A model generated the notes under the pieces. It did not search any database and was not told the DNA's origin. It saw only the letters and a program-made list of their open reading frames with translations. A DNA stretch of 64,000 nt, from the NCBI GenBank assembly GCA_965198115.1, contig OZ240241.1, positions 4,256,001 to 4,320,000 on the forward strand, given 5' to 3'. The stretch comes from Candidatus Latescibacterota bacterium (GTDB lineage Bacteria; Latescibacterota; UBA2968). This document shows, piece by piece, positions 1 through 64,000 of this stretch (the stretch's first letter is position 1; each line of letters opens with the position of its first letter). The translations under genes and the position numbers were made by a program.

Positions 1-2
1 GC

Positions 3-2294
3 CTGTGTCGAAGCCCCCTCCGCCCATAGAGCTTCCAGCACCCGACCCGGCGACATCGGCAGGTCACGCATCCGGATTCCGATGGCCTGGTAGATCGCGT
101 TCGCGACTGCTGCTGGCGGCGGAACGATCGGTACTTCTCCAACCCCTCGAACGCCGTAGGGGTGCCCGGGGTTCGGCACCTCGACGAGCACCGTATCGAT
201 CATCGGCAAGTCCAGCGCCGTTGGCATACGGTAGTCGAGTAGGCTGGCGTTCGCCATCACCCCATCCTTCGTGTAGTAATATTCTTCGTTCAGCGCCCAA
301 CCCACGCCCTGAGCAACACCGCCTTGCATCTGGCCTTCGACATAACTCGGATGAATCGCGGTGCCCACATCCTGAATGATCGTCGCCCTGTCGATCTCCA
401 CCTTCCCCGTGTCCGGGTCGACCTCGACGTCGACGATCATCAGCGCCAACGCGTTGCCCGGCGTCTTCCCCGAGATGGCGCCCGTTCCGACAATCGCACC
501 GCCCGCACTCTTGTGGCGACTGGCGAATTCTTTGAAGTCCATCGACTTCGAGCTATCCGACTTAGATTTCACCACGCCGTCATCGTAATCGACGTCGTCC
601 TCGGAAATCTCCCAGATCTTGGCTGCCCGTTCGATGATCTTCTGTTGCATATCACGGGCGGCTTCGATGCCCGCGTAGCCCGTGGCAAAAGCCACACGGC
701 TGCCGCCGGTTCCATCGGTCTGGCCAATGGAATCCGTATCCGCGACCAGCGGATTTACCTGGTCGACCGGAATCCCGAGTGTTTCCGCGAATTGCATAGC
801 CACGGCCGTGCGAGTACCGCCAATGTCAGCCGATCCCTCGACCAACGTGACGGAGCCGTCCGGATTCAGATTCGCGACAACCGTAGACGTCCCACCCCCG
901 TTGAACCAGAATCCGCCGGCGACACCACGACCCTTGTTGGGACCTTCGAGAGGCGCTTTGTAATGGGGATGCTCCATCGCGGCCTTCACGACCTCTTCCT
1001 GTCCGATCTTCAGGAACACCGGCCCGTCTGCGCGACGCGTGCCCTCTTTTGACGAGTTCTTCAGCCTGAACTCGAGCGGGTCCATTCCGATTTCTTCGCA
1101 AATCTCGTCGATCACCGTTTCCGACGCGAAGGCTGCGTTCGTCGCCCCCGGAGCACGATACGCCGAACTCTGGGGTTTGTTCACGACCACGTCGTAGCCA
1201 TCGATCTGGGTGTGCTCGATGTTGTAAGGGGAGAAAATGCAACCTGCCCCAGCGCCCACGGCCGAACCCGGATAGGCACCCGCTTCGTAGATCATCTCGG
1301 CCGACGCGGCCAGCAGCGTGCCATCCTTCTTCGCTCCCATCTTGCATTTGATGTAGGAACCAGGTGTCGGGCCCGTTGCCTTGAGCACCTCTGTACGGGA
1401 CATCACCATCTTCACCGGCCGGTTCGTCATCCTGGACATCAGCGCCGCCGTCGGACCCTGATAGACGCGGAACTTGCCACCGAATCCGCCGCCAATCTCC
1501 TGCGGGATGACTTTGACATCCGCCACAGGGATACCCAGCAGATCGGAGAACTGCCCACGCACCTCGAACGGACCCTGTGAGCTCTGCCAAACGGTCACCT
1601 TGCCATCCTTGCCCCAGATCGCCGTGCAGTTGTGCGGTTCGATGTAGCCCTGATGAACCGTCGCCGTCCGAAACTCCCGCTCGATCACGACGTCGGACTC
1701 GGCGAAACCCTTTTCGATGTCCCCGTACTTGTGCTGGAAGTAGCTGGCGACGTTGCTGTGTTTGTCCGTCTGCTCGCCCAGCGACTTGGTCGTCAGGTCT
1801 TCGTGGAGAAGTGGTGCACCGTCCTCTTTCGCTTCGAGCACATCCATCACCGGGGGCAGGACCTCGTAATCGACTTCGATCAGAGTGAGGGCCTCTTCGG
1901 CGATGTTCGGGGACGTCGCGACGACGGCTGCGACTGCGTGCCCCTCGTAAAGCACCTTGTCCTTGGCCAGGACATTCGCGCTCAAATGCTCCGGAAGCAC
2001 CGATCCTTCACCCAGATCGGTCACCTTGTCCTCGAAGCTCTGCGCAAGATCTTTGTTCGTGATGACAGCTTTAACACCCTCGAGTGCTTCGGCTTTGCTC
2101 GTGTCGATCGACTTGATGCGTGCGTGGGCGTAAGGACTCCGCAGGGTCTTGCCGTGTAGACATCCGGGTGGGAGGACATCGGCGCCGTAACGAGCCGCCC
2201 CCGTGACCTTGTCCATCCCATCGTGTCGAATCGGGCGTGTACCGACGACCTTATAGTTCTCAACGCCGAGGTAGGGGTCCTTTTCCGTAGCCAT
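3..2294 (-). CDS. Xanthine dehydrogenase/CoxL-family molybdopterin-binding subunit (3' end runs off window)
   Basis: Manual translation from ATG 2294: MATEKDPYLG...DKVTGAARYGAD...LRSPYAHARI...VHQGYIEPH...IGGGFGGK...AYRAPG...GQMQGGVAQGVG...GVGEVP. The frame is open to the window edge, so it is absent from the ORF track. Confidence 0.93.
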   Translation of the reverse strand, partial: MATEKDPYLGVENYKVVGTRPIRHDGMDKVTGAARYGADVLPPGCLHGKTLRSPYAHARIKSIDTSKAEALEGVKAVITNKDLAQSFEDKVTDLGEGSVLPEHLSANVLAKDKVLYEGHAVAAVVATSPNIAEEALTLIEVDYEVLPPVMDVLEAKEDGAPLLHEDLTTKSLGEQTDKHSNVASYFQHKYGDIEKGFAESDVVIEREFRTATVHQGYIEPHNCTAIWGKDGKVTVWQSSQGPFEVRGQFSDLLGIPVADVKVIPQEIGGGFGGKFRVYQGPTAALMSRMTNRPVKMVMSRTEVLKATGPTPGSYIKCKMGAKKDGTLLAASAEMIYEAGAYPGSAVGAGAGCIFSPYNIEHTQIDGYDVVVNKPQSSAYRAPGATNAAFASETVIDEICEEIGMDPLEFRLKNSSKEGTRRADGPVFLKIGQEEVVKAAMEHPHYKAPLEGPNKGRGVAGGFWFNGGGTSTVVANLNPDGSVTLVEGSADIGGTRTAVAMQFAETLGIPVDQVNPLVADTDSIGQTDGTGGSRVAFATGYAGIEAARDMQQKIIERAAKIWEISEDDVDYDDGVVKSKSDSSKSMDFKEFASRHKSAGGAIVGTGAISGKTPGNALALMIVDVEVDPDTGKVEIDRATIIQDVGTAIHPSYVEGQMQGGVAQGVGWALNEEYYYTKDGVMANASLLDYRMPTALDLPMIDTVLVEVPNPGHPYGVRGVGEVPIVPPPAAVANAIYQAIGIRMRDLPMSPGRVLEALWAEGASTQ

Positions 2295-2364
2295 ACGGTT
2301 GATTCCTTATATAGAGTCTGCTAATCCGAGTCACAATGAAGAGTAAGGGAATACATAGCCAGCG

Positions 2365-4036
2365 TCAACGCACGCGATCGGACACGTCCGTACGCGTTGC
2401 CACCCCGGCGTGGGCCCGATCCTTGAGGGGGTTCGATCTCACGACTGGAATGTGAATCAGCGTAGGGACCTCTGCGCCGATCGCCGTCAGAATCGCGGGC
2501 AGAATGGCTTCCGGTTCGTCGATCCGCATCGCCTCGGCACCGAACGACCGCGCCATCCCCACGTAGTCGATCGGGCCGAGCTCGCTCGTGATCCCCCGTC
2601 CAAAGTGGCCTTCGTGACCAGTCAGCGTGATGCCCCACGCCTCATCGTCTGCCAGGACGAGCACGAAAGGCAAGCCCTGACGCGTGGCCGATTCGAGTTC
2701 GGCGACCGTGAAGGTCAGCGCCCCGTCGCCCGAAAGCAGAATGACGGGATGGTCCGGATCGTTCAACCTTGCGGCCATCGCGCCGGCAATCCCATACCCC
2801 ACCACACCGCTGGTACCGCACGTCAGCCAGTGCCCCGGGTAGCGATCGTTCAGCACCTGGTGTGCCCACTGGCCGATGTTGCCGCCGTCGATGATGAGGG
2901 TCGTGTCGGCCGTCATCGCCTCGCCGATCGCCTCGACCACATCCAGCGCGTGGCATCCCTCGTCCGGCCTGACGGCCGAAACCACCTGATCGCGATGCGT
3001 CTGCTTGCGGCCTTGGGCCTCGATCAGCCAATCGGTCTTCGGCACGACGAATTCGCACGTCACGTCAAGGTCGCGCAGAAATGCTGCCGGACTCGCGTTG
3101 ACCGTAACGTGAGCACCCGTCCCCTGATCCAATTCGGCCGGATCCGCGTCGACGCGCACGATCGCGGCATTCTCGTCCACTGTCGGTGGTTGCAGATAGC
3201 CCAGGCAGTAGTCGCTGCGCGCACCAAGAACGAGGATCAGATCCGCATCGGCCAGGATCTCGGGGCCTCCCGTGGCCGAACCGATCACACCGACGTAGGA
3301 GCCGTGTTCCTTCGGGAAGCTTCCCCGGTCCCAAATTGGAACCATCGCAGGAATCGCGAACCGATCGCAGAACGACGCCAGGGCGCGTTCACCTTTCGCG
3401 TAGTAGACGCCGCCGCCGGCCACTACAACGGGGCGCTCCGCCTCCGCCACCATCGACGGCGACGCGACTCAGCTCCGATGGGCCTGGCTGACTTTCCGGC
3501 ACTGAAATCGGACGGTGTACGTGAATACCACCCAGCGGGGCCTCACCCTGCTGCACGTCGAGCGGGAACGTGAGATGCACGGGACCCGGCCGCCCTGAGA
3601 TGGCCGCAGAGAAAGCCTCGTGCAGATACTGGCCGATGCGTTCGGGTCGATCGATCAGCTTCGAGTATTTGCAGATCGGATCTGCCAGAGCGACCTGATC
3701 GAGGTCCTGGAAGTGACCCAGACCGATCGTTTCACGGGGGCCGCTGCCCGTGATCAACAGCATCGGCGCACCGTCGAAGTGGGCGTTCACCACACCCGTC
3801 ATCGCATTGACGTGTGCCACACCGCTGCTGACGGCACACACACCGACCTTGCGAGACAAACGGCCGGTGGCTTCGGCGATGTAGCCGGCTGTTTGCTCGT
3901 TCCGCACGTCGACCATCCGGATTCCCGTCCGGTCGAGCGCCTCGTCCAGCGGATCCATTCCGTGACCGCACAACGTGGCCACGTGACGAACACCCCGTCG
4001 CCTCAATTCTCGAGCGAGTAATTCAGCACCATTCAT
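2365..4036 (-). CDS. Thiamine-pyrophosphate-binding enzyme (acetolactate synthase / 2-hydroxyacyl-CoA lyase-like), frameshift near 3455
   Basis: N-half 3389..4036 (MNGAELL...DVRNEQTAG...GRPGPVHL) and C-half 2365..3453 (GDGA TPP motif) join with one indel. Confidence 0.85.
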
Positions 4037-4165
4037 AGTGAGTGAGAAGGGAAAAGAGAGTAGGCAGCAGGAAACCCCTGGTTCTTCCCGTTTGGTGACC
4101 CTGCCGGGAAGAGCCTTGCCACTCTCAGATGTCTGAAGTCGTACATCGGATCTCGGATATCGCTT

Positions 4166-5224
4166 CTACTTGATGGAAACTTCCTTACCTCGTTCGGCGC
4201 TCGCGTAAATGCCATCCATCATCTTCTGCACCATCAATCCGTGTTCTGCGGGCGCCATCGTGGGTTTACCGTAAAGGGAGTGATCCACAAAGTTGCGCAT
4301 CTTGATGCCAAAAATCGAGCCGAAATCCTGATTCCGGGGGAGCCAGCCCGGCTCGCTGTTGATCATATATCCATTGTCGTCCGTGTAAAGCTGAATCGGA
4401 TCGAAGTTGGCGCCACCCTTCTCTCCCATCAGCTGGAAGTTCGAGAAGTTCTTCTCGATGTGAGCCGCAAAGCTCGACTCGACGTGGAGGGTCGCGCCGT
4501 TCTCGAACCGGATCTGCCCCACCGCCAGGTCTTCGACCGTATACGTCTTGTGATCCCAGTTGGGCCACTGACAGGCGACGTTCGACTTTCGATTCCCCAG
4601 GTAAGTGTAAACACTTCCGCTCGCGGCCACCGGCCTGGGCGATCCCATCACGTAGTGTGTCACCTCCAGAACGTGCACACCAATGTCGATCAGGGGGCCC
4701 CCGCCCTGCAACTCCTTTCGACCGAACACGCCCCAATTGGGGATGCCCCGGCGTCGCAGGGCCTGTACGCGACCAAAGAGCACCGACCCCAAACGACCCG
4801 AATCGACCGCGTTTTTCATGAATTGTGCTCTCGGGTCGAATCGCTGCTGAAAGCCGATCACGAGCTTTTGCCCCGTCTTGTCTGCCGTGTCGAGCATCCG
4901 CTGACCTTCTCGCGCGTTCATCGCGAGCGGCTTTTCCACCAGCACATCGGCACCCGCCCGCAACGCGGCGATACTCGCCTCTGCGTGCAACCCATTGGGT
5001 GTGCAAACGCTTACAGCGTCGGGCCCGACCTTCCGCAGCATCTCCTTGTAGTCGGTGAACGCGTCCTGGATGTCGTATTCCTTCCCCCACCGCGCCATCC
5101 CTTCCGTCGAGATGTCGGCCATCGCCACCATCTCGACGTCGTCCATCAACGCGTACTGCTTCATATGGGCGCCTGCGATGCCCCCCGCACCGATAAAGGC
5201 CACCCTCAACTTCCTCTTCGCCAT
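4166..5224 (-). CDS. Gfo/Idh/MocA family oxidoreductase
   Basis: GAGGIA Rossmann motif, VEKP, GGPLIDIGVH. Confidence 0.93.
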   Translation of the reverse strand: MAKRKLRVAFIGAGGIAGAHMKQYALMDDVEMVAMADISTEGMARWGKEYDIQDAFTDYKEMLRKVGPDAVSVCTPNGLHAEASIAALRAGADVLVEKPLAMNAREGQRMLDTADKTGQKLVIGFQQRFDPRAQFMKNAVDSGRLGSVLFGRVQALRRRGIPNWGVFGRKELQGGGPLIDIGVHVLEVTHYVMGSPRPVAASGSVYTYLGNRKSNVACQWPNWDHKTYTVEDLAVGQIRFENGATLHVESSFAAHIEKNFSNFQLMGEKGGANFDPIQLYTDDNGYMINSEPGWLPRNQDFGSIFGIKMRNFVDHSLYGKPTMAPAEHGLMVQKMMDGIYASAERGKEVSIK

Positions 5225-5259
5225 CTCTTCCTTTCGTCAACGACATCCGACGCATCGCG

Positions 5260-6570
5260 TCAACGTCTGTCCAGGTCTCTCAATGCCGCGCGACACAGGG
5301 CCATAAACTCTTTCTCAGATTTCTCCGCAAAGGGAGCCGGTAAGAAATAGGCCATATGCGACGTGTCACCCTCATAGCCGCCCTCGCGGATCAAGCGCGC
5401 CGAACTGATGTAACCCGGACAGGCGTTCGTGTAGGCGGCGGTGGCTACGGGTCCTTCCACAAGCGACCGGGTCGCCACACCCAAATCCGCACAGACTTCC
5501 CCTTCCAACCAGAACTGCGTGAAGTGACCGAGCCGCCACGCCTGAACGTCGTATTCGACCGCCTTTCGCGTGTCCGGATAGGCGATCGACTGCCGCGCCC
5601 ACCACGTCAGGTGTGAGCTGTTGGCGCCCGCCATCGCCTGATCCCGCAGCGCGGCCCTCGATCGTGGACGTTTCAGACTCAGGGATCCGGATACGAGGGT
5701 CGTTTTCAGGCAGGCCTCGAGGGGTTTGAGCTGCGCATCCTCGAGGAGCCTCACCACGTACCGACCGAGTCGGACACCGACTCGTCTGCTACGCACCGGA
5801 TCGCGCGCCAGGGCGTAGTTGCCGGAAACGGGGTCACGATAGTAAGGGTTCGCGTCCGCGCCGCATCCCTTGACGAAGACGGCCCGGGCATCGGCGACCC
5901 GAGACTCGATGTGCCTTCGCATCGCCCCCGGCCAGTCGGGCGACCACTTGGGGTAGGGGCCGGAGCTCGTCGGATGACAGGCGTGATTCACCACGATCAC
6001 GTCCCGCGGTGAGCGTCGGCGCCGCATCCTCAAAACCGGTGTGTGACGATCGTAAATGCCGGCCGGATTGGGTCCCCCACGCACACAGTCGGCCGTCACC
6101 CGCCGTCTGTTCATCCCGATCTGCGCTTCGGTTTCCCCGAACTCGATCCGTGCTGGCGAAAGATTGCGAACGGCCTCGTCCACCAGGTCCATCAAAGCGT
6201 TCTCGAGCCGCGCCAGATACCAGACGTTCAGGCCGCCGACCGAGAAGTTCAGGCCGTAGTTGACAGCGGGGCCACAGTGCGTGTGAGAACACGGGAACGC
6301 AACCGCCGCCGGCGCGATCCCGTGGGAGGACTCGATCCTGTGACGAAAGGCATCGACCAGAACACGGGCGTAGCCGAGGACATCGCTCGCCACGATCGCC
6401 GCGCGATGCCCTTCCGCGTCCTCGACAACGATCGCCTGTGCCCGCAGCGGGGACACGACGCCTGTCGCGTAGCGCTCCGAACCGAACCCCGACGGCAGTG
6501 CCTCGCCGGGAGCGGGCGTGATGTCTTTCTCTGCGTAACCGACTTTCCACCTCAATCCAGCCACACTCAC
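5260..6570 (-). CDS. Neutral/alkaline ceramidase-like amidohydrolase
   Basis: DITP, CSHTHCGP, NRR, NHACHPT, GCGAD and GGYE motifs. Confidence 0.75.
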   Translation of the reverse strand: MSVAGLRWKVGYAEKDITPAPGEALPSGFGSERYATGVVSPLRAQAIVVEDAEGHRAAIVASDVLGYARVLVDAFRHRIESSHGIAPAAVAFPCSHTHCGPAVNYGLNFSVGGLNVWYLARLENALMDLVDEAVRNLSPARIEFGETEAQIGMNRRRVTADCVRGGPNPAGIYDRHTPVLRMRRRRSPRDVIVVNHACHPTSSGPYPKWSPDWPGAMRRHIESRVADARAVFVKGCGADANPYYRDPVSGNYALARDPVRSRRVGVRLGRYVVRLLEDAQLKPLEACLKTTLVSGSLSLKRPRSRAALRDQAMAGANSSHLTWWARQSIAYPDTRKAVEYDVQAWRLGHFTQFWLEGEVCADLGVATRSLVEGPVATAAYTNACPGYISSARLIREGGYEGDTSHMAYFLPAPFAEKSEKEFMALCRAALRDLDRR

Positions 6571-6616
6571 CTCGTTTCCGATTTCAATGAAACGCGGGCG
6601 TCACACCGACGCAAAC

Positions 6617-6648
6617 GAAAAGCCCCGAGCAAATGCCCGGGGCTTCCA
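6617..6648 (-). terminator. Intrinsic terminator-like hairpin
   Basis: AAGCCCCGAGC..GCCCGGGGCTT stem with a T-run on the minus strand, downstream of the dioxygenase gene. Confidence 0.55.
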
Positions 6649-6685
6649 ACTCACCACTGCTTGTCTTGGGTTCACCTTCCACCCA

Positions 6686-7432
6686 CTAGGCCACCTTCAC
6701 GACATAGGGATTCCCACCCTTCACTCGCTCCAATCCCAGGAGCTGACGTCGGATCGGATCGGTCACCCGCTGGTCCAGGCGCTGCGCCTGCTCGATCGTC
6801 GACGCGTATTGCTTGAACCAGAAAGGCACATAATTGTAAATGAGGCAGATGCGAGGATTCAGACTCGAATTCGTCATCGCCGTGTGCCAGAGCCGCGTGT
6901 CGAAGATCACAGCCGTCCCGGCTTTCGCGGCCATTTTGACGTGTCCTGGCATCTCCTCGGGCTTCTCGAACTTGGGGATATCCTCAACCGAACGATGTTT
7001 GCCGGGCACGAACGAAGTGCATCCGCCATCTTCGACCACATCGAACAGGTAGTAGAAGAGCTTACTCTTGAGCGCGTAATGAGGATGACTCCAGGGCGGA
7101 CAGTCCTTGTGCCAGTTGGTGTAAGACTTCGGGTTGGGTGGATAAGTCCTGGCCTGGATCCCCATCAATTGTATGTCGGGCCCGATGATTTCCTCCATCA
7201 GCGGGAACGTCGACTCGTAATGCATCAGATCCAGAAAGATGTCGTCTCGTTCGAGGATGTTGGGAATATCGAAGAACCCCCTCGGACATCCATCGGCTTC
7301 CCATTCGACGCGCGTCTCGGCCTGCCCTTCGAGAAAGACTTTCTGCACGCGCTCGAGGTCGGCCCCCTGGATGGCGTTTTCGATCATCACGTAGCCGCTC
7401 GAATCGAAAAACTCGCGCTGCTCCGGCGTCAT
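6686..7432 (-). CDS. Phytanoyl-CoA dioxygenase (PhyH) family Fe(II)/2OG enzyme
   Basis: MTPEQREFFDSSGY start; WHKD...WHT facial-triad motifs. Confidence 0.88.
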   Translation of the reverse strand: MTPEQREFFDSSGYVMIENAIQGADLERVQKVFLEGQAETRVEWEADGCPRGFFDIPNILERDDIFLDLMHYESTFPLMEEIIGPDIQLMGIQARTYPPNPKSYTNWHKDCPPWSHPHYALKSKLFYYLFDVVEDGGCTSFVPGKHRSVEDIPKFEKPEEMPGHVKMAAKAGTAVIFDTRLWHTAMTNSSLNPRICLIYNYVPFWFKQYASTIEQAQRLDQRVTDPIRRQLLGLERVKGGNPYVVKVA

Positions 7433-7955
7433 TACGCGTCCCCCTTTTTGAGATCCAGTCGATAGCGAACGAGGATCCGACCGGTTCCCGACCGTCGTCG
7501 AATTGTTCCTGTTCCTCGAAACCTGCGCTCAAATACATCCGCCGTGCCGGCTCGAAGAACGGGTGCGTCCCGGTGACGACGACCATCTGTTGAATGCTCT
7601 TTCCGTGGATTCGTCTCAGAATTCCGTGCTGTGCAAGGCCCAACCCCTTGCCCCCGTGCCTCGGGAGGACGCAGTTCCGCCCGACCGTCGCCGTGTCGAA
7701 CTGCTGGTAATACGACGCGAACCCTGCAGGCTCGCCGTCAACGATCGTCAGAAAAACTTCATCCTCCGGATCCTCGGCAAGTTCGTCGAAAATCTCATCG
7801 TCGAATTTTTGCCAGTCGCTCCTGTCAGGAACCCAGGGAGGCTCGTTCAAGATTTCGAGCCGGCGATAGGTTTCCGCCAAAAGGCTCGACAGGATGCCGC
7901 GGTCGCACGGTTCGATGTCCCTGAAAGTCAGATTCACGATCGGCCTGCCGAGCAA
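7432..7955 (-). CDS. GNAT family N-acetyltransferase, probably frameshifted
   Basis: VLPRHGGKGLG motif A and ARRMYLSAGF. The track ORF overruns into the next gene; a TAA overlapping the PhyH ATG at 7432-7434 is the likely true stop. Confidence 0.6.
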
Positions 7956-8089
7956 ATGGGTTTCAACTCACGAGCAACTCAAGATAGGACATTCACTGGA
8001 AGACCACCAACCCGCGCCCCGATGTCGATCGGTCGCGTGATCGATCCGGCCGTGCAAAGACACCGGTCGGCAACCGGGAAATGAATCCT

Positions 8090-11000
8090 CTACGGCGGGT
8101 TCCATCGAATGGCGACAGCCGTCACATCGTCGAGTTGAGAGGCACTTCCCTGGAAGGCATTGAGATCGGAAACCAGTGCATCGAGTACACGATCGGCTTC
8201 CATCCCTCCCACTTTCCCGAACATCTCGATCAACCGCTCCTCGCCGTAAAAGTCCTCCGCCTCGTTGGCCAGATCCGTCACCCCATCGCTGTAGAGGAGC
8301 AGCGTATCCCCGGGGGCGAGCGCCACACGCTCCTCTGCGACGTTGTGCTTGGATCCGAAGGGTAACGTCAGTCCGAGTGGAATCGAAGGCATCGCGATCG
8401 ACTCGACTTCGCCCGTTGCCACACGATGAACGAGGGGATATGGATGCCCCGCGTTGGCCAGATCCACCAGTCCCGATTCCACATCGAGCGACACCAGACA
8501 CCCGGTCACGAACGACTCGTCGTCCAGGTGGTCGAGCAGCGACCAGTGCAATCCTCGGAGAACCTGTGCGGGCGATCGATCGGGTCTCAGCTCGTATCGA
8601 TACATACCGCTCAGCTGCATCACCCGCACCGCCGCCTTCATCGCCTTGCCCGACACGTCGGCCGCGCCACACACGAACGCCCTTCGGTCCCCGTCGACCC
8701 AGTCGAAGCTGTAGAAATCTCCCCCTACGTGGTTGGCCGGCAGACAACGTCCTGCCGCTTCGATCTGCTCCGTCACGATCGGCTCGAGGGGCAGAAGACC
8801 CATTTGCATTTCGTGGGCCTCCTGCAGTTCCGATTCCAGATCCAGGACCAGTTTCTCCTGGGCGGCACGCCAATCCCTGTGGCGGCGGATGGCTGTAGTC
8901 GTCGACACGCCGACCGCGATCAGTCCGAACACCGACAGAGCCAGGAACCAGGGCCTCAACCAGACGGGCGCGAGTACGTCGAACGTCACCTTCGCCGGAC
9001 TGGGATCGAAATTGAATTGCCGATCGATCGCCCGCGTCTCGAACGTATGCATACCGGGTTCCAACCGATCGAACAGAACCTGACGATCCCCCGTGTAGGG
9101 CGACCAGGCCCCCTCGTCAAGCCGCCAGGAAAAGAGCAGTTCCCGGTCGGGTGTCCCGAGCCAGCTGTCGTGACCGCCCAGACGGAGGTAGACGGGTTCG
9201 CTCGGGGCAACCCTCGTGATGGGATCGATCACGTAGGTTTCGGGGGGTTCTGATCCGGCTCATAACAGCCCAACCCCTGGTCCGTCGAAAACCACAGATT
9301 TCCGTGCCGATCCTCGGCCACATCCCACACAAGCGTGCTCGGGATGCCACTACGGGCACCGTATCGCATCGACGTCAATCCATCTGTGTGAATCGCCCCA
9401 TCCAGAATGCTCGACAGCCACAGGGTCCCATCGGATGCCACGAACATCGAACGAACCCCGTCATACCCCGTCGCCCCACCTTCCGGCATCGTCGTCCATT
9501 GCTCGCCAGACAATCGCCAGACACCCGCCAGGAACGAAACCCAGATCTCGCCGTTCGGGCGCTCGACCACGGCCTCGGGTCCCCCCAGACCGAAGGACGA
9601 TACCTCCTCGACTCGTGAAAGATCCCCTGATCGATACCTGTAGAGATCCCCACGCCGAGCCACAGGTCACCGTTCGAGTCCTCCAACAGAACCCGTGACG
9701 GTTGGTCGACTTCGATGTCCGCTCGGACCAGTGTCTGACCATCGTGCACGAACACTCCATCTCGCCCCGATAGCCAGCACCCGCCCGCTCGTCTCGGCGC
9801 AATGAACCGGAGGCTGCTACGCCGGCCTCTCCCGATACCGCGATCGACTAAACGCCACCCCTCGACGTCCAGGACCCAAATGTCGCGGGCGCCCAGAGCC
9901 CAATAACGATCCTTCGTATCCGGAAACGAGATCGAAGACCGGCTGGGGACGGGCGAATGGAAGAACGAGCTCCCATCCTTGGCCGCCGGCACGAAAGAGG
10001 CCACGGCTCGTCGACGCCCAGAGGTCGCCGTCCGCTGACCGTTCGATACGCACCGGGAACCGCTGCTCACTGAAGGGAGTTCGATGAACCACCCATCCCG
10101 TCGGAGCGTAGCGAGCCACCCCACCCCGGGTCCCGATCCACGTCGTTCCATCCGAAGCAACCAGAACCGCCATCACGCCGTTGCTCGGAAGCGCATTCTG
10201 TTCCGTGAAACTGTCGAACGCGACTTGGCCGGGTCCTCGTCTTGCCACGCCCATCGGCGTACCGACCCAGACCGTCCCATCCGGTCCTGTCGCCAGGGCG
10301 TCGATCGTGTTCGACGGCAACCCATCGTCTACGGTAAACGTCGTCCACCCCTCAACCTGCCGCGAGGTGCTTCGGTCCTCGGAGTCCGACGAGCTTGTCC
10401 CGGACGAGACCGCGGGTGATTCGAGCTGTGAGTCGTACATCAGCAATCCCGCGGTTTTCGTCCCGAACCAAAGACGACGACGCGCATCGGAAGCCACGGA
10501 GATGACATCCAACCTCGCCAGGGGTACCGGATCCCAACTCGACCATACCCCACTTGGATCACGCTTGCTGAGATGCGTCGAGGGCGGACCGGGTCCTCGC
10601 AACCCGTGAACGAGAAACACCGTGCCATCATTAAACACGGTTGCACACTCTACGTCGTCGGAATTCAAGCCATCCCGCGTCGTCAGCCGTTCGAGCCGGC
10701 CACCCTCGCCCTCTATGGAGAGACCCGCGCCACGCGTTCCGATGGCAGTCGCTCCCCCCACCGTGAAGAGCTCCCCAACGAGCGGACGCCGGCGATCGCC
10801 TCCCAGCGTGACGGGCACCCATCGGTCGTCTTGCCGATAAGCGACCCAACCCTGTCTGAATCCTCGAAACCCTTCCCCCGACGCAGCCCAGGGACGCCCG
10901 TTGCTGTCGATCATCAGGTGCGTCACCAATGCGCCGGGCAGACCGTTTGCTTCGGTGTGGTGAGTCCACTCGACGCCGTCGTACCGACTGACTCCATAGG

Positions 11001-11160
11001 CTCCACCGAACCAAATGGCGCCATCGGGTGCCTCGGCGATCGATGTGACGAAGTTGTGGAGCAGACCCTGTTCCCGACGGAAAGTGGACCAGGCGTGCGT
11101 CGGAATCTGGGACTCAACATCCGATGGAATCAGGGACAGGAGGCACAGCAGGAAGGACAT
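8090..11160 (-). CDS. Sensor phosphatase: two-component-regulator beta-propeller + Y_Y_Y-like domain + TM + SpoIIE/PP2C; split by about 3 frameshifts
   Basis: Propeller repeats (GLPSNTIDALATGPDGTVWVGT), TM WLRPWFLALSVFGLIAVG, PP2C motifs VGGDFY, DVSGK, NAGHP, YSDG, DDVT. RBS AGGAG before ATG 11160. Confidence 0.85.
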
Positions 11161-11327
11161 CGATGCTCCTTTGGTCAATCGGCAAGCCTTGCGAAAGATA
11201 ACTAAATGGATCCCGTATCCGGAATCGATCGGTTCCGCCACTTTCCCGACGCATTAACCTAGGGAGCAAGGAACGAGATCGATCGGAATCCGGCTGACTG
11301 TAGCCGCGCCCGGAAGTCTGTGGTCCC

Positions 11328-11351
11328 AAAAGTGGCCCCGGGGCCACTTTT
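11328..11351. repeat. Perfect 24-bp palindrome AAAAGTGGCCCCGGGGCCACTTTT
   Basis: Seen directly in the intergenic region; likely a terminator or binding site. Confidence 0.7.
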
Positions 11352-11431
11352 CTCCCTCCGATCACTTGGAGGTCATCTCCCTCGGCGGAAACGCAGGATC
11401 ATCGAAAATTCCGCAGCCTGATCGGTTCGTT

Positions 11432-11977
11432 TCAGCCCCGCTTCGAGGCATCCGCGGCCTCAACGAGATCCCAGAACGATGGAATCGGTGGATTCTCATC
11501 TTCCTCACGCACCGTCACGACCTCAAACCCCCGGGCTTCGTAGTTCGCTCTGGCCCTTGGATGGTCTTGCGAGCACGTCGACAGCCAGACTTTCTTCGAA
11601 GTCAGCTCCCACGCCCTCTTGACAGCCGCGGTCAGAAGCTGGCCTCCGAGTCCCTTGCCGATGAAGGCCGGGGCGAGCCCCATCCTTTTGATTTGAACCT
11701 CCTCTGAGGACAACAGGGTCAGCTCCACGTACCCCACAGGTGTTCCCTCGTGCAATGCCAGCCACATCTCGAACCCGGGCTGGTTCACGTAGGCATCCCA
11801 CTCCTGCTCACCCCATCCGTCTCGTCCTCCCCATTGCCAGGGATGTCCCACGAGCGTGTGAAAAAATTTGGACAGTTCGCCATAGGGGTGTGCGACACGC
11901 TCGACTTGCAGATGACCAGCGCCACCCGGCCTGAATGCATCCTCGCTGTCCATTTCCATCCTGTAGACCGTCTTCAT
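11432..11977 (-). CDS. GNAT family N-acetyltransferase
   Basis: MGLAPAFIGKGLGG; WLSTCSQDHPRARANYEARGF. Confidence 0.88.
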   Translation of the reverse strand: MKTVYRMEMDSEDAFRPGGAGHLQVERVAHPYGELSKFFHTLVGHPWQWGGRDGWGEQEWDAYVNQPGFEMWLALHEGTPVGYVELTLLSSEEVQIKRMGLAPAFIGKGLGGQLLTAAVKRAWELTSKKVWLSTCSQDHPRARANYEARGFEVVTVREEDENPPIPSFWDLVEAADASKRG

Positions 11978-12016
11978 CCCTCTCCTTTCTCCTTAGTCAC
12001 TGTCCTCAGGACCGAG

Positions 12017-13393
12017 GAGCTACAATCAATAGGTGTGGAAAAATAGAAAAGGCGACCCTACACTTCCCGTGAGATAACAATATCCACGAAATACCGGGTT
12101 CACAGGCCCGGTGGGAAGGAGGATCGCCGTGGGAAAACATAAGTCGAAGTCCCCCTCGTTGTCCATGCCGACGTGGGAAACCCTTGAGGGGTGGTTGCGT
12201 AAGGAAATCGAGGTTCGCATTCAGTCCATCGTTGAGGAGGAAGTGACCCAGTTCCTCGGACGCGGGTGGTATGAGCGCAAAGAAGCCGTAGATGCAGGAT
12301 CCGGTTATCGCAACGGCTATGGGAAGCTGCGGCGATTGTCGACCTCTTGCGGCACGATCCAGATCAAGCGGCCCCGTGTTCGCGGTTTGGAGGAGCGCTT
12401 CGAGAGCAGGATTCTGCCGTTGTTCGCTCGGCGCACGAGAGAGGTGGGGGAACTGCTCCCGGAGCTCTATCTCCACGGTCTGTCTCAGGGCGACTTCGAG
12501 TTGGCCCTGCGAGGGCTTCTCGGTGATGGGGCTCCGCTCTCCCCCTCGTCGATTGCTCGCCTCCGCGGTCAATGGGAGGTTGATTACCAGACCTGGCAGG
12601 AACGACGCCTGGACGATCGTGAGCTCGTGTATGCCTGGGCCGATGGGATCTACGTCAAAGCCGGACTTGAGAAAGATAAGGCGTGTCTGCTTGTCGTGAT
12701 CGGCGCCATGAGTGACGGCCGCAAAGAGGTTCTGGGCCTGGTGCCTGGGTATCGCGAGTCGACCGAGTCCTGGCTGGCTGTCCTTAGAGACCTACGGGAT
12801 CGCGGCTTGGATCACCCCATTCTGATGGCGGCCGATGGCAATATGGGCATCTGGTCTGCCGTCGATCAGGTCTGGCCGCACACCCGTCAGCAGCGGTGCT
12901 GGAACCACAAGATTCTCAACGTCCCGGACCAGATCCACAAACGTCAGCAGCCTCAAGCTCGTGCACTGCTCGTCCAGATTCCCTATGCCAGCACGCGTCA
13001 GGATGCGGAGAAGCTGCGCAAGCAGTTCGTCGCACGATATCGCAACGAGTTCCCGAAGGCGGTGGCAACACTCGAACGGGATTGGGATAGGATGCTCACC
13101 TTCTTCGATTTCCCAGAAGAACACTGGCGCCACCTGAGAACGACCAACATCGTCGAGAGCCCCTTTGCATCCGTGCGGTTACGAACCAACGCCGCCAAAC
13201 GCTACAAGAAGGTCGTCGCGGCAAGCGCTCTCATCTGGCGAACACTGATGGTCGCCGAGAAACGCTTCCGGCGACTCAATGCACCCCATCTGTTACACGT
13301 TGTTTATGCACAGCACAACCAAACTATGACCACAATCGACTCCGGGAAGAAGCTGGCCGCCTGATCTATTTACACACCTCTTGACTCGACCTC
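12017..13393 (+). mobile_element. IS256 family insertion sequence
   Basis: Imperfect terminal IRs (GAGCTACAATCAATAGGTGTG vs GAGGTCGAGTCAAGAGGTGTG). Exact 8-bp target duplication GGACCGAG at 12009-12016 and 13394-13401. Confidence 0.93.
12111..13364 (+). CDS. IS256 (Mutator) family DDE transposase
   Basis: GYRNGY, WADGIY, AADG, QRCWNH, RTTNIVES; intact frame (true start possibly GTG 12129). Confidence 0.95.
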   Translation: MGRRIAVGKHKSKSPSLSMPTWETLEGWLRKEIEVRIQSIVEEEVTQFLGRGWYERKEAVDAGSGYRNGYGKLRRLSTSCGTIQIKRPRVRGLEERFESRILPLFARRTREVGELLPELYLHGLSQGDFELALRGLLGDGAPLSPSSIARLRGQWEVDYQTWQERRLDDRELVYAWADGIYVKAGLEKDKACLLVVIGAMSDGRKEVLGLVPGYRESTESWLAVLRDLRDRGLDHPILMAADGNMGIWSAVDQVWPHTRQQRCWNHKILNVPDQIHKRQQPQARALLVQIPYASTRQDAEKLRKQFVARYRNEFPKAVATLERDWDRMLTFFDFPEEHWRHLRTTNIVESPFASVRLRTNAAKRYKKVVAASALIWRTLMVAEKRFRRLNAPHLLHVVYAQHNQTMTTIDSGKKLAA

Positions 13394-13446
13394 GGACCGA
13401 GGCCGAGGCTACACTGTCCCCTTAGGGTTAACTGCCATCAGGACGT

Positions 13447-14295
13447 TCATTTCACCGTCTGATAATGCCTTGATTTCTGAGCCCACATCGGATAGTGATC
13501 GTGGATCTCGACGTCGGGAAGGGGCTTTCCGAGCGGCTGCGGAGGCACGCGAAAAGGTCCACGGTTGCCCACGACATCGCACAGCGTGTAGCGCAGCCCC
13601 ATAGACCTCAGCAGGCGCGCGGACGGAATGTTCCACGGCGACGTCCGAGCGAGGATCAGACCGCCCTGCTCCAGGATCCAACGACAGGCTGCGGTCATGA
13701 CCGCACGACCCAACCCGCGCCGACCTGACCCGGGTGCGACATCGACGCCGATCTCGTAGACCGGCGGTGTGAGTGACTGAACGGATGTCATCGCGATCAG
13801 CCGGTCGTCGTCAAGCACGCCAAAGTTCGCCGACGCCGATTCCCAATAGCAGTGCCAGAAAATTTTCTCATCGACGGCGCGACGCACCTCCTCCTTCGAC
13901 AGGGCGGCGACATCCTGATCATCGACCGGTCGAAGCGTTTCCGCATTGCCGAAATAGTAGAGGTTCGGCCCCCAAACACTCACGCCGTGCGGCAAAGTCA
14001 CGCGCCCCAGTTCATAGGTTCCCAGAATCGAGAAAAGCTCGTCGTCCGAAAGACCCAGCGCGACACGTTCGATGTCCGATCGCCACCCCATAGGGATTCT
14101 CATCATCGACCGATCGCCGATCCGATACGCGAGCAGCGGTTCGGCGTGGGCGTCTGCATCGGCCTCGTAGATCCCGGGCTCGAGTGCGCACCCGAGTGTG
14201 GCGACCAACCACTCGGCCAAACCGTTAAATGTGGAGATTTCTGCTCTCAAAGATGAGCCCCTTTCCCTTGTCGTCAGAGGTTTCACAAGACACAT
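13447..14295 (-). CDS. Protein with C-terminal GNAT domain (start uncertain)
   Basis: EIGVDVAPGSGRRGLGRA...NIPSARLLRSMG. Confidence 0.7.
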   Translation of the reverse strand: MCLVKPLTTRERGSSLRAEISTFNGLAEWLVATLGCALEPGIYEADADAHAEPLLAYRIGDRSMMRIPMGWRSDIERVALGLSDDELFSILGTYELGRVTLPHGVSVWGPNLYYFGNAETLRPVDDQDVAALSKEEVRRAVDEKIFWHCYWESASANFGVLDDDRLIAMTSVQSLTPPVYEIGVDVAPGSGRRGLGRAVMTAACRWILEQGGLILARTSPWNIPSARLLRSMGLRYTLCDVVGNRGPFRVPPQPLGKPLPDVEIHDHYPMWAQKSRHYQTVK

Positions 14296-14372
14296 TGGTG
14301 ACTACGATCACGATATTGCAACCGAGCCGACCTGGCAACACCGCAAGCCCACCGTCAAGACTTGGAAAACGT

Positions 14373-15988
14373 ATGCTCTACAACGGTATCGCCCTGGCGG
14401 ATCCCTGGCCCCCGCACAACGTCGTCGAGGCATCCGCCGAACCGCTCACCATCCCCTATCTGGAAGACCCGCCGGATCTCATTCCCATCGACGATGGGCG
14501 CCAGCTGTTCGTAGACGACTTCCTCGTGGCATCTTCGACGTCCGGCGCACGTATCACAAGCCAACCCTACATCAGGCGAGTCCGGTCCTCGTTCCCGAAA
14601 CCGGCGAAGAAATGGACGACGGTTACTGCCCGATGGCGGCGCCTTTCAACGACGGGATCTGCTACGACCCGGAAGACGGTCTCTATAAGCTGTGGTATAT
14701 GCCCGGCTGGTTTCACGGAACGGCCCTGGCCACGAGCGAAGATGGCATCCACTGGACGCGGCCCGACCTCGACGTCGTACCCGGCACGAACATCGTCTGG
14801 GGCGAGCCGGGCGGTAACAGGACGGACAATCGCGACGGCTGTCTCGTCTGGCTCGACCACGATACAGAGGACCCGGCCGAGCGATTCAAGATGTTCCAAT
14901 ATTACCGTCACATACAGCACGACGGTTCAACGCTCAGCGAGGGAGGCCTCCACGTGTCGGCGGACGGCGTTCACTGGAGTAAGCCGGTTATTACGCCGAC
15001 CGTGGGTGACAACACGAGCTACTTCTACAACCCGTTCCGCAAGAAGTGGTGTATGAGCATTCGGCACGGAATTGCGAGCCTCGGGAACCAGCGTGCCCGG
15101 TGGTATCAGGAACGGGACCGGTTCCTGGATACCTGGTCATCGGACGATGAAGTCTTCTGGCAGCGGGCGGATCGTCTCGACCTCGCAGATCCCGCGCGGC
15201 CCGACCATCGGGTTGCACTCTACGATCTCAACGTCACAGCCTACGAGAGCTTGATGGTCGGGGCGTTTGCCATCTTTCGCGGACCCGAGAACGACATCTG
15301 CGCCAAGGAGGGTGTCCCGAAGACGATCGATCTCGAGCTGGGTTACAGTCGCGACGGCTTCCATTTCTCGCGTCCCGATCGATCTCCCTTCCTCGCGTCG
15401 AGTCGTCAGAACGGCGACTGGAATCGGGCCTACCTCCACGCGTGCGGCGGTCTCTTTACCGTCGTCGGCGACGAACTTCGCTTCTATTTCGCCGGTTTCT
15501 CCGGAGAGTCCCCGAGGCTCGGGCCAACCGACGAGGGACCAGGACGCGGCCGCCGCGTGATGTACGCTGGAGCGAGCACCGGGTTGGCCACCCTCAGACG
15601 CGACGGCTTCGCTTCGATGGATGCGGGCGACGAAGAATCTGAGCTGCTGACCCGCCCGGTCCGATTCGAGGGAGTCAGGCTCTTCGTGAATACCGAATGC
15701 GAATCGGACGGAGAAATACGCGTGGAGGTCTGCGACAAAGCAGGCGATGCGGTCGAGAATCTGAATTCGGAGAGGTGCAACCCGATTCGGAAGAGCACCA
15801 CAAGGGGCGAGATCAAGTGGAACGATGGCAACCTGGGTTCGGTCACAGACCGGGACGTGCGTTTGAGATTCCGGGGGAGAAATTGCCGTCTATACAGCCT
15901 TTGGGTCACATCTGATCGTGAGGGCAAGAGTGGAGGCTATGTGGCAGCCGGCGACCCGGGATTCGGCGATGGCAAAGACGTGCCATAA
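14373..15988 (+). CDS. GH32/GH43-like five-bladed beta-propeller glycoside hydrolase, frameshift near 14537
   Basis: MLYNGI...GRQLFVDDFLV continues after an indel into repeated S-x-DG-x-HW Asp-box motifs and LATLRRDGFAS. Confidence 0.72.
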
Positions 15989-16040
15989 AAGGATTGGGGC
16001 GAAGCCGTCGCTATCGTCCCCTGTCTACCGTCCACTGTCC

Positions 16041-16865
16041 TTACTTTTCCACCATCGCCTTCAGTTTCTTCAGCCCTGTCTCCGCCGCCCACGCCGGCCC
16101 CCGGTCCCAATAGCTCTGATTGAACAACTCCAGCGAAAGCATCCCGTCGAAGCCGATCCGATTCAGACTCTCGACGATCTCAGTCCACGGCGCCATTCCG
16201 TCTCCCGGAAACACGCGATCTGCATCCGTGACGTCTTCACGCCCGGGTGACGCCGGATAGTCGTTGACGTGCACGAGACCAAGACGGCCATCGCCGAAGT
16301 GCTCGAACCCGTGGTGATGTCCGCTGCCCTTGTACATATGAAAAATGTCCGCGAGTAACCGGACATCCGAACGCCCGCATTCAGCTGCGACGAGCAACGC
16401 CTCCCCCGTCCTTCCCAGTGTCTTCGCGATGCCCCAGTATTCCAGCAAAGGCGTGACGCCGTAGCCCTTCGCGACATCGACCACCTTTGCGTATCGTTCC
16501 GCCACCTCGAAGATGTCGACCACACGATCGTGAATCCCTCGGGGTGGGGCCGCCAGAAAGGGGCACCCGAGCGTTCGTGCCATCGCAAGGCAGCGTTCGA
16601 GTTCCTCAAGTCCCGACTTACGCCGGTCTTCCTCGGGCACGGCCCATTCCGGAAACGCAATCAGGTTTACGATCTGAACTCCGCAGTCGTCCGCCTTCGC
16701 CCGTACCTCCTCGAGCGTCCCCCCTCGTTCCACGAAGTCATCCAGTTCACTCACCCAGGGCTCGATACCGTCGTAGCCAGCGCCGGCTGCTGTGCCGATC
16801 GTGTCGAGCGGCGTTGCCTCCTCTGACCGAATCGTACTCGTGTTCAGACAACATTTTAACGCCAT
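16041..16865 (-). CDS. Sugar phosphate isomerase/epimerase (AP endonuclease 2 TIM barrel)
   Basis: GYDGIE, LEYWG, DIFH, HVND, PGDG, SLELF. Confidence 0.9.
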   Translation of the reverse strand: MALKCCLNTSTIRSEEATPLDTIGTAAGAGYDGIEPWVSELDDFVERGGTLEEVRAKADDCGVQIVNLIAFPEWAVPEEDRRKSGLEELERCLAMARTLGCPFLAAPPRGIHDRVVDIFEVAERYAKVVDVAKGYGVTPLLEYWGIAKTLGRTGEALLVAAECGRSDVRLLADIFHMYKGSGHHHGFEHFGDGRLGLVHVNDYPASPGREDVTDADRVFPGDGMAPWTEIVESLNRIGFDGMLSLELFNQSYWDRGPAWAAETGLKKLKAMVEK

Positions 16866-16932
16866 ACCGTTCCTCGACTTTCGATCTTCGATTCAACGTG
16901 GATCAATTTCTCAGAACATTCGTCTGGTTTTC

Positions 16933-17702
16933 CTACAAAACCACTTGCACAAAGACCATTAGGCAGAACCCTGTCAGAAACGCCCAGGCGACCTCGTAGG
17001 AAGAGCGCTTGTCGAGGGCATCCGGTATCAGTTCCCCAACGACCAGAAAGATCATCGCTCCAGCTGCAAGTCCCAGCAGCGGGACCATCAGCGGATGGAA
17101 AAACCAGACCATCAACGTAGCGGGTACCGCGGCGACTGGTTGCGGAACGCTCGTAAGGAAGGCGGCAACGGCGCACCGAAGAATGCTCGCGCCCCGGGCC
17201 CGCATCGGGATCGCCACCGCTAGCCCTTCGGGAATGTTGTGGATGGCGATCGCCAGTGCGATGTTGCTGCCGAGGTTGTCCGCATCCGCAACGAGCTCTT
17301 CGGAGGCGTATCCCACACCCACCGCGATCCCTTCGGGGACGCTGTGGAAAGACATCGCCACGAAGATCAGGATCTCCCGACGAGATCCAAAGGATTTCAC
17401 ACGATCCAGTCGCTCCTCTGTGAGGGCTCTGTCCAGAATCCACAGAAATCCACCACCGGCCAGGACGCCCCGAGCAATTTCAAGACAGGCAAGACCGATT
17501 GCCCGTGGCTTCCAAGGGTCAGCCCCGGGAGGATGAGATTGTAAACAGAGGCTGAGAACATCAGCCCCCCGGCAAAACCGTAACCCAGACCTACGCGGTT
17601 CTCCAGATCGATCGTCTTGAAACATAACGGCAGGGCGCCAAGACCGCACGCCAGACTCGCCGCCATCCCGGCGACGAAGCACTCGACAAGGAATGAGTTC
17701 AT
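16933..17702 (-). CDS. ZIP family divalent metal transporter (ZupT-like), frameshift in a G-run near 17470
   Basis: GFAGGLMFSAS; FHSVPEGIAVG; IHNIPEGLAV; strong RBS GGAGGAGG before ATG 17702. Confidence 0.88.
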
Positions 17703-17935
17703 TCGGTCCTCCTCCTTGTAGAATAGCCCTACCGCTCCGCCCGTCAACCCATAACCCATTGTTTTTATGTAATTTGAATACGTAAACATCTGTTTGCCTC
17801 GAACGCCGTCTGTTTGGTCTGCAAAACAGAAGGCGCCGACTATTTCAGCCGACGCCTCGATATCGTCAATGCCACCTCGGAAAAGCAACTCCCACACATC
17901 TCGCTATCTGCATGACTCCCGGTATGCAGTGGTAC

Positions 17936-18739
17936 TTAAAACAGGGCTGATGAAAACGCCCGCCGACGCGATTTCGTCGTTTCGTGATGTTCGCCCAACA
18001 ATTTGAAAAGGGCGATACAAGCGCGGCGGGGACCATCGTCGTCGATCTCGCGGTGGCCGTTCGCGATCGCCTCGATCCACCGATCGAGCGCCGTGTCGTA
18101 GTCCCCTTGAACAAGTGCTACGTTCCCCTCGCCGTAGAGCTTCCACCCGCCCGATTCCGCAGCGTCAGGCAGCCCGGCCAGCCGACCCAGCGTGCGAATC
18201 GCATCCGCATCTTCGAATGCCGGATGGCCTTCATCGATCGACTCGACTAACGCCGCGGCCCTCTCCGGATCATCCGCGAACGTCAATCGGGCAAGCCGCA
18301 CCGCAAGGTCTATTTGGTCAGGATCGCCCTGATGGAGGGATTCCAGGATGGAACGAGCCTGATCCACCTGCCCGGCTTCGATCAGGTCATCGATCCGGGC
18401 AACCGCGTCCTTGCCGGCCGACGGTAAATGGTCGTTCAGCCACTGCTTCACCTGCGGTTTGGGCAATGCTCCCGTAAATTCGCCAATCACCTCGCCCTGA
18501 TAAAAGAGCTTGCAAGCCGGGATCCCACGCACCTGAAACGCCTGCGCGGTTTCCTGATTTTCGTCGACATTCACTTTGACGAGACACCACGCACCATCGC
18601 CCTCCGCCACCAGCTCTTCCAAAACGGGCCCGAGTGCACGGCACGGCCCACACCATTCCGCCCAAAAGTCCACCAGCACGGGCACATCTGCGCTCGCCTC
18701 GATCACATCCTTTTCGAACAACGTGAACACCGCTTCCAT
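17936..18739 (-). CDS. Thioredoxin-TPR chaperedoxin (YbbN/CnoX-like)
   Basis: VDFWAEWCGPC and GIP motifs; C-terminal helical domain ending RRAFSSALF. Confidence 0.9.
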   Translation of the reverse strand: MEAVFTLFEKDVIEASADVPVLVDFWAEWCGPCRALGPVLEELVAEGDGAWCLVKVNVDENQETAQAFQVRGIPACKLFYQGEVIGEFTGALPKPQVKQWLNDHLPSAGKDAVARIDDLIEAGQVDQARSILESLHQGDPDQIDLAVRLARLTFADDPERAAALVESIDEGHPAFEDADAIRTLGRLAGLPDAAESGGWKLYGEGNVALVQGDYDTALDRWIEAIANGHREIDDDGPRRACIALFKLLGEHHETTKSRRRAFSSALF

Positions 18740-18886
18740 CTCGAACCTCCAGCCTTTGATCAGCGTAGCCGCGATCAGAGGACATATGGTATGGCAAAAA
18801 ACGAATCGGGTGTTGAGGCTTTTCTCGCTGAACTGTTTCTCAATCTCTGAATCGAAGCAATAGGAACATCGGTCAACGGTGTGGCA

Positions 18887-20272
18887 CTAAGTTGGCCGAG
18901 TCCGGAACAGGGTCACTGCGAGCAGAAAGACAGCGGCGGCCCCGATTGGCCCTGACAGACCGAACAATGCAGATTGGACCGAAGGCGATACCAGGTGGTC
19001 CAGATAACCACCCTGTAGGAGAGGGCCAATCCGAAACAGGACCGCCACGGTCCACACGAGCGTGGCCGGTCCGACCAATCCGGGAACCCCCACGGCTCGA
19101 GCGTGGACGAATCCTGGAATCATGCGCGGGGCCATACCGAACAGAAGCGTCGTCAGAAACCCTGCCACGTAAGTGTGGCGGAGGGCGTCAGCGTCAACCC
19201 ACAGGGTGTGGCCGGCGCACGTTTGAAAACCCGTCAGAATCTCGAGAACGACCCCGATCAACAACCAGACGTAAGCAAGGTAGAGCGCGAGCTCGAAGCG
19301 CCCGTATTCTCCTCGATCCGGCAGACCGGCGCGGGTCGCCTCAGGCCCACCGCTCGCTTGTGCCAGGCGACCGACTGTCCACGGCGGTCTGAGACGGAAA
19401 AGCACATCGAGCTTCCAAATAAAATAGAGTAGAACGGCACCCTTGGTCACGTGACCGATCCCCGTTAGCCCCTCGTGCTCGAGGCTGGGAACGATTCGGT
19501 GTACCAAAACGACCATCGCCGCTCCGACATACACGAACGACGCCTTCGGTACGGACCAGTGGATCGGAGGCAATCGGAGATAAAGAGGGAAAGTCCGGAC
19601 AGAAAAGGCGAGCGCAACGGGTACGAGCGTCAGCCCTACAAAGAGGTCGATGGAAATCCTATTCCAGGTCAGATCGACCACCGCTGCCCCATCGCGAGCA
19701 GCCTCCCAAGAAATCGCCCCGTTGATGACCCCGTAGCTCAGCCATCCCGCCAACGCAGCGACGAGGAGCGGACGGACGGCAGCAAGGGCAGACCGCTGGT
19801 CGGAAGCGTGCAGAACGACGAAGATGGCAGTTCCGACGTAGATGACGATCGCAACCAGCGTCACAAAACCCGATAGGCCGATCACGAAGGGACCCGCACC
19901 GCCATCGGCGCCCAGGCCTGCGGTCGTCTGACCGATCGTGCGAGTCACCACACCTGCGAAAAGCATTCCCACCGCCCACGGCACGACGGCCGGTCGAGGA
20001 AGCGGAACGGCTGCGAGCCTCGGCACGAAGTAAAGACTGACGCCCACGATGAATAGCCCAAGCCACCCGATCAGTTGCGCGTGCCCGTGCGCTTGTAGCA
20101 CGGGAAGCCACCACGTGCCGACAGACAGCCCGAAGCCGACGTGGGCCGATAGGATGGCCGCGAAACCGAACCCGGCCGTCAGGGCAATAGCTGTGGCCGC
20201 CGTGACAGCTGCGAACCCGAAATTCGCATATTCCCCGGCGTGCCCACGCGTGTTCACTTTCCTCTGGCTCAC
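18887..20272 (-). CDS. NnrS-like multi-pass membrane protein
   Basis: QAHGHAQLIGWLGLFIVGV, ALRH...GMAPRMIP; about 12 hydrophobic segments. Confidence 0.7.
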   Translation of the reverse strand: MSQRKVNTRGHAGEYANFGFAAVTAATAIALTAGFGFAAILSAHVGFGLSVGTWWLPVLQAHGHAQLIGWLGLFIVGVSLYFVPRLAAVPLPRPAVVPWAVGMLFAGVVTRTIGQTTAGLGADGGAGPFVIGLSGFVTLVAIVIYVGTAIFVVLHASDQRSALAAVRPLLVAALAGWLSYGVINGAISWEAARDGAAVVDLTWNRISIDLFVGLTLVPVALAFSVRTFPLYLRLPPIHWSVPKASFVYVGAAMVVLVHRIVPSLEHEGLTGIGHVTKGAVLLYFIWKLDVLFRLRPPWTVGRLAQASGGPEATRAGLPDRGEYGRFELALYLAYVWLLIGVVLEILTGFQTCAGHTLWVDADALRHTYVAGFLTTLLFGMAPRMIPGFVHARAVGVPGLVGPATLVWTVAVLFRIGPLLQGGYLDHLVSPSVQSALFGLSGPIGAAAVFLLAVTLFRTRPT

Positions 20273-20423
20273 CTGCGAAAGGTAGCCCGCGGACTAACCC
20301 TGTCAATACGCTTGTCGCTCAGACATCCACTCGCCCGTACAGGCAAAAACCGCCCGAAGTGATCGGAGGCGGTCTGTGCATTTTTCACTTTTCAATCTGA
20401 CTTCTGCGAAGACTACGTCTCCA

Positions 20424-21566
20424 TCACCGTACTCGACGCTTACGCCCTTTGAGAGCGTCCGGTGAAACACGTGGAGCAATGAAGTTCAGGATCGTCTCCA
20501 GACTCTCCCTGGACTTTTTCAAGAACTTGAATCGAACCAGGTCGCGGTCCACCGTCGTCGCGCGGGCCAGCCACCCGGCCAGAAAGGAGGGGCCCTCGGC
20601 GCCCGGCTGAATCCGAATCAGGTCCCCTTCCCCCATCGTCGTGGGGCTTTCTACCACCAGCCCGCTCCCGCTCTGTTCGACCAACCGCACAGGAATTTCT
20701 TCCAGGTTCTCGAATTTGTCGAACAACTCGTCCGAAGGGATCTCGCGTCCATACGTGGAAGTGGGTAAGTGCGTTACCGTAACGGCCACATCCAGATCAC
20801 AGCTGAAGATCTTTCGATCTTCGTTGTATATCAGTTCGTCCCCGTGTTCCAGAACCAGGTAGGCGTGCGGACGAGTATACTCCTTCATAATCTGTGTGCT
20901 GAACCGACATTCACCGCCATACGGCGACCAGAAAAATGCCCAGACAGGATGTCGAGGCCGAAACCGAACAATGCGCTTGCCCTCTTGGAAGGGCTCCGTG
21001 TAAATCGCCAGGTCGTTGAGTTCGAGGATCTCGGCCGAAAGTAGACGAAACCCCGATCCACCACGGGCCAAGACGAACAGCTTCTGACCGAGCATAAGGT
21101 GCCGCGTGTTCCTGGGTCGACGATCCTCGGAAATATACCGGAAGCCCACCTTCTCTCGCACGGCTGCGATCCGGTCGACGGCGTCTTCCATCTCCAACCA
21201 CGGCAGCTTTCGTGCACGCCGGATGTAGGCACGTGCCGCGTTATCGAACCCATCGAGCGAAGAAAGAACCGTCGCCGGATTGAGATCGGGCACGGCCTCG
21301 GCCATCGACTCGACCAGCCTGTTCTCCATCGGATCGAACGCATTCTGATCCGCCAGCTTTTGTAGCTGATCGAATCCCCTCAGGGTGCGCTCTCTACGTC
21401 GGATACGCTTGCGCACGGTGTTGACCACGAGGGGAATGAGCACCAACAGAACCAACACGATTCCGATATACAGAACCGCCTGCACAGTCGGATCCTCACG
21501 ATCCTGTAGCTTCGACAGAACAGGCGCGAATCCTTCGACTTTCAGGAGCACGAACGAAACCACGTG
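20424..21566 (-). CDS. Membrane-anchored hypothetical protein, possible degenerate PilZ-like C-terminus (start uncertain)
   Basis: Single N-terminal TM; EDRKIFSC and EQSGSG resemble decayed RxxxR and DxSxxG motifs. Confidence 0.55.
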   Translation of the reverse strand, partial: HVVSFVLLKVEGFAPVLSKLQDREDPTVQAVLYIGIVLVLLVLIPLVVNTVRKRIRRRERTLRGFDQLQKLADQNAFDPMENRLVESMAEAVPDLNPATVLSSLDGFDNAARAYIRRARKLPWLEMEDAVDRIAAVREKVGFRYISEDRRPRNTRHLMLGQKLFVLARGGSGFRLLSAEILELNDLAIYTEPFQEGKRIVRFRPRHPVWAFFWSPYGGECRFSTQIMKEYTRPHAYLVLEHGDELIYNEDRKIFSCDLDVAVTVTHLPTSTYGREIPSDELFDKFENLEEIPVRLVEQSGSGLVVESPTTMGEGDLIRIQPGAEGPSFLAGWLARATTVDRDLVRFKFLKKSRESLETILNFIAPRVSPDALKGRKRRVR

Positions 21567-21746
21567 GCCTTCCCGCAAATGATGGATCGTCGCAGCAAGA
21601 TGACCGCTTGCTCCTTTTAAATATAGGGCACTTCGAATCCTGTGACTATACGACGGCTCACAGGCGTACCGAACTGGATTGATGAAAGAGCACCGCACAG
21701 AAGCGATGTTCGGACTCTCCGCTCTTGGGGGAGACGGCGAAAAGAG

Positions 21747-21778
21747 AAAGGGCGTCCACGACTACGTGGACGCCCTTT
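21747..21778 (-). terminator. Intrinsic terminator of the giant surface-protein gene
   Basis: AAAGGGCGTCCACG-ACTA-CGTGGACGCCCTTT perfect 14-bp stem. Confidence 0.85.
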
Positions 21779-21797
21779 TCAAACAAGATGATGAAAG

Positions 21798-24700
21798 CTA
21801 CTTGAGCAGCATCATCTTTCGAACCGTGGTGAACGCGGACGTTTGAGTACCCACAGCCTGCATTCGTACGAAATACAGACCGCTGGCCACCTGTCGACCG
21901 TATTCGTCTCGACCGTCCCACGCCACACGGTGGCAACCGGCGGTGAGCCGATCGTCGACAAGATGGGAGACCTGCTGGCCCAGCACGTTGTAAATCGTCA
22001 GGCGAACATCGGCAGCCTCGGGCAACGCGAACGGAATCACCGTTTCCGGGTTGAACGGGTTCGGGTAATTCTGCGTCAGTGCGAACGCATCGGGCATCGC
22101 CTGAAGCTCCGCCGCGGAGTCACCCAGGCGACGGATGTTGCCGGCTGGATCAGACACGAACGCTTCTGCAATTTCGACCACACCCGTCACCGTCGGGTCG
22201 AGCACGTTGAACTGAAGCTCCACAATCGAACGATCCCCGACGATCCCCTCGGTCAGGACATCGGCCAGGGTGATCTTGCCCGACTGGCGAGCCTCGAGCG
22301 CTGGCCGCCCGTCTTCCGCGAACAAGGAAGTGCCGGCAGACAGCACATCGGAGAGTTCAAACGCCACGGCGTCGTATTTCAGCGTCAGTCCATAGCCCTG
22401 AACGACCTCGGCATCGGAGAGATCGACTGAGACCGTGATCATCTCGCCGTTGCGGGCGCTTTGAGCCACCAGACTGATCCCAGTCTCGGCATTCAAATGA
22501 GGCCCGAGACCCAGAGGTTTGGTCAACGCCCGTTTAGCCGGCCCACCAAACGCCCCGGCAAAGGTGATGAAGTCGGGGAACCCAATGTTGCCATCCCCGT
22601 CGAGGTCGAACTTCGAATCGAAGTTCGCTGCCCCTACAGAGGCCCCGAAGGCCTGAGCGAACTGGATGAAATCGCCGAACCCGACGATTCCGTCCCCGTC
22701 GAAGTCGGGTGTGGGTTCACCGCTGGCATCGCCACCGATCTGAATCGTGGCGCCACCGGCTCCGATCGTCAGACGCGTCTGATCGGCAGCCGAGGTGGCG
22801 AACTGACCACTGCTGAGCGTGATACGTGTCGGCAGCGTCGCACCATCCTTCACGGTGAATGTGACCGTGCCGATGCTTCCTGAGTCCGCGGTCGTCTTCG
22901 TTGTCCCCAGGAAGGCCACACTCCCGCGGAAGAGACCGTCCCCCTCCGTCGGAATCGGCAACGCACCCGAGAAGAGTCCGGACAGCGTGAAGGTGCCGAA
23001 CTCAAGGTTAGCCGACTCGAAAAGCAAAGTGAATTGATAGCCTGCCAACCCCGTGGCGCCTTCGGTGGCCACCAGATCAACCGTCACCGTGCCGTCATCC
23101 GGCACGTCCTCGAGGATGCGTTCCTCCCGATCCCCGTCGGCCGAATCGAGATCGAGCGCCATCGGACCGATCGTGCCTTCCCCGATGGCTGCCGCAGCCC
23201 TACCCACGACCGTTGCGGTCACCTCACGGGCACCCGATACATGCGGTAACAACCACGTCACCTTCAGCCTGAATCGTGAGGGAGGCGGTCGCCATACCAG
23301 ATGCACTCGGAACCGTTGCGCTCGATCCGCCGTCGACCTGTGCGTCCCCTGAAGTGACCGAGAACGTAATGTCCAACCCGTCGTCGGTCAGTGCGAGACC
23401 GTCCAGGTCGAACAACGCCGCCGTCAATGTCGCCGACTCACTCCCGTCCGAGGCGAGCGAATCAGAGCTCGACGTCAGCGTAATCTGACGCTCGAGACCT
23501 TCGACATTCACCGTTCCACGCGTGAACGTCTCGAGTTCCTCAACACCACCTTCACCGTTCGAGAACTGAACCTTGGTTACGGTCACATCGGTCATGCCGC
23601 TGAACCGGTCGTTCACGAGGAAAGACAGGACGGCCAGCAACCCATCACCCTGCCCCAACTGGCTGTCGGAAGCGCCCAGGAGCACTGTGGAGAAGCTGAT
23701 GGCGTCTCCCTGGGGGATCGAGAGGCTGACGGCGACACCCCCGCTCTGCTTCAGAATGTTGGTCTCGAGCGTGCCGTCCTCTGCGATTCCGTCGAGCGTC
23801 ACGGCTGTCGAGTCGTAGTCCACCTGGATCTCGTAGCCCAGCAGATCCACGACGCCCTTGGCGTAAACCGCGATTTCGAACGACTCACCCGGCGGGACCG
23901 TGGTTTCCGTCACGCCACCGTCGCCTGCCGCCGTATCGAAATCGACCGAGACAGCGTCATCCGCCACCAGGTCGACTTCCGTTGTCACGAGCGGAAGCGG
24001 CACGGTAAAGTCCTCCACGACCGTAGCCCCACCCGCTTCGACGGCGATTGGGTCCGGAGCTCCGTCACCGTTTGGATCGTAGGCGCCGGAGGTCGGTCCT
24101 GCCGATGTCTCGACCTGGGCGAACAAACCGTATGTACCTTCGCTCAGACCTTCAACTTGGTAACCGCCCTGCTCGTCGACAACGCTCCCGCCTGCGATCT
24201 CACCTTCTTCGTTGACCGCGATGACCTCGCCGAACAGAATCTCGACCGGATCTGCTTGTTTCGAAGCCGCTTCTACGAGCAACAGACTGCCCTCGATGCT
24301 ACCAAAAGACTCGAGCTGACCGCCCGTCGCAAACGTGAGTGTCAACGACTCGGGCAGGGGCTGTCCATTCTTTCCGTGCGCACCACGGAGCGTGAATGTG
24401 TAGGACGTGTTCGGCGCCAGCTCGACAGGAATCACGGCGGTCGTTCCATCGTCATCGAGGAAAACGTCGAGTGGACGTCCCTCGCCGGGAACCAGGAACG
24501 CCTCGACGTTGACGAAACGTCCTGCCTGACGGACCGGTGCGGAGAACGTAATGCGTATCTCGCCGCTCTCGGGCACGTCGACCGCGCCGTTTTCGGGTTC
24601 GGTGCTTACCACGCGGAATGCAGATCCTATCGCCCGGATCGTGAAGTCAGCCTTCGCGAAAAGACCGAGTGACGGCACTTCGATTTCGACCTCGTGAAGA

Positions 24701-27700
24701 CCCGGACCCAGGTTGCGGGCGACCGCGCCGGATCGGACAACCACCGGAGGCAGGAAATCGAGGAACACGACGATCTCGGTGTCGAGTACGTTCCCATCGA
24801 TATCGACCACGTTGAGAACCGCATCATTCTCATCGCCTTCACCGTCAAAATCTCCGGTGTCAACTTCAACGAAGACTTCCGCCAGATCTCTGAACGTCTC
24901 CGCGTAGAAGACGAGCGGCGCATCACCGATGATTTCGCCTTCCATGAAGATGTTTTGACCCGGAAGGGAAGCGAGACTCACCGGGTTCTCATTCTCGTCG
25001 ATGACCTCGATTCCGTCGCCCAGCGTGAACGGCGGAAGTGCCGTGAACACCAGGAGGAACCCGTCGTCCGTTTCCTCGATTTGAACCTGGAAGCGATCGA
25101 AGATCTCTTCCTCGGGATGAAGGGGACGCGGAAACGCCGGATTCAGCAACGTCAGCCTGACGACACCGGGCCTGAACGGGTTGAATTCGACGACGATCTG
25201 CGCTTCCTCGCTGGATTCCAGAAGATCCCTGAACTGTTCAGGGGGAATGCCCCGGCCACCAAAGTCGCCGAAGAATGTACGGTCCGTGATCGGCTCGGGC
25301 AGACGTGCCGCGAGTACAATCGTCCGCTAGCCTCATCCACGCTCTCCACGAGGCCATCGATCTCAAAAGGTTCGCCGCCGATGATCGACACGAACTCGGC
25401 CACGCGCTCACCCTCGGGTGCGCCCGGGAAGACCGTTTCCGTTCCCTCCACGGCCACCAGAACACCGTGTCTCAACTCGTGGAGACCCGCTGGGGACTCA
25501 TCGGGGAAAGTGATCACTGTGTTGCGCGTGATCCTGGCTGGTGCAGGTGGACTCGGTGAAATGACATTTTCGAAGTCACGCAACTGACCGAACAGGTCAT
25601 CAACCCGAATGAGAAGATCCTCATCGAGTTGAATCGGGTCCACGCCGAGTGGTAGCACCTCGATGCCCACGGCCAGCTGCCGGTTAGGATCGGGAATGTC
25701 TTCGGTGAAGATCCGAAGGAAACGTGGCTCGAACTGGAACGTCTGCTCCGAGAGAAGCGCATCACGCAGTTCTCTCAACGACCCCACGACGTTGCCGTCG
25801 GGCAGCATGATCTCCGTACCTGGCGGCACGAACAGCTCGATCGACGGTTGGAAGAACAGGAAGCCACCGAACTGATCGAAGAACTCCACGCGCGCTGCGA
25901 TCTCGAACGTGCGCTGACGTGCACCACCGTTCAGAATTAGAACGAAGCTCGCTGTGATCCTGCCCGAATCGTTCTCCTCTCCGAACACGGCGACCTGAAC
26001 GCCGAGGCCGATGTCAGCGAATTCTCGTAATTCGTCCAGAGGCACGCCTGGAATCGGGCTGGGCGGCGGGAAGAACGGATCGGGGAACTGCTTGGCCCTC
26101 GTCACCTTGGCAGCCGGTTTGGTTGCCTTGCTGTTCGTGAGCGGCTGGGCACGCTTGAACGCGGACCCTCTGGCCCCCCGAAGAAGGGATCGAAGAAATC
26201 GTCCTGGAAAGGATTGAAAAAGACGACACCGACGACCGTATCATCTGTGATCGCAACTTCGACCGGTACTTCGTCGTCACCTTCCACAAAGATCAATCGA
26301 TTATCGGCATCGACATCGACCACGGCGCCGATGATTTGGGGCTCTTCCTGTTCCGGGCCGCGGAAAATCATGACACGATCGGCATCAATGCTGCCATCGT
26401 CGCGGAACAGGCCGAAGATGTCGACGTCATCTCCTTCGACCAGGTCGTCGAACGTACCCTGCACGATCTCCGGCTCCTGGAAAATTGGAACAAGGCCGAA
26501 CAGAATCTCGAAATCGAAGAAGTCGACGATCCCGTCGCCGTTGGCATCGTGCGCTTCGGGGCTGTTGAACCAAGCGTCGAAGTCGGCATCATCGAAGATC
26601 CCGTCTCCATTGAAATCACCCGGTTCACCGAACTGCGCCCGCTTGGCTGCGACCTTTCGGCGCGCCTCCTTCAGGGCGTCTCGCTGGAAAAATGGTTCTT
26701 GGAAAATCTGGATCTCGAAGACCGTCGCGTCAGAGACGTGAACTGTCGTCCGGAATCCGAAGTCGTCGATGACGAAGGAGCCGACCGCACGATCGATCTC
26801 AATCACCCGACCGAAAGCAACCGGGAAACCACCAAACCCACCGCCACCTGCGTCGAAATCGCGCAGGATCTTCACACCGGTGGCAAAGATCGTACCGTCA
26901 CTCTCCACCTCGCCGAACACTTCGACGAAATCTCCTTCGATCAGGTCCTCGTAGACGGCGAATCCTTCGAACGGGTCACCACCACCGGCGAATGGATCGC
27001 CGAATGGGTCGCCACCGAAGAACGGGTCATCGAACTGGCCCTGCTGGGTCTGCCCGAACGTACCGAATCCATCTTCGGGCGGAGGTGGACCCCCGACGCG
27101 AATGAAGAATTCAGTCTCATCCGTGACCTGGACGGTGTGAACCACGCCCGTCTCATCCTGGACATCGAACGTCCCGGCATCTCGATCGATCGTGACAACC
27201 TCGCCTTCTACGGCAAGTTCGCCGAGATCTCCTGGACCACCGGGTCCTGGCTGGAGGATGCGGTCCAACCCATCGAACGTGATGAACCCGTCTGGACCGA
27301 CCTGGTTCCGGAAGAGTTGCTTCAGATCTTCTGGGAGCTGGAACAGGAGAAGTTCGTCAAGCGGTACTCCGAACCCGCCGGAGTCATCGATGGCTCTCCG
27401 GATGGACTCGATGATCTCGAACACGATTCCCTCGAATTCGGGCGGAATCCCCGGCGGGAATCCATCGGGCGGAGGGCCACCGCCGAGGGCGATGCGAACC
27501 TCGTCCAGATTAATCTCACCGTCATCACCGGCGATGTCCTCGAGAATGCCTCGAAGATCGTCCGTCAGGAAGCCGAACCACGAAATCGCCGGCGTCGGCG
27601 GCGGAGCACCCGGCTCCAGCAGCGTCGCCTCGATGTCGAACAGTACGTCGATCAACTTCTGCGGGAGATCGCCGAAGGGTGGCGGTGGAGAGCCACCGCC

Positions 27701-29995
27701 GAGGGCGATGCGAACCTCGTCCAGATTAATCTCACCGTCATCACCGGCGATGTCCTCGAGGATGCCTCGAAGATCGTCCGTCAGGAAGCCGAACCACGAA
27801 ATCGCCGGCGTCGGCGGCGGAGCACCCGGCTCCAGCAGCGTCGCCTCGATGTCGAACAGTACGTCGATCAACTCCTGCGGGAGATCGCCGAAGGGTGGCG
27901 GTGGAGGGCCACCGCCGAGGGCGATGCGAACCTCGTCCAGATTGATCTCACCGTCGTCACCCGCGATGTCCTCGAGGATGCCCCGAAGATCGTCAGTCAA
28001 GAAACCGAACCAAGCAATTGCAGGCGTCGTCGGTCCCGCCCCCGACTCCAACAGTGTCGCTTCGATATCGAACAGCACGTCCAGCAACTCTTGCGGTAGA
28101 TCGCCGAAGGGGGGCGGTGGGGACCCACCACCGAGGGCGATGCGGACCTCTTCCAAGTCGATCTCACCGTCATCACCGGCGATGTCCTCGAGAATGCCTC
28201 GAAGATCGTCAGTCAGGAAACCGAACCAAGCGCTCGCGGGCGACGTTGGCGGCGCACCGTCCTCCAGCAGCGTCGCCTCGATGTCGAACAAAACGTCCAG
28301 CAGTTCCTGAGGAAGGTCGCCAAAGGGAGGCGGAGGCTGGCCGCCGAAGAGGGCGGCACGGACTTCGTCCAGGTTGATCTCACCGTCATCGCCAGCGATG
28401 TCCTCGAGCAGAGCGCGAAGATCGTCGGTCAGAAAGCCGAACCACGAAACAGCCGGCGTCGTCGGTGGTGCGCCAGGTTCCTCCAGGGTCGCGAGAATGT
28501 CGTGCAACACACTGACCAGTTCATCCGGGAAATCACCCGGAGGCGGCGGACCGAAGTCGAAGATGCCGTCGAGAGCCCGGAAGACATCGTCGAGTACAAA
28601 CTGCCCGTTTGAGCCGCCGAGCAGTTCCAGAAGCTCGATGTCCCGATCATCGCTCAGACGTGAACGGAATTCCTCGATCGAAAGCAGGAATCCGGGAGGC
28701 TCACCTTCGAGCCGAACTCTCATTTCCTCAAGAAGGTCTCTTAAAACCTGGCTGAGAATGACCGGCTCGTCCGGTCCTCCGAATCCGGGTTCCAGCTGCT
28801 CAAAGAACTCGATGATGTCCGCGCTCAGGCCACCACCTTCGTGCTCGACCACAAACACGTTGACCGGCGTGTCGAGCTGAACGTCACCGAAGGAAGCCGG
28901 TTCGAACGCCGGTGGTGGGATCGGCTCGGTGGGATCGACAGGCGGTGGCTCCGTTCCAGGAAGAATGCGCCGATACTCGGTCTCTGGAACGGTGCCGATT
29001 AGTTGGACGGTCCCATCTTCCTGAGTAACCTCGAACTCGCCCGTCGCGGGATCGACAAACGTGATGACACCAAACACCCAGAACCCTTGTCCATCGGGGC
29101 CAGGCGGGGGCTGGCTGAAGAAGATGTCGAAGTCATCCCTATCGATATCCCCGTCGCCATCGAGGTCCGACGCTTCAGGTTCGGCCACCCAGAAAGCGAC
29201 ATCGGCATCATCCAGGATGCCGTTGCCATCAAAATCGCCGAAGATGAACTCGGGAGGTTGTCCCCCTGGAATGAATCCAGGCGGCGGATTGGCCGGATCG
29301 AACTGGGTATTGAAGACAGGGACCCCGTAGAATAGATCGAAGTCTTCGACGCCTACCTCCCCATTGCCATCGAGGTCACCGGCTTCCGGAAGTCCCGCCC
29401 AGGCAAAGAAGTCCGAGAAGTCCACCAGTCCATTGAAGTCGAAATCGGGGCCAATTCCTGACGGAGGAGGCTGGTTGGGATCCGTTGGGTCGCTAGGGGG
29501 CGGCTGGTTGGGGTCGGTGCCGAAGAAGGAGTCCCCGAAGAAGAGATCGAAATCGAGTGTATCGATCACGCCGTCACCGTTCAGATCCCCAGCCTCAGGC
29601 AGTGACGCCCAGAGGATGAAATCCCCGAAATCGACGGCTCCAGTCCCATCGTAGTCAGGCCCTGGAAGCGGAGGTGGCTGATTCGGATCGGTCGGATCAC
29701 CCGGAGGGGGCGGCGGAGGCTGGTTCGGATCGACCGTCGTGCCAAAAACGGGTCCGCCGAAGAAGAGGTCGAAGTCCTCGACGCCTACCTGCCCGTTACC
29801 GTCCAGGTCACCCGCCTCAGGCAGCGACGCCCAAATTAGGAAGTCGCCAAACCCCACCACGCCGTCCCCATCATAATCGGGCCCTGCAGGTGGCGGATCC
29901 TGAGCAAGAGCAGGTGAGAGCGAGATCAAGGTTACGCCCACCACGGCTGTCAGCGCGACTGCGGCGCCCCGGTAATTTTGAAACCACCGCAACAT
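21798..29995 (-). CDS. Giant (~2700 aa) secreted acidic protein: EF-hand/dockerin-like pairs, DUF5666-like OB domains, 72-aa repeats, Ig-like and cohesin-like domains, FlgD/T9SS-A-like C-terminus; frameshifts near 26165, 25322, 23243
   Basis: Signal peptide MLRWF...SPALA|Q with RBS GGAGG. Four same-strand ORFs join by single indels. C-terminus QNYPNPFNPET...WDGRDEYGRQVASGLYF...KMMLLK. Confidence 0.82.
27470..28550 (-). repeat. Five tandem 216-bp (72-aa) coding repeats
   Basis: GAGGGCG anchor at 27485, 27701, 27917, 28133, 28349; unit PPPPFGDLPQELLDVLFDIEATLLE...WFGFLTDDLRGILEDIAGDDGEINLDEVRIALGGG. Confidence 0.95.
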
Positions 29996-30048
29996 AGCTA
30001 CCCTCCGATGAGAAATGACGATGCGACTTCGTAACAGATAGACCCTTA

Positions 30049-31310
30049 GTACTCCTGTTCGCAAATACGGTGACGTATTCTAAGCAGACTTTGCCAAGGG
30101 CGTATCGTAGAACCTGAGTTTGTCGATCATCTCCGCGAGATCTGTTCGTGTGAACTTCCATTTGAAGGGTGTGGCGATACGTCCGTAGCGTTCCTGAAAA
30201 CCGAGGATTCTTGCCTCAAGCTCTTCGAGCGATGCAAATTCGATAGGTGTCAGAGCCTTGCGTTTGAGGATCGAGAAGTAGATCTCGATCTGATTGAGCC
30301 AGCTTGCGTGGATCGGAAGGTGAACGGGGTGGATGTTTGGCCACTTCCCCTGGATACGGTCGATGCATGTTTGCCCTCGGTGCGAGGAGCCATTATCCAC
30401 GATGAGGTAGACTTTCTTTGCCGAGCAATAGGGTTTCCGGCTCATGATCAGGCTCAGGAGCCGGTTGAAGGGCTCGATACCCGAAGAAGACTCACAGAGA
30501 CCGAAGATTCGACCATTGTGCACGTCGAGAGCAGCCAGATAGGCCAGGGCTCCTTTCCGCTCGTATTCGTGTTTCAACGCGTGCCGCTCTGTTCGAGGCT
30601 GGCGGTAGGGTAACGTGCTTGCGAGCTCGTGCTTGAATACTGGTCTTTTCGTCGGCAGAAAGTACATATTCCCTCGGCCCTAAAGGCTTTCCTTGCCATT
30701 GGCGGTGATACAGATCAAGGACTCTACCTGCTTTGGTTTGGAAGTCCGGGTCCCGTGGGAAAATCCAGGAGCGATGATACCAAGGACGAATCGCGTCCTC
30801 GTTCAACCAGCGCCAGACAGTGGCGCCGCTGATCTTGGCAACGAAGCCCCTTTGCACTGCCTCGGCGGCAATCTCGGAACAGCTGAACCGCGAGAGCGGT
30901 ATCCCGCTCTCGCTCGGTAGTTCACACGCCAGCGCCTTGATCTGAACGACCACCTGAGGGGGGAAAACCGGGCGGGCGCCCGGGACGAGATCTATCTTCG
31001 AGTCCCGAAAGACGCTCTTCGAAAAAGCGCTTACGCCATTTGCTTACGATCGGACGCGGGACATCCAACCGTTGGGCGATAATCTTGTTGGATAATCCCT
31101 CGGCGGCGAGAAGCACGATTTTCGATCGGATCACTTGATAATACGGTAACGTATATTGTCCAGCCATTCGCTCGAGGTCGACCCGTTCCTTCTCAGACAG
31201 TAGCACCACATAAGGCGAACGTCTTGGCATTGTTCTCCTCCTTTTGAAGGAGAACATAAGCTACAAATAATGTTCAGAACATACGTAATAATGTTTATGA
31301 AACCATGCAC
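30049..31310 (-). mobile_element. IS630 family insertion sequence
   Basis: TA flanks at 30047-30048 and 31311-31312; imperfect IRs TAGTAC...ACGTAT / TAGTGC...ACGTAT; encloses the transposase. Confidence 0.85.
30080..31230 (-). CDS. IS630 transposase in three frames (HTH ORF plus DDE ORF, with a second frameshift near 30590)
   Basis: KWRKRF...RPGRP HTH; SADEKT, IVDNGSSH, ASWLNQIEIYF catalytic motifs; TTTTCCCCCC run at the first junction. Confidence 0.88.
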
Positions 31311-31314
31311 TAAG

Positions 31315-31344
31315 AAGCCCCCATCAAAATTAGATGGGGGCTTT
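31315..31344 (-). terminator. Intrinsic terminator after the SCO gene
   Basis: AAGCCCCCATC-AAAATTA-GATGGGGGCTT. Confidence 0.75.
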
Positions 31345-31422
31345 CGACTTTCAGATAAAGTATCCCGAATTTTCCTTCGTGCCTTGGTGCCGGAGCCAGC
31401 CCCGAGTATAGTCGAGGGTGGT

Positions 31423-32037
31423 TTATGCTCCTTCTGCAAGCACCTTCTGAATCAGTCCTGCAATGATGGTCGCGCTGTCACCCGGCTGCGAGAGATAGCG
31501 TAGATCCCCATCCGGATCGATCAGATAGACGAGCGTCGTATGGTCGACCAGATAGCCGGCCTCGGTTTCTTCTTCCGAACGTTTGTAATAGACGCCGTAA
31601 CCTCCTGCGGCGACCCGGTTCACTTCCTCCGGCGTACCCGTCAAGCCGATGACCGGCATCTGCCAGTATTCCAGGTAAGCCTTGATCCGATCGGGCGTAT
31701 CGCGCTCCGGATCCACGCTTACCCACACGACCTGCAGCTGCTCCCTAGCTTCCCCCAGCAGGTCATACACTTGGGAGAGCTTTGAAAGCGTCGTCGGACA
31801 CGCATCCGGGCAGGTCGTGAACCCAAAGAACAGAAGGACCACGCGGCCTCGCAGCGCCCGAGAATCGAACGACGCGCCGTGCTGGTCCGTGAGGAAGAAA
31901 TCATCGCCGAAATCCAGCTTCTTCAGTTCAGGAAGCTCGACCTCCTCTGCCACATCCTGTGACGGCACTCTCTCTTGAGTCTGCTTGCAAGCAACTGTGC
32001 CCGCAACCAAAAGGAAAAAATAGACGAGCGCCCTCAA
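31423..32037 (-). CDS. SCO1/SenC family copper chaperone, lipoprotein
   Basis: FGFTTCPDACP (CxxxC), SVDPERD, VDHT; lipobox VAC. Confidence 0.93.
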   Translation of the reverse strand: MRALVYFFLLVAGTVACKQTQERVPSQDVAEEVELPELKKLDFGDDFFLTDQHGASFDSRALRGRVVLLFFGFTTCPDACPTTLSKLSQVYDLLGEAREQLQVVWVSVDPERDTPDRIKAYLEYWQMPVIGLTGTPEEVNRVAAGGYGVYYKRSEEETEAGYLVDHTTLVYLIDPDGDLRYLSQPGDSATIIAGLIQKVLAEGA

Positions 32038-32438
32038 CGCTTCTCCACCCTTGCCGCAAACGTCACCGATGATCCCTCCGATGTTCGAAGTGTGAGAGGC
32101 ACGTCGTTTCCTTCGCTAATAGTATAGGTCGGATTGATCAGCATCAGATGCTTTCCGCCCGGGCTCAGGCTCGTCGTCTCACCGGGCTCCAGAACTAGCG
32201 TCCTCAGTCGTCGCATTCTCATCACGCCCTGCCCATCCGTCGTCATCTCGTGGATTTCGACAGCCTCGAAAGCCGGCGACGAAGCCCCTGTGACCCGAAC
32301 TGTATCGCCCGTCCGATTCGTCACATCGAAGTAGGCAGCGGTCACGCTTTGCGTCGGCAGGATGGGTCGCACCCATCCACTCCCCACCTCGAGCCCAGCC
32401 GATTCCTCCCCACAAGCCCACACGGAAAGCAAAAGCAA
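32034..32438 (-). CDS. Copper chaperone PCu(A)C
   Basis: EIHEM...MRM...PGGKHLML motif. Confidence 0.9.
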   Translation of the reverse strand: MLLLSVWACGEESAGLEVGSGWVRPILPTQSVTAAYFDVTNRTGDTVRVTGASSPAFEAVEIHEMTTDGQGVMRMRRLRTLVLEPGETTSLSPGGKHLMLINPTYTISEGNDVPLTLRTSEGSSVTFAARVEKR

Positions 32439-32534
32439 AAAAGTCCACCGTGGACGTCTAACGACTGCCGCGTTGTCCGACGCGCGACGATCCTGTGAGT
32501 CAGGAATCTTCTGTGTGCTCTGTGTACTCAGTGG

Positions 32535-32888
32535 CTAATCTTCCCCCTGTAGCGAAACCACGTACGCCGCGATCTTCTCACGATCTGCCGGCGATATGTG
32601 CGGATACCCCGGCATCTTTCCCCCGTCCATTCTCGTGCCCATCTCGATCGTCTTCGCCATGTCGGCAATGTCTCGACCCTGCTTGTATCCACTGAGATCC
32701 CGAAAATCGCGCGGGCGCGGCCGAAAGTTCTCCGCCATAGGCCCGTCCCCGCGGCCATCACGGCCGTGACAGAGTACACACCCATTGGACGCGTAGAGTT
32801 TTCTCCCCTCCACGACCGACGGAGTACTCTCATCGTCCCCGGAACAGGAGATGACCATAGCGAAGACAAACGAAACCAAGCATCTCAC
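32535..32888 (-). CDS. Monoheme c-type cytochrome, lipoprotein
   Basis: CVLCHG, GDGP, axial Met in KMPGY; lipobox ISC. Confidence 0.9.
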
Positions 32889-33238
32889 GCTCCCTGCAAC
32901 ATCCTTCCCAACCTGCGTCCCCCGAGGAGGTGCATATGAACGTGATAGACTTCCTGTCCTCCGTCGTTGCCGCAGTTGACGATAAGACGGTATCCACCTT
33001 CATCGATTCCTTCGTCACGTGCGATCTTTGCTGCCGTAGTGAATAAACGGCCCAACGCCACTTCGTCTTCTGTCTCCACGTCCCTCACCGTCGGAATCAC
33101 CTTGTTCGGAATGATCAGCACGTGCGTCGGCGCCTGGGGATTGATGTCCCTGAACGCCGTCACGAGGTCATCCTGATACACGATGTCCGCCGGTATCTCC
33201 TTGCGGACGATCTTGCTGAAAATCGTCTCTTCGGCCAT
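32885..33238 (-). CDS. hinT: HIT family purine nucleoside phosphoramidase
   Basis: [37 protein letters not shown]. Confidence 0.93.
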
Positions 33239-33338
33239 CTCAATCCCTCATCTCGAGTGCGCGGACTGGTCACGGACCTTTTCCGAATCCAGGGTCACCA
33301 CACGAAGACTTCGTCTTGCGGAAGCTCAACAGATCGAA

Positions 33339-33746
33339 TCATATGCCCGACGGGTCGACTCGACGAATGCCAGTGACCTCATCAAAGTCACGATCGGTGG
33401 TGACGATCGTATCCAGACCGTTGTTCTGCATCGTAGCGATGTGAATGGCATCGCGGGGGGAGAGCGAGGGGCTGTTCTTGTAGAGTGTCGCTGCAACCCT
33501 CAGATCTGGTCTCGTAACCGGGAGCAAGTTGGGGAACAGATCGATCAGATCGTGCGTGACCTCGGAGGCCAACTCTCGAGACCCTCGTCGGGAGAGCGCG
33601 AAAAGGACCTCCTGTATGACTTCCGTGTTCGTTTCTCCCTCGAGCCTTTCCTGCTCCAGCGCTCGCAGAACGGCTTGACACGGAGCCTTGAGTGCGTGTT
33701 CGCGACCGATCGCATACAGGAAGACGTTCGTGTCGATGAAGACCAT
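33339..33746 (-). CDS. vapC: VapC PIN-domain toxin
   Basis: FIDTNVF, QEV, RDAIHIA, TTDRDFD. Confidence 0.92.
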   Translation of the reverse strand: MVFIDTNVFLYAIGREHALKAPCQAVLRALEQERLEGETNTEVIQEVLFALSRRGSRELASEVTHDLIDLFPNLLPVTRPDLRVAATLYKNSPSLSPRDAIHIATMQNNGLDTIVTTDRDFDEVTGIRRVDPSGI

Positions 33747-33982
33747 CAGGAATGCCGATTCTCAATTTCGGTCTTCAGTTCCTCCCAGTCCGGCAAGGGG
33801 ATGGCGTGTTCTGTGAGGCGGTCGACAATTGCCTTTTTGTCGCTCGATCCGGTGCCGTATTTCTCACGGACGGCTTCGCGAACCAATTCCGCGACCGAGC
33901 ACCCTTTGTAGTGGGCGATGCTTTCCAGCCGCTCGTATTCGACCGGCTCCATCAAGATCTGAGCGCGCTTAGACCGTGCCAT
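33746..33982 (-). CDS. VapB-type antitoxin (ribbon-helix-helix/CopG)
   Basis: KRAQILM...SVAELVREAV; stop overlaps the vapC ATG. Confidence 0.82.
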   Translation of the reverse strand: MARSKRAQILMEPVEYERLESIAHYKGCSVAELVREAVREKYGTGSSDKKAIVDRLTEHAIPLPDWEELKTEIENRHS

Positions 33983-33998
33983 TGACAACCTCCTTTGA

Positions 33999-34037
33999 TA
34001 TACTTATCAGTATAAGTATACATATAGCCGACGTCAA
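33999..34037 (-). promoter_or_regulatory. vapBC sigma-70 promoter with palindromic operator
   Basis: Minus strand TTGACG-N17-TATACT; inverted repeat TATACTTAT-CAGT-ATAAGTATA (33999-34020) overlaps the -10 element. Confidence 0.8.
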
Positions 34038-34089
34038 GCCGTAATTGCGGGACTGCCAACGACCGCCTACGCCAAGCGGAGCCAGCTTC

Positions 34090-35580
34090 TTGAAATATGA
34101 CACCATCATCGTTGGAGCTGGAGCAGCGGGCTGCGTCCTCGCATCAAGGTTGTCACAAGACCCATCCAGATCCGTCCTCCTGATCGAAGCCGGACCGGAC
34201 TTCCCCGACACGGAATCCCTCCCCGATGACGTGCGTCTCGGCTACAGTACGTCGTCCGGCACGGTCGCTCGAGGCCACGACTGGGGCTATGTCGCCAAGG
34301 CCGCTTCCCGGACCGAACCTATCATCCGCGGGAAGCTCGTCGGGGGGTCGAGCGCCGTCAACGCGCAGATCTATCTATGGGGACTCCCCTACGACTTCGA
34401 TCGATGGGTCGACTTGGGGAACGATGCGTGGTCGTGGTCCGCCGTCGAACGCTGGTTCCAAAAGGTCGAAACCGATCTCGACTTCGTTGACGGTCACGGT
34501 CAGGACGGACCGATCCAGGTGCGAAGGTATCAGCGTGCAGAATGGCTCGACGCCCAGTCTGCGTTCTATGCGGCCTGCCGCGACGCGGGCTTCGCCGATT
34601 GTCCCGACCTGAACCAGCCATACGCCACGGGAGTCGGCCCTTTCCCGATGAACAATCCTGGAGGCATTCGCATCAGCGCCGCGATCGGTTACCTGAACCC
34701 CGTCCGTGGGCGACCCAACCTCACCGTTTTTGCGAACACGACTGCCCACCGGATCCGTTTCGACGACGCCAGGCCGGTTGGCATCGAGATTGGACACAAC
34801 GGCGAGGTCCAATCGATCGACGCCAACGAGGTCGTCGTCTCGTGCGGCGCCATCGGCACGCCTCTTCTGCTCCAGCGATCAGGCATAGGCGACGCGACCA
34901 ACCTGATGTCTCACGGGGTTGACTCGATCGTCAACTTGCCCGGTGTCGGACACAACCTCCGCGACCATCCCGCCGTTCCGATCTACTGGCAGGCCAACGG
35001 CACGGGCCCGACGGACACGCACTGGCACCAGGTCGGTCTGCGGTATACGGCAGAGGACTCCACTGACAAAGACGACATGATCGTCTACGTCGCTCATCTC
35101 CGCGATGAGCCGAAACTCCTGATGCGACCAACCGTCAACTTGGCTGAAAGCGCAGGCCGCCTCACCATCGCATCACCAGACCCACACGACGACCCGCACA
35201 TCGACTACGGAATGTTCGCTCACCCGCTTGATAGAAAACGAATGCGCGAGGCCATCCGTCTGTGCCGGGACCTGGTTCGTCACGACGCATTCTCCGCCCA
35301 CATCACCGCGTTGCTGCAACCATCCGATGCCGATCTCGCATCGGACGATGCGCTGGACGCCTGGATCCTCCACCACGCCACGACCGGCCACCACGTCAGT
35401 GGCACGTGCAAGATGGGCTCCGCGACGGACCCGCTCGCCGTCGTCGATCAACAGGGCCGCGTCCACGGGGTCGACAACCTTCGCGTCATCGACGCATCGA
35501 TTATGCCCGATTGTGTCCGCGCCAACATCCACGCCACCGTCCTGATGATGGCCGAACGCCTCGCCTCCACGTGGTCGTAG
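34090..35580 (+). CDS. GMC family FAD oxidoreductase (choline dehydrogenase/MftG-like)
   Basis: IVGAGAAG, RGKLVGGSSAVN, VGHNLRDHP, HVSGTCKMG, DASIMP. Confidence 0.92.
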   Translation: MKYDTIIVGAGAAGCVLASRLSQDPSRSVLLIEAGPDFPDTESLPDDVRLGYSTSSGTVARGHDWGYVAKAASRTEPIIRGKLVGGSSAVNAQIYLWGLPYDFDRWVDLGNDAWSWSAVERWFQKVETDLDFVDGHGQDGPIQVRRYQRAEWLDAQSAFYAACRDAGFADCPDLNQPYATGVGPFPMNNPGGIRISAAIGYLNPVRGRPNLTVFANTTAHRIRFDDARPVGIEIGHNGEVQSIDANEVVVSCGAIGTPLLLQRSGIGDATNLMSHGVDSIVNLPGVGHNLRDHPAVPIYWQANGTGPTDTHWHQVGLRYTAEDSTDKDDMIVYVAHLRDEPKLLMRPTVNLAESAGRLTIASPDPHDDPHIDYGMFAHPLDRKRMREAIRLCRDLVRHDAFSAHITALLQPSDADLASDDALDAWILHHATTGHHVSGTCKMGSATDPLAVVDQQGRVHGVDNLRVIDASIMPDCVRANIHATVLMMAERLASTWS

Positions 35581-35708
35581 GGGCGTATTGCCCAGTATCG
35601 AGGCCCGAACGATAAGACGCACAAGGCGAAGCCTGTTGGCGCGTTCGGGTTGACGTGACCTACCCAACATCCGTATATTCAGCGCAGGTTCTTTGACAGA
35701 CATCATTA

Positions 35709-35873
35709 GGATTCAGGTGACGGCTGAGTCGTCAGCCGTAAGAGGGAAGACGGTGCAAATCCGTCGCGGGCCCGCCGCTGTAACCGGGTTGGCTCACGTC
35801 GAACGTCACTGGCCGCAAGGCTGGGAAGACGCGTGAGTCGGTAAACCGGAAGCCAGAAGACCTGCCTGAATCC
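35709..35873 (+). ncRNA. Cobalamin (AdoCbl) riboswitch
   Basis: P1 GGATTCAGG/CCTGAATCC; AGGGAA-GGTGCAAATCC; GCCCGCCGCTGTAA; CACTG..GGGAAG; B12 box AGCCAGAAGACCTGCC. Preceded by TTGACG-N18-TATATT and followed by a terminator-like hairpin (35938-35973) over the TTG start. Confidence 0.96.
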
Positions 35874-35971
35874 GTCGCATTCGAACTTCCTCGAGGACAG
35901 GGAGCGAAGCCACCGGACAGGCGTTTACGCACGCGTGCCCCGCTTCCCTGAGGGAAGTCGGGGTTCTTTTT

Positions 35972-38164
35972 TTGCGCTTTACGTTCTCCATCGGTCTTTT
36001 GCTCGCGTCCTTCTGCGGTGTCGTCGATGCCACTACGCTCGACGGCATCGTAACCATCGTCGATTCCGGACAGCCTCTTGCGGGCGCAACGGTCCGGCTA
36101 GCCGGTACCGAACGTGCGGCGGAGACAGACGCGTTCGGTCGATTCCGCTTCAGCGATCTGCCCCAGGGCGACTACCGAATCGAAGTCCGCCACGTCGGCT
36201 ACCACACATCGTCGCTCGACGTCGCGATCGGAAGTGACTTCCTTCCGCTCTCCATCGCTCTCGTCCCTCAACCGATCCCCCTCGACGATCTCTCGGTCAC
36301 CGCTCACCCCGACCCGGACATCGCTCGACAGCCGGCTTTCTCGGTCATCATCCCGCGCGAAGCGTTCGAAGGTCGTGCAACGACCCTGCCCGAAGTCCTT
36401 TCCGCCACGACGGGAGTCCAGGTTCGATCGCTCGGGGGAATGGGCGCATTCAGCACGATCTCTGTCCGCGGCTCGTCTAGTGAACAGGTCGATGTCTACC
36501 TCGACGGGATCTCTCTCAACACTGCCCTTGGCGGAGGGATCGACCTCAGCAATCTGCCGCTGTCGCATATCGGCCGAATCGAAGTACGGCGTGGCGCCGG
36601 CCAGGACGGCCACGGACTTGGCGGGACCGTTCACATACGCACGAGAGCGATCGCCGATAAAACCCCGCCCGGGGTCTTTGCGTCGTGGGGCTCATTCGAC
36701 ACTCGATCGATCAGCGCCGTCTGGACGGCTCGATCGGGCCGTTGGCGCTCTCTCTTCGTAGTCGACTACGCTGCGAGCGACAATGACTTTCCCTTCCTGG
36801 ACGATAACGGCACGGAGTACAACGCCAACGACGATGCCGTCGTTCAACGGCGGAACAGCGATGTGTCCTCGGGTAGCGTGCTCGCAAAATCGCGTTTCCG
36901 GCTGACCGAAGCTCGCAGCCTGTCTCTTCATCAGACCCTGTTCTGGAAACGCCAGGGCATTCCAGGCCTCAGCAACAATCAGTCGACCGATGCCCGTTTC
37001 GACACATTCCGCAGCCTCACCGAGATCGTCTACGAAGACAGGGCATTCTTCGACCGCCTCTTCTCCCGACAGACGTTCTACTTCACACACACTGGTGAGT
37101 CTTTCGAAGACATCGTTGGGGAGGTCGGCGTGGGTCGGCAGAACAACGAAGACCGTACACGATCGATCGGCTGGCGCACCGAAACCCGCTGGCCGTTCCC
37201 CACCGGGCATCTGATCCGGCTGATCACCGATGTCGGCCGCGAGACGTTCGACCCTACCGCCCACATCCAGCTCATCACGCCACTGTTCGCCGCTCGGCGA
37301 ATGAGGTTTGCCGGAGGAACGAGCGCGGATCTCACCCTCCCGCGTGACATCGGCGTGTGGTCCTCGCGAGTAGACGCGCGACAACTTCGTAGCCGTCTCG
37401 AGGGTCGAAATCCATTCGCATTCTCACCACAGGCCCCCGACAGCAGTCAGACGCAAACGTCGATCAGCGCAAGCACGGGCATCCGCATCGACATTACGAG
37501 CACGCTCTCGTTCAGGGCCAACACCGGTCGTTCCGAGCGCGCTCCCAGCTTTTACGAGCTGTTCGGCGACCGGGGTGGCGTCGTCGGCAACACGAGAATC
37601 CGTCCAGAACGCGCCTACACGTGGGACACTGGATTTCGCTATGGCGGTCCCACGCTCGGGGCCGAGGCAGCCTACTTCGACCATCGCTACAACGACCTCA
37701 TCCAGTTCTTTCAGACATCGCAGGCCACCTCCCGGCCGCACAACATCGGGAAGGCGCGGGTCCGAGGATTGGAACTCAGCGGCTCCGTTACGACTGCGTC
37801 TTGGGCCGTCGGTTTCAACTACACCCTTCAGGACGCAAGCGACCGATCGAATAGTCCGAGCCGAACCGGGAAGACCCTGCCCAACCGGCCGCGGCACGCA
37901 TTGGCTTTCCATACGACCACGAAGTTCCACGGTGTCTCAACGCGGTATGACTACACCTTCCAGGGCGGGAACTTCCTCGACCCCGCCAACCGGCGTCCAC
38001 TCGATCCGCGACATCTTCACGGTGCAGTCGTTCACCTGGACGTGTCTCCGTCTGTTCGACTCGGGCTTGAGGCCAGGAATATCACGAACGCCCAGATCAA
38101 CGACGTTTGGGGCTATCCGCTGCCCGGACGCGCGTGGTTCGTCAACGTCCAAACAGTTCCGTAG
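35972..38164 (+). CDS. btuB: TonB-dependent cobalamin receptor (BtuB-like) with N-terminal carboxypeptidase-regulatory-like domain
   Basis: Plug SVRGSSSEQVDVYLDG; RAPSFYELF; YPLPGRAW; directly under the B12 riboswitch. Confidence 0.85.
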   Translation: MRFTFSIGLLLASFCGVVDATTLDGIVTIVDSGQPLAGATVRLAGTERAAETDAFGRFRFSDLPQGDYRIEVRHVGYHTSSLDVAIGSDFLPLSIALVPQPIPLDDLSVTAHPDPDIARQPAFSVIIPREAFEGRATTLPEVLSATTGVQVRSLGGMGAFSTISVRGSSSEQVDVYLDGISLNTALGGGIDLSNLPLSHIGRIEVRRGAGQDGHGLGGTVHIRTRAIADKTPPGVFASWGSFDTRSISAVWTARSGRWRSLFVVDYAASDNDFPFLDDNGTEYNANDDAVVQRRNSDVSSGSVLAKSRFRLTEARSLSLHQTLFWKRQGIPGLSNNQSTDARFDTFRSLTEIVYEDRAFFDRLFSRQTFYFTHTGESFEDIVGEVGVGRQNNEDRTRSIGWRTETRWPFPTGHLIRLITDVGRETFDPTAHIQLITPLFAARRMRFAGGTSADLTLPRDIGVWSSRVDARQLRSRLEGRNPFAFSPQAPDSSQTQTSISASTGIRIDITSTLSFRANTGRSERAPSFYELFGDRGGVVGNTRIRPERAYTWDTGFRYGGPTLGAEAAYFDHRYNDLIQFFQTSQATSRPHNIGKARVRGLELSGSVTTASWAVGFNYTLQDASDRSNSPSRTGKTLPNRPRHALAFHTTTKFHGVSTRYDYTFQGGNFLDPANRRPLDPRHLHGAVVHLDVSPSVRLGLEARNITNAQINDVWGYPLPGRAWFVNVQTVP

Positions 38165-38172
38165 GAGGAACT

Positions 38173-39441
38173 ATGTTTTGCTCTCTCGTTCGATCCCTGA
38201 TCACAACCGTGATGTTCGTTTCGGTCGCCCACGGGGAGCCGAGAACCATCGTGACGACGACCGACTTCACGACCGGAAGCCTCTCCTCGGTCGACGACGC
38301 GGGAACAGTCACGGACGACCTTCTCCTCATCCACAGTGACGCGCGTGTACGCGTGTTCGGAAACCGTGTCTACATCATCAACCGGCTCGGCCAGGACAAC
38401 ATCATCGTGCTCGACAAGGACGACCTCGCAATGCCCCTCACACAGTTCTCAACGGGCGACGGTAGCAACCCGCACGAAATGATCGTCGTCAGCGACGAGA
38501 AGGCCTACGTTTCGGTTTATGGGAAGGACTACCTGCTTGTCGTCAACCCGGCGACTGGAGACTCGTCGGATATCATCAGTCTCTCCTCCTTCTCGGACGC
38601 CGACGGTCTACCTGAAGCTTCCCAGCTCGCATTTTATGCAGGGCATCTCTTCGTCGCGTGTCAACGACTGGATCGGGATGCTCCTCTCTTCGCCCCTACT
38701 GAATTCAGCACGATCGCCGTCGTCGATGTTTCATCGGACGCGCTGGTGGACATGGATCCCACGAGCCCGGAGATGGATGGGATCCGCCTTACGGCTAGCC
38801 AGCCGTTTGGGGCGGCCCAGCGCGGCCCCTGGTGGGTTCTGGCCGAAGTTGGGACATTCGGTGCCAACGACGGTGGCATCGAAGTTGTGGATCTGATCAA
38901 CCGTGAAGTCAGTGGCATTCTCGTTTCTGAGGAGGCCCTGGGAAATGACGTCAACGCCATCGCGATGGTCAGCGACAGTGAAGGTTATGTCGTGCTGTCA
39001 AGTTCGATTCCCCCGTTTCCGAATTTTGTGCGGCGCTTCAACCTTGGCACGGGGGAAGTATCTGCTACCCTTGAAGGCGTCACTACTGGCTACATTTCGA
39101 CCTTGGTTTCCGCGCCAGGCCGACTCTACGTCGCGGACCGGAGTACCTTCGACGCTCCCGACGAAGCGGGGGTGAGGGTCTTCGATTCAGCAACCGAATC
39201 CCTCATCCAAGGACCACTCGCCACGTCGCTTCCACCCTTCGACATCGCCATTGTTGATGTGGTTCGGAGCGACTTCGACGGAAACGGAAACGTCGATTTT
39301 ACCGACTTCCTCACCTTCGCCACCGCGTTCGAAACATCGCACGGCGATGAAACGTTCTCCTCCAGCTCCGATCTGGACACGAACGGGACCGTCGACTTTG
39401 CTGACTTCCTGATCTTCGCTTCGGAATACGACGGGCCGTAA
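38173..39441 (+). CDS. BtuG/YncE-like beta-propeller with C-terminal paired EF-hand/dockerin-like module
   Basis: YIINRLGQDNI, GSNPHEM, KAYVS; tail DFDGNGNVDFTDF...DLDTNGTVDFADF; RBS AGGAGG. Confidence 0.75.
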   Translation: MFCSLVRSLITTVMFVSVAHGEPRTIVTTTDFTTGSLSSVDDAGTVTDDLLLIHSDARVRVFGNRVYIINRLGQDNIIVLDKDDLAMPLTQFSTGDGSNPHEMIVVSDEKAYVSVYGKDYLLVVNPATGDSSDIISLSSFSDADGLPEASQLAFYAGHLFVACQRLDRDAPLFAPTEFSTIAVVDVSSDALVDMDPTSPEMDGIRLTASQPFGAAQRGPWWVLAEVGTFGANDGGIEVVDLINREVSGILVSEEALGNDVNAIAMVSDSEGYVVLSSSIPPFPNFVRRFNLGTGEVSATLEGVTTGYISTLVSAPGRLYVADRSTFDAPDEAGVRVFDSATESLIQGPLATSLPPFDIAIVDVVRSDFDGNGNVDFTDFLTFATAFETSHGDETFSSSSDLDTNGTVDFADFLIFASEYDGP

Positions 39442-39448
39442 CGAATAG

Positions 39449-40039
39449 ATGTCTGACATCAAGGCCATACCACCCAGCGACCGCATCGATTCACATCATT
39501 GCCTGCACGTCTACTACGGCTATGGGAAAGGCAAGACGACAAGCTGTATGGGGCTGGCGCTCCGAGCGGCGGGTTCAGGTCACAGAGTCGCCATCGTTCA
39601 GTTCGACAAGGGGTACGATGGCGAAGTCGAGCACTACGCCGAGCGAAATGTGTTGCGCACCATCGAGGGCGTGGATCTGCATCCTACCGGAGCCGAACGA
39701 ATGCAGGGCGACGGCAGTTTTCGCTTCGGTGTAGAGTCGCGGGACATCGACGAAGCAAAGCGGGGTGTCGGGATCGCGCGTGAATTCCTCGAATCGGGCA
39801 ACCAGCACGTCCTCATCCTCGACGAAGTCCTGGCGGCCGTCGCCTACGACCTGCTCCCCGAATCAGAAGTGATGTCGCTCATCGACTTCTACGATGCCAA
39901 CCGAGGCTGCGAGCTCGTGATGTCCGGTCACAAAGTGTGGGAAAGCCTGATCGAGCGCGCCGACCTGGTAACAGAAATGCGCAAGGTCAAACACTACTAC
40001 GCCAAAGGCGTCCCCGCACGTCCCGGCATCGAATTTTAG
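39449..40039 (+). CDS. cobO: Cob(I)alamin adenosyltransferase (CobO/BtuR)
   Basis: YYGYGKGKTT, ILDE, ADLVTEMRKVKHYY..G...GIEF. Confidence 0.92.
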   Translation: MSDIKAIPPSDRIDSHHCLHVYYGYGKGKTTSCMGLALRAAGSGHRVAIVQFDKGYDGEVEHYAERNVLRTIEGVDLHPTGAERMQGDGSFRFGVESRDIDEAKRGVGIAREFLESGNQHVLILDEVLAAVAYDLLPESEVMSLIDFYDANRGCELVMSGHKVWESLIERADLVTEMRKVKHYYAKGVPARPGIEF

Positions 40040-40230
40040 CGATTCTTGGCGCCCCTCAGTGACTGACCTGCTGGAGCCTGCACGAAGTCGAAGTGACAGA
40101 CATACTCGGGGACGCGGATCCTTATTCTTACGAAGACAATCGCCGTGAGCCCGAGTGCCCTTCGACGCTGGCGTCGAAGGGTGTAACGAAGGCCGCGCAC
40201 CTTAAACCTGACACCTGACGACTGGCAAAT

Positions 40231-41355
40231 ATGACCCCCAGATTGCTCGCTTACGTCGCAGCCCTGCTCATCCTCCTGGGCCCCACCCACGCCGCCGACC
40301 TCTTCCCCCACAAGGCAGAGATCCGACACGCGACCGGCTTCGAGGTCAGCTACCACGACACCTATAAGATCGTTCGCGTCCTCCGGCCCTGGAAGGGCGC
40401 GAGAGAGACGTTCACTTACGTGCTGGTCCAGGAAGGCACTCCGCGACCCGAGGGCTACGAGGATGCCCAGACAATCACGGTCCCCGTCCGTCGTTTTGTC
40501 GCCCTTTCGTCGACCTACTTGCCCCACGTGGAAAAAATAGATGCCATCGATCGCCTGATCGGACTTGGAAAGGCGTCTTTCGTCTACTCTCCGGCCATCC
40601 GCGCCGAAATTGCAAACGGAAGGATCGTCGAAACGGGGTCCGACGGGAGCCTAAACATCGAAACGCTCGTCTCGCTCTCCCCCGATCTCGTCATGTCCTA
40701 CGGGTCGGGGAACCCCGCCGGCGACGTGCACCCCAAGCTGATGGAAGTCGGCATACCTGCGGCTGTCAACGGTGAATTCATGGAACCCAGCCCCCTCGGT
40801 CGTGCCGAATGGCTGAAGTTCACAGCCCTCTTCTTCAACCTCGAAAAGAGGGCCGAAGTCGCCTTCAAAGAGGTCGAGACGGACTACCTTCGTCTCGCTA
40901 CCCTGACATCCGGCATCGATCATCGGCCGACGGTCTTCACAAACATCAGCTGGCACGGGGTCTGGCACGCATCAGGAGGACGGAGTTTCATGGCTCGGAT
41001 GCTCGATGACGCGGGGGCCGACTACATTTGGAAGGACGATCAGAGCGATCGGAGTATCCCTCTCGACTTCGAAGCCGTCCTCGACAGGGCCCTGCACGCT
41101 CGATACTGGATCAACACGGGTCAGTGGACGTCGCGTCAACAGGCGCTCGCAAACGACGAACGCTACGCCACGTTCGATGCGTTCAAAACAGGTCATATGT
41201 ACAACCACAACGCACGGGCGAATGACACGGGCGGCGACGACTACTGGGAATCGGGTGTCGCGAATCCCCACCTCGTGCTCGCCGACCTGATCAAGATTTT
41301 TCACCCCCATCTGCTGCCCGATCACACGCTGCACTACTATCGGCGGTTGCCCTGA
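40231..41355 (+). CDS. ABC transporter substrate-binding protein (cobalamin/Fe-siderophore family)
   Basis: EPSPLGRAEWLKF, DYWESGVANPHLVLADL. Confidence 0.88.
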   Translation: MTPRLLAYVAALLILLGPTHAADLFPHKAEIRHATGFEVSYHDTYKIVRVLRPWKGARETFTYVLVQEGTPRPEGYEDAQTITVPVRRFVALSSTYLPHVEKIDAIDRLIGLGKASFVYSPAIRAEIANGRIVETGSDGSLNIETLVSLSPDLVMSYGSGNPAGDVHPKLMEVGIPAAVNGEFMEPSPLGRAEWLKFTALFFNLEKRAEVAFKEVETDYLRLATLTSGIDHRPTVFTNISWHGVWHASGGRSFMARMLDDAGADYIWKDDQSDRSIPLDFEAVLDRALHARYWINTGQWTSRQQALANDERYATFDAFKTGHMYNHNARANDTGGDDYWESGVANPHLVLADLIKIFHPHLLPDHTLHYYRRLP

Positions 41356-42446
41356 TGGCCACGCCGCAGCCGCGCCAGGATGAAAACATCCAACCGATGC
41401 CCACGCCGCCCTCGACCGGTGGGCCCTTTTTCACGCTTCTGGCTGGCGTGGTGGTTCTTTTCTGTGCCTCCCTTGCGCTCGGATCCGTCCGGATTCCCCT
41501 TCACGAGGTCATCACCATTCTCGCCGGCGATTCAACGGGCTCAACGGCCTGGCACCAGATCGTCACACAAATCCGACTCCCCCGTGCGATCACCGCTGGG
41601 CTGGGTGGGGCCGCCCTCGCCGTCAGCGGCCTTCAGATGCAGACCCTCTTTCGGAACCCGCTCGCCGGGCCCTTCGTCCTCGGCATCAGCGCCGGCGCGA
41701 GCCTCGGTGTGGCCCTGGTCGTGCTGACGTTTGGGGCCGGGGCTTCCGCCCTCATCGCGGGACTCAGCGTCGCTGGCGGGTTCGGCCTCACCGTGGCGGC
41801 CAGCTTGGGAGCCGGCGCTGTTCTGGGTCTCGTGCTGCTCGTGTCAAGACGTGTCGAGGACAACATGACGCTCCTCATCCTCGGGCTGATGTTCGGCTAC
41901 GCGTCGGGCGCGTTCGTCAGCGTGCTCATCTATTTCAGCGCATCGAACGCGGTACAGGCCTACCTCATCTGGACATTCGGCAGCTTCTCGGGTGTCACCT
42001 TCTCTCAGCTGATCGTCTTCGGCCCGGCGGCCACCATCGGGCTTCTGGTGGCCGCGTGCTCGACCAAGTCGCTCAACACCCTGTTGCTGGGCGAACGTTA
42101 CGCCGAAAGTATGGGCCTGAGTGTGGGATATGCGCGCGTCTGGATTCTGTCCAGCGCCTCGCTCCTCGCTGGCGTCACCACCGCCTTCTGCGGACCCGTC
42201 GCCTTCGTCGGCATCGCGGTGCCCCATCTCGTCCGCAGTCTTTTTTCTACATCCGACCACCGTGTTCTATTGCCGGGCACCTGCCTGATGGGCGCGGCCC
42301 TGGCGCTCTTCGCCGACCTCGTGGCCCGACTACCCGGCAGTCAGGTTACGTTGCCGCTCAACGCGGTGACCGCACTGATCGGTGCCCCGATCGTCGTCTG
42401 GATCGTCCTCCGACGGCGGAACCTTCGCACATCGTTTGCAGCCTGA
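41355..42446 (+). CDS. btuC: ABC permease, BtuC/FecCD family
   Basis: IRLPRA, QTLFRNPLAGP, LGERYAESMG, GIAVPH. Confidence 0.9.
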   Translation: MATPQPRQDENIQPMPTPPSTGGPFFTLLAGVVVLFCASLALGSVRIPLHEVITILAGDSTGSTAWHQIVTQIRLPRAITAGLGGAALAVSGLQMQTLFRNPLAGPFVLGISAGASLGVALVVLTFGAGASALIAGLSVAGGFGLTVAASLGAGAVLGLVLLVSRRVEDNMTLLILGLMFGYASGAFVSVLIYFSASNAVQAYLIWTFGSFSGVTFSQLIVFGPAATIGLLVAACSTKSLNTLLLGERYAESMGLSVGYARVWILSSASLLAGVTTAFCGPVAFVGIAVPHLVRSLFSTSDHRVLLPGTCLMGAALALFADLVARLPGSQVTLPLNAVTALIGAPIVVWIVLRRRNLRTSFAA

Positions 42447-42448
42447 CC

Positions 42449-43486
42449 GTGACCCTGCTCGAAACCCGATCGCTGACCATCGGCTACGCTCCACAAAAGG
42501 CGTCGCCTCAGGTCGTAGCCCACGACCTGACGGTGAACCTGGCGAGCGGGGAATTCGTCTGTCTACTCGGCCCCAACGGCGTAGGGAAATCGACGCTCAT
42601 GCGTACCCTCGCCGGAATGCAGCGACCGCTCGGGGGTCGTGCCTTGATCGCCGGCGTCGACGTCACGACGATGACCACACGCGATCGAGCGCGACACGTC
42701 GGCATCGTCCTGACCGATCGCGTCGACGCTGGTCATCTCGATGCCAGAACACTCGTTGGTCTCGGTCGCTACCCCTACACGGACTGGTTGGGTCGACTCG
42801 GTCCAGACGACCTCGAGCAGGTAAGCTGGGCGATCGCGGCGGTCGACGCGATAGAACTCGCCGATCGCCCCATCAACGAACTCAGCGACGGCGAGCGCCA
42901 AAAGGTGATGATCGCACGAGCCCTCGCCCAGGACACGGCCCTGGTCCTTCTGGATGAGCCGACAGCCTTCCTGGACTTGCCACGGCGTGTGGAAATCGTC
43001 GCTCTGTTGCGCCGGCTGGCCCGCCAGACAGGAAAGTCGATTCTCGTCTCGACACACGACCTCGATCTGGCTGTTCGTAACGCCGACAGGATCTGGCTCA
43101 TGTCGAATTCGAGCATCGAAGTCGGTGTCCCCGAGACACTCGTCCTCAACGGAGCTTTCGGCCGCGTGTTCGAACGCGACGGCATCCTCTTCGATCGCCA
43201 GGCAGGCGCCTTTACCGTCCCGACTGAAAACGTCACCCCCGTCCTGCTTCACGGCACAGGTCTCGTGGGGGCCTGGACGACACGAGCACTCGAACGAGTC
43301 GGTTTCGAAGTCCGTCCTGCACGTTCTCCGGACGAGGCCGCTACGGTCGTTTTTGTCGAAGGCGTCGAGGACCATCCCGTCTGGAGACTCGAGCGACCCG
43401 GTCGCGAAGACGTCTTCGAATCCCTCGACGGGCTTCTCGGTTGTCTGTCGCCCTCGCGGCCCCACCCGACCACCAGACGAACGTGA
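42449..43486 (+). CDS. ABC ATP-binding protein, BtuD/FecE family
   Basis: GPNGVGKST, LSDGERQ, LLDEPT, STHD; GTG start just after the permease stop. Confidence 0.92.
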   Translation: MTLLETRSLTIGYAPQKASPQVVAHDLTVNLASGEFVCLLGPNGVGKSTLMRTLAGMQRPLGGRALIAGVDVTTMTTRDRARHVGIVLTDRVDAGHLDARTLVGLGRYPYTDWLGRLGPDDLEQVSWAIAAVDAIELADRPINELSDGERQKVMIARALAQDTALVLLDEPTAFLDLPRRVEIVALLRRLARQTGKSILVSTHDLDLAVRNADRIWLMSNSSIEVGVPETLVLNGAFGRVFERDGILFDRQAGAFTVPTENVTPVLLHGTGLVGAWTTRALERVGFEVRPARSPDEAATVVFVEGVEDHPVWRLERPGREDVFESLDGLLGCLSPSRPHPTTRRT

Positions 43487-44406
43487 TGCGCATCGTCTCA
43501 CTTATTCCGAGCGGCACCGAGATCGTCTCCGCCTTGGGTCGTGCCGATCAGCTTGTCGGTCGATCTCACGAATGCGATTACCCGGCTTCGGTCGTCGATC
43601 TTCCAGCGTGCACGGCACCCAAATTCGACCCGGAAGGGAGCAGTGCCGAAATCGACGAGCGGGTGCGCGAAATCCTTCAGAATGCGCTCGCCGTCTACAG
43701 CGTCGACGAGAACAAGCTTCGCGACCTGGCACCCGACGTCATCGTAACACAGACACAATGTGAGATCTGCGCAGTCAGTGCGTTGGACGTGCAGCGGACC
43801 GTATCGCAGTGGGTGGGTACCAGATCCCGCATCGTCACCATGGAGGCGGGGGACATCGATGGCCTTTGGGCAGACATCGAATCGCTCTCACTCGCCCTGA
43901 GCGACCTCGATACGGGCAATCTGCTCACGGCGCGTCTCAAAATGCGAATGGCCGACATCGCCGGCGCGGTCCCTTCGCTCGGAGTCGAGCAACCAACCGT
44001 CGTCTGTATCGAATGGTTCGATCCCCTGATGACGGCGGGCAACTGGGTCCCCGAACTCGTGTCCATGGCTGGCGGCAAGTCGCAGATCGGACAGGCCGGC
44101 CAGCATTCGGGAACAATCGAGTGGCACCACCTGTTGGCTGCCGACCCCGATGTGATCGTCCTGAGGCCCTGCGGGTTCGATCAGGGTCGCACAGTCGACG
44201 AAGCGCGCGGAATCCTCTTCGATCGAACCGATTGGCAGCACCTGCGAGCCGTCCGGAACGATCGCGTCTTCGCGACGGACGGAAACCACTTCTTTAACCG
44301 TCCGGGCCCACGTCTCGTCGAGTCCCTCGAGATCCTGGCCGAAATCCTGCACCCCGACCAGTTCGATTTCGGCCACCGCGGCGTAGCCTGGAAACGGATT
44401 TCCTAA
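43486..44406 (+). CDS. Cobalamin-binding protein, BtuF-like (no signal peptide)
   Basis: MRIVSLIPSGTEIV, VGRSHECDYP, PCGF, FNRPGPRL. Confidence 0.85.
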   Translation: MRIVSLIPSGTEIVSALGRADQLVGRSHECDYPASVVDLPACTAPKFDPEGSSAEIDERVREILQNALAVYSVDENKLRDLAPDVIVTQTQCEICAVSALDVQRTVSQWVGTRSRIVTMEAGDIDGLWADIESLSLALSDLDTGNLLTARLKMRMADIAGAVPSLGVEQPTVVCIEWFDPLMTAGNWVPELVSMAGGKSQIGQAGQHSGTIEWHHLLAADPDVIVLRPCGFDQGRTVDEARGILFDRTDWQHLRAVRNDRVFATDGNHFFNRPGPRLVESLEILAEILHPDQFDFGHRGVAWKRIS

Positions 44407-44463
44407 GCCATTGTTTTACAGTCGTATGGCATCGGAAAGGACCATCCGGGGACGACAATTCGC

Positions 44464-44492
44464 TTGCATCGCCGGTTGGCCTTGTCTATTTT
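44464..44492 (+). promoter_or_regulatory. Putative sigma-70 promoter of rpmB
   Basis: TTGCAT-N17-TATTTT. Confidence 0.5.
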
Positions 44493-44550
44493 AAGACTCT
44501 GATTTTTTACGCGTTTACGGTCGATTTGACCCAGTCATTCGAGGTTTCCG

Positions 44551-44793
44551 ATGGCCAGAAGATGTCGCCTGACGGGCAAGAAACCGCTCGTCGGCAACCA
44601 CGTTTCCCACTCCCAGCGCAAGGTCAAACGCGTCCAGAAACCGAACCTGAAGAACAAGCGCATTTACGTGCCGGAACTCAGACGCTTTGTACGCGTCAAG
44701 CTATCCACAAGGGCCCTGCGTACCGTCAACAAGAAGGGGTTCATGGCCTTCCTGAAGGACGAGGGACTCAGCGTTAAACAGGTCGCGAGCTAA
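44551..44793 (+). CDS. rpmB: 50S ribosomal protein L28
   Basis: MARRCRLTGKKPLVGNHVSHS...KPNL. Confidence 0.97.
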   Translation: MARRCRLTGKKPLVGNHVSHSQRKVKRVQKPNLKNKRIYVPELRRFVRVKLSTRALRTVNKKGFMAFLKDEGLSVKQVAS

Positions 44794-44873
44794 ACACCCA
44801 CTGAATCGACGGAATGCAAAAACGCGGCAGGGCTCTTAAGGCCTTCGCCGCGTTTCTTCGTTAGGAGAAGCGT

Positions 44874-45350
44874 ATGAACGCCCAGTTGGCGCGCCAGATG
44901 CAGATCGTCGAACTCTACAGAGAACTGAGGGACCAGCTGATCGATACGCTCACCGGAGACGATCTGGCGATGACACCCGGTGGCGATGCACCGGGCCTAG
45001 GAATCCTCTTTCGCGAACTCGGTGAAACTCAATCCGCATACATCGAATCCTTCAAAACCTTCGAATTCGGACCAGCCGAACCGTGTCCCATCGAAGGTCT
45101 CGCCAACAGTTTCGACAAGATTCGTGCGTGGTACACCCAGCTGGACACCGACCTCTCAGCAGTCCTCGAATCGGTCGGCGACGACGAGGGCGAACGCCCC
45201 GTCGACCGAGGCGGCGGAAACCAGCTTCCAGCCTGGATCCACCTCGACGTCTTCCGGGAAGCCTTGATCATCTTTTACGGCAAAGTCAGCGTCTATCTCA
45301 AAGCGGCGGGACGGCCGCGCCCCCAGAGATTCGAACACTGGATCGGTTGA
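44874..45350 (+). CDS. DinB/YfiT-like helical protein
   Basis: Size, helical pattern and a C-terminal YGKVSVYLKAAG resembling the DinB end; weak. Confidence 0.55.
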   Translation: MNAQLARQMQIVELYRELRDQLIDTLTGDDLAMTPGGDAPGLGILFRELGETQSAYIESFKTFEFGPAEPCPIEGLANSFDKIRAWYTQLDTDLSAVLESVGDDEGERPVDRGGGNQLPAWIHLDVFREALIIFYGKVSVYLKAAGRPRPQRFEHWIG

Positions 45351-45376
45351 ACCGCCGACCACCACATAGGTGACCC

Positions 45377-45859
45377 TTACCGTCTCTCCAACGGGATCTC
45401 CAGATCGAGCTGTTCCAGCTGGATCCCCGATTCACCAGCCAGCTGCCAGTAGATATCCTCCAGTTCCTGCTCGTAATCATACGGTTCAACGAAAGTGATA
45501 CGTCGGATCCCGGCCTGGACAGACTCCTTCAGGCAGCCGAAACAGGGTCGGGTCGTGCAGTAGAGCACGGCGTCTTCCGTCCGAGCTCCGTGACGCGCCG
45601 CAAAGCAGATCGCATTCTCCTCGGCGTGAACACAGATACACGTGTCCGTACTCTGACCCGACGGCACGTCCGACGCGCAACGCGGGCAACCCCCTTCGTA
45701 GCAATTTCGCACACCAACAGGCGTCCCGTTGTAACCCGTACTGATGATGTTGTTTTCCTTGACGATGACCGCTCCGACTTGCCTCCGAATGCAGTTCGAG
45801 CGCTTGGCCACGTCATACGCGATCGTCGTGAAGTACTCATCCCAGGAGGGTCGATTCAT
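45377..45859 (-). CDS. dCMP deaminase (ComEB family)
   Basis: RPSWDEYF, TGYNG, HAEEN, PCFGC. Confidence 0.93.
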   Translation of the reverse strand: MNRPSWDEYFTTIAYDVAKRSNCIRRQVGAVIVKENNIISTGYNGTPVGVRNCYEGGCPRCASDVPSGQSTDTCICVHAEENAICFAARHGARTEDAVLYCTTRPCFGCLKESVQAGIRRITFVEPYDYEQELEDIYWQLAGESGIQLEQLDLEIPLERR

Positions 45860-46016
45860 CTACGAACTCCTTTCATAACCTGCGCCGAATTTAGTTCGTC
45901 GCCTCATCGGGGCCAAATACAACGTTCGAGAAGCTCCGGCGATCGTCGCTTAACTTGAATCTTGGAATGAGAACTCCCATTGGTATATTTCTGACAGAAT
46001 CGCACTTCAACTTGGA

Positions 46017-47870
46017 GTGACCTCAATGATGCACCCGACAACGACCGCCTTCGGTATTTGGAGTGGCGGACACTTTATGCATTTCGGCAGCGACATCGGC
46101 TCGGAAAACCTCGAATCGGCCGTCCGATACGCCTACGACGAGGGCGTTCGTACGTTCATCACAGCCGACGTCTACGGACAGGGAGCGGCCGATGAACTAC
46201 TCGGACGGGCCCTCGCCCACTACGATCGAGACTCCTATTGCCTAGTCGGTGCCATCGGCCACGACTACTACAACGGCGCGCGCGAGGCCGAGCGAGGCTA
46301 CCCTCGCTTCACCGACCCGACGCTTCGCGCCCCGGTCGAATACGGAGATTACATCGACGAGGCGGTCGACAAATCCCTCGAGCGCCTCGGCCACGATCGC
46401 TTCGATCTGCTCCTGCTGCACAACCCCGACACGACGGGATACACACATCAGGCGGTGTGGGACGCCCTGGAGGGGGTGCGCGACAGCGGCAGAACCGCGC
46501 TTTTGGGCGTCGCTCCCGGCCCGGCGAACGGGTTCACGCTCGACGTCATCGACTGCTTCGAAAGACACGGCGACCGCATCGACTGGGCCATGCTCATCCT
46601 CAACCCGCTCGAACCGTGGCCGGGTGGTCTCTGTCTCGACGCGGCGGCCAAACACGACGTCAAAGTCATCGCGCGTGTCGTCGACTACGGCGGCATTTTT
46701 CACGACGACCTTAACGCCGGTGCCCGCTTGCCACGCACCGATCATCGTTCGTTCCGTCCGGCGGGATGGATCGAAGCCGCACACGAAAAGCTGGAACGGT
46801 TCCGCGAAATCGCCAGCCACCACGATCTGTCGCTCCTTCAGTTCGCCTGCAAGTGGGACCTCGGCCAAACTGCCGTCGAATGCGTCGTTCCCACCTTGCT
46901 CCAGGAACCGAAGCCCGACGCCAAATCCATCGAGCAGCAGATCGACGAACTCGTCACCGTCCAGGGCAAAGAAAACCTGACCCCCGATGAACTCACCGAG
47001 GTTCGCAGGCTCGGAGACAACGCGAATTGCATGGCCCTTAAGGGAGCGTCGACGCAGTATCTGGGCGAGCCGATCGGCGATCAATGGCCGATGACCAGCG
47101 AGTTGCGCGAAGTGGGCAAACGATGGGGCATCGAACCCGACCGCGATCTGCTCTATCCCGGCGATATTCGCGACATCCGCGAAAAAGGGGCACCGCGACA
47201 CGGCGTCCCCCAGTCGAGCACACGCCGGCTCTACGTCCAGCTGCTTGCCTTCGGCGTTTGTCGCGACACCGCCCCCCTCGTCGACGCGCTGGGAAAATCC
47301 GATCTGGAGACCGTCCTCTACAGCGACATCAACGATCCTTTCGGAGTTGCCCTCCTACTGATCGCTGAAGATCCATCGACCCTGACCGGGAGCGTCCGGG
47401 CCTTCATCGCATCCAGTCCCTTCGGCGAACTGACGCTAAAGCCGCATCTCACGATGCTCGGACGCACCTACTCGACCGGTCGCGAACCCAACCTCGAGGA
47501 CTACCTGCTCGGCAAGCCCAGACGAAACGCACTCAACACCGAATGGCCCTGGGCGATCTGGTATCCTCTGCGACGCAAGTCCGAATTCGCCCTACTCCCG
47601 CACGCCGAACAGGGCAAGATCCTCTACGAACACGCCACGATCGGTCGTACCTACGGGACTGCGGGCTATGCCCACGACATCCGTCTTGCCTGCTACGGTC
47701 TGGACGAACACGACAACGAATTCGTCCTCGGCCTCATCGGCCCGGATCTGTTCCCACTCTCCCGAATCGTCCAGGAAATGAGAAAGACCCAACAGACCGG
47801 AAAATACATGGAATCCCTTGGGCCCTTCTTCGTCGGCAGGGCAATCTGGCAGAGCCCACTGAAGAAGTAG
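46017..47870 (+). CDS. Aldo/keto reductase fused to a chlorite dismutase/ChdC-like heme domain
   Basis: AKR: TADVYG, SLERLG, LLLHNPD. Cld-like: WYPLRRK, EHATIG, DIRLAC, PFFVG. Single open frame. Confidence 0.85.
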   Translation: MTSMMHPTTTAFGIWSGGHFMHFGSDIGSENLESAVRYAYDEGVRTFITADVYGQGAADELLGRALAHYDRDSYCLVGAIGHDYYNGAREAERGYPRFTDPTLRAPVEYGDYIDEAVDKSLERLGHDRFDLLLLHNPDTTGYTHQAVWDALEGVRDSGRTALLGVAPGPANGFTLDVIDCFERHGDRIDWAMLILNPLEPWPGGLCLDAAAKHDVKVIARVVDYGGIFHDDLNAGARLPRTDHRSFRPAGWIEAAHEKLERFREIASHHDLSLLQFACKWDLGQTAVECVVPTLLQEPKPDAKSIEQQIDELVTVQGKENLTPDELTEVRRLGDNANCMALKGASTQYLGEPIGDQWPMTSELREVGKRWGIEPDRDLLYPGDIRDIREKGAPRHGVPQSSTRRLYVQLLAFGVCRDTAPLVDALGKSDLETVLYSDINDPFGVALLLIAEDPSTLTGSVRAFIASSPFGELTLKPHLTMLGRTYSTGREPNLEDYLLGKPRRNALNTEWPWAIWYPLRRKSEFALLPHAEQGKILYEHATIGRTYGTAGYAHDIRLACYGLDEHDNEFVLGLIGPDLFPLSRIVQEMRKTQQTGKYMESLGPFFVGRAIWQSPLKK

Positions 47871-48038
47871 CTCACGCAAATCAGTTCAACGTGGATGGCC
47901 GGCGCCTGCGGGGCCGGCCATTTTCGTGCGCCCCTGGCGGGAACGAAGAGGCTTCCCGCCATTGCCCGGGTACCCAGTTCGGTAGCCCAACGACGATGCC
48001 GACCTTACATTTCGTCCAAACTATTTTGGAGGCGTTGA

Positions 48039-49253
48039 TTGGATCGCGAACCGGCTTGGCGTGAGCACCTCGATCGTGCGATTCTCGCACACGAAGAAAC
48101 GATCACCTCCGTCCGGAGACACCTTCACAGATACCCCGAGCCAAGCGGCCAGGAAATCCAGACAACCCAGTACCTGGAGCACCTGGTAGAGGACACCGGC
48201 CTGGCGCCGAGACGCCCTGAGAATGGCTGCGGTCTGATCGTCGATTCACCCGGGACGTCGCCTACCCGGGTCGCGCTGAGGGCGGATATAGACGCACTCA
48301 GGATCCAGGACACCAAGAAGACCGCCTACCGAAGCCACGTCGACGGTCTAACGCACGCGTGCGGTCACGACGGCCACACCGCCGCCGTGGTAGGCGCGCT
48401 GCTCGGCATCATCAATGCAGGGCGCCATAACCTTTTACCGTGGCCCGTCGACTGGCGGGTCATTTTCCAGTCTGCAGAGGAAACGAACGAAGGGGCCCTG
48501 GCAATGATCGGTGCGGGAGCGATCGACGACGTCAGCGCCATCTTCAGCCTGCACGCAGACCCCAGCAGGCCGACGGGATGCGTGGGGGTCTCGCCCGGTC
48601 CGATCACCGCCGAATGTCGCTTTGTCGAAATACACCTTCGAGGCGTCGGCGGTCACGCTGCCCGACCGCACGAAGCCCGCGACCCCCTCGCTTCGGCCAT
48701 CCGACTCATGCACAACCTGTATGGTGACCTCGGACGACGTCTGAACGCACACGACCCCGTGGTGTTTACGATCGGGCAGGTCGTTGGCGCGACCAGTCCG
48801 AACGTCATTCCAGATACGGTAACACTCAGGGGCACCCTCAGGTCCCTGGACACGACAGTCGGCGATACGGCCTACGACAGGATCGTCACGCTTGGCCGTG
48901 CAGAGACGGCGGCCTCCGGGGTTGACATCGACGTGTCGGGAAGCATCGGTCCCCCATCCGTCACGAACGACCCCGACCTGGCCGCTATTGTGACCCGCTG
49001 TGCGGAACACGTCGTTGGCCCCGACGGTGTTCAGCCGATCACCGAGCCCAGCATGGGAGGCGAAGACTTCGCCAACTACCAGACGCGTATTCCGGGCTGC
49101 TTGTTCCGGCTCGGTTGTGCGCTCGGGCCCCATGGTAGCCCGCCGCTACACGCCTCGGACTTTGACCTCGACGAAGCCGCACTGCCCCTGGGTTCCCGCA
49201 TCCTCGCCCGGTGTCTCGTCGAAGCTTCGAAACCCTGCCCGGAGGACCCATGA
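48039..49253 (+). CDS. M20D family amidohydrolase
   Basis: HRYPEPS, RADIDAL, HACGHDGH, FQSAEE, GEDF. Confidence 0.92.
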   Translation: MDREPAWREHLDRAILAHEETITSVRRHLHRYPEPSGQEIQTTQYLEHLVEDTGLAPRRPENGCGLIVDSPGTSPTRVALRADIDALRIQDTKKTAYRSHVDGLTHACGHDGHTAAVVGALLGIINAGRHNLLPWPVDWRVIFQSAEETNEGALAMIGAGAIDDVSAIFSLHADPSRPTGCVGVSPGPITAECRFVEIHLRGVGGHAARPHEARDPLASAIRLMHNLYGDLGRRLNAHDPVVFTIGQVVGATSPNVIPDTVTLRGTLRSLDTTVGDTAYDRIVTLGRAETAASGVDIDVSGSIGPPSVTNDPDLAAIVTRCAEHVVGPDGVQPITEPSMGGEDFANYQTRIPGCLFRLGCALGPHGSPPLHASDFDLDEAALPLGSRILARCLVEASKPCPEDP

Positions 49254-50383
49254 GGAGTCTCGACTTCAACACCAGCCCAAAACCGACGATCGGTGTCGAA
49301 ATCGAACTGGCACTCGTCGACATCGAAACGATGGCCCTCAAGAGCGTGAACCAACCGATTTTAGATAGCCTGCCCGAAAACCTTGCGGATCGGGTCAAAC
49401 CCGAACTCATGCAATGCTATGTGGAGCTCAACACAGGGATCTGCAGGAACGTCAGCGAGGCCGAAGCCGACCTACAGACAACCCTCGGCGCCCTTTCCTC
49501 CGCCGCCGACCGAGAGAACGCCGCACTCTATTGGTCGGCCACACACCCGTTCTCGAAGTGGAAGGACCAGACCGTTACCGACAACGACCGGTATCGAGGT
49601 CTTGTCTCCCAACTCCAGGACACCGCCAGGCAGCTCGTCACATTCGGCCTCCACGTCCACATCGGCGTCGACACGGGAGACAAAGCGGTGATGATCTGCG
49701 ATCGGATCTTACGGTTCCTCCCCGTGCTCCTCGCGATCAGCAGCAACAGCCCTTTCTGGGAAGGAAGGAATACGGGTCTCGCTTCCTGGCGTTCCAAGGT
49801 GATGGAAGGTCTGCCCACAGCGGGTCTCCCTCCGCTCATGCGAAACTGGAGCGAGTATGTGTGGCTCGTCAACCACCTGATCGACACGGGGTTCCTCGAA
49901 TCGATCCGCGAAATCTGGTGGGATGTCCGCCCACACCACGGATTCGGAACGGTCGAGGTGAGAATCTGCGACATACCTGGCACCCTCCAGGACACGTTGA
50001 GCATCGTCGCGTTCATACAGTGCCTGGTACAGTATCTATCGGATCAGATCGAGGAGGGCACGTACCAGCACGACTGCCATCCCATGCTGGTCCGTCAGAA
50101 CAAGTGGCACGCCGCCCGGTACGGACTCGAAGCAAGTCTCGTCGATTCAGAGACGCACGAGTTACGGCCAGTCAGGGAAGTCGTAACCGAGATGATCGGA
50201 AAACTCGGACCCGTGTCCCAAGACCTAGGTTGCCAGGAGTATCTGGTGTGTCTGATCGACCAGGCCAGGCAAAAGTCGTGGGCCCATAGACAAGTCGACC
50301 TGCTGGAAAAGACGGGGGACCCTGCGGCCGTCGTACGCCAAGGAATCGAGGCGTCCTCGATCGGCGCGTCTTCGCCAAGCTGA
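49250..50383 (+). CDS. YbdK/GCS2 family carboxylate-amine (glutamate-cysteine-like) ligase
   Basis: TIGVEIE, FGLHVHIG, WWDVRPH, TVEVRICD; ATGA overlap with the M20 gene. Confidence 0.92.
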   Translation: MRSLDFNTSPKPTIGVEIELALVDIETMALKSVNQPILDSLPENLADRVKPELMQCYVELNTGICRNVSEAEADLQTTLGALSSAADRENAALYWSATHPFSKWKDQTVTDNDRYRGLVSQLQDTARQLVTFGLHVHIGVDTGDKAVMICDRILRFLPVLLAISSNSPFWEGRNTGLASWRSKVMEGLPTAGLPPLMRNWSEYVWLVNHLIDTGFLESIREIWWDVRPHHGFGTVEVRICDIPGTLQDTLSIVAFIQCLVQYLSDQIEEGTYQHDCHPMLVRQNKWHAARYGLEASLVDSETHELRPVREVVTEMIGKLGPVSQDLGCQEYLVCLIDQARQKSWAHRQVDLLEKTGDPAAVVRQGIEASSIGASSPS

Positions 50384-50466
50384 CTTGAAAGGGTCACCGA
50401 TTCAGATTATCGTTCTGGGGATCACAAGCCGGGTCAGCGCGCCACAGTGCACGTTGGCCCTTTCTT

Positions 50467-51609
50467 TTGTTGCCGAAGTGTAGGTTGGCTGTGCATTCAG
50501 CTCCCCTTCTTCTGCTTCTCGTCGTCGCACCCTCTGCCTGGGGTGGCGACACCTCCACGCCCAATCCCATCGCCGGATCCCCGGCTCCGTCCGGAGGTTC
50601 CAGCGCGCCTGAAGATGTGGCGGGGATGGGCGTATTCCGTTTTCGCGACACCCAGACCGGCACGATCTGGAACGTCACCAGTGTGGCCGAATCCGGACCG
50701 CTCGTCGGACGGCGCCTCACGCGAGTCCCCGCTTACAGCGCTTATTGGGTTCGGCTGGGCCTCCTTCTGGCCGCGAACGGCCGCCCATAAGCAAGTGGGC
50801 GGCACCGAACCCTTCGACCCTACCAGCATTCGGAGCGCAGTTCCCCTCGAGGAAATCCTGGGCGATGTCCCCATAGACGCGATTCCACCGCTCAATCGCC
50901 CCAGACAGAATCAGGGATAGGCCAACTTCACATCCGCCCGCGTTGCCGATCACGTGGCCGATGAAGAGGTCGTCATCGGGGTGGAGTTCGATGGGGACGC
51001 CCGAGCCTATCCCGTTCGAATCATGAACTGGCACGAAATCGTCAACCACACCGTGGGGAATCGCAAGATCAGCCTCACCTACTGTCCCCTGACCGCCTCC
51101 GGCGTCGCCTACGACGCAACCGACATCGAGTTCGGCAACTCGGGCGCGCTCTACAACAACAATAACATGGTGATGTACGATCGAGGGTCACGGAGTCTGT
51201 GGTCGCAGATGCGGGCAAATGCCATCGCCGGAAACGCTGTCCCGGCAGGCATCGATCTGGTTCCGGTGTTCCAGGGAACGTGGGCGGCCTGGAAAGCCAT
51301 GTATCCCGAATCGCAGGTCCTCACCCGAAACACGGGCTTCATTCGGGACTATACGGGGGATATTTACATCGATCGGGGCTACACGACCAACAACCAGATC
51401 TGGCTCGCGCAATCGCCAGCGATCGACGAACGCTATCACCCGAAGGAAATGGTGCTAGGCCTGCTTAGTGACACGCACACCAAAGCGTATCCCTTCTCAA
51501 CGCTGGTTGAAGAACCAGTCGTGAACGACTCGTTCGAGAGGGGGTCACAGCAGTCCCCTTCAGTCGGATCGTGGACGGCCAATCGCTCACGTTCGAAGCC
51601 TTGCCTTGA
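50467..51609 (+). pseudogene. DUF3179-domain gene with permuted domain order; frameshifts and an in-frame TAG
   Basis: DAIPPL, RAYP..IMNWHEIVN, TYCPLTASG, MYDRGSRSLWSQ. Extra G near 50747, TAG 50918-50920, shift near 51540. Confidence 0.75.
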
Positions 51610-52470
51610 TCAATTGGGGCCGTCGTAGGCGTAAGGTTTGTTCCTTCTGATGTGGTCCTCGCCGGGATCGTCCACGATAGGTATCTCATTCTCGATCTCG
51701 CACCCCTCGAATACATCCTCACATCCCCGCTGGAGCCGATACCCGCCCTTTCGTCGGAGCCACGACACGTTGTGAACCATCGCGATCATGAACCTTGTTT
51801 CGGTGCCCGCGTTCGGCATGCCGCGGTGCCAGAGACGCATGTCGCGAATCAGGACGGATCCTTTTGTCGTCTCTCCCAGGACCGGCGGCACGGTCTTTCG
51901 CCGCTCCTCGACAGCGCTCTCGTCAACCCGGATGTCCTGACCAATCACCTGACGTAAATCCAGATGCGTGCCAGGCCACAACTCGATGGCCCCGTTCTCT
52001 GCCGTCGTGTCTCCGAGTGCCAGGTTGACCGCGAGTCGCGACGCGGGCGGCGCAACGGCCAGACCGGGCCACAGCTGACCGTCGTCCACGTGAACCGGCT
52101 GGATCGTGCTCCCCGGCACATTGGAATTCCCCGTCACCCCGTTGATGTAGGCACCCGCTCCCAACACGGAACGCGTAATCTGGCAGGCGAAAGGGTTGGC
52201 TACCACGTCGCGAAAGATGTATTTTGCGTAGGGGGGCGGATGCTGCTGGATGTTTCCCCACACGAAGTTATGCGGAACAACGGAGAGTGACTGGATCTTC
52301 TTCAGGTCCTTCTCCATCTGAACCCGCAGCGTGTCCAGATGATCGTGATCGACCACGTCCTTGATCACGATGAACCCGGTTTCCCCGAGGGCGGTCACTG
52401 CCGCGTGCAGATGAGCTTCACCAAACGACTCTCTAGCCAGCTCCTCGCGTGTGGGTTTTAGTCCATCCAT
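51610..52470 (-). CDS. Phytanoyl-CoA dioxygenase family protein
   Basis: QPVHVD, WPGTH, RDMRLWHRG. Confidence 0.88.
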   Translation of the reverse strand: MDGLKPTREELARESFGEAHLHAAVTALGETGFIVIKDVVDHDHLDTLRVQMEKDLKKIQSLSVVPHNFVWGNIQQHPPPYAKYIFRDVVANPFACQITRSVLGAGAYINGVTGNSNVPGSTIQPVHVDDGQLWPGLAVAPPASRLAVNLALGDTTAENGAIELWPGTHLDLRQVIGQDIRVDESAVEERRKTVPPVLGETTKGSVLIRDMRLWHRGMPNAGTETRFMIAMVHNVSWLRRKGGYRLQRGCEDVFEGCEIENEIPIVDDPGEDHIRRNKPYAYDGPN

Positions 52471-52477
52471 CTGTTGT

Positions 52478-54025
52478 CTACTCCTCTCCTCGCAGAATGG
52501 CTGTCGCCATCGCGCGCGCTGTCACGCCGGGCAGCCATCGGCCGAGCCCTGCGGCCAATCTGTTCGGCCATCCCGGTACGAGCGACCGTTTCCGACGCTC
52601 GACGGCCCACAGGATCCGATCCGCCAGCTCTTCCGGCGCCATACGTTTGTGTTCTCTGCTGTTATCCGGGCTGTGTTGCCTTGCGTGCGCCGTTCGAGTG
52701 GGCCCTGGGAACACCGTCAGCACGTTCACGCTCAGGCCCTTCATTGCCGCACGCACGCTGCGAGCATAAGACGCGATCCCGTCTTTCGTCGCAGAATACA
52801 CCGAAGCCCCGGGGTAGCCTAAGAAGTGTGACAACGAACTGACAAACACGATCGTCCCACCCGCCCTGATGTGTCTGGCTTCCAAAAGACGCGCCGTCAC
52901 GACCATCGGCCCGGTCAGGTTCACGGCCACGATCTTCATCAGCGAGTCGAGTTCGAGCGAGGGCAACCTCCCGACCGCGTTGATCCCTGCGTTGTGGACG
53001 AGCAGATCGATCGGGTCACCTCGCAGCAGTCGATCGTTCGGTCATTGGCGTCGTTATCGCCGAGGTCACCCACCACGTATCGCGCACACGATCCGATCGC
53101 CGCCAACTCCTCCTCGGCAGTGCGCGAACGCGCCGCGTCGACGTCCACGCCCGTGATGTGCGTGCCATCCTGCGCAAGACGCCAGGCCAGCGCCTTTCCG
53201 ATGCCGTCAGCCGCGCCCGTCACAACAGCGTGCTCGATCTTCGCGCGGCGAGTCGCACAATCAGCTTCAGCCGACCCAGGCGATCGCAGCGCTGCATCCG
53301 CCAGCCGAGGGCATCGCCGGCCAACAGCCCACGCGACACGGTTTCCGAACCCCAGAACAGCACGCTGTCGGCGCCCGATCGCCCCGTCGACTTTCTTAGC
53401 GATCGACGCGGCCGAAGGAAAACGCCGCCAGTCAACACGGTCGCTCGTCAACCCCATTTTCTCGTGCAAACCTGTCCGCGTTGCCCCGGGATGGATGACC
53501 TGAACCGTCACCCTGGGCTCCAACTCGTAGGCGAGACTGCGCACCAGCCCGTCCACTGCTGCCTTGGTCGCGCCGTAAACCGCGTATTCGGGACACGCCA
53601 GAGCGGAGACAACCGAGCCGATGAAAACGACGTGTCCTTCGACCTTCTTCAGACGACCGAAGAGCGTGTGGGTCAGCGACACCGGCGCGCCGAGATTGAC
53701 GGCGACGACCCTGCGAATATCCTCGTTCGTTTCGACCTCGGTCCTGCCCCAGTAACCGGTGCCCGCATTGTGGATGAGAAGGTCGATCGCGTCTACCTTC
53801 CACACCTCACACCATCGCTCGACCTCTTTCCACATTCCTCGAGAGACAGATCAGCCTGGCAGTAGGTCGGTTCCGAAAAAACAAGGGATCATCGAGCGCC
53901 GAAAGACTCCGCCGGCCAACCAGAACCAATCGATCGTTCCGCATCGCAAACCGCCGGGCAAGAGCCAATCCGATGCCGTCCGTAGCCCCGGTGATCATGA
54001 CCGTCCGCGCCAAACTCATTCCCAT
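52478..54025 (-). CDS. Tandem double-domain SDR oxidoreductase, with frameshifts near 53875, 53835, 53030
   Basis: Two TGAxDGIG, two HNAG and two YxxxK motifs (YGATK, YSATK). Confidence 0.78.
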
Positions 54026-54037
54026 TCGTCCGTCGAA

Positions 54038-54153
54038 TTGACACCGTCGGCATGCCCCGGTATATTGGACGCCCACGACACGTTCCCCCGTCGTCGTGCG
54101 ACCGACGATGCGTAGCCTGGGCACGATCTCCCCTCGATCACCCGGGCTTTTTT
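54038..54153 (+). promoter_or_regulatory. Sigma-70 promoter, structured leader and intrinsic terminator (attenuator) upstream of AICAR transformylase
   Basis: TTGACA-N17-TATATT; terminator GCCTGGG..GATC/GATC..CCCGGGC-TTTTTT. Confidence 0.75.
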
Positions 54154-54195
54154 CATGCCACGCCCGTTCATTCAACGCCCTTCAGAGGTTTCTGA

Positions 54196-55368
54196 ATGCC
54201 GACCGAACTCGAACTTCGATATGGAATGAATCCGCATCAAAAGCCGGCACGCGTCTATCGGAAGGACGGTGGTGAACTGCCTTTCAAAGTGCTGCGCGGC
54301 GCCCCGGGCTACGTCAATCTCCTCGATGCCCTGAACGCGTGGCAACTGTCCCGCGAACTCAGACAGGTCTTCGGGATGCCGGGGGCGGCTTCGTTCAAGC
54401 ACGTCAGCCCCGCAGGGGCCGCCGTGGCCGTCCCATTGCCGGAGACCCTCAAGAGGGCCTATTTCGTCGAAGACCTCGACCTGTCCCCCGTCGCAACGGC
54501 CTACGCCCGCGCCAGAGGGGCCGACCGGTTGTCATCCTACGGGGACTTCGCGGCTGTCAGCGATGTCGTCGACGTCTCCCTCGCCAGCCTTCTTCGGCGA
54601 GAAGCGTCGGACGCCATCATCGCGCCGGGTTACGAACCTGATGCTCTTGAAATTCTGGATGGAAAAAAGAAAGCGTTTCTTATTGTCGAAGTCGACCCCG
54701 ACTACCACCCGCACGAAATCGAGTCGCGGGAGGTCTTCGGTGTAACCCTGGAGCAGCACCGGAACGATCGCACAACCGGTCCCGAGCTCCTCCAGAATGT
54801 CGTGACCCGGGCAAAGGACATCCCCGAGGAAGCCCGCCGTGACCTCCTCGTCGCATCTATCGCCCTCAAGTATACACAGTCGAACTCGATCTGTTTCGCA
54901 AAAGGGGGTCAGGTCATCGGCGTCGGGGCCGGCCAGCAAAATCGTCTCGCGTGCACCGACCTGGCCGGCCGCAAGGCTGAAGCCTGGCATCTGCGAACTC
55001 ATCCCAAGGTTCTCGACATGAAGTTCGTACCCAAGCTCATGCGCCCACAAAAGATCAACGCCATCGAGCAATACTTGGGAGGGCGAATGTCGACCGAGGA
55101 GCACGAGGCGTGGCGGGCGAACTTTTCCGAACTGCCTCCCTCCATCTCCGATGAAGAGAAATCCGCCTGGCTGAAAAATCTAACCGAGGTGTCACTCAGT
55201 TCGGATGCCTATATCCCGTTTCGGGACAACATCGATCGGGCGGCCCGCACGGGCGTCCACTATATCGTGCAGACCGGAGGATCGGTGCGAGACGAGGATG
55301 TCATCGACGCGTGCGATAAATATGATATCGCCATGGTTATGTCAGGTATACGCCTATTCCACCATTAG
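54196..55368 (+). CDS. purH: AICAR formyltransferase (PurH transformylase domain only, no IMP cyclohydrolase domain)
   Basis: LRYGMNPHQ, SFKHVSPAG, KYTQSNS, SSDAY.PFRD, GGSVRD, RLFHH. Confidence 0.92.
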   Translation: MPTELELRYGMNPHQKPARVYRKDGGELPFKVLRGAPGYVNLLDALNAWQLSRELRQVFGMPGAASFKHVSPAGAAVAVPLPETLKRAYFVEDLDLSPVATAYARARGADRLSSYGDFAAVSDVVDVSLASLLRREASDAIIAPGYEPDALEILDGKKKAFLIVEVDPDYHPHEIESREVFGVTLEQHRNDRTTGPELLQNVVTRAKDIPEEARRDLLVASIALKYTQSNSICFAKGGQVIGVGAGQQNRLACTDLAGRKAEAWHLRTHPKVLDMKFVPKLMRPQKINAIEQYLGGRMSTEEHEAWRANFSELPPSISDEEKSAWLKNLTEVSLSSDAYIPFRDNIDRAARTGVHYIVQTGGSVRDEDVIDACDKYDIAMVMSGIRLFHH

Positions 55369-55426
55369 GTTTTTAACATTATATTAAACAATAGTATATA
55401 TTTATTTATACAGATTATACAGAATC

Positions 55427-55476
55427 TTGACGTAACGTAAAATTTTGTTGACTTTAACGTTACGTTAAAGTATGTT
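55427..55476 (+). promoter_or_regulatory. MerR-type tandem operators and promoter
   Basis: TTGACT-N17-TATGTT enclosing the perfect palindrome ACTTTAACGT-T-ACGTTAAAGT; second site TTGACGTAACGTAAA at 55427. Confidence 0.8.
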
Positions 55477-55526
55477 TTCTGGAGTCGGTGGATCTCACAG
55501 GGGGTGCATTGAGCCAATCGACCATC

Positions 55527-55982
55527 ATGCGAATTGGAAAGCTGGCAGAACGGGCAGGCACGACGACTCGCGCTGTTCGTTTCTACGAAGAGGTGGGTCT
55601 TATTAAGCCCTGCCATCGGACCTCGGGCGGGTTTCGCTGCTACAACGATCACCAGCTCAAAGAACTCCAGATGATTCTGAGTCTGAAGGAACTGGGTTTC
55701 GATTTGGACCAGATCCGTCAGATTCTTCAAAAGCGTTTTGCTCACCCGACGGGTGGAAACCTGGCTCAAGATGTCCTGCAGGACATGCACGGTCGGCTGG
55801 AAGAACTGAACAACCAGATCGAATCCTTGGGTCACATGCGCGACAAGCTGGTAGGCACGATCGACAGTCTTTGCGAGTGCTTGCCGTGTCAAATTCGACT
55901 GGATGAGAGGCTGTGCGAGGAGTGCGAAAAAATGCGGGACGAGACTTGTGTCCCGTTTTTCCACACGATTCAGAGCAATTAA
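55527..55982 (+). CDS. MerR family transcriptional regulator with Cys-rich C-terminus
   Basis: MRIGKLAE...VRFYEEVGLI...GGFRCY...LGFDLDQI; tail CECLPC..CEEC..C. Confidence 0.92.
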   Translation: MRIGKLAERAGTTTRAVRFYEEVGLIKPCHRTSGGFRCYNDHQLKELQMILSLKELGFDLDQIRQILQKRFAHPTGGNLAQDVLQDMHGRLEELNNQIESLGHMRDKLVGTIDSLCECLPCQIRLDERLCEECEKMRDETCVPFFHTIQSN

Positions 55983-56141
55983 AAAAAGCCGTCGGCTTCG
56001 GACCCTGACAAGATCGAAGCCGACGACTCGAACACGCTACCAAAAAGCGTAACGCTGTGTGTCTTGAAAGTATAATGACCTCCTGCCGACTGTCAACCTG
56101 GCAGGATGGAAGCGATCTGACAGCGACGAACGGGGACTGAC

Positions 56142-56963
56142 ATGCCCGGAGTATCCGACAGCACGGATCAATACCTGCGGGAAATCCGAAAATACACGCC
56201 TCTGTCGCGGGAAGATGAGGGAAAGACCATCGTTCAGGCACGGAAAGGCGACCGTAGCGCCCTCGATAAGATCATCACGGCCAACCTTCGCTTCGTCGTG
56301 AGGGTGGCTGGCGAGTACACGGGACGAGGACTCCCCATGTCGGACCTGATCGCGGAGGGCAACGTCGGACTCATCCGCGCGACAGAGACCTTCGACCCCG
56401 CTCGCGGCCATAAATTCATCACCTACGCTGTCTGGTGGATCAGGCAGGCCATTCTGTCGGCCCTCAACAAGCAGACGCACACGGTTTCGGTCCCCGTGAA
56501 TCAGATCGACGATCACGACGTCGTTTCCCGGACCGCTCGGCTCCTCACACAACAGTTGGGGCGAGCCCCGAGCATCGAAGAAATCGCCGAAAGCACAGAA
56601 ATGTCGCTTCGTCGTGTACGTCGTGCGATGGAGGCCAAACAACCGTCCCTGTCGATGGACAGTCCGATCTATTCCGACGGTACAATACGCTACGCCGACA
56701 CATTCGAGGCCGACGAACCGTCTCCCGACGAACGTGTTCACGACGCCCACGTCCGGCAACTCCTGCGCCAAGGTCTGGACGAACTCCCGGAGCGTGAGGC
56801 GAAGATCCTGGGCCTCTACTACGGCCTCGAGACCGACGAACCTGCATCACTCGAGCAGGTTGGGCGTGAGTTTCAGATCTCACGCGAGCGCGTGCGCCAG
56901 ATCAAAGATCGCGCCCTCAGCCGCTTGAAGCTCCACCTGGTCGAGGAGGAAATCGTACTCTGA
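56142..56963 (+). CDS. RpoD/RpoS-family sigma-70 factor lacking region 1.1
   Basis: YLREI, ANLRFVV, DLIAEGN, KFITYAVWWIRQAI, SRERVRQI. Confidence 0.93.
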   Translation: MPGVSDSTDQYLREIRKYTPLSREDEGKTIVQARKGDRSALDKIITANLRFVVRVAGEYTGRGLPMSDLIAEGNVGLIRATETFDPARGHKFITYAVWWIRQAILSALNKQTHTVSVPVNQIDDHDVVSRTARLLTQQLGRAPSIEEIAESTEMSLRRVRRAMEAKQPSLSMDSPIYSDGTIRYADTFEADEPSPDERVHDAHVRQLLRQGLDELPEREAKILGLYYGLETDEPASLEQVGREFQISRERVRQIKDRALSRLKLHLVEEEIVL

Positions 56964-56980
56964 TTTCAGACTGAGTTCGA

Positions 56981-57023
56981 ATTGAAAGTCCCCCGCTGGG
57001 TTTCCCAGCGGGGGACTTTCAAT
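56981..57023. terminator. Bidirectional terminator
   Basis: Perfect 20-bp stem ATTGAAAGTCCCCCGCTGGG-TTT-CCCAGCGGGGGACTTTCAAT between convergent genes. Confidence 0.88.
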
Positions 57024-57113
57024 CTTACGATTTCGTTCACCACAAGCGAGGGCCCTGACTGTCCTTCCCGGGCCTTCCGTTGAACGTCACGTGACCGCAG
57101 CCGGGGTCACACC

Positions 57114-57836
57114 CTAATTGCTGAACCCGAAGCTGACACCTCCCCAAACCGAGGTGTCTGGGTTGACACCGTCGTCGGCAAACGTCACACCGATAATCGG
57201 AGTGATTGACGTGCCGCCTGCCACGAACCCGACCGACGCGCCGAGTGTCACATCGTTCCAACCAGCACGGTCGCCGTAGCCGTCGCCGCTGAATCCCACC
57301 GATGCGCTCACAGCCAGTGCGGGTGCATTCTCATCCTCGCTCAGCGGAAACTCCGGACTGACACCCAGCGCAGCGTAGTAGTCGTCGATCAAGCCGAAGT
57401 CGTAATACACCGTAACGCTTGGTGCCAGAGCATTGTCGAAGCTGAGGTTACCGTAAGCTTCTTCGGAGTGCTCGGCGCCCGATCCACCGTTCGGGAACGT
57501 ATACTGGATGTAGCCGACTGAGAAGCTAACGGGGCTTTCCGGGAAGCTGCCGCTGTAGTCTACCGTAAAATCGAGTTCATCGGCCCCCTCGGTTGCCGTA
57601 CGACTCTGCGCGAAGAAAGAACCCCAGATGTTGAACGAAACGCCCGATTCCGCAAAACCGAACGTCAGACTGGGCTGGAGAACGAGCTTGTTGTCCGCCC
57701 CCAGAATACCCCCCCTCCAGAGATAGCCGGAAAGGGCGTCGACCGACCCTTCGACCGTAATGTTGGATTGTGCGCTGGCCGGAGCGAGGGCGCCCAGAGT
57801 AAGAATCGTGGTAAGAATCAGACCGGATTTACGCAT
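57114..57836 (-). CDS. TorF/TIGR02001-like outer-membrane beta-barrel (putative porin)
   Basis: Signal peptide; SGYLWRG, LQPS, ELDFTVDY, GYIQYTFP; RBS AGGAGGAGG. Confidence 0.75.
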   Translation of the reverse strand: MRKSGLILTTILTLGALAPASAQSNITVEGSVDALSGYLWRGGILGADNKLVLQPSLTFGFAESGVSFNIWGSFFAQSRTATEGADELDFTVDYSGSFPESPVSFSVGYIQYTFPNGGSGAEHSEEAYGNLSFDNALAPSVTVYYDFGLIDDYYAALGVSPEFPLSEDENAPALAVSASVGFSGDGYGDRAGWNDVTLGASVGFVAGGTSITPIIGVTFADDGVNPDTSVWGGVSFGFSN

Positions 57837-58280
57837 TTTCTGCCTCCTCCTAGGCATGGTTCCGATACGTGAATTGGACTCAATGAAGTATACCGAGTCA
57901 CGTGATCTGAATGTGTTAAATCCCAATGAACTTTAGGTTTCCAACCGTGAACTGTCGATGGCCAGGTTCGCCCGCTCTCTCGCCAGAACCCAACACTGAC
58001 GAAAGGGTGCACGTGGTCCATCGTGCTTCCCTGGTGTCTTCTGACTGGCCGGGGCTGCGGGCTGACGAACACCTTCCCATCCTCCTCTTCCACGGTGTTT
58101 TACGTGGATTCCGATAAATGCCACGCCGGTGAAATATGACAGAATCGTGATTCTTAATCGTGGGAGAACGAGGGGGAGGCTAACCAAACACTCTCTCAGT
58201 CTGGGCGAATACGACTCCGCAGTCGATTGAGGACGTGTTACGGGGATGTGAACACACCTGAACGGCAGATCACACAAAGA

Positions 58281-58310
58281 AGGCCCCCCGGCGATGAATC
58301 GCCGGGGCCG
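58281..58310 (-). terminator. Terminator after the HtrA-like gene
   Basis: CCCCGGCGA-TGAA-TCGCCGGGG stem, followed by TTCTTT on the minus strand. Confidence 0.65.
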
Positions 58311-58337
58311 TAGAATTTCCACCACGAACCGAAATCT

Positions 58338-59498
58338 TCAGGGGCTCTTGATCAGCTTTCGGAGTCGGCCGAGTTCCTGCTCGACTGCCCGGATCTGGTT
58401 GAACAACACGTCTTCGGGGGGCGGCGGCGTTCGAAGGTCGTGCGACAGAGCAGTGGTCGAAGCACTTGGATCGAACTCACTCAGCTCACGACTTCCGGCA
58501 TCGGCCGTCGTCCGTTCAGTCACATTGACCTCCGCAGCCACGTCACGATTTCCCTTTTCCAACCGAATCTGAATCGCCGTCCCGGGTGGCGTCTCCATCA
58601 CCAGCCGCCTCAGGTGGAAAGGCCCTGTAACGGTGTGGCCACCGTAGGCCAGAATCCGATGTCCCTCGCGAATCCCGCACTTCCACGCGGGGCCCCCTTC
58701 GGCAACGCGAGTGACCACCACCGGGTAGGAATGTTCGTCGACTTCGACGCCCAGCCAACCGTAGTTCACCTGACCCTGTCGGACGAGGTCTCGGGCAATG
58801 CGTTCCAGCCGGTTGATCGGAATCACGAACACGGTCATCGGCGCTTCCTGCGCGACCGACGCCAGCGGATCACCCGACTGGAAGGGGGCCGCCCAGACCA
58901 TGCCCAGAACCTGTCCGGCGCTGTCGAACACGGGCGCCCCGCCGTAGCTGGGGTGGACGGATGAAGTGAGCTGAATCAGGTCTTCGTCCGGGTTGACCTC
59001 GTGAACCGAACCGATCGACGGCATCAACTGACCGAACGCGTTTCCGAGAATGAAGGAGTAGTGCCCCACGCGTACACCGTCGGAATCTCCGGGGCGAATG
59101 TGTGGCAGATCATCGGACGCGTCGAGATGGATCACAGCGACGTCGGACGCCGGGTCGGACGCCACAAAGGACGCCGTACGTGTTTCGCCGCTATCCAGAG
59201 TGACGCGGATTTCGCGAGCACCCACAACCGCTTTGTCCACGGTCAACACGAAACCCTCGGGGTCGAAAACGAACCCCGTTCCGTGTGTGTAACCCGAGCC
59301 GTACTGCATCGACTCGGCGTGGCTACCGGGCGAATAGATCGCGTGAATTCGAACCACACATCCGCGGTTCTGCTCGAGCAGCAGGGCGATCTCTTTCTCG
59401 ATCGCCTGCAGGATGCCCTCTCCACGTGCGGACGTAGGAACGCCCGCCATTCCGAGGATGAGAACGACGGGCAGGTATGTTCGAGTGAATTTCGACAT
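58338..59498 (-). CDS. HtrA/DegS-like trypsin-fold + PDZ protein lacking catalytic His and Ser
   Basis: GTGF, DPASDVAV, GDSD, PDZ GWLGV; TNxHV replaced by TVDKAV and NPGNSGG by HPSYGGA. Confidence 0.85.
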   Translation of the reverse strand: MSKFTRTYLPVVLILGMAGVPTSARGEGILQAIEKEIALLLEQNRGCVVRIHAIYSPGSHAESMQYGSGYTHGTGFVFDPEGFVLTVDKAVVGAREIRVTLDSGETRTASFVASDPASDVAVIHLDASDDLPHIRPGDSDGVRVGHYSFILGNAFGQLMPSIGSVHEVNPDEDLIQLTSSVHPSYGGAPVFDSAGQVLGMVWAAPFQSGDPLASVAQEAPMTVFVIPINRLERIARDLVRQGQVNYGWLGVEVDEHSYPVVVTRVAEGGPAWKCGIREGHRILAYGGHTVTGPFHLRRLVMETPPGTAIQIRLEKGNRDVAAEVNVTERTTADAGSRELSEFDPSASTTALSHDLRTPPPPEDVLFNQIRAVEQELGRLRKLIKSP

Positions 59499-59546
59499 GA
59501 TGGGGTCTGACAGCTTTCCCCTCCCGGGGAGGATCGTGTCGGCCGA

Positions 59547-60167
59547 CTAAAAGGAAACAGGAACCCGACGGACTGCCCCACGGGGGGGCGGGGGAAAGGC
59601 GGTCGTATTTCGGGAAACACTTCGGGTTCGATAGAGCCGTCGTGAAAGCGCGTAGGACTCGGCCTGCGAGAGCTGCCGGAGTGCGCCACGATCGACGGGC
59701 TCCGCTGGCACGGTCGCCATAGGCCGGTTCATCGCACCGTAGATCCGCACGGCCATCTCTGGTTCGAGAAGCACCTCGGTTTCGGTCGCGGATGGATCGG
59801 CCGCCACCTGAATGTCGGTCGAATCCGTGAACAGGCTCGACACCCCCAGCGCGAGCGCGGCGGCGACAGCGCCCGTAAGCAGGCCGCGCCGGGCCGTCGG
59901 GAACAGAAGGGCCCGAACACGCCGACGGGCAGTCTGTTCCTTGTTCGCCTCCGTGAGGATGCGACTTCGAAGAGCGAACTCGAACCCGGCAGACGGCCGG
60001 ATTTCCGGCAGTTCACTCAACTTCCGCCGGAGCGAGGTCATCGTGCGGTAGGCTTCGGCGAAGGCCGGGTTTTCTTCGATCGCCTGAGCCATTCTCACCG
60101 TGTCGCCGTCGGACAACTCTCCGTCGACATAATCCGACAACCTTCGATGAAACGCTTCCGCATCCAT
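59547..60167 (-). CDS. Anti-sigma factor (zf-HC2-like N-terminus, single TM)
   Basis: LSDYVDGEL; TM GAVAAALALGV; directly after the ECF sigma gene. Confidence 0.78.
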   Translation of the reverse strand: MDAEAFHRRLSDYVDGELSDGDTVRMAQAIEENPAFAEAYRTMTSLRRKLSELPEIRPSAGFEFALRSRILTEANKEQTARRRVRALLFPTARRGLLTGAVAAALALGVSSLFTDSTDIQVAADPSATETEVLLEPEMAVRIYGAMNRPMATVPAEPVDRGALRQLSQAESYALSRRLYRTRSVSRNTTAFPPPPRGAVRRVPVSF

Positions 60168-60194
60168 AGTAAAGTTCACTCCTGGTTTGATGAA

Positions 60195-60806
60195 TCAGAC
60201 CTCGAGGCCGATGTCACGTCCCTCGTTCTTCAACTTCTGCTGAAGCTTGAGACGGGCACGATTGACGCGTGATTTGACCGTGCCCACAGGGCAGTCGACG
60301 ATCTCGGATATCTCCTGATAAGACATTCCCTGGACATCGCGCAACAGAATGACCTGACGGTAGTTTTCCGGAAGCGATCGGATCGCGTCCTTGATTTGCA
60401 CGTTGGCAAGCGACGATTCGGCCACCTTGTCGGGGCGGAATGACTCGTCGGGCAGATCCATGCCCGTGTCGGACTCTTCGTCCCGATCGAGCGAAAACAG
60501 ACGCCAGCGTTTCCTTCGCCTCAGTTCGCTCTTGGCGAGGTTGCCGGCGATCGTGAACAACCAGGTCGAGAAGTTCGCGATAGCACGGTATTCGTCGCGC
60601 TTTCGGAACGCGCGGAGAAAGGTCTCCTGCACGATGTCTTCGGCAGTCTCCCTCTCGCCCACGAAACGAAAAATGAAGTTGTAGAGCCGTCCGCTGTATC
60701 GACTGACGATCTTGCCGTAGGCGTCGACGTTTCCCGCCGTGACCTCGGCCAGAATCTCCATATCCGTCAGTTCACCCGGGGTCTGCCTCGAACTGACCAT
60801 AAGCAT
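60195..60806 (-). CDS. ECF sigma factor (RpoE/SigW-like)
   Basis: AEDIVQETF, FSTWLFTIA, SYQEISE...GTVKSRVNRAR; RBS GGAGGAG. Confidence 0.93.
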   Translation of the reverse strand: MLMVSSRQTPGELTDMEILAEVTAGNVDAYGKIVSRYSGRLYNFIFRFVGERETAEDIVQETFLRAFRKRDEYRAIANFSTWLFTIAGNLAKSELRRRKRWRLFSLDRDEESDTGMDLPDESFRPDKVAESSLANVQIKDAIRSLPENYRQVILLRDVQGMSYQEISEIVDCPVGTVKSRVNRARLKLQQKLKNEGRDIGLEV

Positions 60807-60883
60807 GGAATCTCCTCCCGATGATTGTGCATCTCGTGAGACGTGTTTGCCGGCACAGCCACGAGATACTCGCACGCCCCCTT

Positions 60884-60909
60884 GAACATCCTGGGCGTTG
60901 GAAGGTTCC
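60884..60909 (-). promoter_or_regulatory. Putative autoregulatory ECF promoter
   Basis: GGAACC-N16-GTTC on the minus strand, about 80 bp upstream of the sigma ATG. Confidence 0.6.
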
Positions 60910-61192
60910 ACTTTTCCGCTCGATTCAGCGTGATTCTTCACATCCACGATAGATTACAAAATCTAATATTCAATGTGTGGTCGTTAAGGGTTCTTTCTTT
61001 AGAACACCCCTCGGCAGGCCTGCCCGAAATATAAGGCCAAAGAGGCTGAATGGCCCCCATAAAGTCGCGATTCCGTAGTCCCTTGTCACCCTATTCCGTC
61101 TTGCGTCCCAATCGCGCACGGGCTATATATTGGCCAGTCTGATGTCCTTTCTTAGTCACATCGGGGCTCTTCACCACCGAAGCGAGGATGCA

Positions 61193-63181
61193 ATGTCATC
61201 GGTCGACGAAAAAAACGGCAAATTCCACCCGCCGGACGGTCTGAGTAACGTCGCCCACGTCAGAACGTTCGAGGACTATCAAGAGACGCACAGCCAGTCT
61301 GTCGAGGATCCGGAAGCATTCTGGGCGGAAATCGCCGAGGGATTCCACTGGTACAAAAAATGGGACACAGTTCGATCCTACAACTACAACGTGGAGAACG
61401 GACCCATCAGCATCAAGTGGTTCGAGGGGGCTAGAACCAACATCACCCACAATTGTTTGGACCGACATCTGGATACGCGGGGGGACCAGAACGCGATCGT
61501 CTGGGAGGGTAACGAGCCCGGCGAGGACTGCACCTATACCTACCGCGAGCTGCACACCCTCGTGTGCAAGTGTGCCAATGTCCTCAAATCCAGGGGCGTC
61601 CAGAAGGGCGATCGCGTCTCGATTTACATGCCCATGATTCCCGAACTCGCCATCGCCATGCTCGCGTGCGCCCGTATCGGTGCCATCCACAGCATCGTTT
61701 TCGGCGGGTTTTCCTCCGAGGCCCTGGCCGACCGCATCGTCGACTCTACGTGCAAAGTTCTGATCACGGCGAACGGCACGTTCCGGGGTGACAAACCGGT
61801 TCCGCTCAAGGCGAGCGCCGACGTCGCCATGGATCACGCCGATCAGCGGATGGACGGCGAAAAGGTCGAGACGTGCCTCGTCGTTAAGCGTGTGCCCGAC
61901 GGGAAGGGCGTGGACTGCGAGATGGCCAACGGCCGTGACATCTGGTGGCACGACGTCGTCGACGCGGCTCCCGGCGACTGTCCCCCCGAGGAGATGGATG
62001 CCGAAGACCCGCTGTTCATCCTCTACACATCAGGTTCCACGGGCAAGCCAAAGGGTGTGCAGCACACAGTGGGCGGCTACATGGTCTACACCGCCACCAC
62101 CCACAGATACGTCTTCGACTATCACGACGGCGACATCTACTTCTGCGGGGCCGACATCGGGTGGGTCACCGGACACTCCTACATCGTCTACGGCCCGTTG
62201 TGCAATGGCGCAGTCACCCTCATGTTCGAGGGCATTCCCACCTATCCCGACGCAGGTCGGTTTTGGGACATCGTCGACAAATACAAGGTCAACCAGTTCT
62301 ACACCGCGCCCACCGCGATTCGGGCGCTCGCTGGCGCGGGAGAGGCGATCCCCGCAAAATACGACCTCTCCTCGCTCAAGATCCTCGGCACCGTGGGCGA
62401 ACCCATTAACCCCGAGGCCTGGCAATGGTATCACAGAAACATCGGGCGAGGCCGGTGCCCCATCGTCGACACGTGGTGGCAAACCGAAACCGGGGGAATC
62501 ATGATCACTCCCCTACCCGGCGCCACTCCCACAAAACCGGGATCGGCCACTTTCCCCTTCTTCGGCGTCAAACCGGTCGTCCTCGATCCCGAATCGGGTC
62601 AGGAGCAGCAGGGGGATGGTGTCGACGGTGTGCTCGCGATTTCCGAACCGTGGCCTGGCCAAATGCGCACAGTCTACGGCGACCATAAACGATTCGAGGA
62701 AACCTACTTCCATCAGTACAAGGGCTATTACTTCTCGGGGGACGGGTGTCGTCGTGACGAGGACGGTTACTACTGGATTACGGGCCGCGTCGACGATGTC
62801 ATCAACGTGTCGGGGCACAGAATGGGCACAGCCGAAGTCGAGAGCGCACTCGTTTCCCACGCAAAAGTGTCCGAATCGGCGGTCGTCGGGTATCCTCACG
62901 AAATCAAGGGCCAGGGCATATACGCTTACGTGACACTGAACGCCGGCGAAACCTACACGGACGACCTTAAGAAAGAACTCGTCGCGTGGGTTCGAAAAGA
63001 AATCGGCCCGATCGCCTCGCCCGACGTCATCCACTGGGCGCCCGGGCTTCCGAAAACCCGCTCGGGCAAAATCATGCGCAGAATTCTGCGAAAGATCGCC
63101 GAGAACGACACGGGCGATTTGGGCGACATTTCCACGTTGGCCGATCCTGCGGTCGTCGAGCAACTCGTCTCCTCGCGATAG
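61193..63181 (+). CDS. acs: Acetyl-CoA synthetase
   Basis: [43 protein letters not shown]. Confidence 0.97.
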
Positions 63182-63203
63182 TCGCGCGAGTAAGAAAATT
63201 CAA

Positions 63204-63241
63204 AAGGGCACGGCCTCCTCGATCGGGAAGCCGTGCCCTTC
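63204..63241 (+). terminator. Hairpin after acs
   Basis: AAGGGCACGGC...GCCGTGCCCTT stem. Confidence 0.65.
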
Positions 63242-63250
63242 GATTATCCC

Positions 63251-63937
63251 ATGACAGAACCACAACCCAATCGCGCCGTGCTTCTCCTCTCCGGCGGCAT
63301 GGACTCGACGACTCTTCTGTGGTGGATGCTTGACCAAGGGGTCGACGAAATCCACACTGTCGCCATCGACTACGGGCAACGGCACCGGATCGAACTGGAA
63401 TCGAGTGGCCGTCTGTCCACCCTGGCGCACACCGCCTCACACCGCCTCATCCACCTCGACCTCGCCCAGATCGGCGACACACCCCTGACGAGCACCGAGG
63501 TGGATGTGCCGGCCGCATCCGAAGACCGGCAGATTTCGACCGTCATACCTTTTCGGAATACGATGTTCGTGACCGCCGCTGCCGCCTATGCAGAAACCCG
63601 ATCCATCACCGACCTCTACATATCGCCCGTTCGAGACGACCACGCCGCCTACCGAGACTGTCGCCGCGTCTTCTACGACGCACTCCAGAATGCGTTGAGT
63701 CTCGGCGCAACGCGGGAAACCAGCATCCGCATTCACACGCCTTTTGTCACCTGGTCGAAGATGGACGTCGTCCGCGTCGGTCTCGAACTCGGGGTCCCGT
63801 ACGAGGACACCCATACCTGCTACAACGGCACCCGCCCCGCGTGCGGCCTATGCGACGCTTGTGTCGAACGACTTGCGGCGTTCGAGGCAAACGGCGTTTC
63901 CGATCCGATCGCCTACGTCGATCGAACAGGGAACTAG
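63251..63937 (+). CDS. queC: 7-cyano-7-deazaguanine synthase
   Basis: LSGGMDS, YGQRH, PFRN, YRDCR, TCY...CGLCDACVER. Confidence 0.94.
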   Translation: MTEPQPNRAVLLLSGGMDSTTLLWWMLDQGVDEIHTVAIDYGQRHRIELESSGRLSTLAHTASHRLIHLDLAQIGDTPLTSTEVDVPAASEDRQISTVIPFRNTMFVTAAAAYAETRSITDLYISPVRDDHAAYRDCRRVFYDALQNALSLGATRETSIRIHTPFVTWSKMDVVRVGLELGVPYEDTHTCYNGTRPACGLCDACVERLAAFEANGVSDPIAYVDRTGN

Positions 63938-64000
63938 GCACAGGATACGATCACATTCGTACACAACAAGACCGGACCCATTGGATTCCCAACAAGCCCG

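Follow-up and report, generated by a model that had tools for sequence, protein, structure and literature searches.

Cobalamin Locus and Its BtuG-like Propeller

The window analysed here is a 64,000-nucleotide stretch of a Candidatus Latescibacterota genome (GCA_965198115.1, contig OZ240241.1, positions 4,256,001 to 4,320,000). Its forward strand carries a btu locus in the order riboswitch-btuB-btuG-cobO-btuFCD. The cobalamin riboswitch (RF00174, 35698..35883) scored 121.3 bits against a cut-off of 31.5. It is followed by genes for a BtuB-like TonB-dependent receptor (35972..38164; TIGR01779 matches best but stays under its equivalog cut-off), a BtuG-like beta-propeller (38173..39441), a CobO/BtuR corrinoid adenosyltransferase (39449..40039), and BtuF-, BtuC- and BtuD-like parts of an ABC importer with a second binding protein (40231..44406). 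The btuB-like gene adjoined the btuG-like gene in all seven relatives' loci inspected.

The structural model of the propeller had a pLDDT of 86, and all 14 matches listed among fold ranks 1-15 were BtuG-family chains (top matches: E 5e-16, TM 0.77 by target, identity 13-16%). As modelled, the protein has the BtuG fold and is a predicted B12 catcher. It starts with an ordinary signal peptide, and neither a lipobox nor a type IX secretion system (T9SS) C-terminal domain (CTD) was found in it, as an earlier note on this DNA had stated. It ends in a type II-like dockerin at 39256..39438 (residues ~362-422), in which both Ca-loop motifs are complete. Dockerin-tailed BtuG was detected in 35 of the 37 relatives having the gene (40 relatives searched), and a lipobox was absent from all 21 dockerin-bearing orthologues viewed.

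Cohesins in a Broken Giant Gene

The opposite strand carries a giant scaffold-like gene (21798..29995), which the earlier note had read as a single protein. In the window sequence it is broken into four minus-strand reading frames: 26102-30064 (with the ATG at 29995, where a signal peptide starts), 25152-26105, 23224-25149 and 21798-23306. When compared with the intact frame of 2,296+ amino acids in a genome of the same genus (G001), the frame changes near 26180-26210, 25326 and 23240. The gene thus has three frameshifts here, is intact in G001 and G036, and has its first cohesin and its T9SS tail in different frames. The 18 other window genes aligned to G001 in a single frame. Assembly error was weighed as the cause of the frameshifts; contigs from two runs of one sample span 21500-27500 with 0 gaps and carry frameshifts too, in agreement with the window, but the assembly may have been made from these contigs, in which case they are not independent of it.

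After the signal peptide, four short paired EF-hand-like repeats were seen in the sequence (29119..29878); the G001 orthologue lacks them as far as it is sequenced, its contig ending within the gene. A 216-bp tandem repeat (27471..28465, 4.6 copies) encodes acidic helical repeats. Three cohesins follow: cohesin 1, with a 'DLD..GDQG' start (class A3, 23482..23955; Pfam PF00963, 34.9 bits), cohesin 2 (class A3, 22713..23165) and cohesin 3 (class A4, the class preceding the CTD, 22086..22502). A type II-like, Phe-rich dockerin lies at 22536..22721, and the gene ends in a T9SS type A-like CTD (21801..22067).

The three cohesin-like segments proposed earlier were borne out by profile and by fold. 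Pfam Cohesin scored 47.2 and 34.9 bits in two of the reading frames (cut-off 24.1), and the cohesin profiles matched the solved cohesins 3L8Q and 2OZN. The best Foldseek matches of a four-domain model were 3L8Q and 2W1N, and 2VO8 gave a TM of 0.72 by target; below the cohesin matches, long Ig-repeat proteins dominate and whole-model TM is low, and the comparison was therefore restricted to 2VO8 and the top ranks. Classes A3 and A4 are homologous (HHalign 97%) and both occur in 41 of 41 genomes; class A4 nearly always stands ahead of a CTD. The suggested T9SS tail was likewise detected, by FlgD_ig (38.6 bits, cut-off 27) and TIGR04183 (24.1, cut-off 23), with Por_Secre_tail at 23.6, under its cut-off of 27.

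The proximity of the giant and btu genes carries little weight, being an accident of rearrangement. An IS630-family element (30045..31315, minus strand), one of 66 full-length genome copies with 99.3-100% identity, lies upstream of the giant gene at a break in synteny and ends 50 bp from its ATG. The giant gene was detected in 7 of 40 relatives; in the three that could be checked (G001, G009 and G036) it and the btu locus are separate. A look for RNA data sets with the giant gene listed none, a negative that is silent on its expression.

Dockerin Tail

The paired DxDGDGxVxFxDF module of the BtuG-like protein and of the giant gene, which the earlier note had pointed out in both, was judged by the layout of a dockerin: two tandem Ca-binding loop-helix repeats with D or N at positions 1, 3, 5, 9 and 12. 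Both repeats of the BtuG tail are complete, and the models contain two helices. Position 12 is D in 48 of 48 alignment rows, and Phe is enriched at positions 10, 13, 16 and 20, with four Phe per repeat nearly invariant. The best PDB matches of the dockerin profile were type II dockerins (2Y3N_B, E 8.5e-13; 4WI0, 6e-12; 4U3S, 7e-12; 5K39), and the best non-dockerin EF-hand protein (3e-7) ranked behind 2Y3N_B, 4WI0 and 4U3S. Because dockerins head this ranking, a stand-alone EF-hand or calmodulin-like tail was rejected. In the suggested HMM scan, Pfam Dockerin_1 gave the BtuG tail itself 21.7 bits, slightly below its cut-off of 22.9, which several paralogues pass.

A genome census showed that the module is not particular to the two genes, since 61 ORFs carry it. 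The copies are C-terminal in 44 of these ORFs; six stand near the N-terminus, five of them directly after the signal peptide. In sequence, the BtuG dockerin is no nearer to that of the giant gene (46% identity, rank 14 of 47) than to the others (median 42%), and the genome's dockerins form one predicted specificity class. Dockerins (61) outnumber cohesin-bearing ORFs (~18, two profiles). The cargo of the dockerin ORFs comprises peptidases, propellers, and LRR, Ig and Kelch proteins. A scan of 88 ORFs at E 1e-4 turned up neither a GH nor a CBM3 family, and a cellulosome was rejected for this reason. In five cargo proteins, a cohesin lies beside the protein's own dockerin, with which it could form an internal pair.

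Small Candidate Cohesin Adaptor

Elsewhere in the genome (G000:C1:1278184-1279050) we found a small protein consisting of a signal peptide, one cohesin and a CTD, with both signal and tail detected; it is called the adaptor here. Of the 49 relatives belonging to the order, 48 had a match to the adaptor at E<1e-60, whereas none of 90 genomes from outside the order did; within the order it keeps 50-60% identity. The G000 copy misses Pfam Cohesin at E 0.01, and 36 of the 38 alignment members match. A dockerin-only ORF lies within 4 kb of the adaptor's extra copies in 18 of 20 cases versus 2 of 20 fixed-position controls. This co-location could partly reflect islands of surface proteins, and some of the adaptor copies are orthologous. 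Complex prediction with the adaptor cohesin, the BtuG dockerin and two Ca2+ scored 0.31 where the mark is 0.32; no controls were folded, and the score weighs neither for nor against the pairing. The ESM Atlas look-alikes of the adaptor (Fidelibacterota, Eisenbacteria, Bacteroidota) are leads only. From the comparison of genomes, the adaptor is most likely a better candidate partner for the BtuG dockerin than the giant protein.

Exchange of Probable Anchors

Dockerin, CTD and lipobox almost never occur two together on BtuG homologues. The 120 best homologues comprised 88 with a dockerin, 25 with a CTD, 5 with a lipobox only, 2 with neither and 0 with dockerin and CTD; one of the 88, P0003, also has a lipobox call, which is probably a false positive of the rule since a signal-peptidase I site follows. 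Among 150 distant representatives there were 121 whole propellers, which simple rules divided into 47 with lipobox only, 42 with CTD only, 1 with a dockerin, 1 with lipobox and CTD, and 30 with neither. The BtuG proteins of G004 and G022 have a lipobox and lack the dockerin. These anchor counts are not independent, because the BtuG tree needs few events: one change between CTD and dockerin, with the lipobox forms nested within one small clade.

In a survey of 140 genomes of the phylum, the BtuG match took in the dockerin in 47 of the 50 relatives that belong to families f1-f3 and in none of the 72 outside these families. The same replacement was seen in other proteins. Four of the six other dockerin-tailed proteins tested have homologues in the sister family f4, and these end in a CTD at 18 of 19 loci, the remaining locus being one that could not be called; for the other two queries, the M28 peptidase L114 and L074, the five f4 genomes gave no match. 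Family f4 also has dockerins, without a close adaptor (0-31 per genome, median 5, counts that are biased because the profile was built from G000). Across homologues, the comparison supports a reading in which the dockerin behaves as the tether of BtuG and alternates with lipobox or CTD.

Discussion

The earlier note had proposed that the B12-binding propeller docks onto the giant protein. A tether role of the tail fared well, as the dockerin alternates with lipobox and CTD; a special link between giant and vitamin did not, the giant gene being broken here, rare, and unlinked in the relatives that could be checked. In the best reading of the sequences, cohesin-dockerin surface display is genome-wide, BtuG is one client, and export is likely a piggy-back on the T9SS. 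All the evidence for it is comparative. The predicted B12 catcher and dozens of other secreted proteins end in this dockerin, in the place that an export tag or lipid anchor takes in their relatives, which suggests that they likely clip onto small export-tagged cohesin proteins. We therefore think it probable that the dockerin holds the predicted B12-capturing propeller on the surface via a cohesin on a T9SS-tailed partner, the likeliest partner being the adaptor.

Cargo and adaptor would enter the periplasm by Sec. Ca2+ would fold the dockerin, which would then bind the adaptor's cohesin. Export of the adaptor would go by its CTD, with SprA/PorV handling it and a PorU-like sortase as the anchoring enzyme, and the cargo would likely leave along with it. 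As in Bacteroides, cobalamin caught by the tethered BtuG would pass to the BtuB-like receptor. An intact giant protein such as that of G001 would belong to the same general system, as one among several larger scaffolds anchored by a CTD. SprA_N and PorV are over their cut-offs in the genome, and a PorU-like Peptidase C25 with a tail lies beside a PorZ-like propeller with a tail. A secretin gene is also present, so an export route other than the T9SS may be open. A bolder form of this reading, which we offer tentatively, is that one order of Latescibacterota has rewired its T9SS: dozens of surface proteins, BtuG included, may have swapped their export tail for a common dockerin, and one adaptor may bind them in the periplasm, export them and hold them on the surface.

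The idea that the neighbouring giant protein is a dedicated scaffold displaying BtuG for vitamin scavenging draws on real cohesins, a CTD and a dockerin of the same class, in a gene that is ~8 kb away from btuG and unbroken in two relatives; with a single dockerin specificity class, BtuG could be one of the clients that an intact copy binds. We consider a dedicated pair highly improbable and already largely refuted, given three frameshifts with an IS630 element at the leader, presence of the giant in 7 relatives versus 35 with dockerin-BtuG, separation from btu in every relative that could be checked, and a position on the opposite strand that is not downstream of the riboswitch.

Two other explanations place the function elsewhere. 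The Phe-rich tail might itself direct export or anchoring, in that the T9SS recognises it or its aromatic face attaches to membrane or LPS; the cohesin-like domains would then be mere spacers before the CTD. It takes the CTD's C-terminal place in five families, most of its copies are C-terminal, its Phe residues are nearly invariant, and class A4 cohesins keep close to the CTD. Yet a terminal signal would not allow the six copies near the N-terminus, a protein of signal, cohesin and CTD only is conserved across the order, its extra copies adjoin dockerin genes, and the tail's nearest solved relatives are cohesin binders; we regard this explanation as unlikely. We likewise doubt, and slightly more so, that the pairs form after separate export or keep the cargo periplasmic, BtuG being held mainly by BtuB and the dockerin serving as an additional cross-link of some mesh at the surface or in the periplasm. 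The secretin and the several proteins with both cohesin and dockerin, which could polymerise, fit such a mesh. Bacteroides BtuG also binds BtuB via a large interface, in complexes described in the available sections of PMC10404256 as stable by themselves, so that a second tether may be dispensable; one homologue, P0039, has no dockerin, CTD or lipobox. Against it, the genome yielded no T2SS pseudopilin G or K, and the dockerin comes in where the CTD goes and is lost where a lipobox comes in, a pattern that suits an essential tether more than an accessory one.

The preferred reading, display through an adaptor, has partial parallels in known systems. Single-cohesin proteins of the SdbA type serve as anchors of clostridial cellulosomes, whose type II cohesin-dockerin modules (2Y3N, 4U3S/4WI0, 5K39, 2B59) are the best matches of the tail and of class A3 cohesins. 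The single-cohesin anchoring protein is common to both, whereas anchoring there is by SLH or sortase and here by a T9SS-type CTD, the dockerin here is Phe-rich, and the cargo is non-cellulolytic. As the host here is a diderm, the cargo must also cross the outer membrane. The cohesin of Clostridium perfringens NagJ (2OZN, 2W1N) is non-cellulosomal and is the best match of class A4 cohesins (E 3e-9); it has a different anchor and no T9SS tail.

Dockerin and cohesin genes were reportedly found in Latescibacteria by Farag 2017. The available part of PMC7081726 echoes such a report second-hand. A close parallel is the cellulosome-like complex proposed from genomes only for 'Ca. Stygibacter' (Cloacimonadota) by Williams et al. 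2021 (PMC8542988). According to its available sections, that organism is also a diderm, with signal-peptide proteins ending in dockerins (S8 and other peptidases included) and a cohesin scaffold ending in a CTD for surface attachment. It differs in having one 3,755-aa scaffoldin with CBMs and a few enzymes, whereas ~60 clients without detected GH or CBM3 are seen here, together with a minimal single-cohesin CTD adaptor, replacement of CTD by dockerin at the level of orthologues, and BtuG as a client. The 'planctosome' of freshwater Planctomycetes (PMC6461901) is another non-cellulosomal use; a lamin-tail anchor is proposed for it, and the available sections describe neither a T9SS tail nor a swap with a secretion signal. 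Bacteroides BtuG lipoproteins (8OKV, 8BAI, 8P97; PMC6143338 and PMC10404256, in part) share the fold and the btuB-like neighbour under a cobalamin riboswitch; the protein here has 13-16% identity to them, a C-terminal dockerin in place of a lipobox, a host outside Bacteroidota, and predicted B12 binding. A literature search found no work joining BtuG with a dockerin and none on Latescibacter dockerin plus cohesin; the papers listed for Latescibacter and dockerin were judged, by their listing, to be unrelated.

Cohesins and dockerins outside cellulosomes are common in the genomes of uncultured diderms, mostly without an assigned job. Here a natural experiment points to one: lipid, T9SS tail and dockerin stand in for one another on a single protein, hardly ever two at once, and four further families show the swap from tail to dockerin. 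A cohesin of 150 aa and a dockerin of 61 aa emerge as a small pair that can be expressed. Predicted BtuG-type B12 capture also reaches past Bacteroidota here, with a probable tether that is not a lipid. With the predicted piggy-back on the T9SS, a single adaptor would be enough for a heterologous host to display whatever cargo bears a dockerin tag. If this is true, the cohesin-dockerin pair is a general secretion adaptor, beyond an assembly clip.

The btu locus and its propeller

A cobalamin riboswitch (35698-35883, 121 bits) leads a plus-strand series of genes for a BtuB-like receptor, the BtuG-like propeller (38173-39441), cobO and a BtuFCD-like importer. The propeller was modelled with a pLDDT of 86, and BtuG structures were its first fold matches (8OKV at E 5e-16). 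It carries no lipobox. A minus-strand copper-chaperone cluster of HIT, cytochrome c, PCu(A)C and SCO1/SenC genes (31423-33238) is linked to the btu locus also in G001, a same-genus relative, which keeps the fusion of a chlorite dismutase-like domain to an aldo-keto reductase at 46017-47870 as well. All named relatives belong to Candidatus Latescibacterota. In two relatives, the btu operon contains a protein that ends in a T9SS type A-like C-terminal domain (CTD) and has two repeats (L054:4806-6407 and L055:3712-5367), which by eye we take to resemble Cache sensor domains. A use for imported B12 is a B12-dependent class II ribonucleotide reductase, encoded near the secretin gene of the source genome, G000 (L169:2687-5221 and L169:13672-17154).

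Cohesins, dockerins and their bearers

Pfam Cohesin scored above the cut-off in both C-terminal ORFs of the scaffold-like giant gene (21798-29995, minus strand). By iterative genome searches, the G000 cohesins fall into two homologous classes. The best PDB match of class A3 (giant cohesins 1 and 2) was the type II cohesin dyad 3L8Q (E 3.6e-8), and that of class A4 (giant cohesin 3) was the C. perfringens NagJ cohesin (E 3e-9). Top fold matches for the model of the last giant ORF (pLDDT 81) included 3L8Q and 2W1N, and 2VO8 aligned at TM 0.72 by target. A profile built from 48 G000 tails retrieved type II dockerins first (2Y3N_B at 8.5e-13; 4WI0, 4U3S, 5K39), with EF-hand proteins behind. Two Ca loops are present in the tail, and its Phe-rich face is nearly invariant in both repeats. 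The tail was found on 61 G000 ORFs, at the C-terminus in 44, in one frame with a CTD in 7, near the N-terminus in 6 and elsewhere in 4. Its bearers (clients) include peptidases (S8, M10, M28) and NHL, Kelch, LRR, FG-GAP and Ig proteins; a scan of 88 ORFs gave no hit to a glycoside hydrolase or CBM3.

The giant gene and its relation to BtuG

The earlier note had described the giant as one secreted protein whose cohesins could hold the BtuG-like protein by its tail. The cohesins, the dockerin tail and the BtuG-like fold without lipobox were borne out, but the giant consists of four ORFs. Comparison with the intact frame of at least 2,296 aa in G001 places the breaks between frames near 26180-26210, 25326 and 23240. 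Contigs from two runs of the same sample span 21500-27500 without gaps or differing letters; they may be the source data of the assembly and are not independent. Single-frame alignment to G001 was obtained for 18/18 other window genes compared. An IS630 element (30045-31315) ends 50 bp upstream of the giant ATG at 29995, and G000 has 66 full, near-identical copies of it. The giant gene in this strain is best read as a pseudogene. Many dockerin ORFs of G000 are interrupted by frameshifts, and its genome is much larger than that of the same-genus relative (8.4 Mb vs 5.6 Mb), which looks like recent IS expansion plus gene decay.

That the giant is a dedicated scaffold displaying BtuG would fit its cohesins and its adjacency to the btu genes, but this adjacency coincides with IS630. 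The BtuG and giant dockerins share 46% identity, which ranks 14 of 47. The middle giant ORF was matched in 7/40 relatives, and the BtuG gene is present in 37/40 and bears a dockerin in 35 of those. In G001, the giant lies with its downstream neighbours at the end of contig C28, and the SCO-btu cluster is found at 193 kb in contig C59, adjoining other DNA. In G036, 1.49 Mb separate the two loci, and in G009 they are on separate contigs. With 61 ORFs bearing the tail, the giant-BtuG pair is not special, and a dedicated scaffold is very improbable; the part of the proposal that stands is the cohesin and dockerin domains, with the dockerin in the place of a sorting signal.

Exchange of dockerin and CTD

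Among the best 120 of 222 BtuG homologues, 88 carry a dockerin, 25 a CTD, 5 a lipobox with nothing after the propeller and 2 neither (one of these is a fragment); none combines dockerin and CTD. A quick tree was built from 75 propellers after thinning, with the fragment and near-duplicates excluded. A branch with SH-aLRT 98 sets the CTD forms apart, and the lipoprotein forms are nested within the dockerin clade, so that few independent tail-change events are involved. Lipoprotein forms occur in G004 and G022. In G004, a stranded half-dockerin reading follows the lipoprotein BtuG just before cobO (L052:7950-8700) and is a trace of recent dockerin loss. At G002:C5:4793-7126, one 867-aa open frame holds two BtuG propellers and a single terminal dockerin; P0122, another homologue, is a 739-aa lipoprotein with a double propeller. 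The best 150 distant representatives included 121 covering the whole propeller, and by simple anchor rules a lipobox alone was called in 47 of these, a CTD alone in 42, a dockerin in 1, a lipobox together with a CTD in 1, and neither in 30.

In a survey of 140 genomes of the phylum, the BtuG match extended through the dockerin in 47/50 relatives of families f1-f3 (the exceptions being two lipoprotein forms and one truncated by a contig end) and in 0/72 outside them, where frame length and the tail census suggest that most homologues end in a CTD. Six further dockerin-tailed G000 proteins were queried in five genomes of the sister family f4. Homologues were found for 4/6, and 18/19 loci had a CTD end, one of those with a dockerin too. 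Together with the alternation of BtuG tails, the dockerin therefore takes the place of the surface-sorting signal in five unrelated families. Of the new evidence, this swap between orthologues is the strongest. Downstream of porV at L171:4053-14177 (G000 about 5.586-5.596 Mb), and in the same orientation, lie genes for an FG-GAP protein, a PD40 protein and the dockerin-tailed L099; the f4 homologues of L099 have a CTD at their end.

A small adaptor as likely partner

Class A4 led to a 255-aa protein, here called the adaptor, which comprises a signal peptide, a cohesin and a CTD and nothing else (G000:C1:1278184-1279050, minus strand; L119:1501-2364). Pfam Cohesin matched 36/38 members of the adaptor-led alignment, the G000 adaptor itself not being matched. 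At E<1e-60 the adaptor was found in 48/49 relatives of the order, one match being partial, and in 0/90 genomes outside it (best match 9e-47, in f3); the f4 matches among those listed belong to reading frames some 1,500 aa long. It is 50-60% identical across the order and usually directly follows the cobA-hemD gene. By a profile biased towards G000, the dockerin count per genome is 27 to at least 45 for f1-f3 and, for f4, 0-31 with a median of 5. The primary adaptor copy has no dockerin gene closer than 1.5 kb in 30/30 loci. For the first 20 of 24 extra copies listed in six f2 genomes, a dockerin-only ORF was present within 4 kb in 18/20, vs 2/20 fixed-position control windows of the same genomes; some of these copies are orthologues of one another, and surface genes tend to cluster in any case. 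The adaptor is the likely partner of the dockerin-tailed clients.

Secretion and display

Export and anchoring by T9SS through a CTD are established for Bacteroidota. G000 encodes SprA, PorV, PorU-like and PorZ-like proteins. The PorU-like gene (peptidase C25, 1,991-aa frame) adjoins the PorZ-like gene (L088:2434-14694; G000 about 4.358-4.371 Mb), and both products retain a CTD, whereas most G000 surface proteins bear dockerins.

The observed domains, gene context, tail swaps, conservation and co-location suggest that the clients are probably tethered on the surface through cohesin-CTD partners. Piggy-back export with the adaptor is a tentative addition; with their own CTD gone, the clients would cross the outer membrane most simply by co-export. 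A tail acting as a cohesin-independent signal would equally occupy the sorting-signal place, but its type II dockerin matches and the adaptor neighbourhood make this unlikely. Separate export or periplasmic retention, for which the single G000 secretin gene (L169) might speak, is improbable: no T2SS pseudopilin G or K was detected in G000, and the f4 homologues carry the surface signal where the clients have a dockerin. By Pfam, none of the genes next to the secretin looks pilin-like.

Cellulosome elements in Latescibacteria were reportedly noted by Farag in 2017, a study that PMC7081726 cites. The working proposed here resembles type II cellulosome anchoring, but with neither glycoside hydrolases nor CBM3 the system is not a cellulosome. 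In earlier reports, 'Ca. Stygibacter' was proposed to combine dockerin enzymes with a cohesin scaffold anchored by a CTD (PMC8542988), and non-cellulosomal systems were proposed for Planctomycetes (PMC6461901) and Chlorobium (bioRxiv 10.64898/2026.03.19.712371). Among the main texts of the openly available papers searched, none combined BtuG with dockerin, or Latescibacter with dockerin and cohesin. This kind of system has thus been proposed before, and the variant here is new.

With tethering through cohesin-CTD partners, the adaptor would be exported and anchored by T9SS through its CTD and its cohesin would bind the dockerin in a Ca-dependent manner. BtuG would then capture B12 and pass it to BtuB, as reported for Bacteroides (PMC6143338, PMC10404256). 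A small candidate binding pair is now at hand for direct testing.
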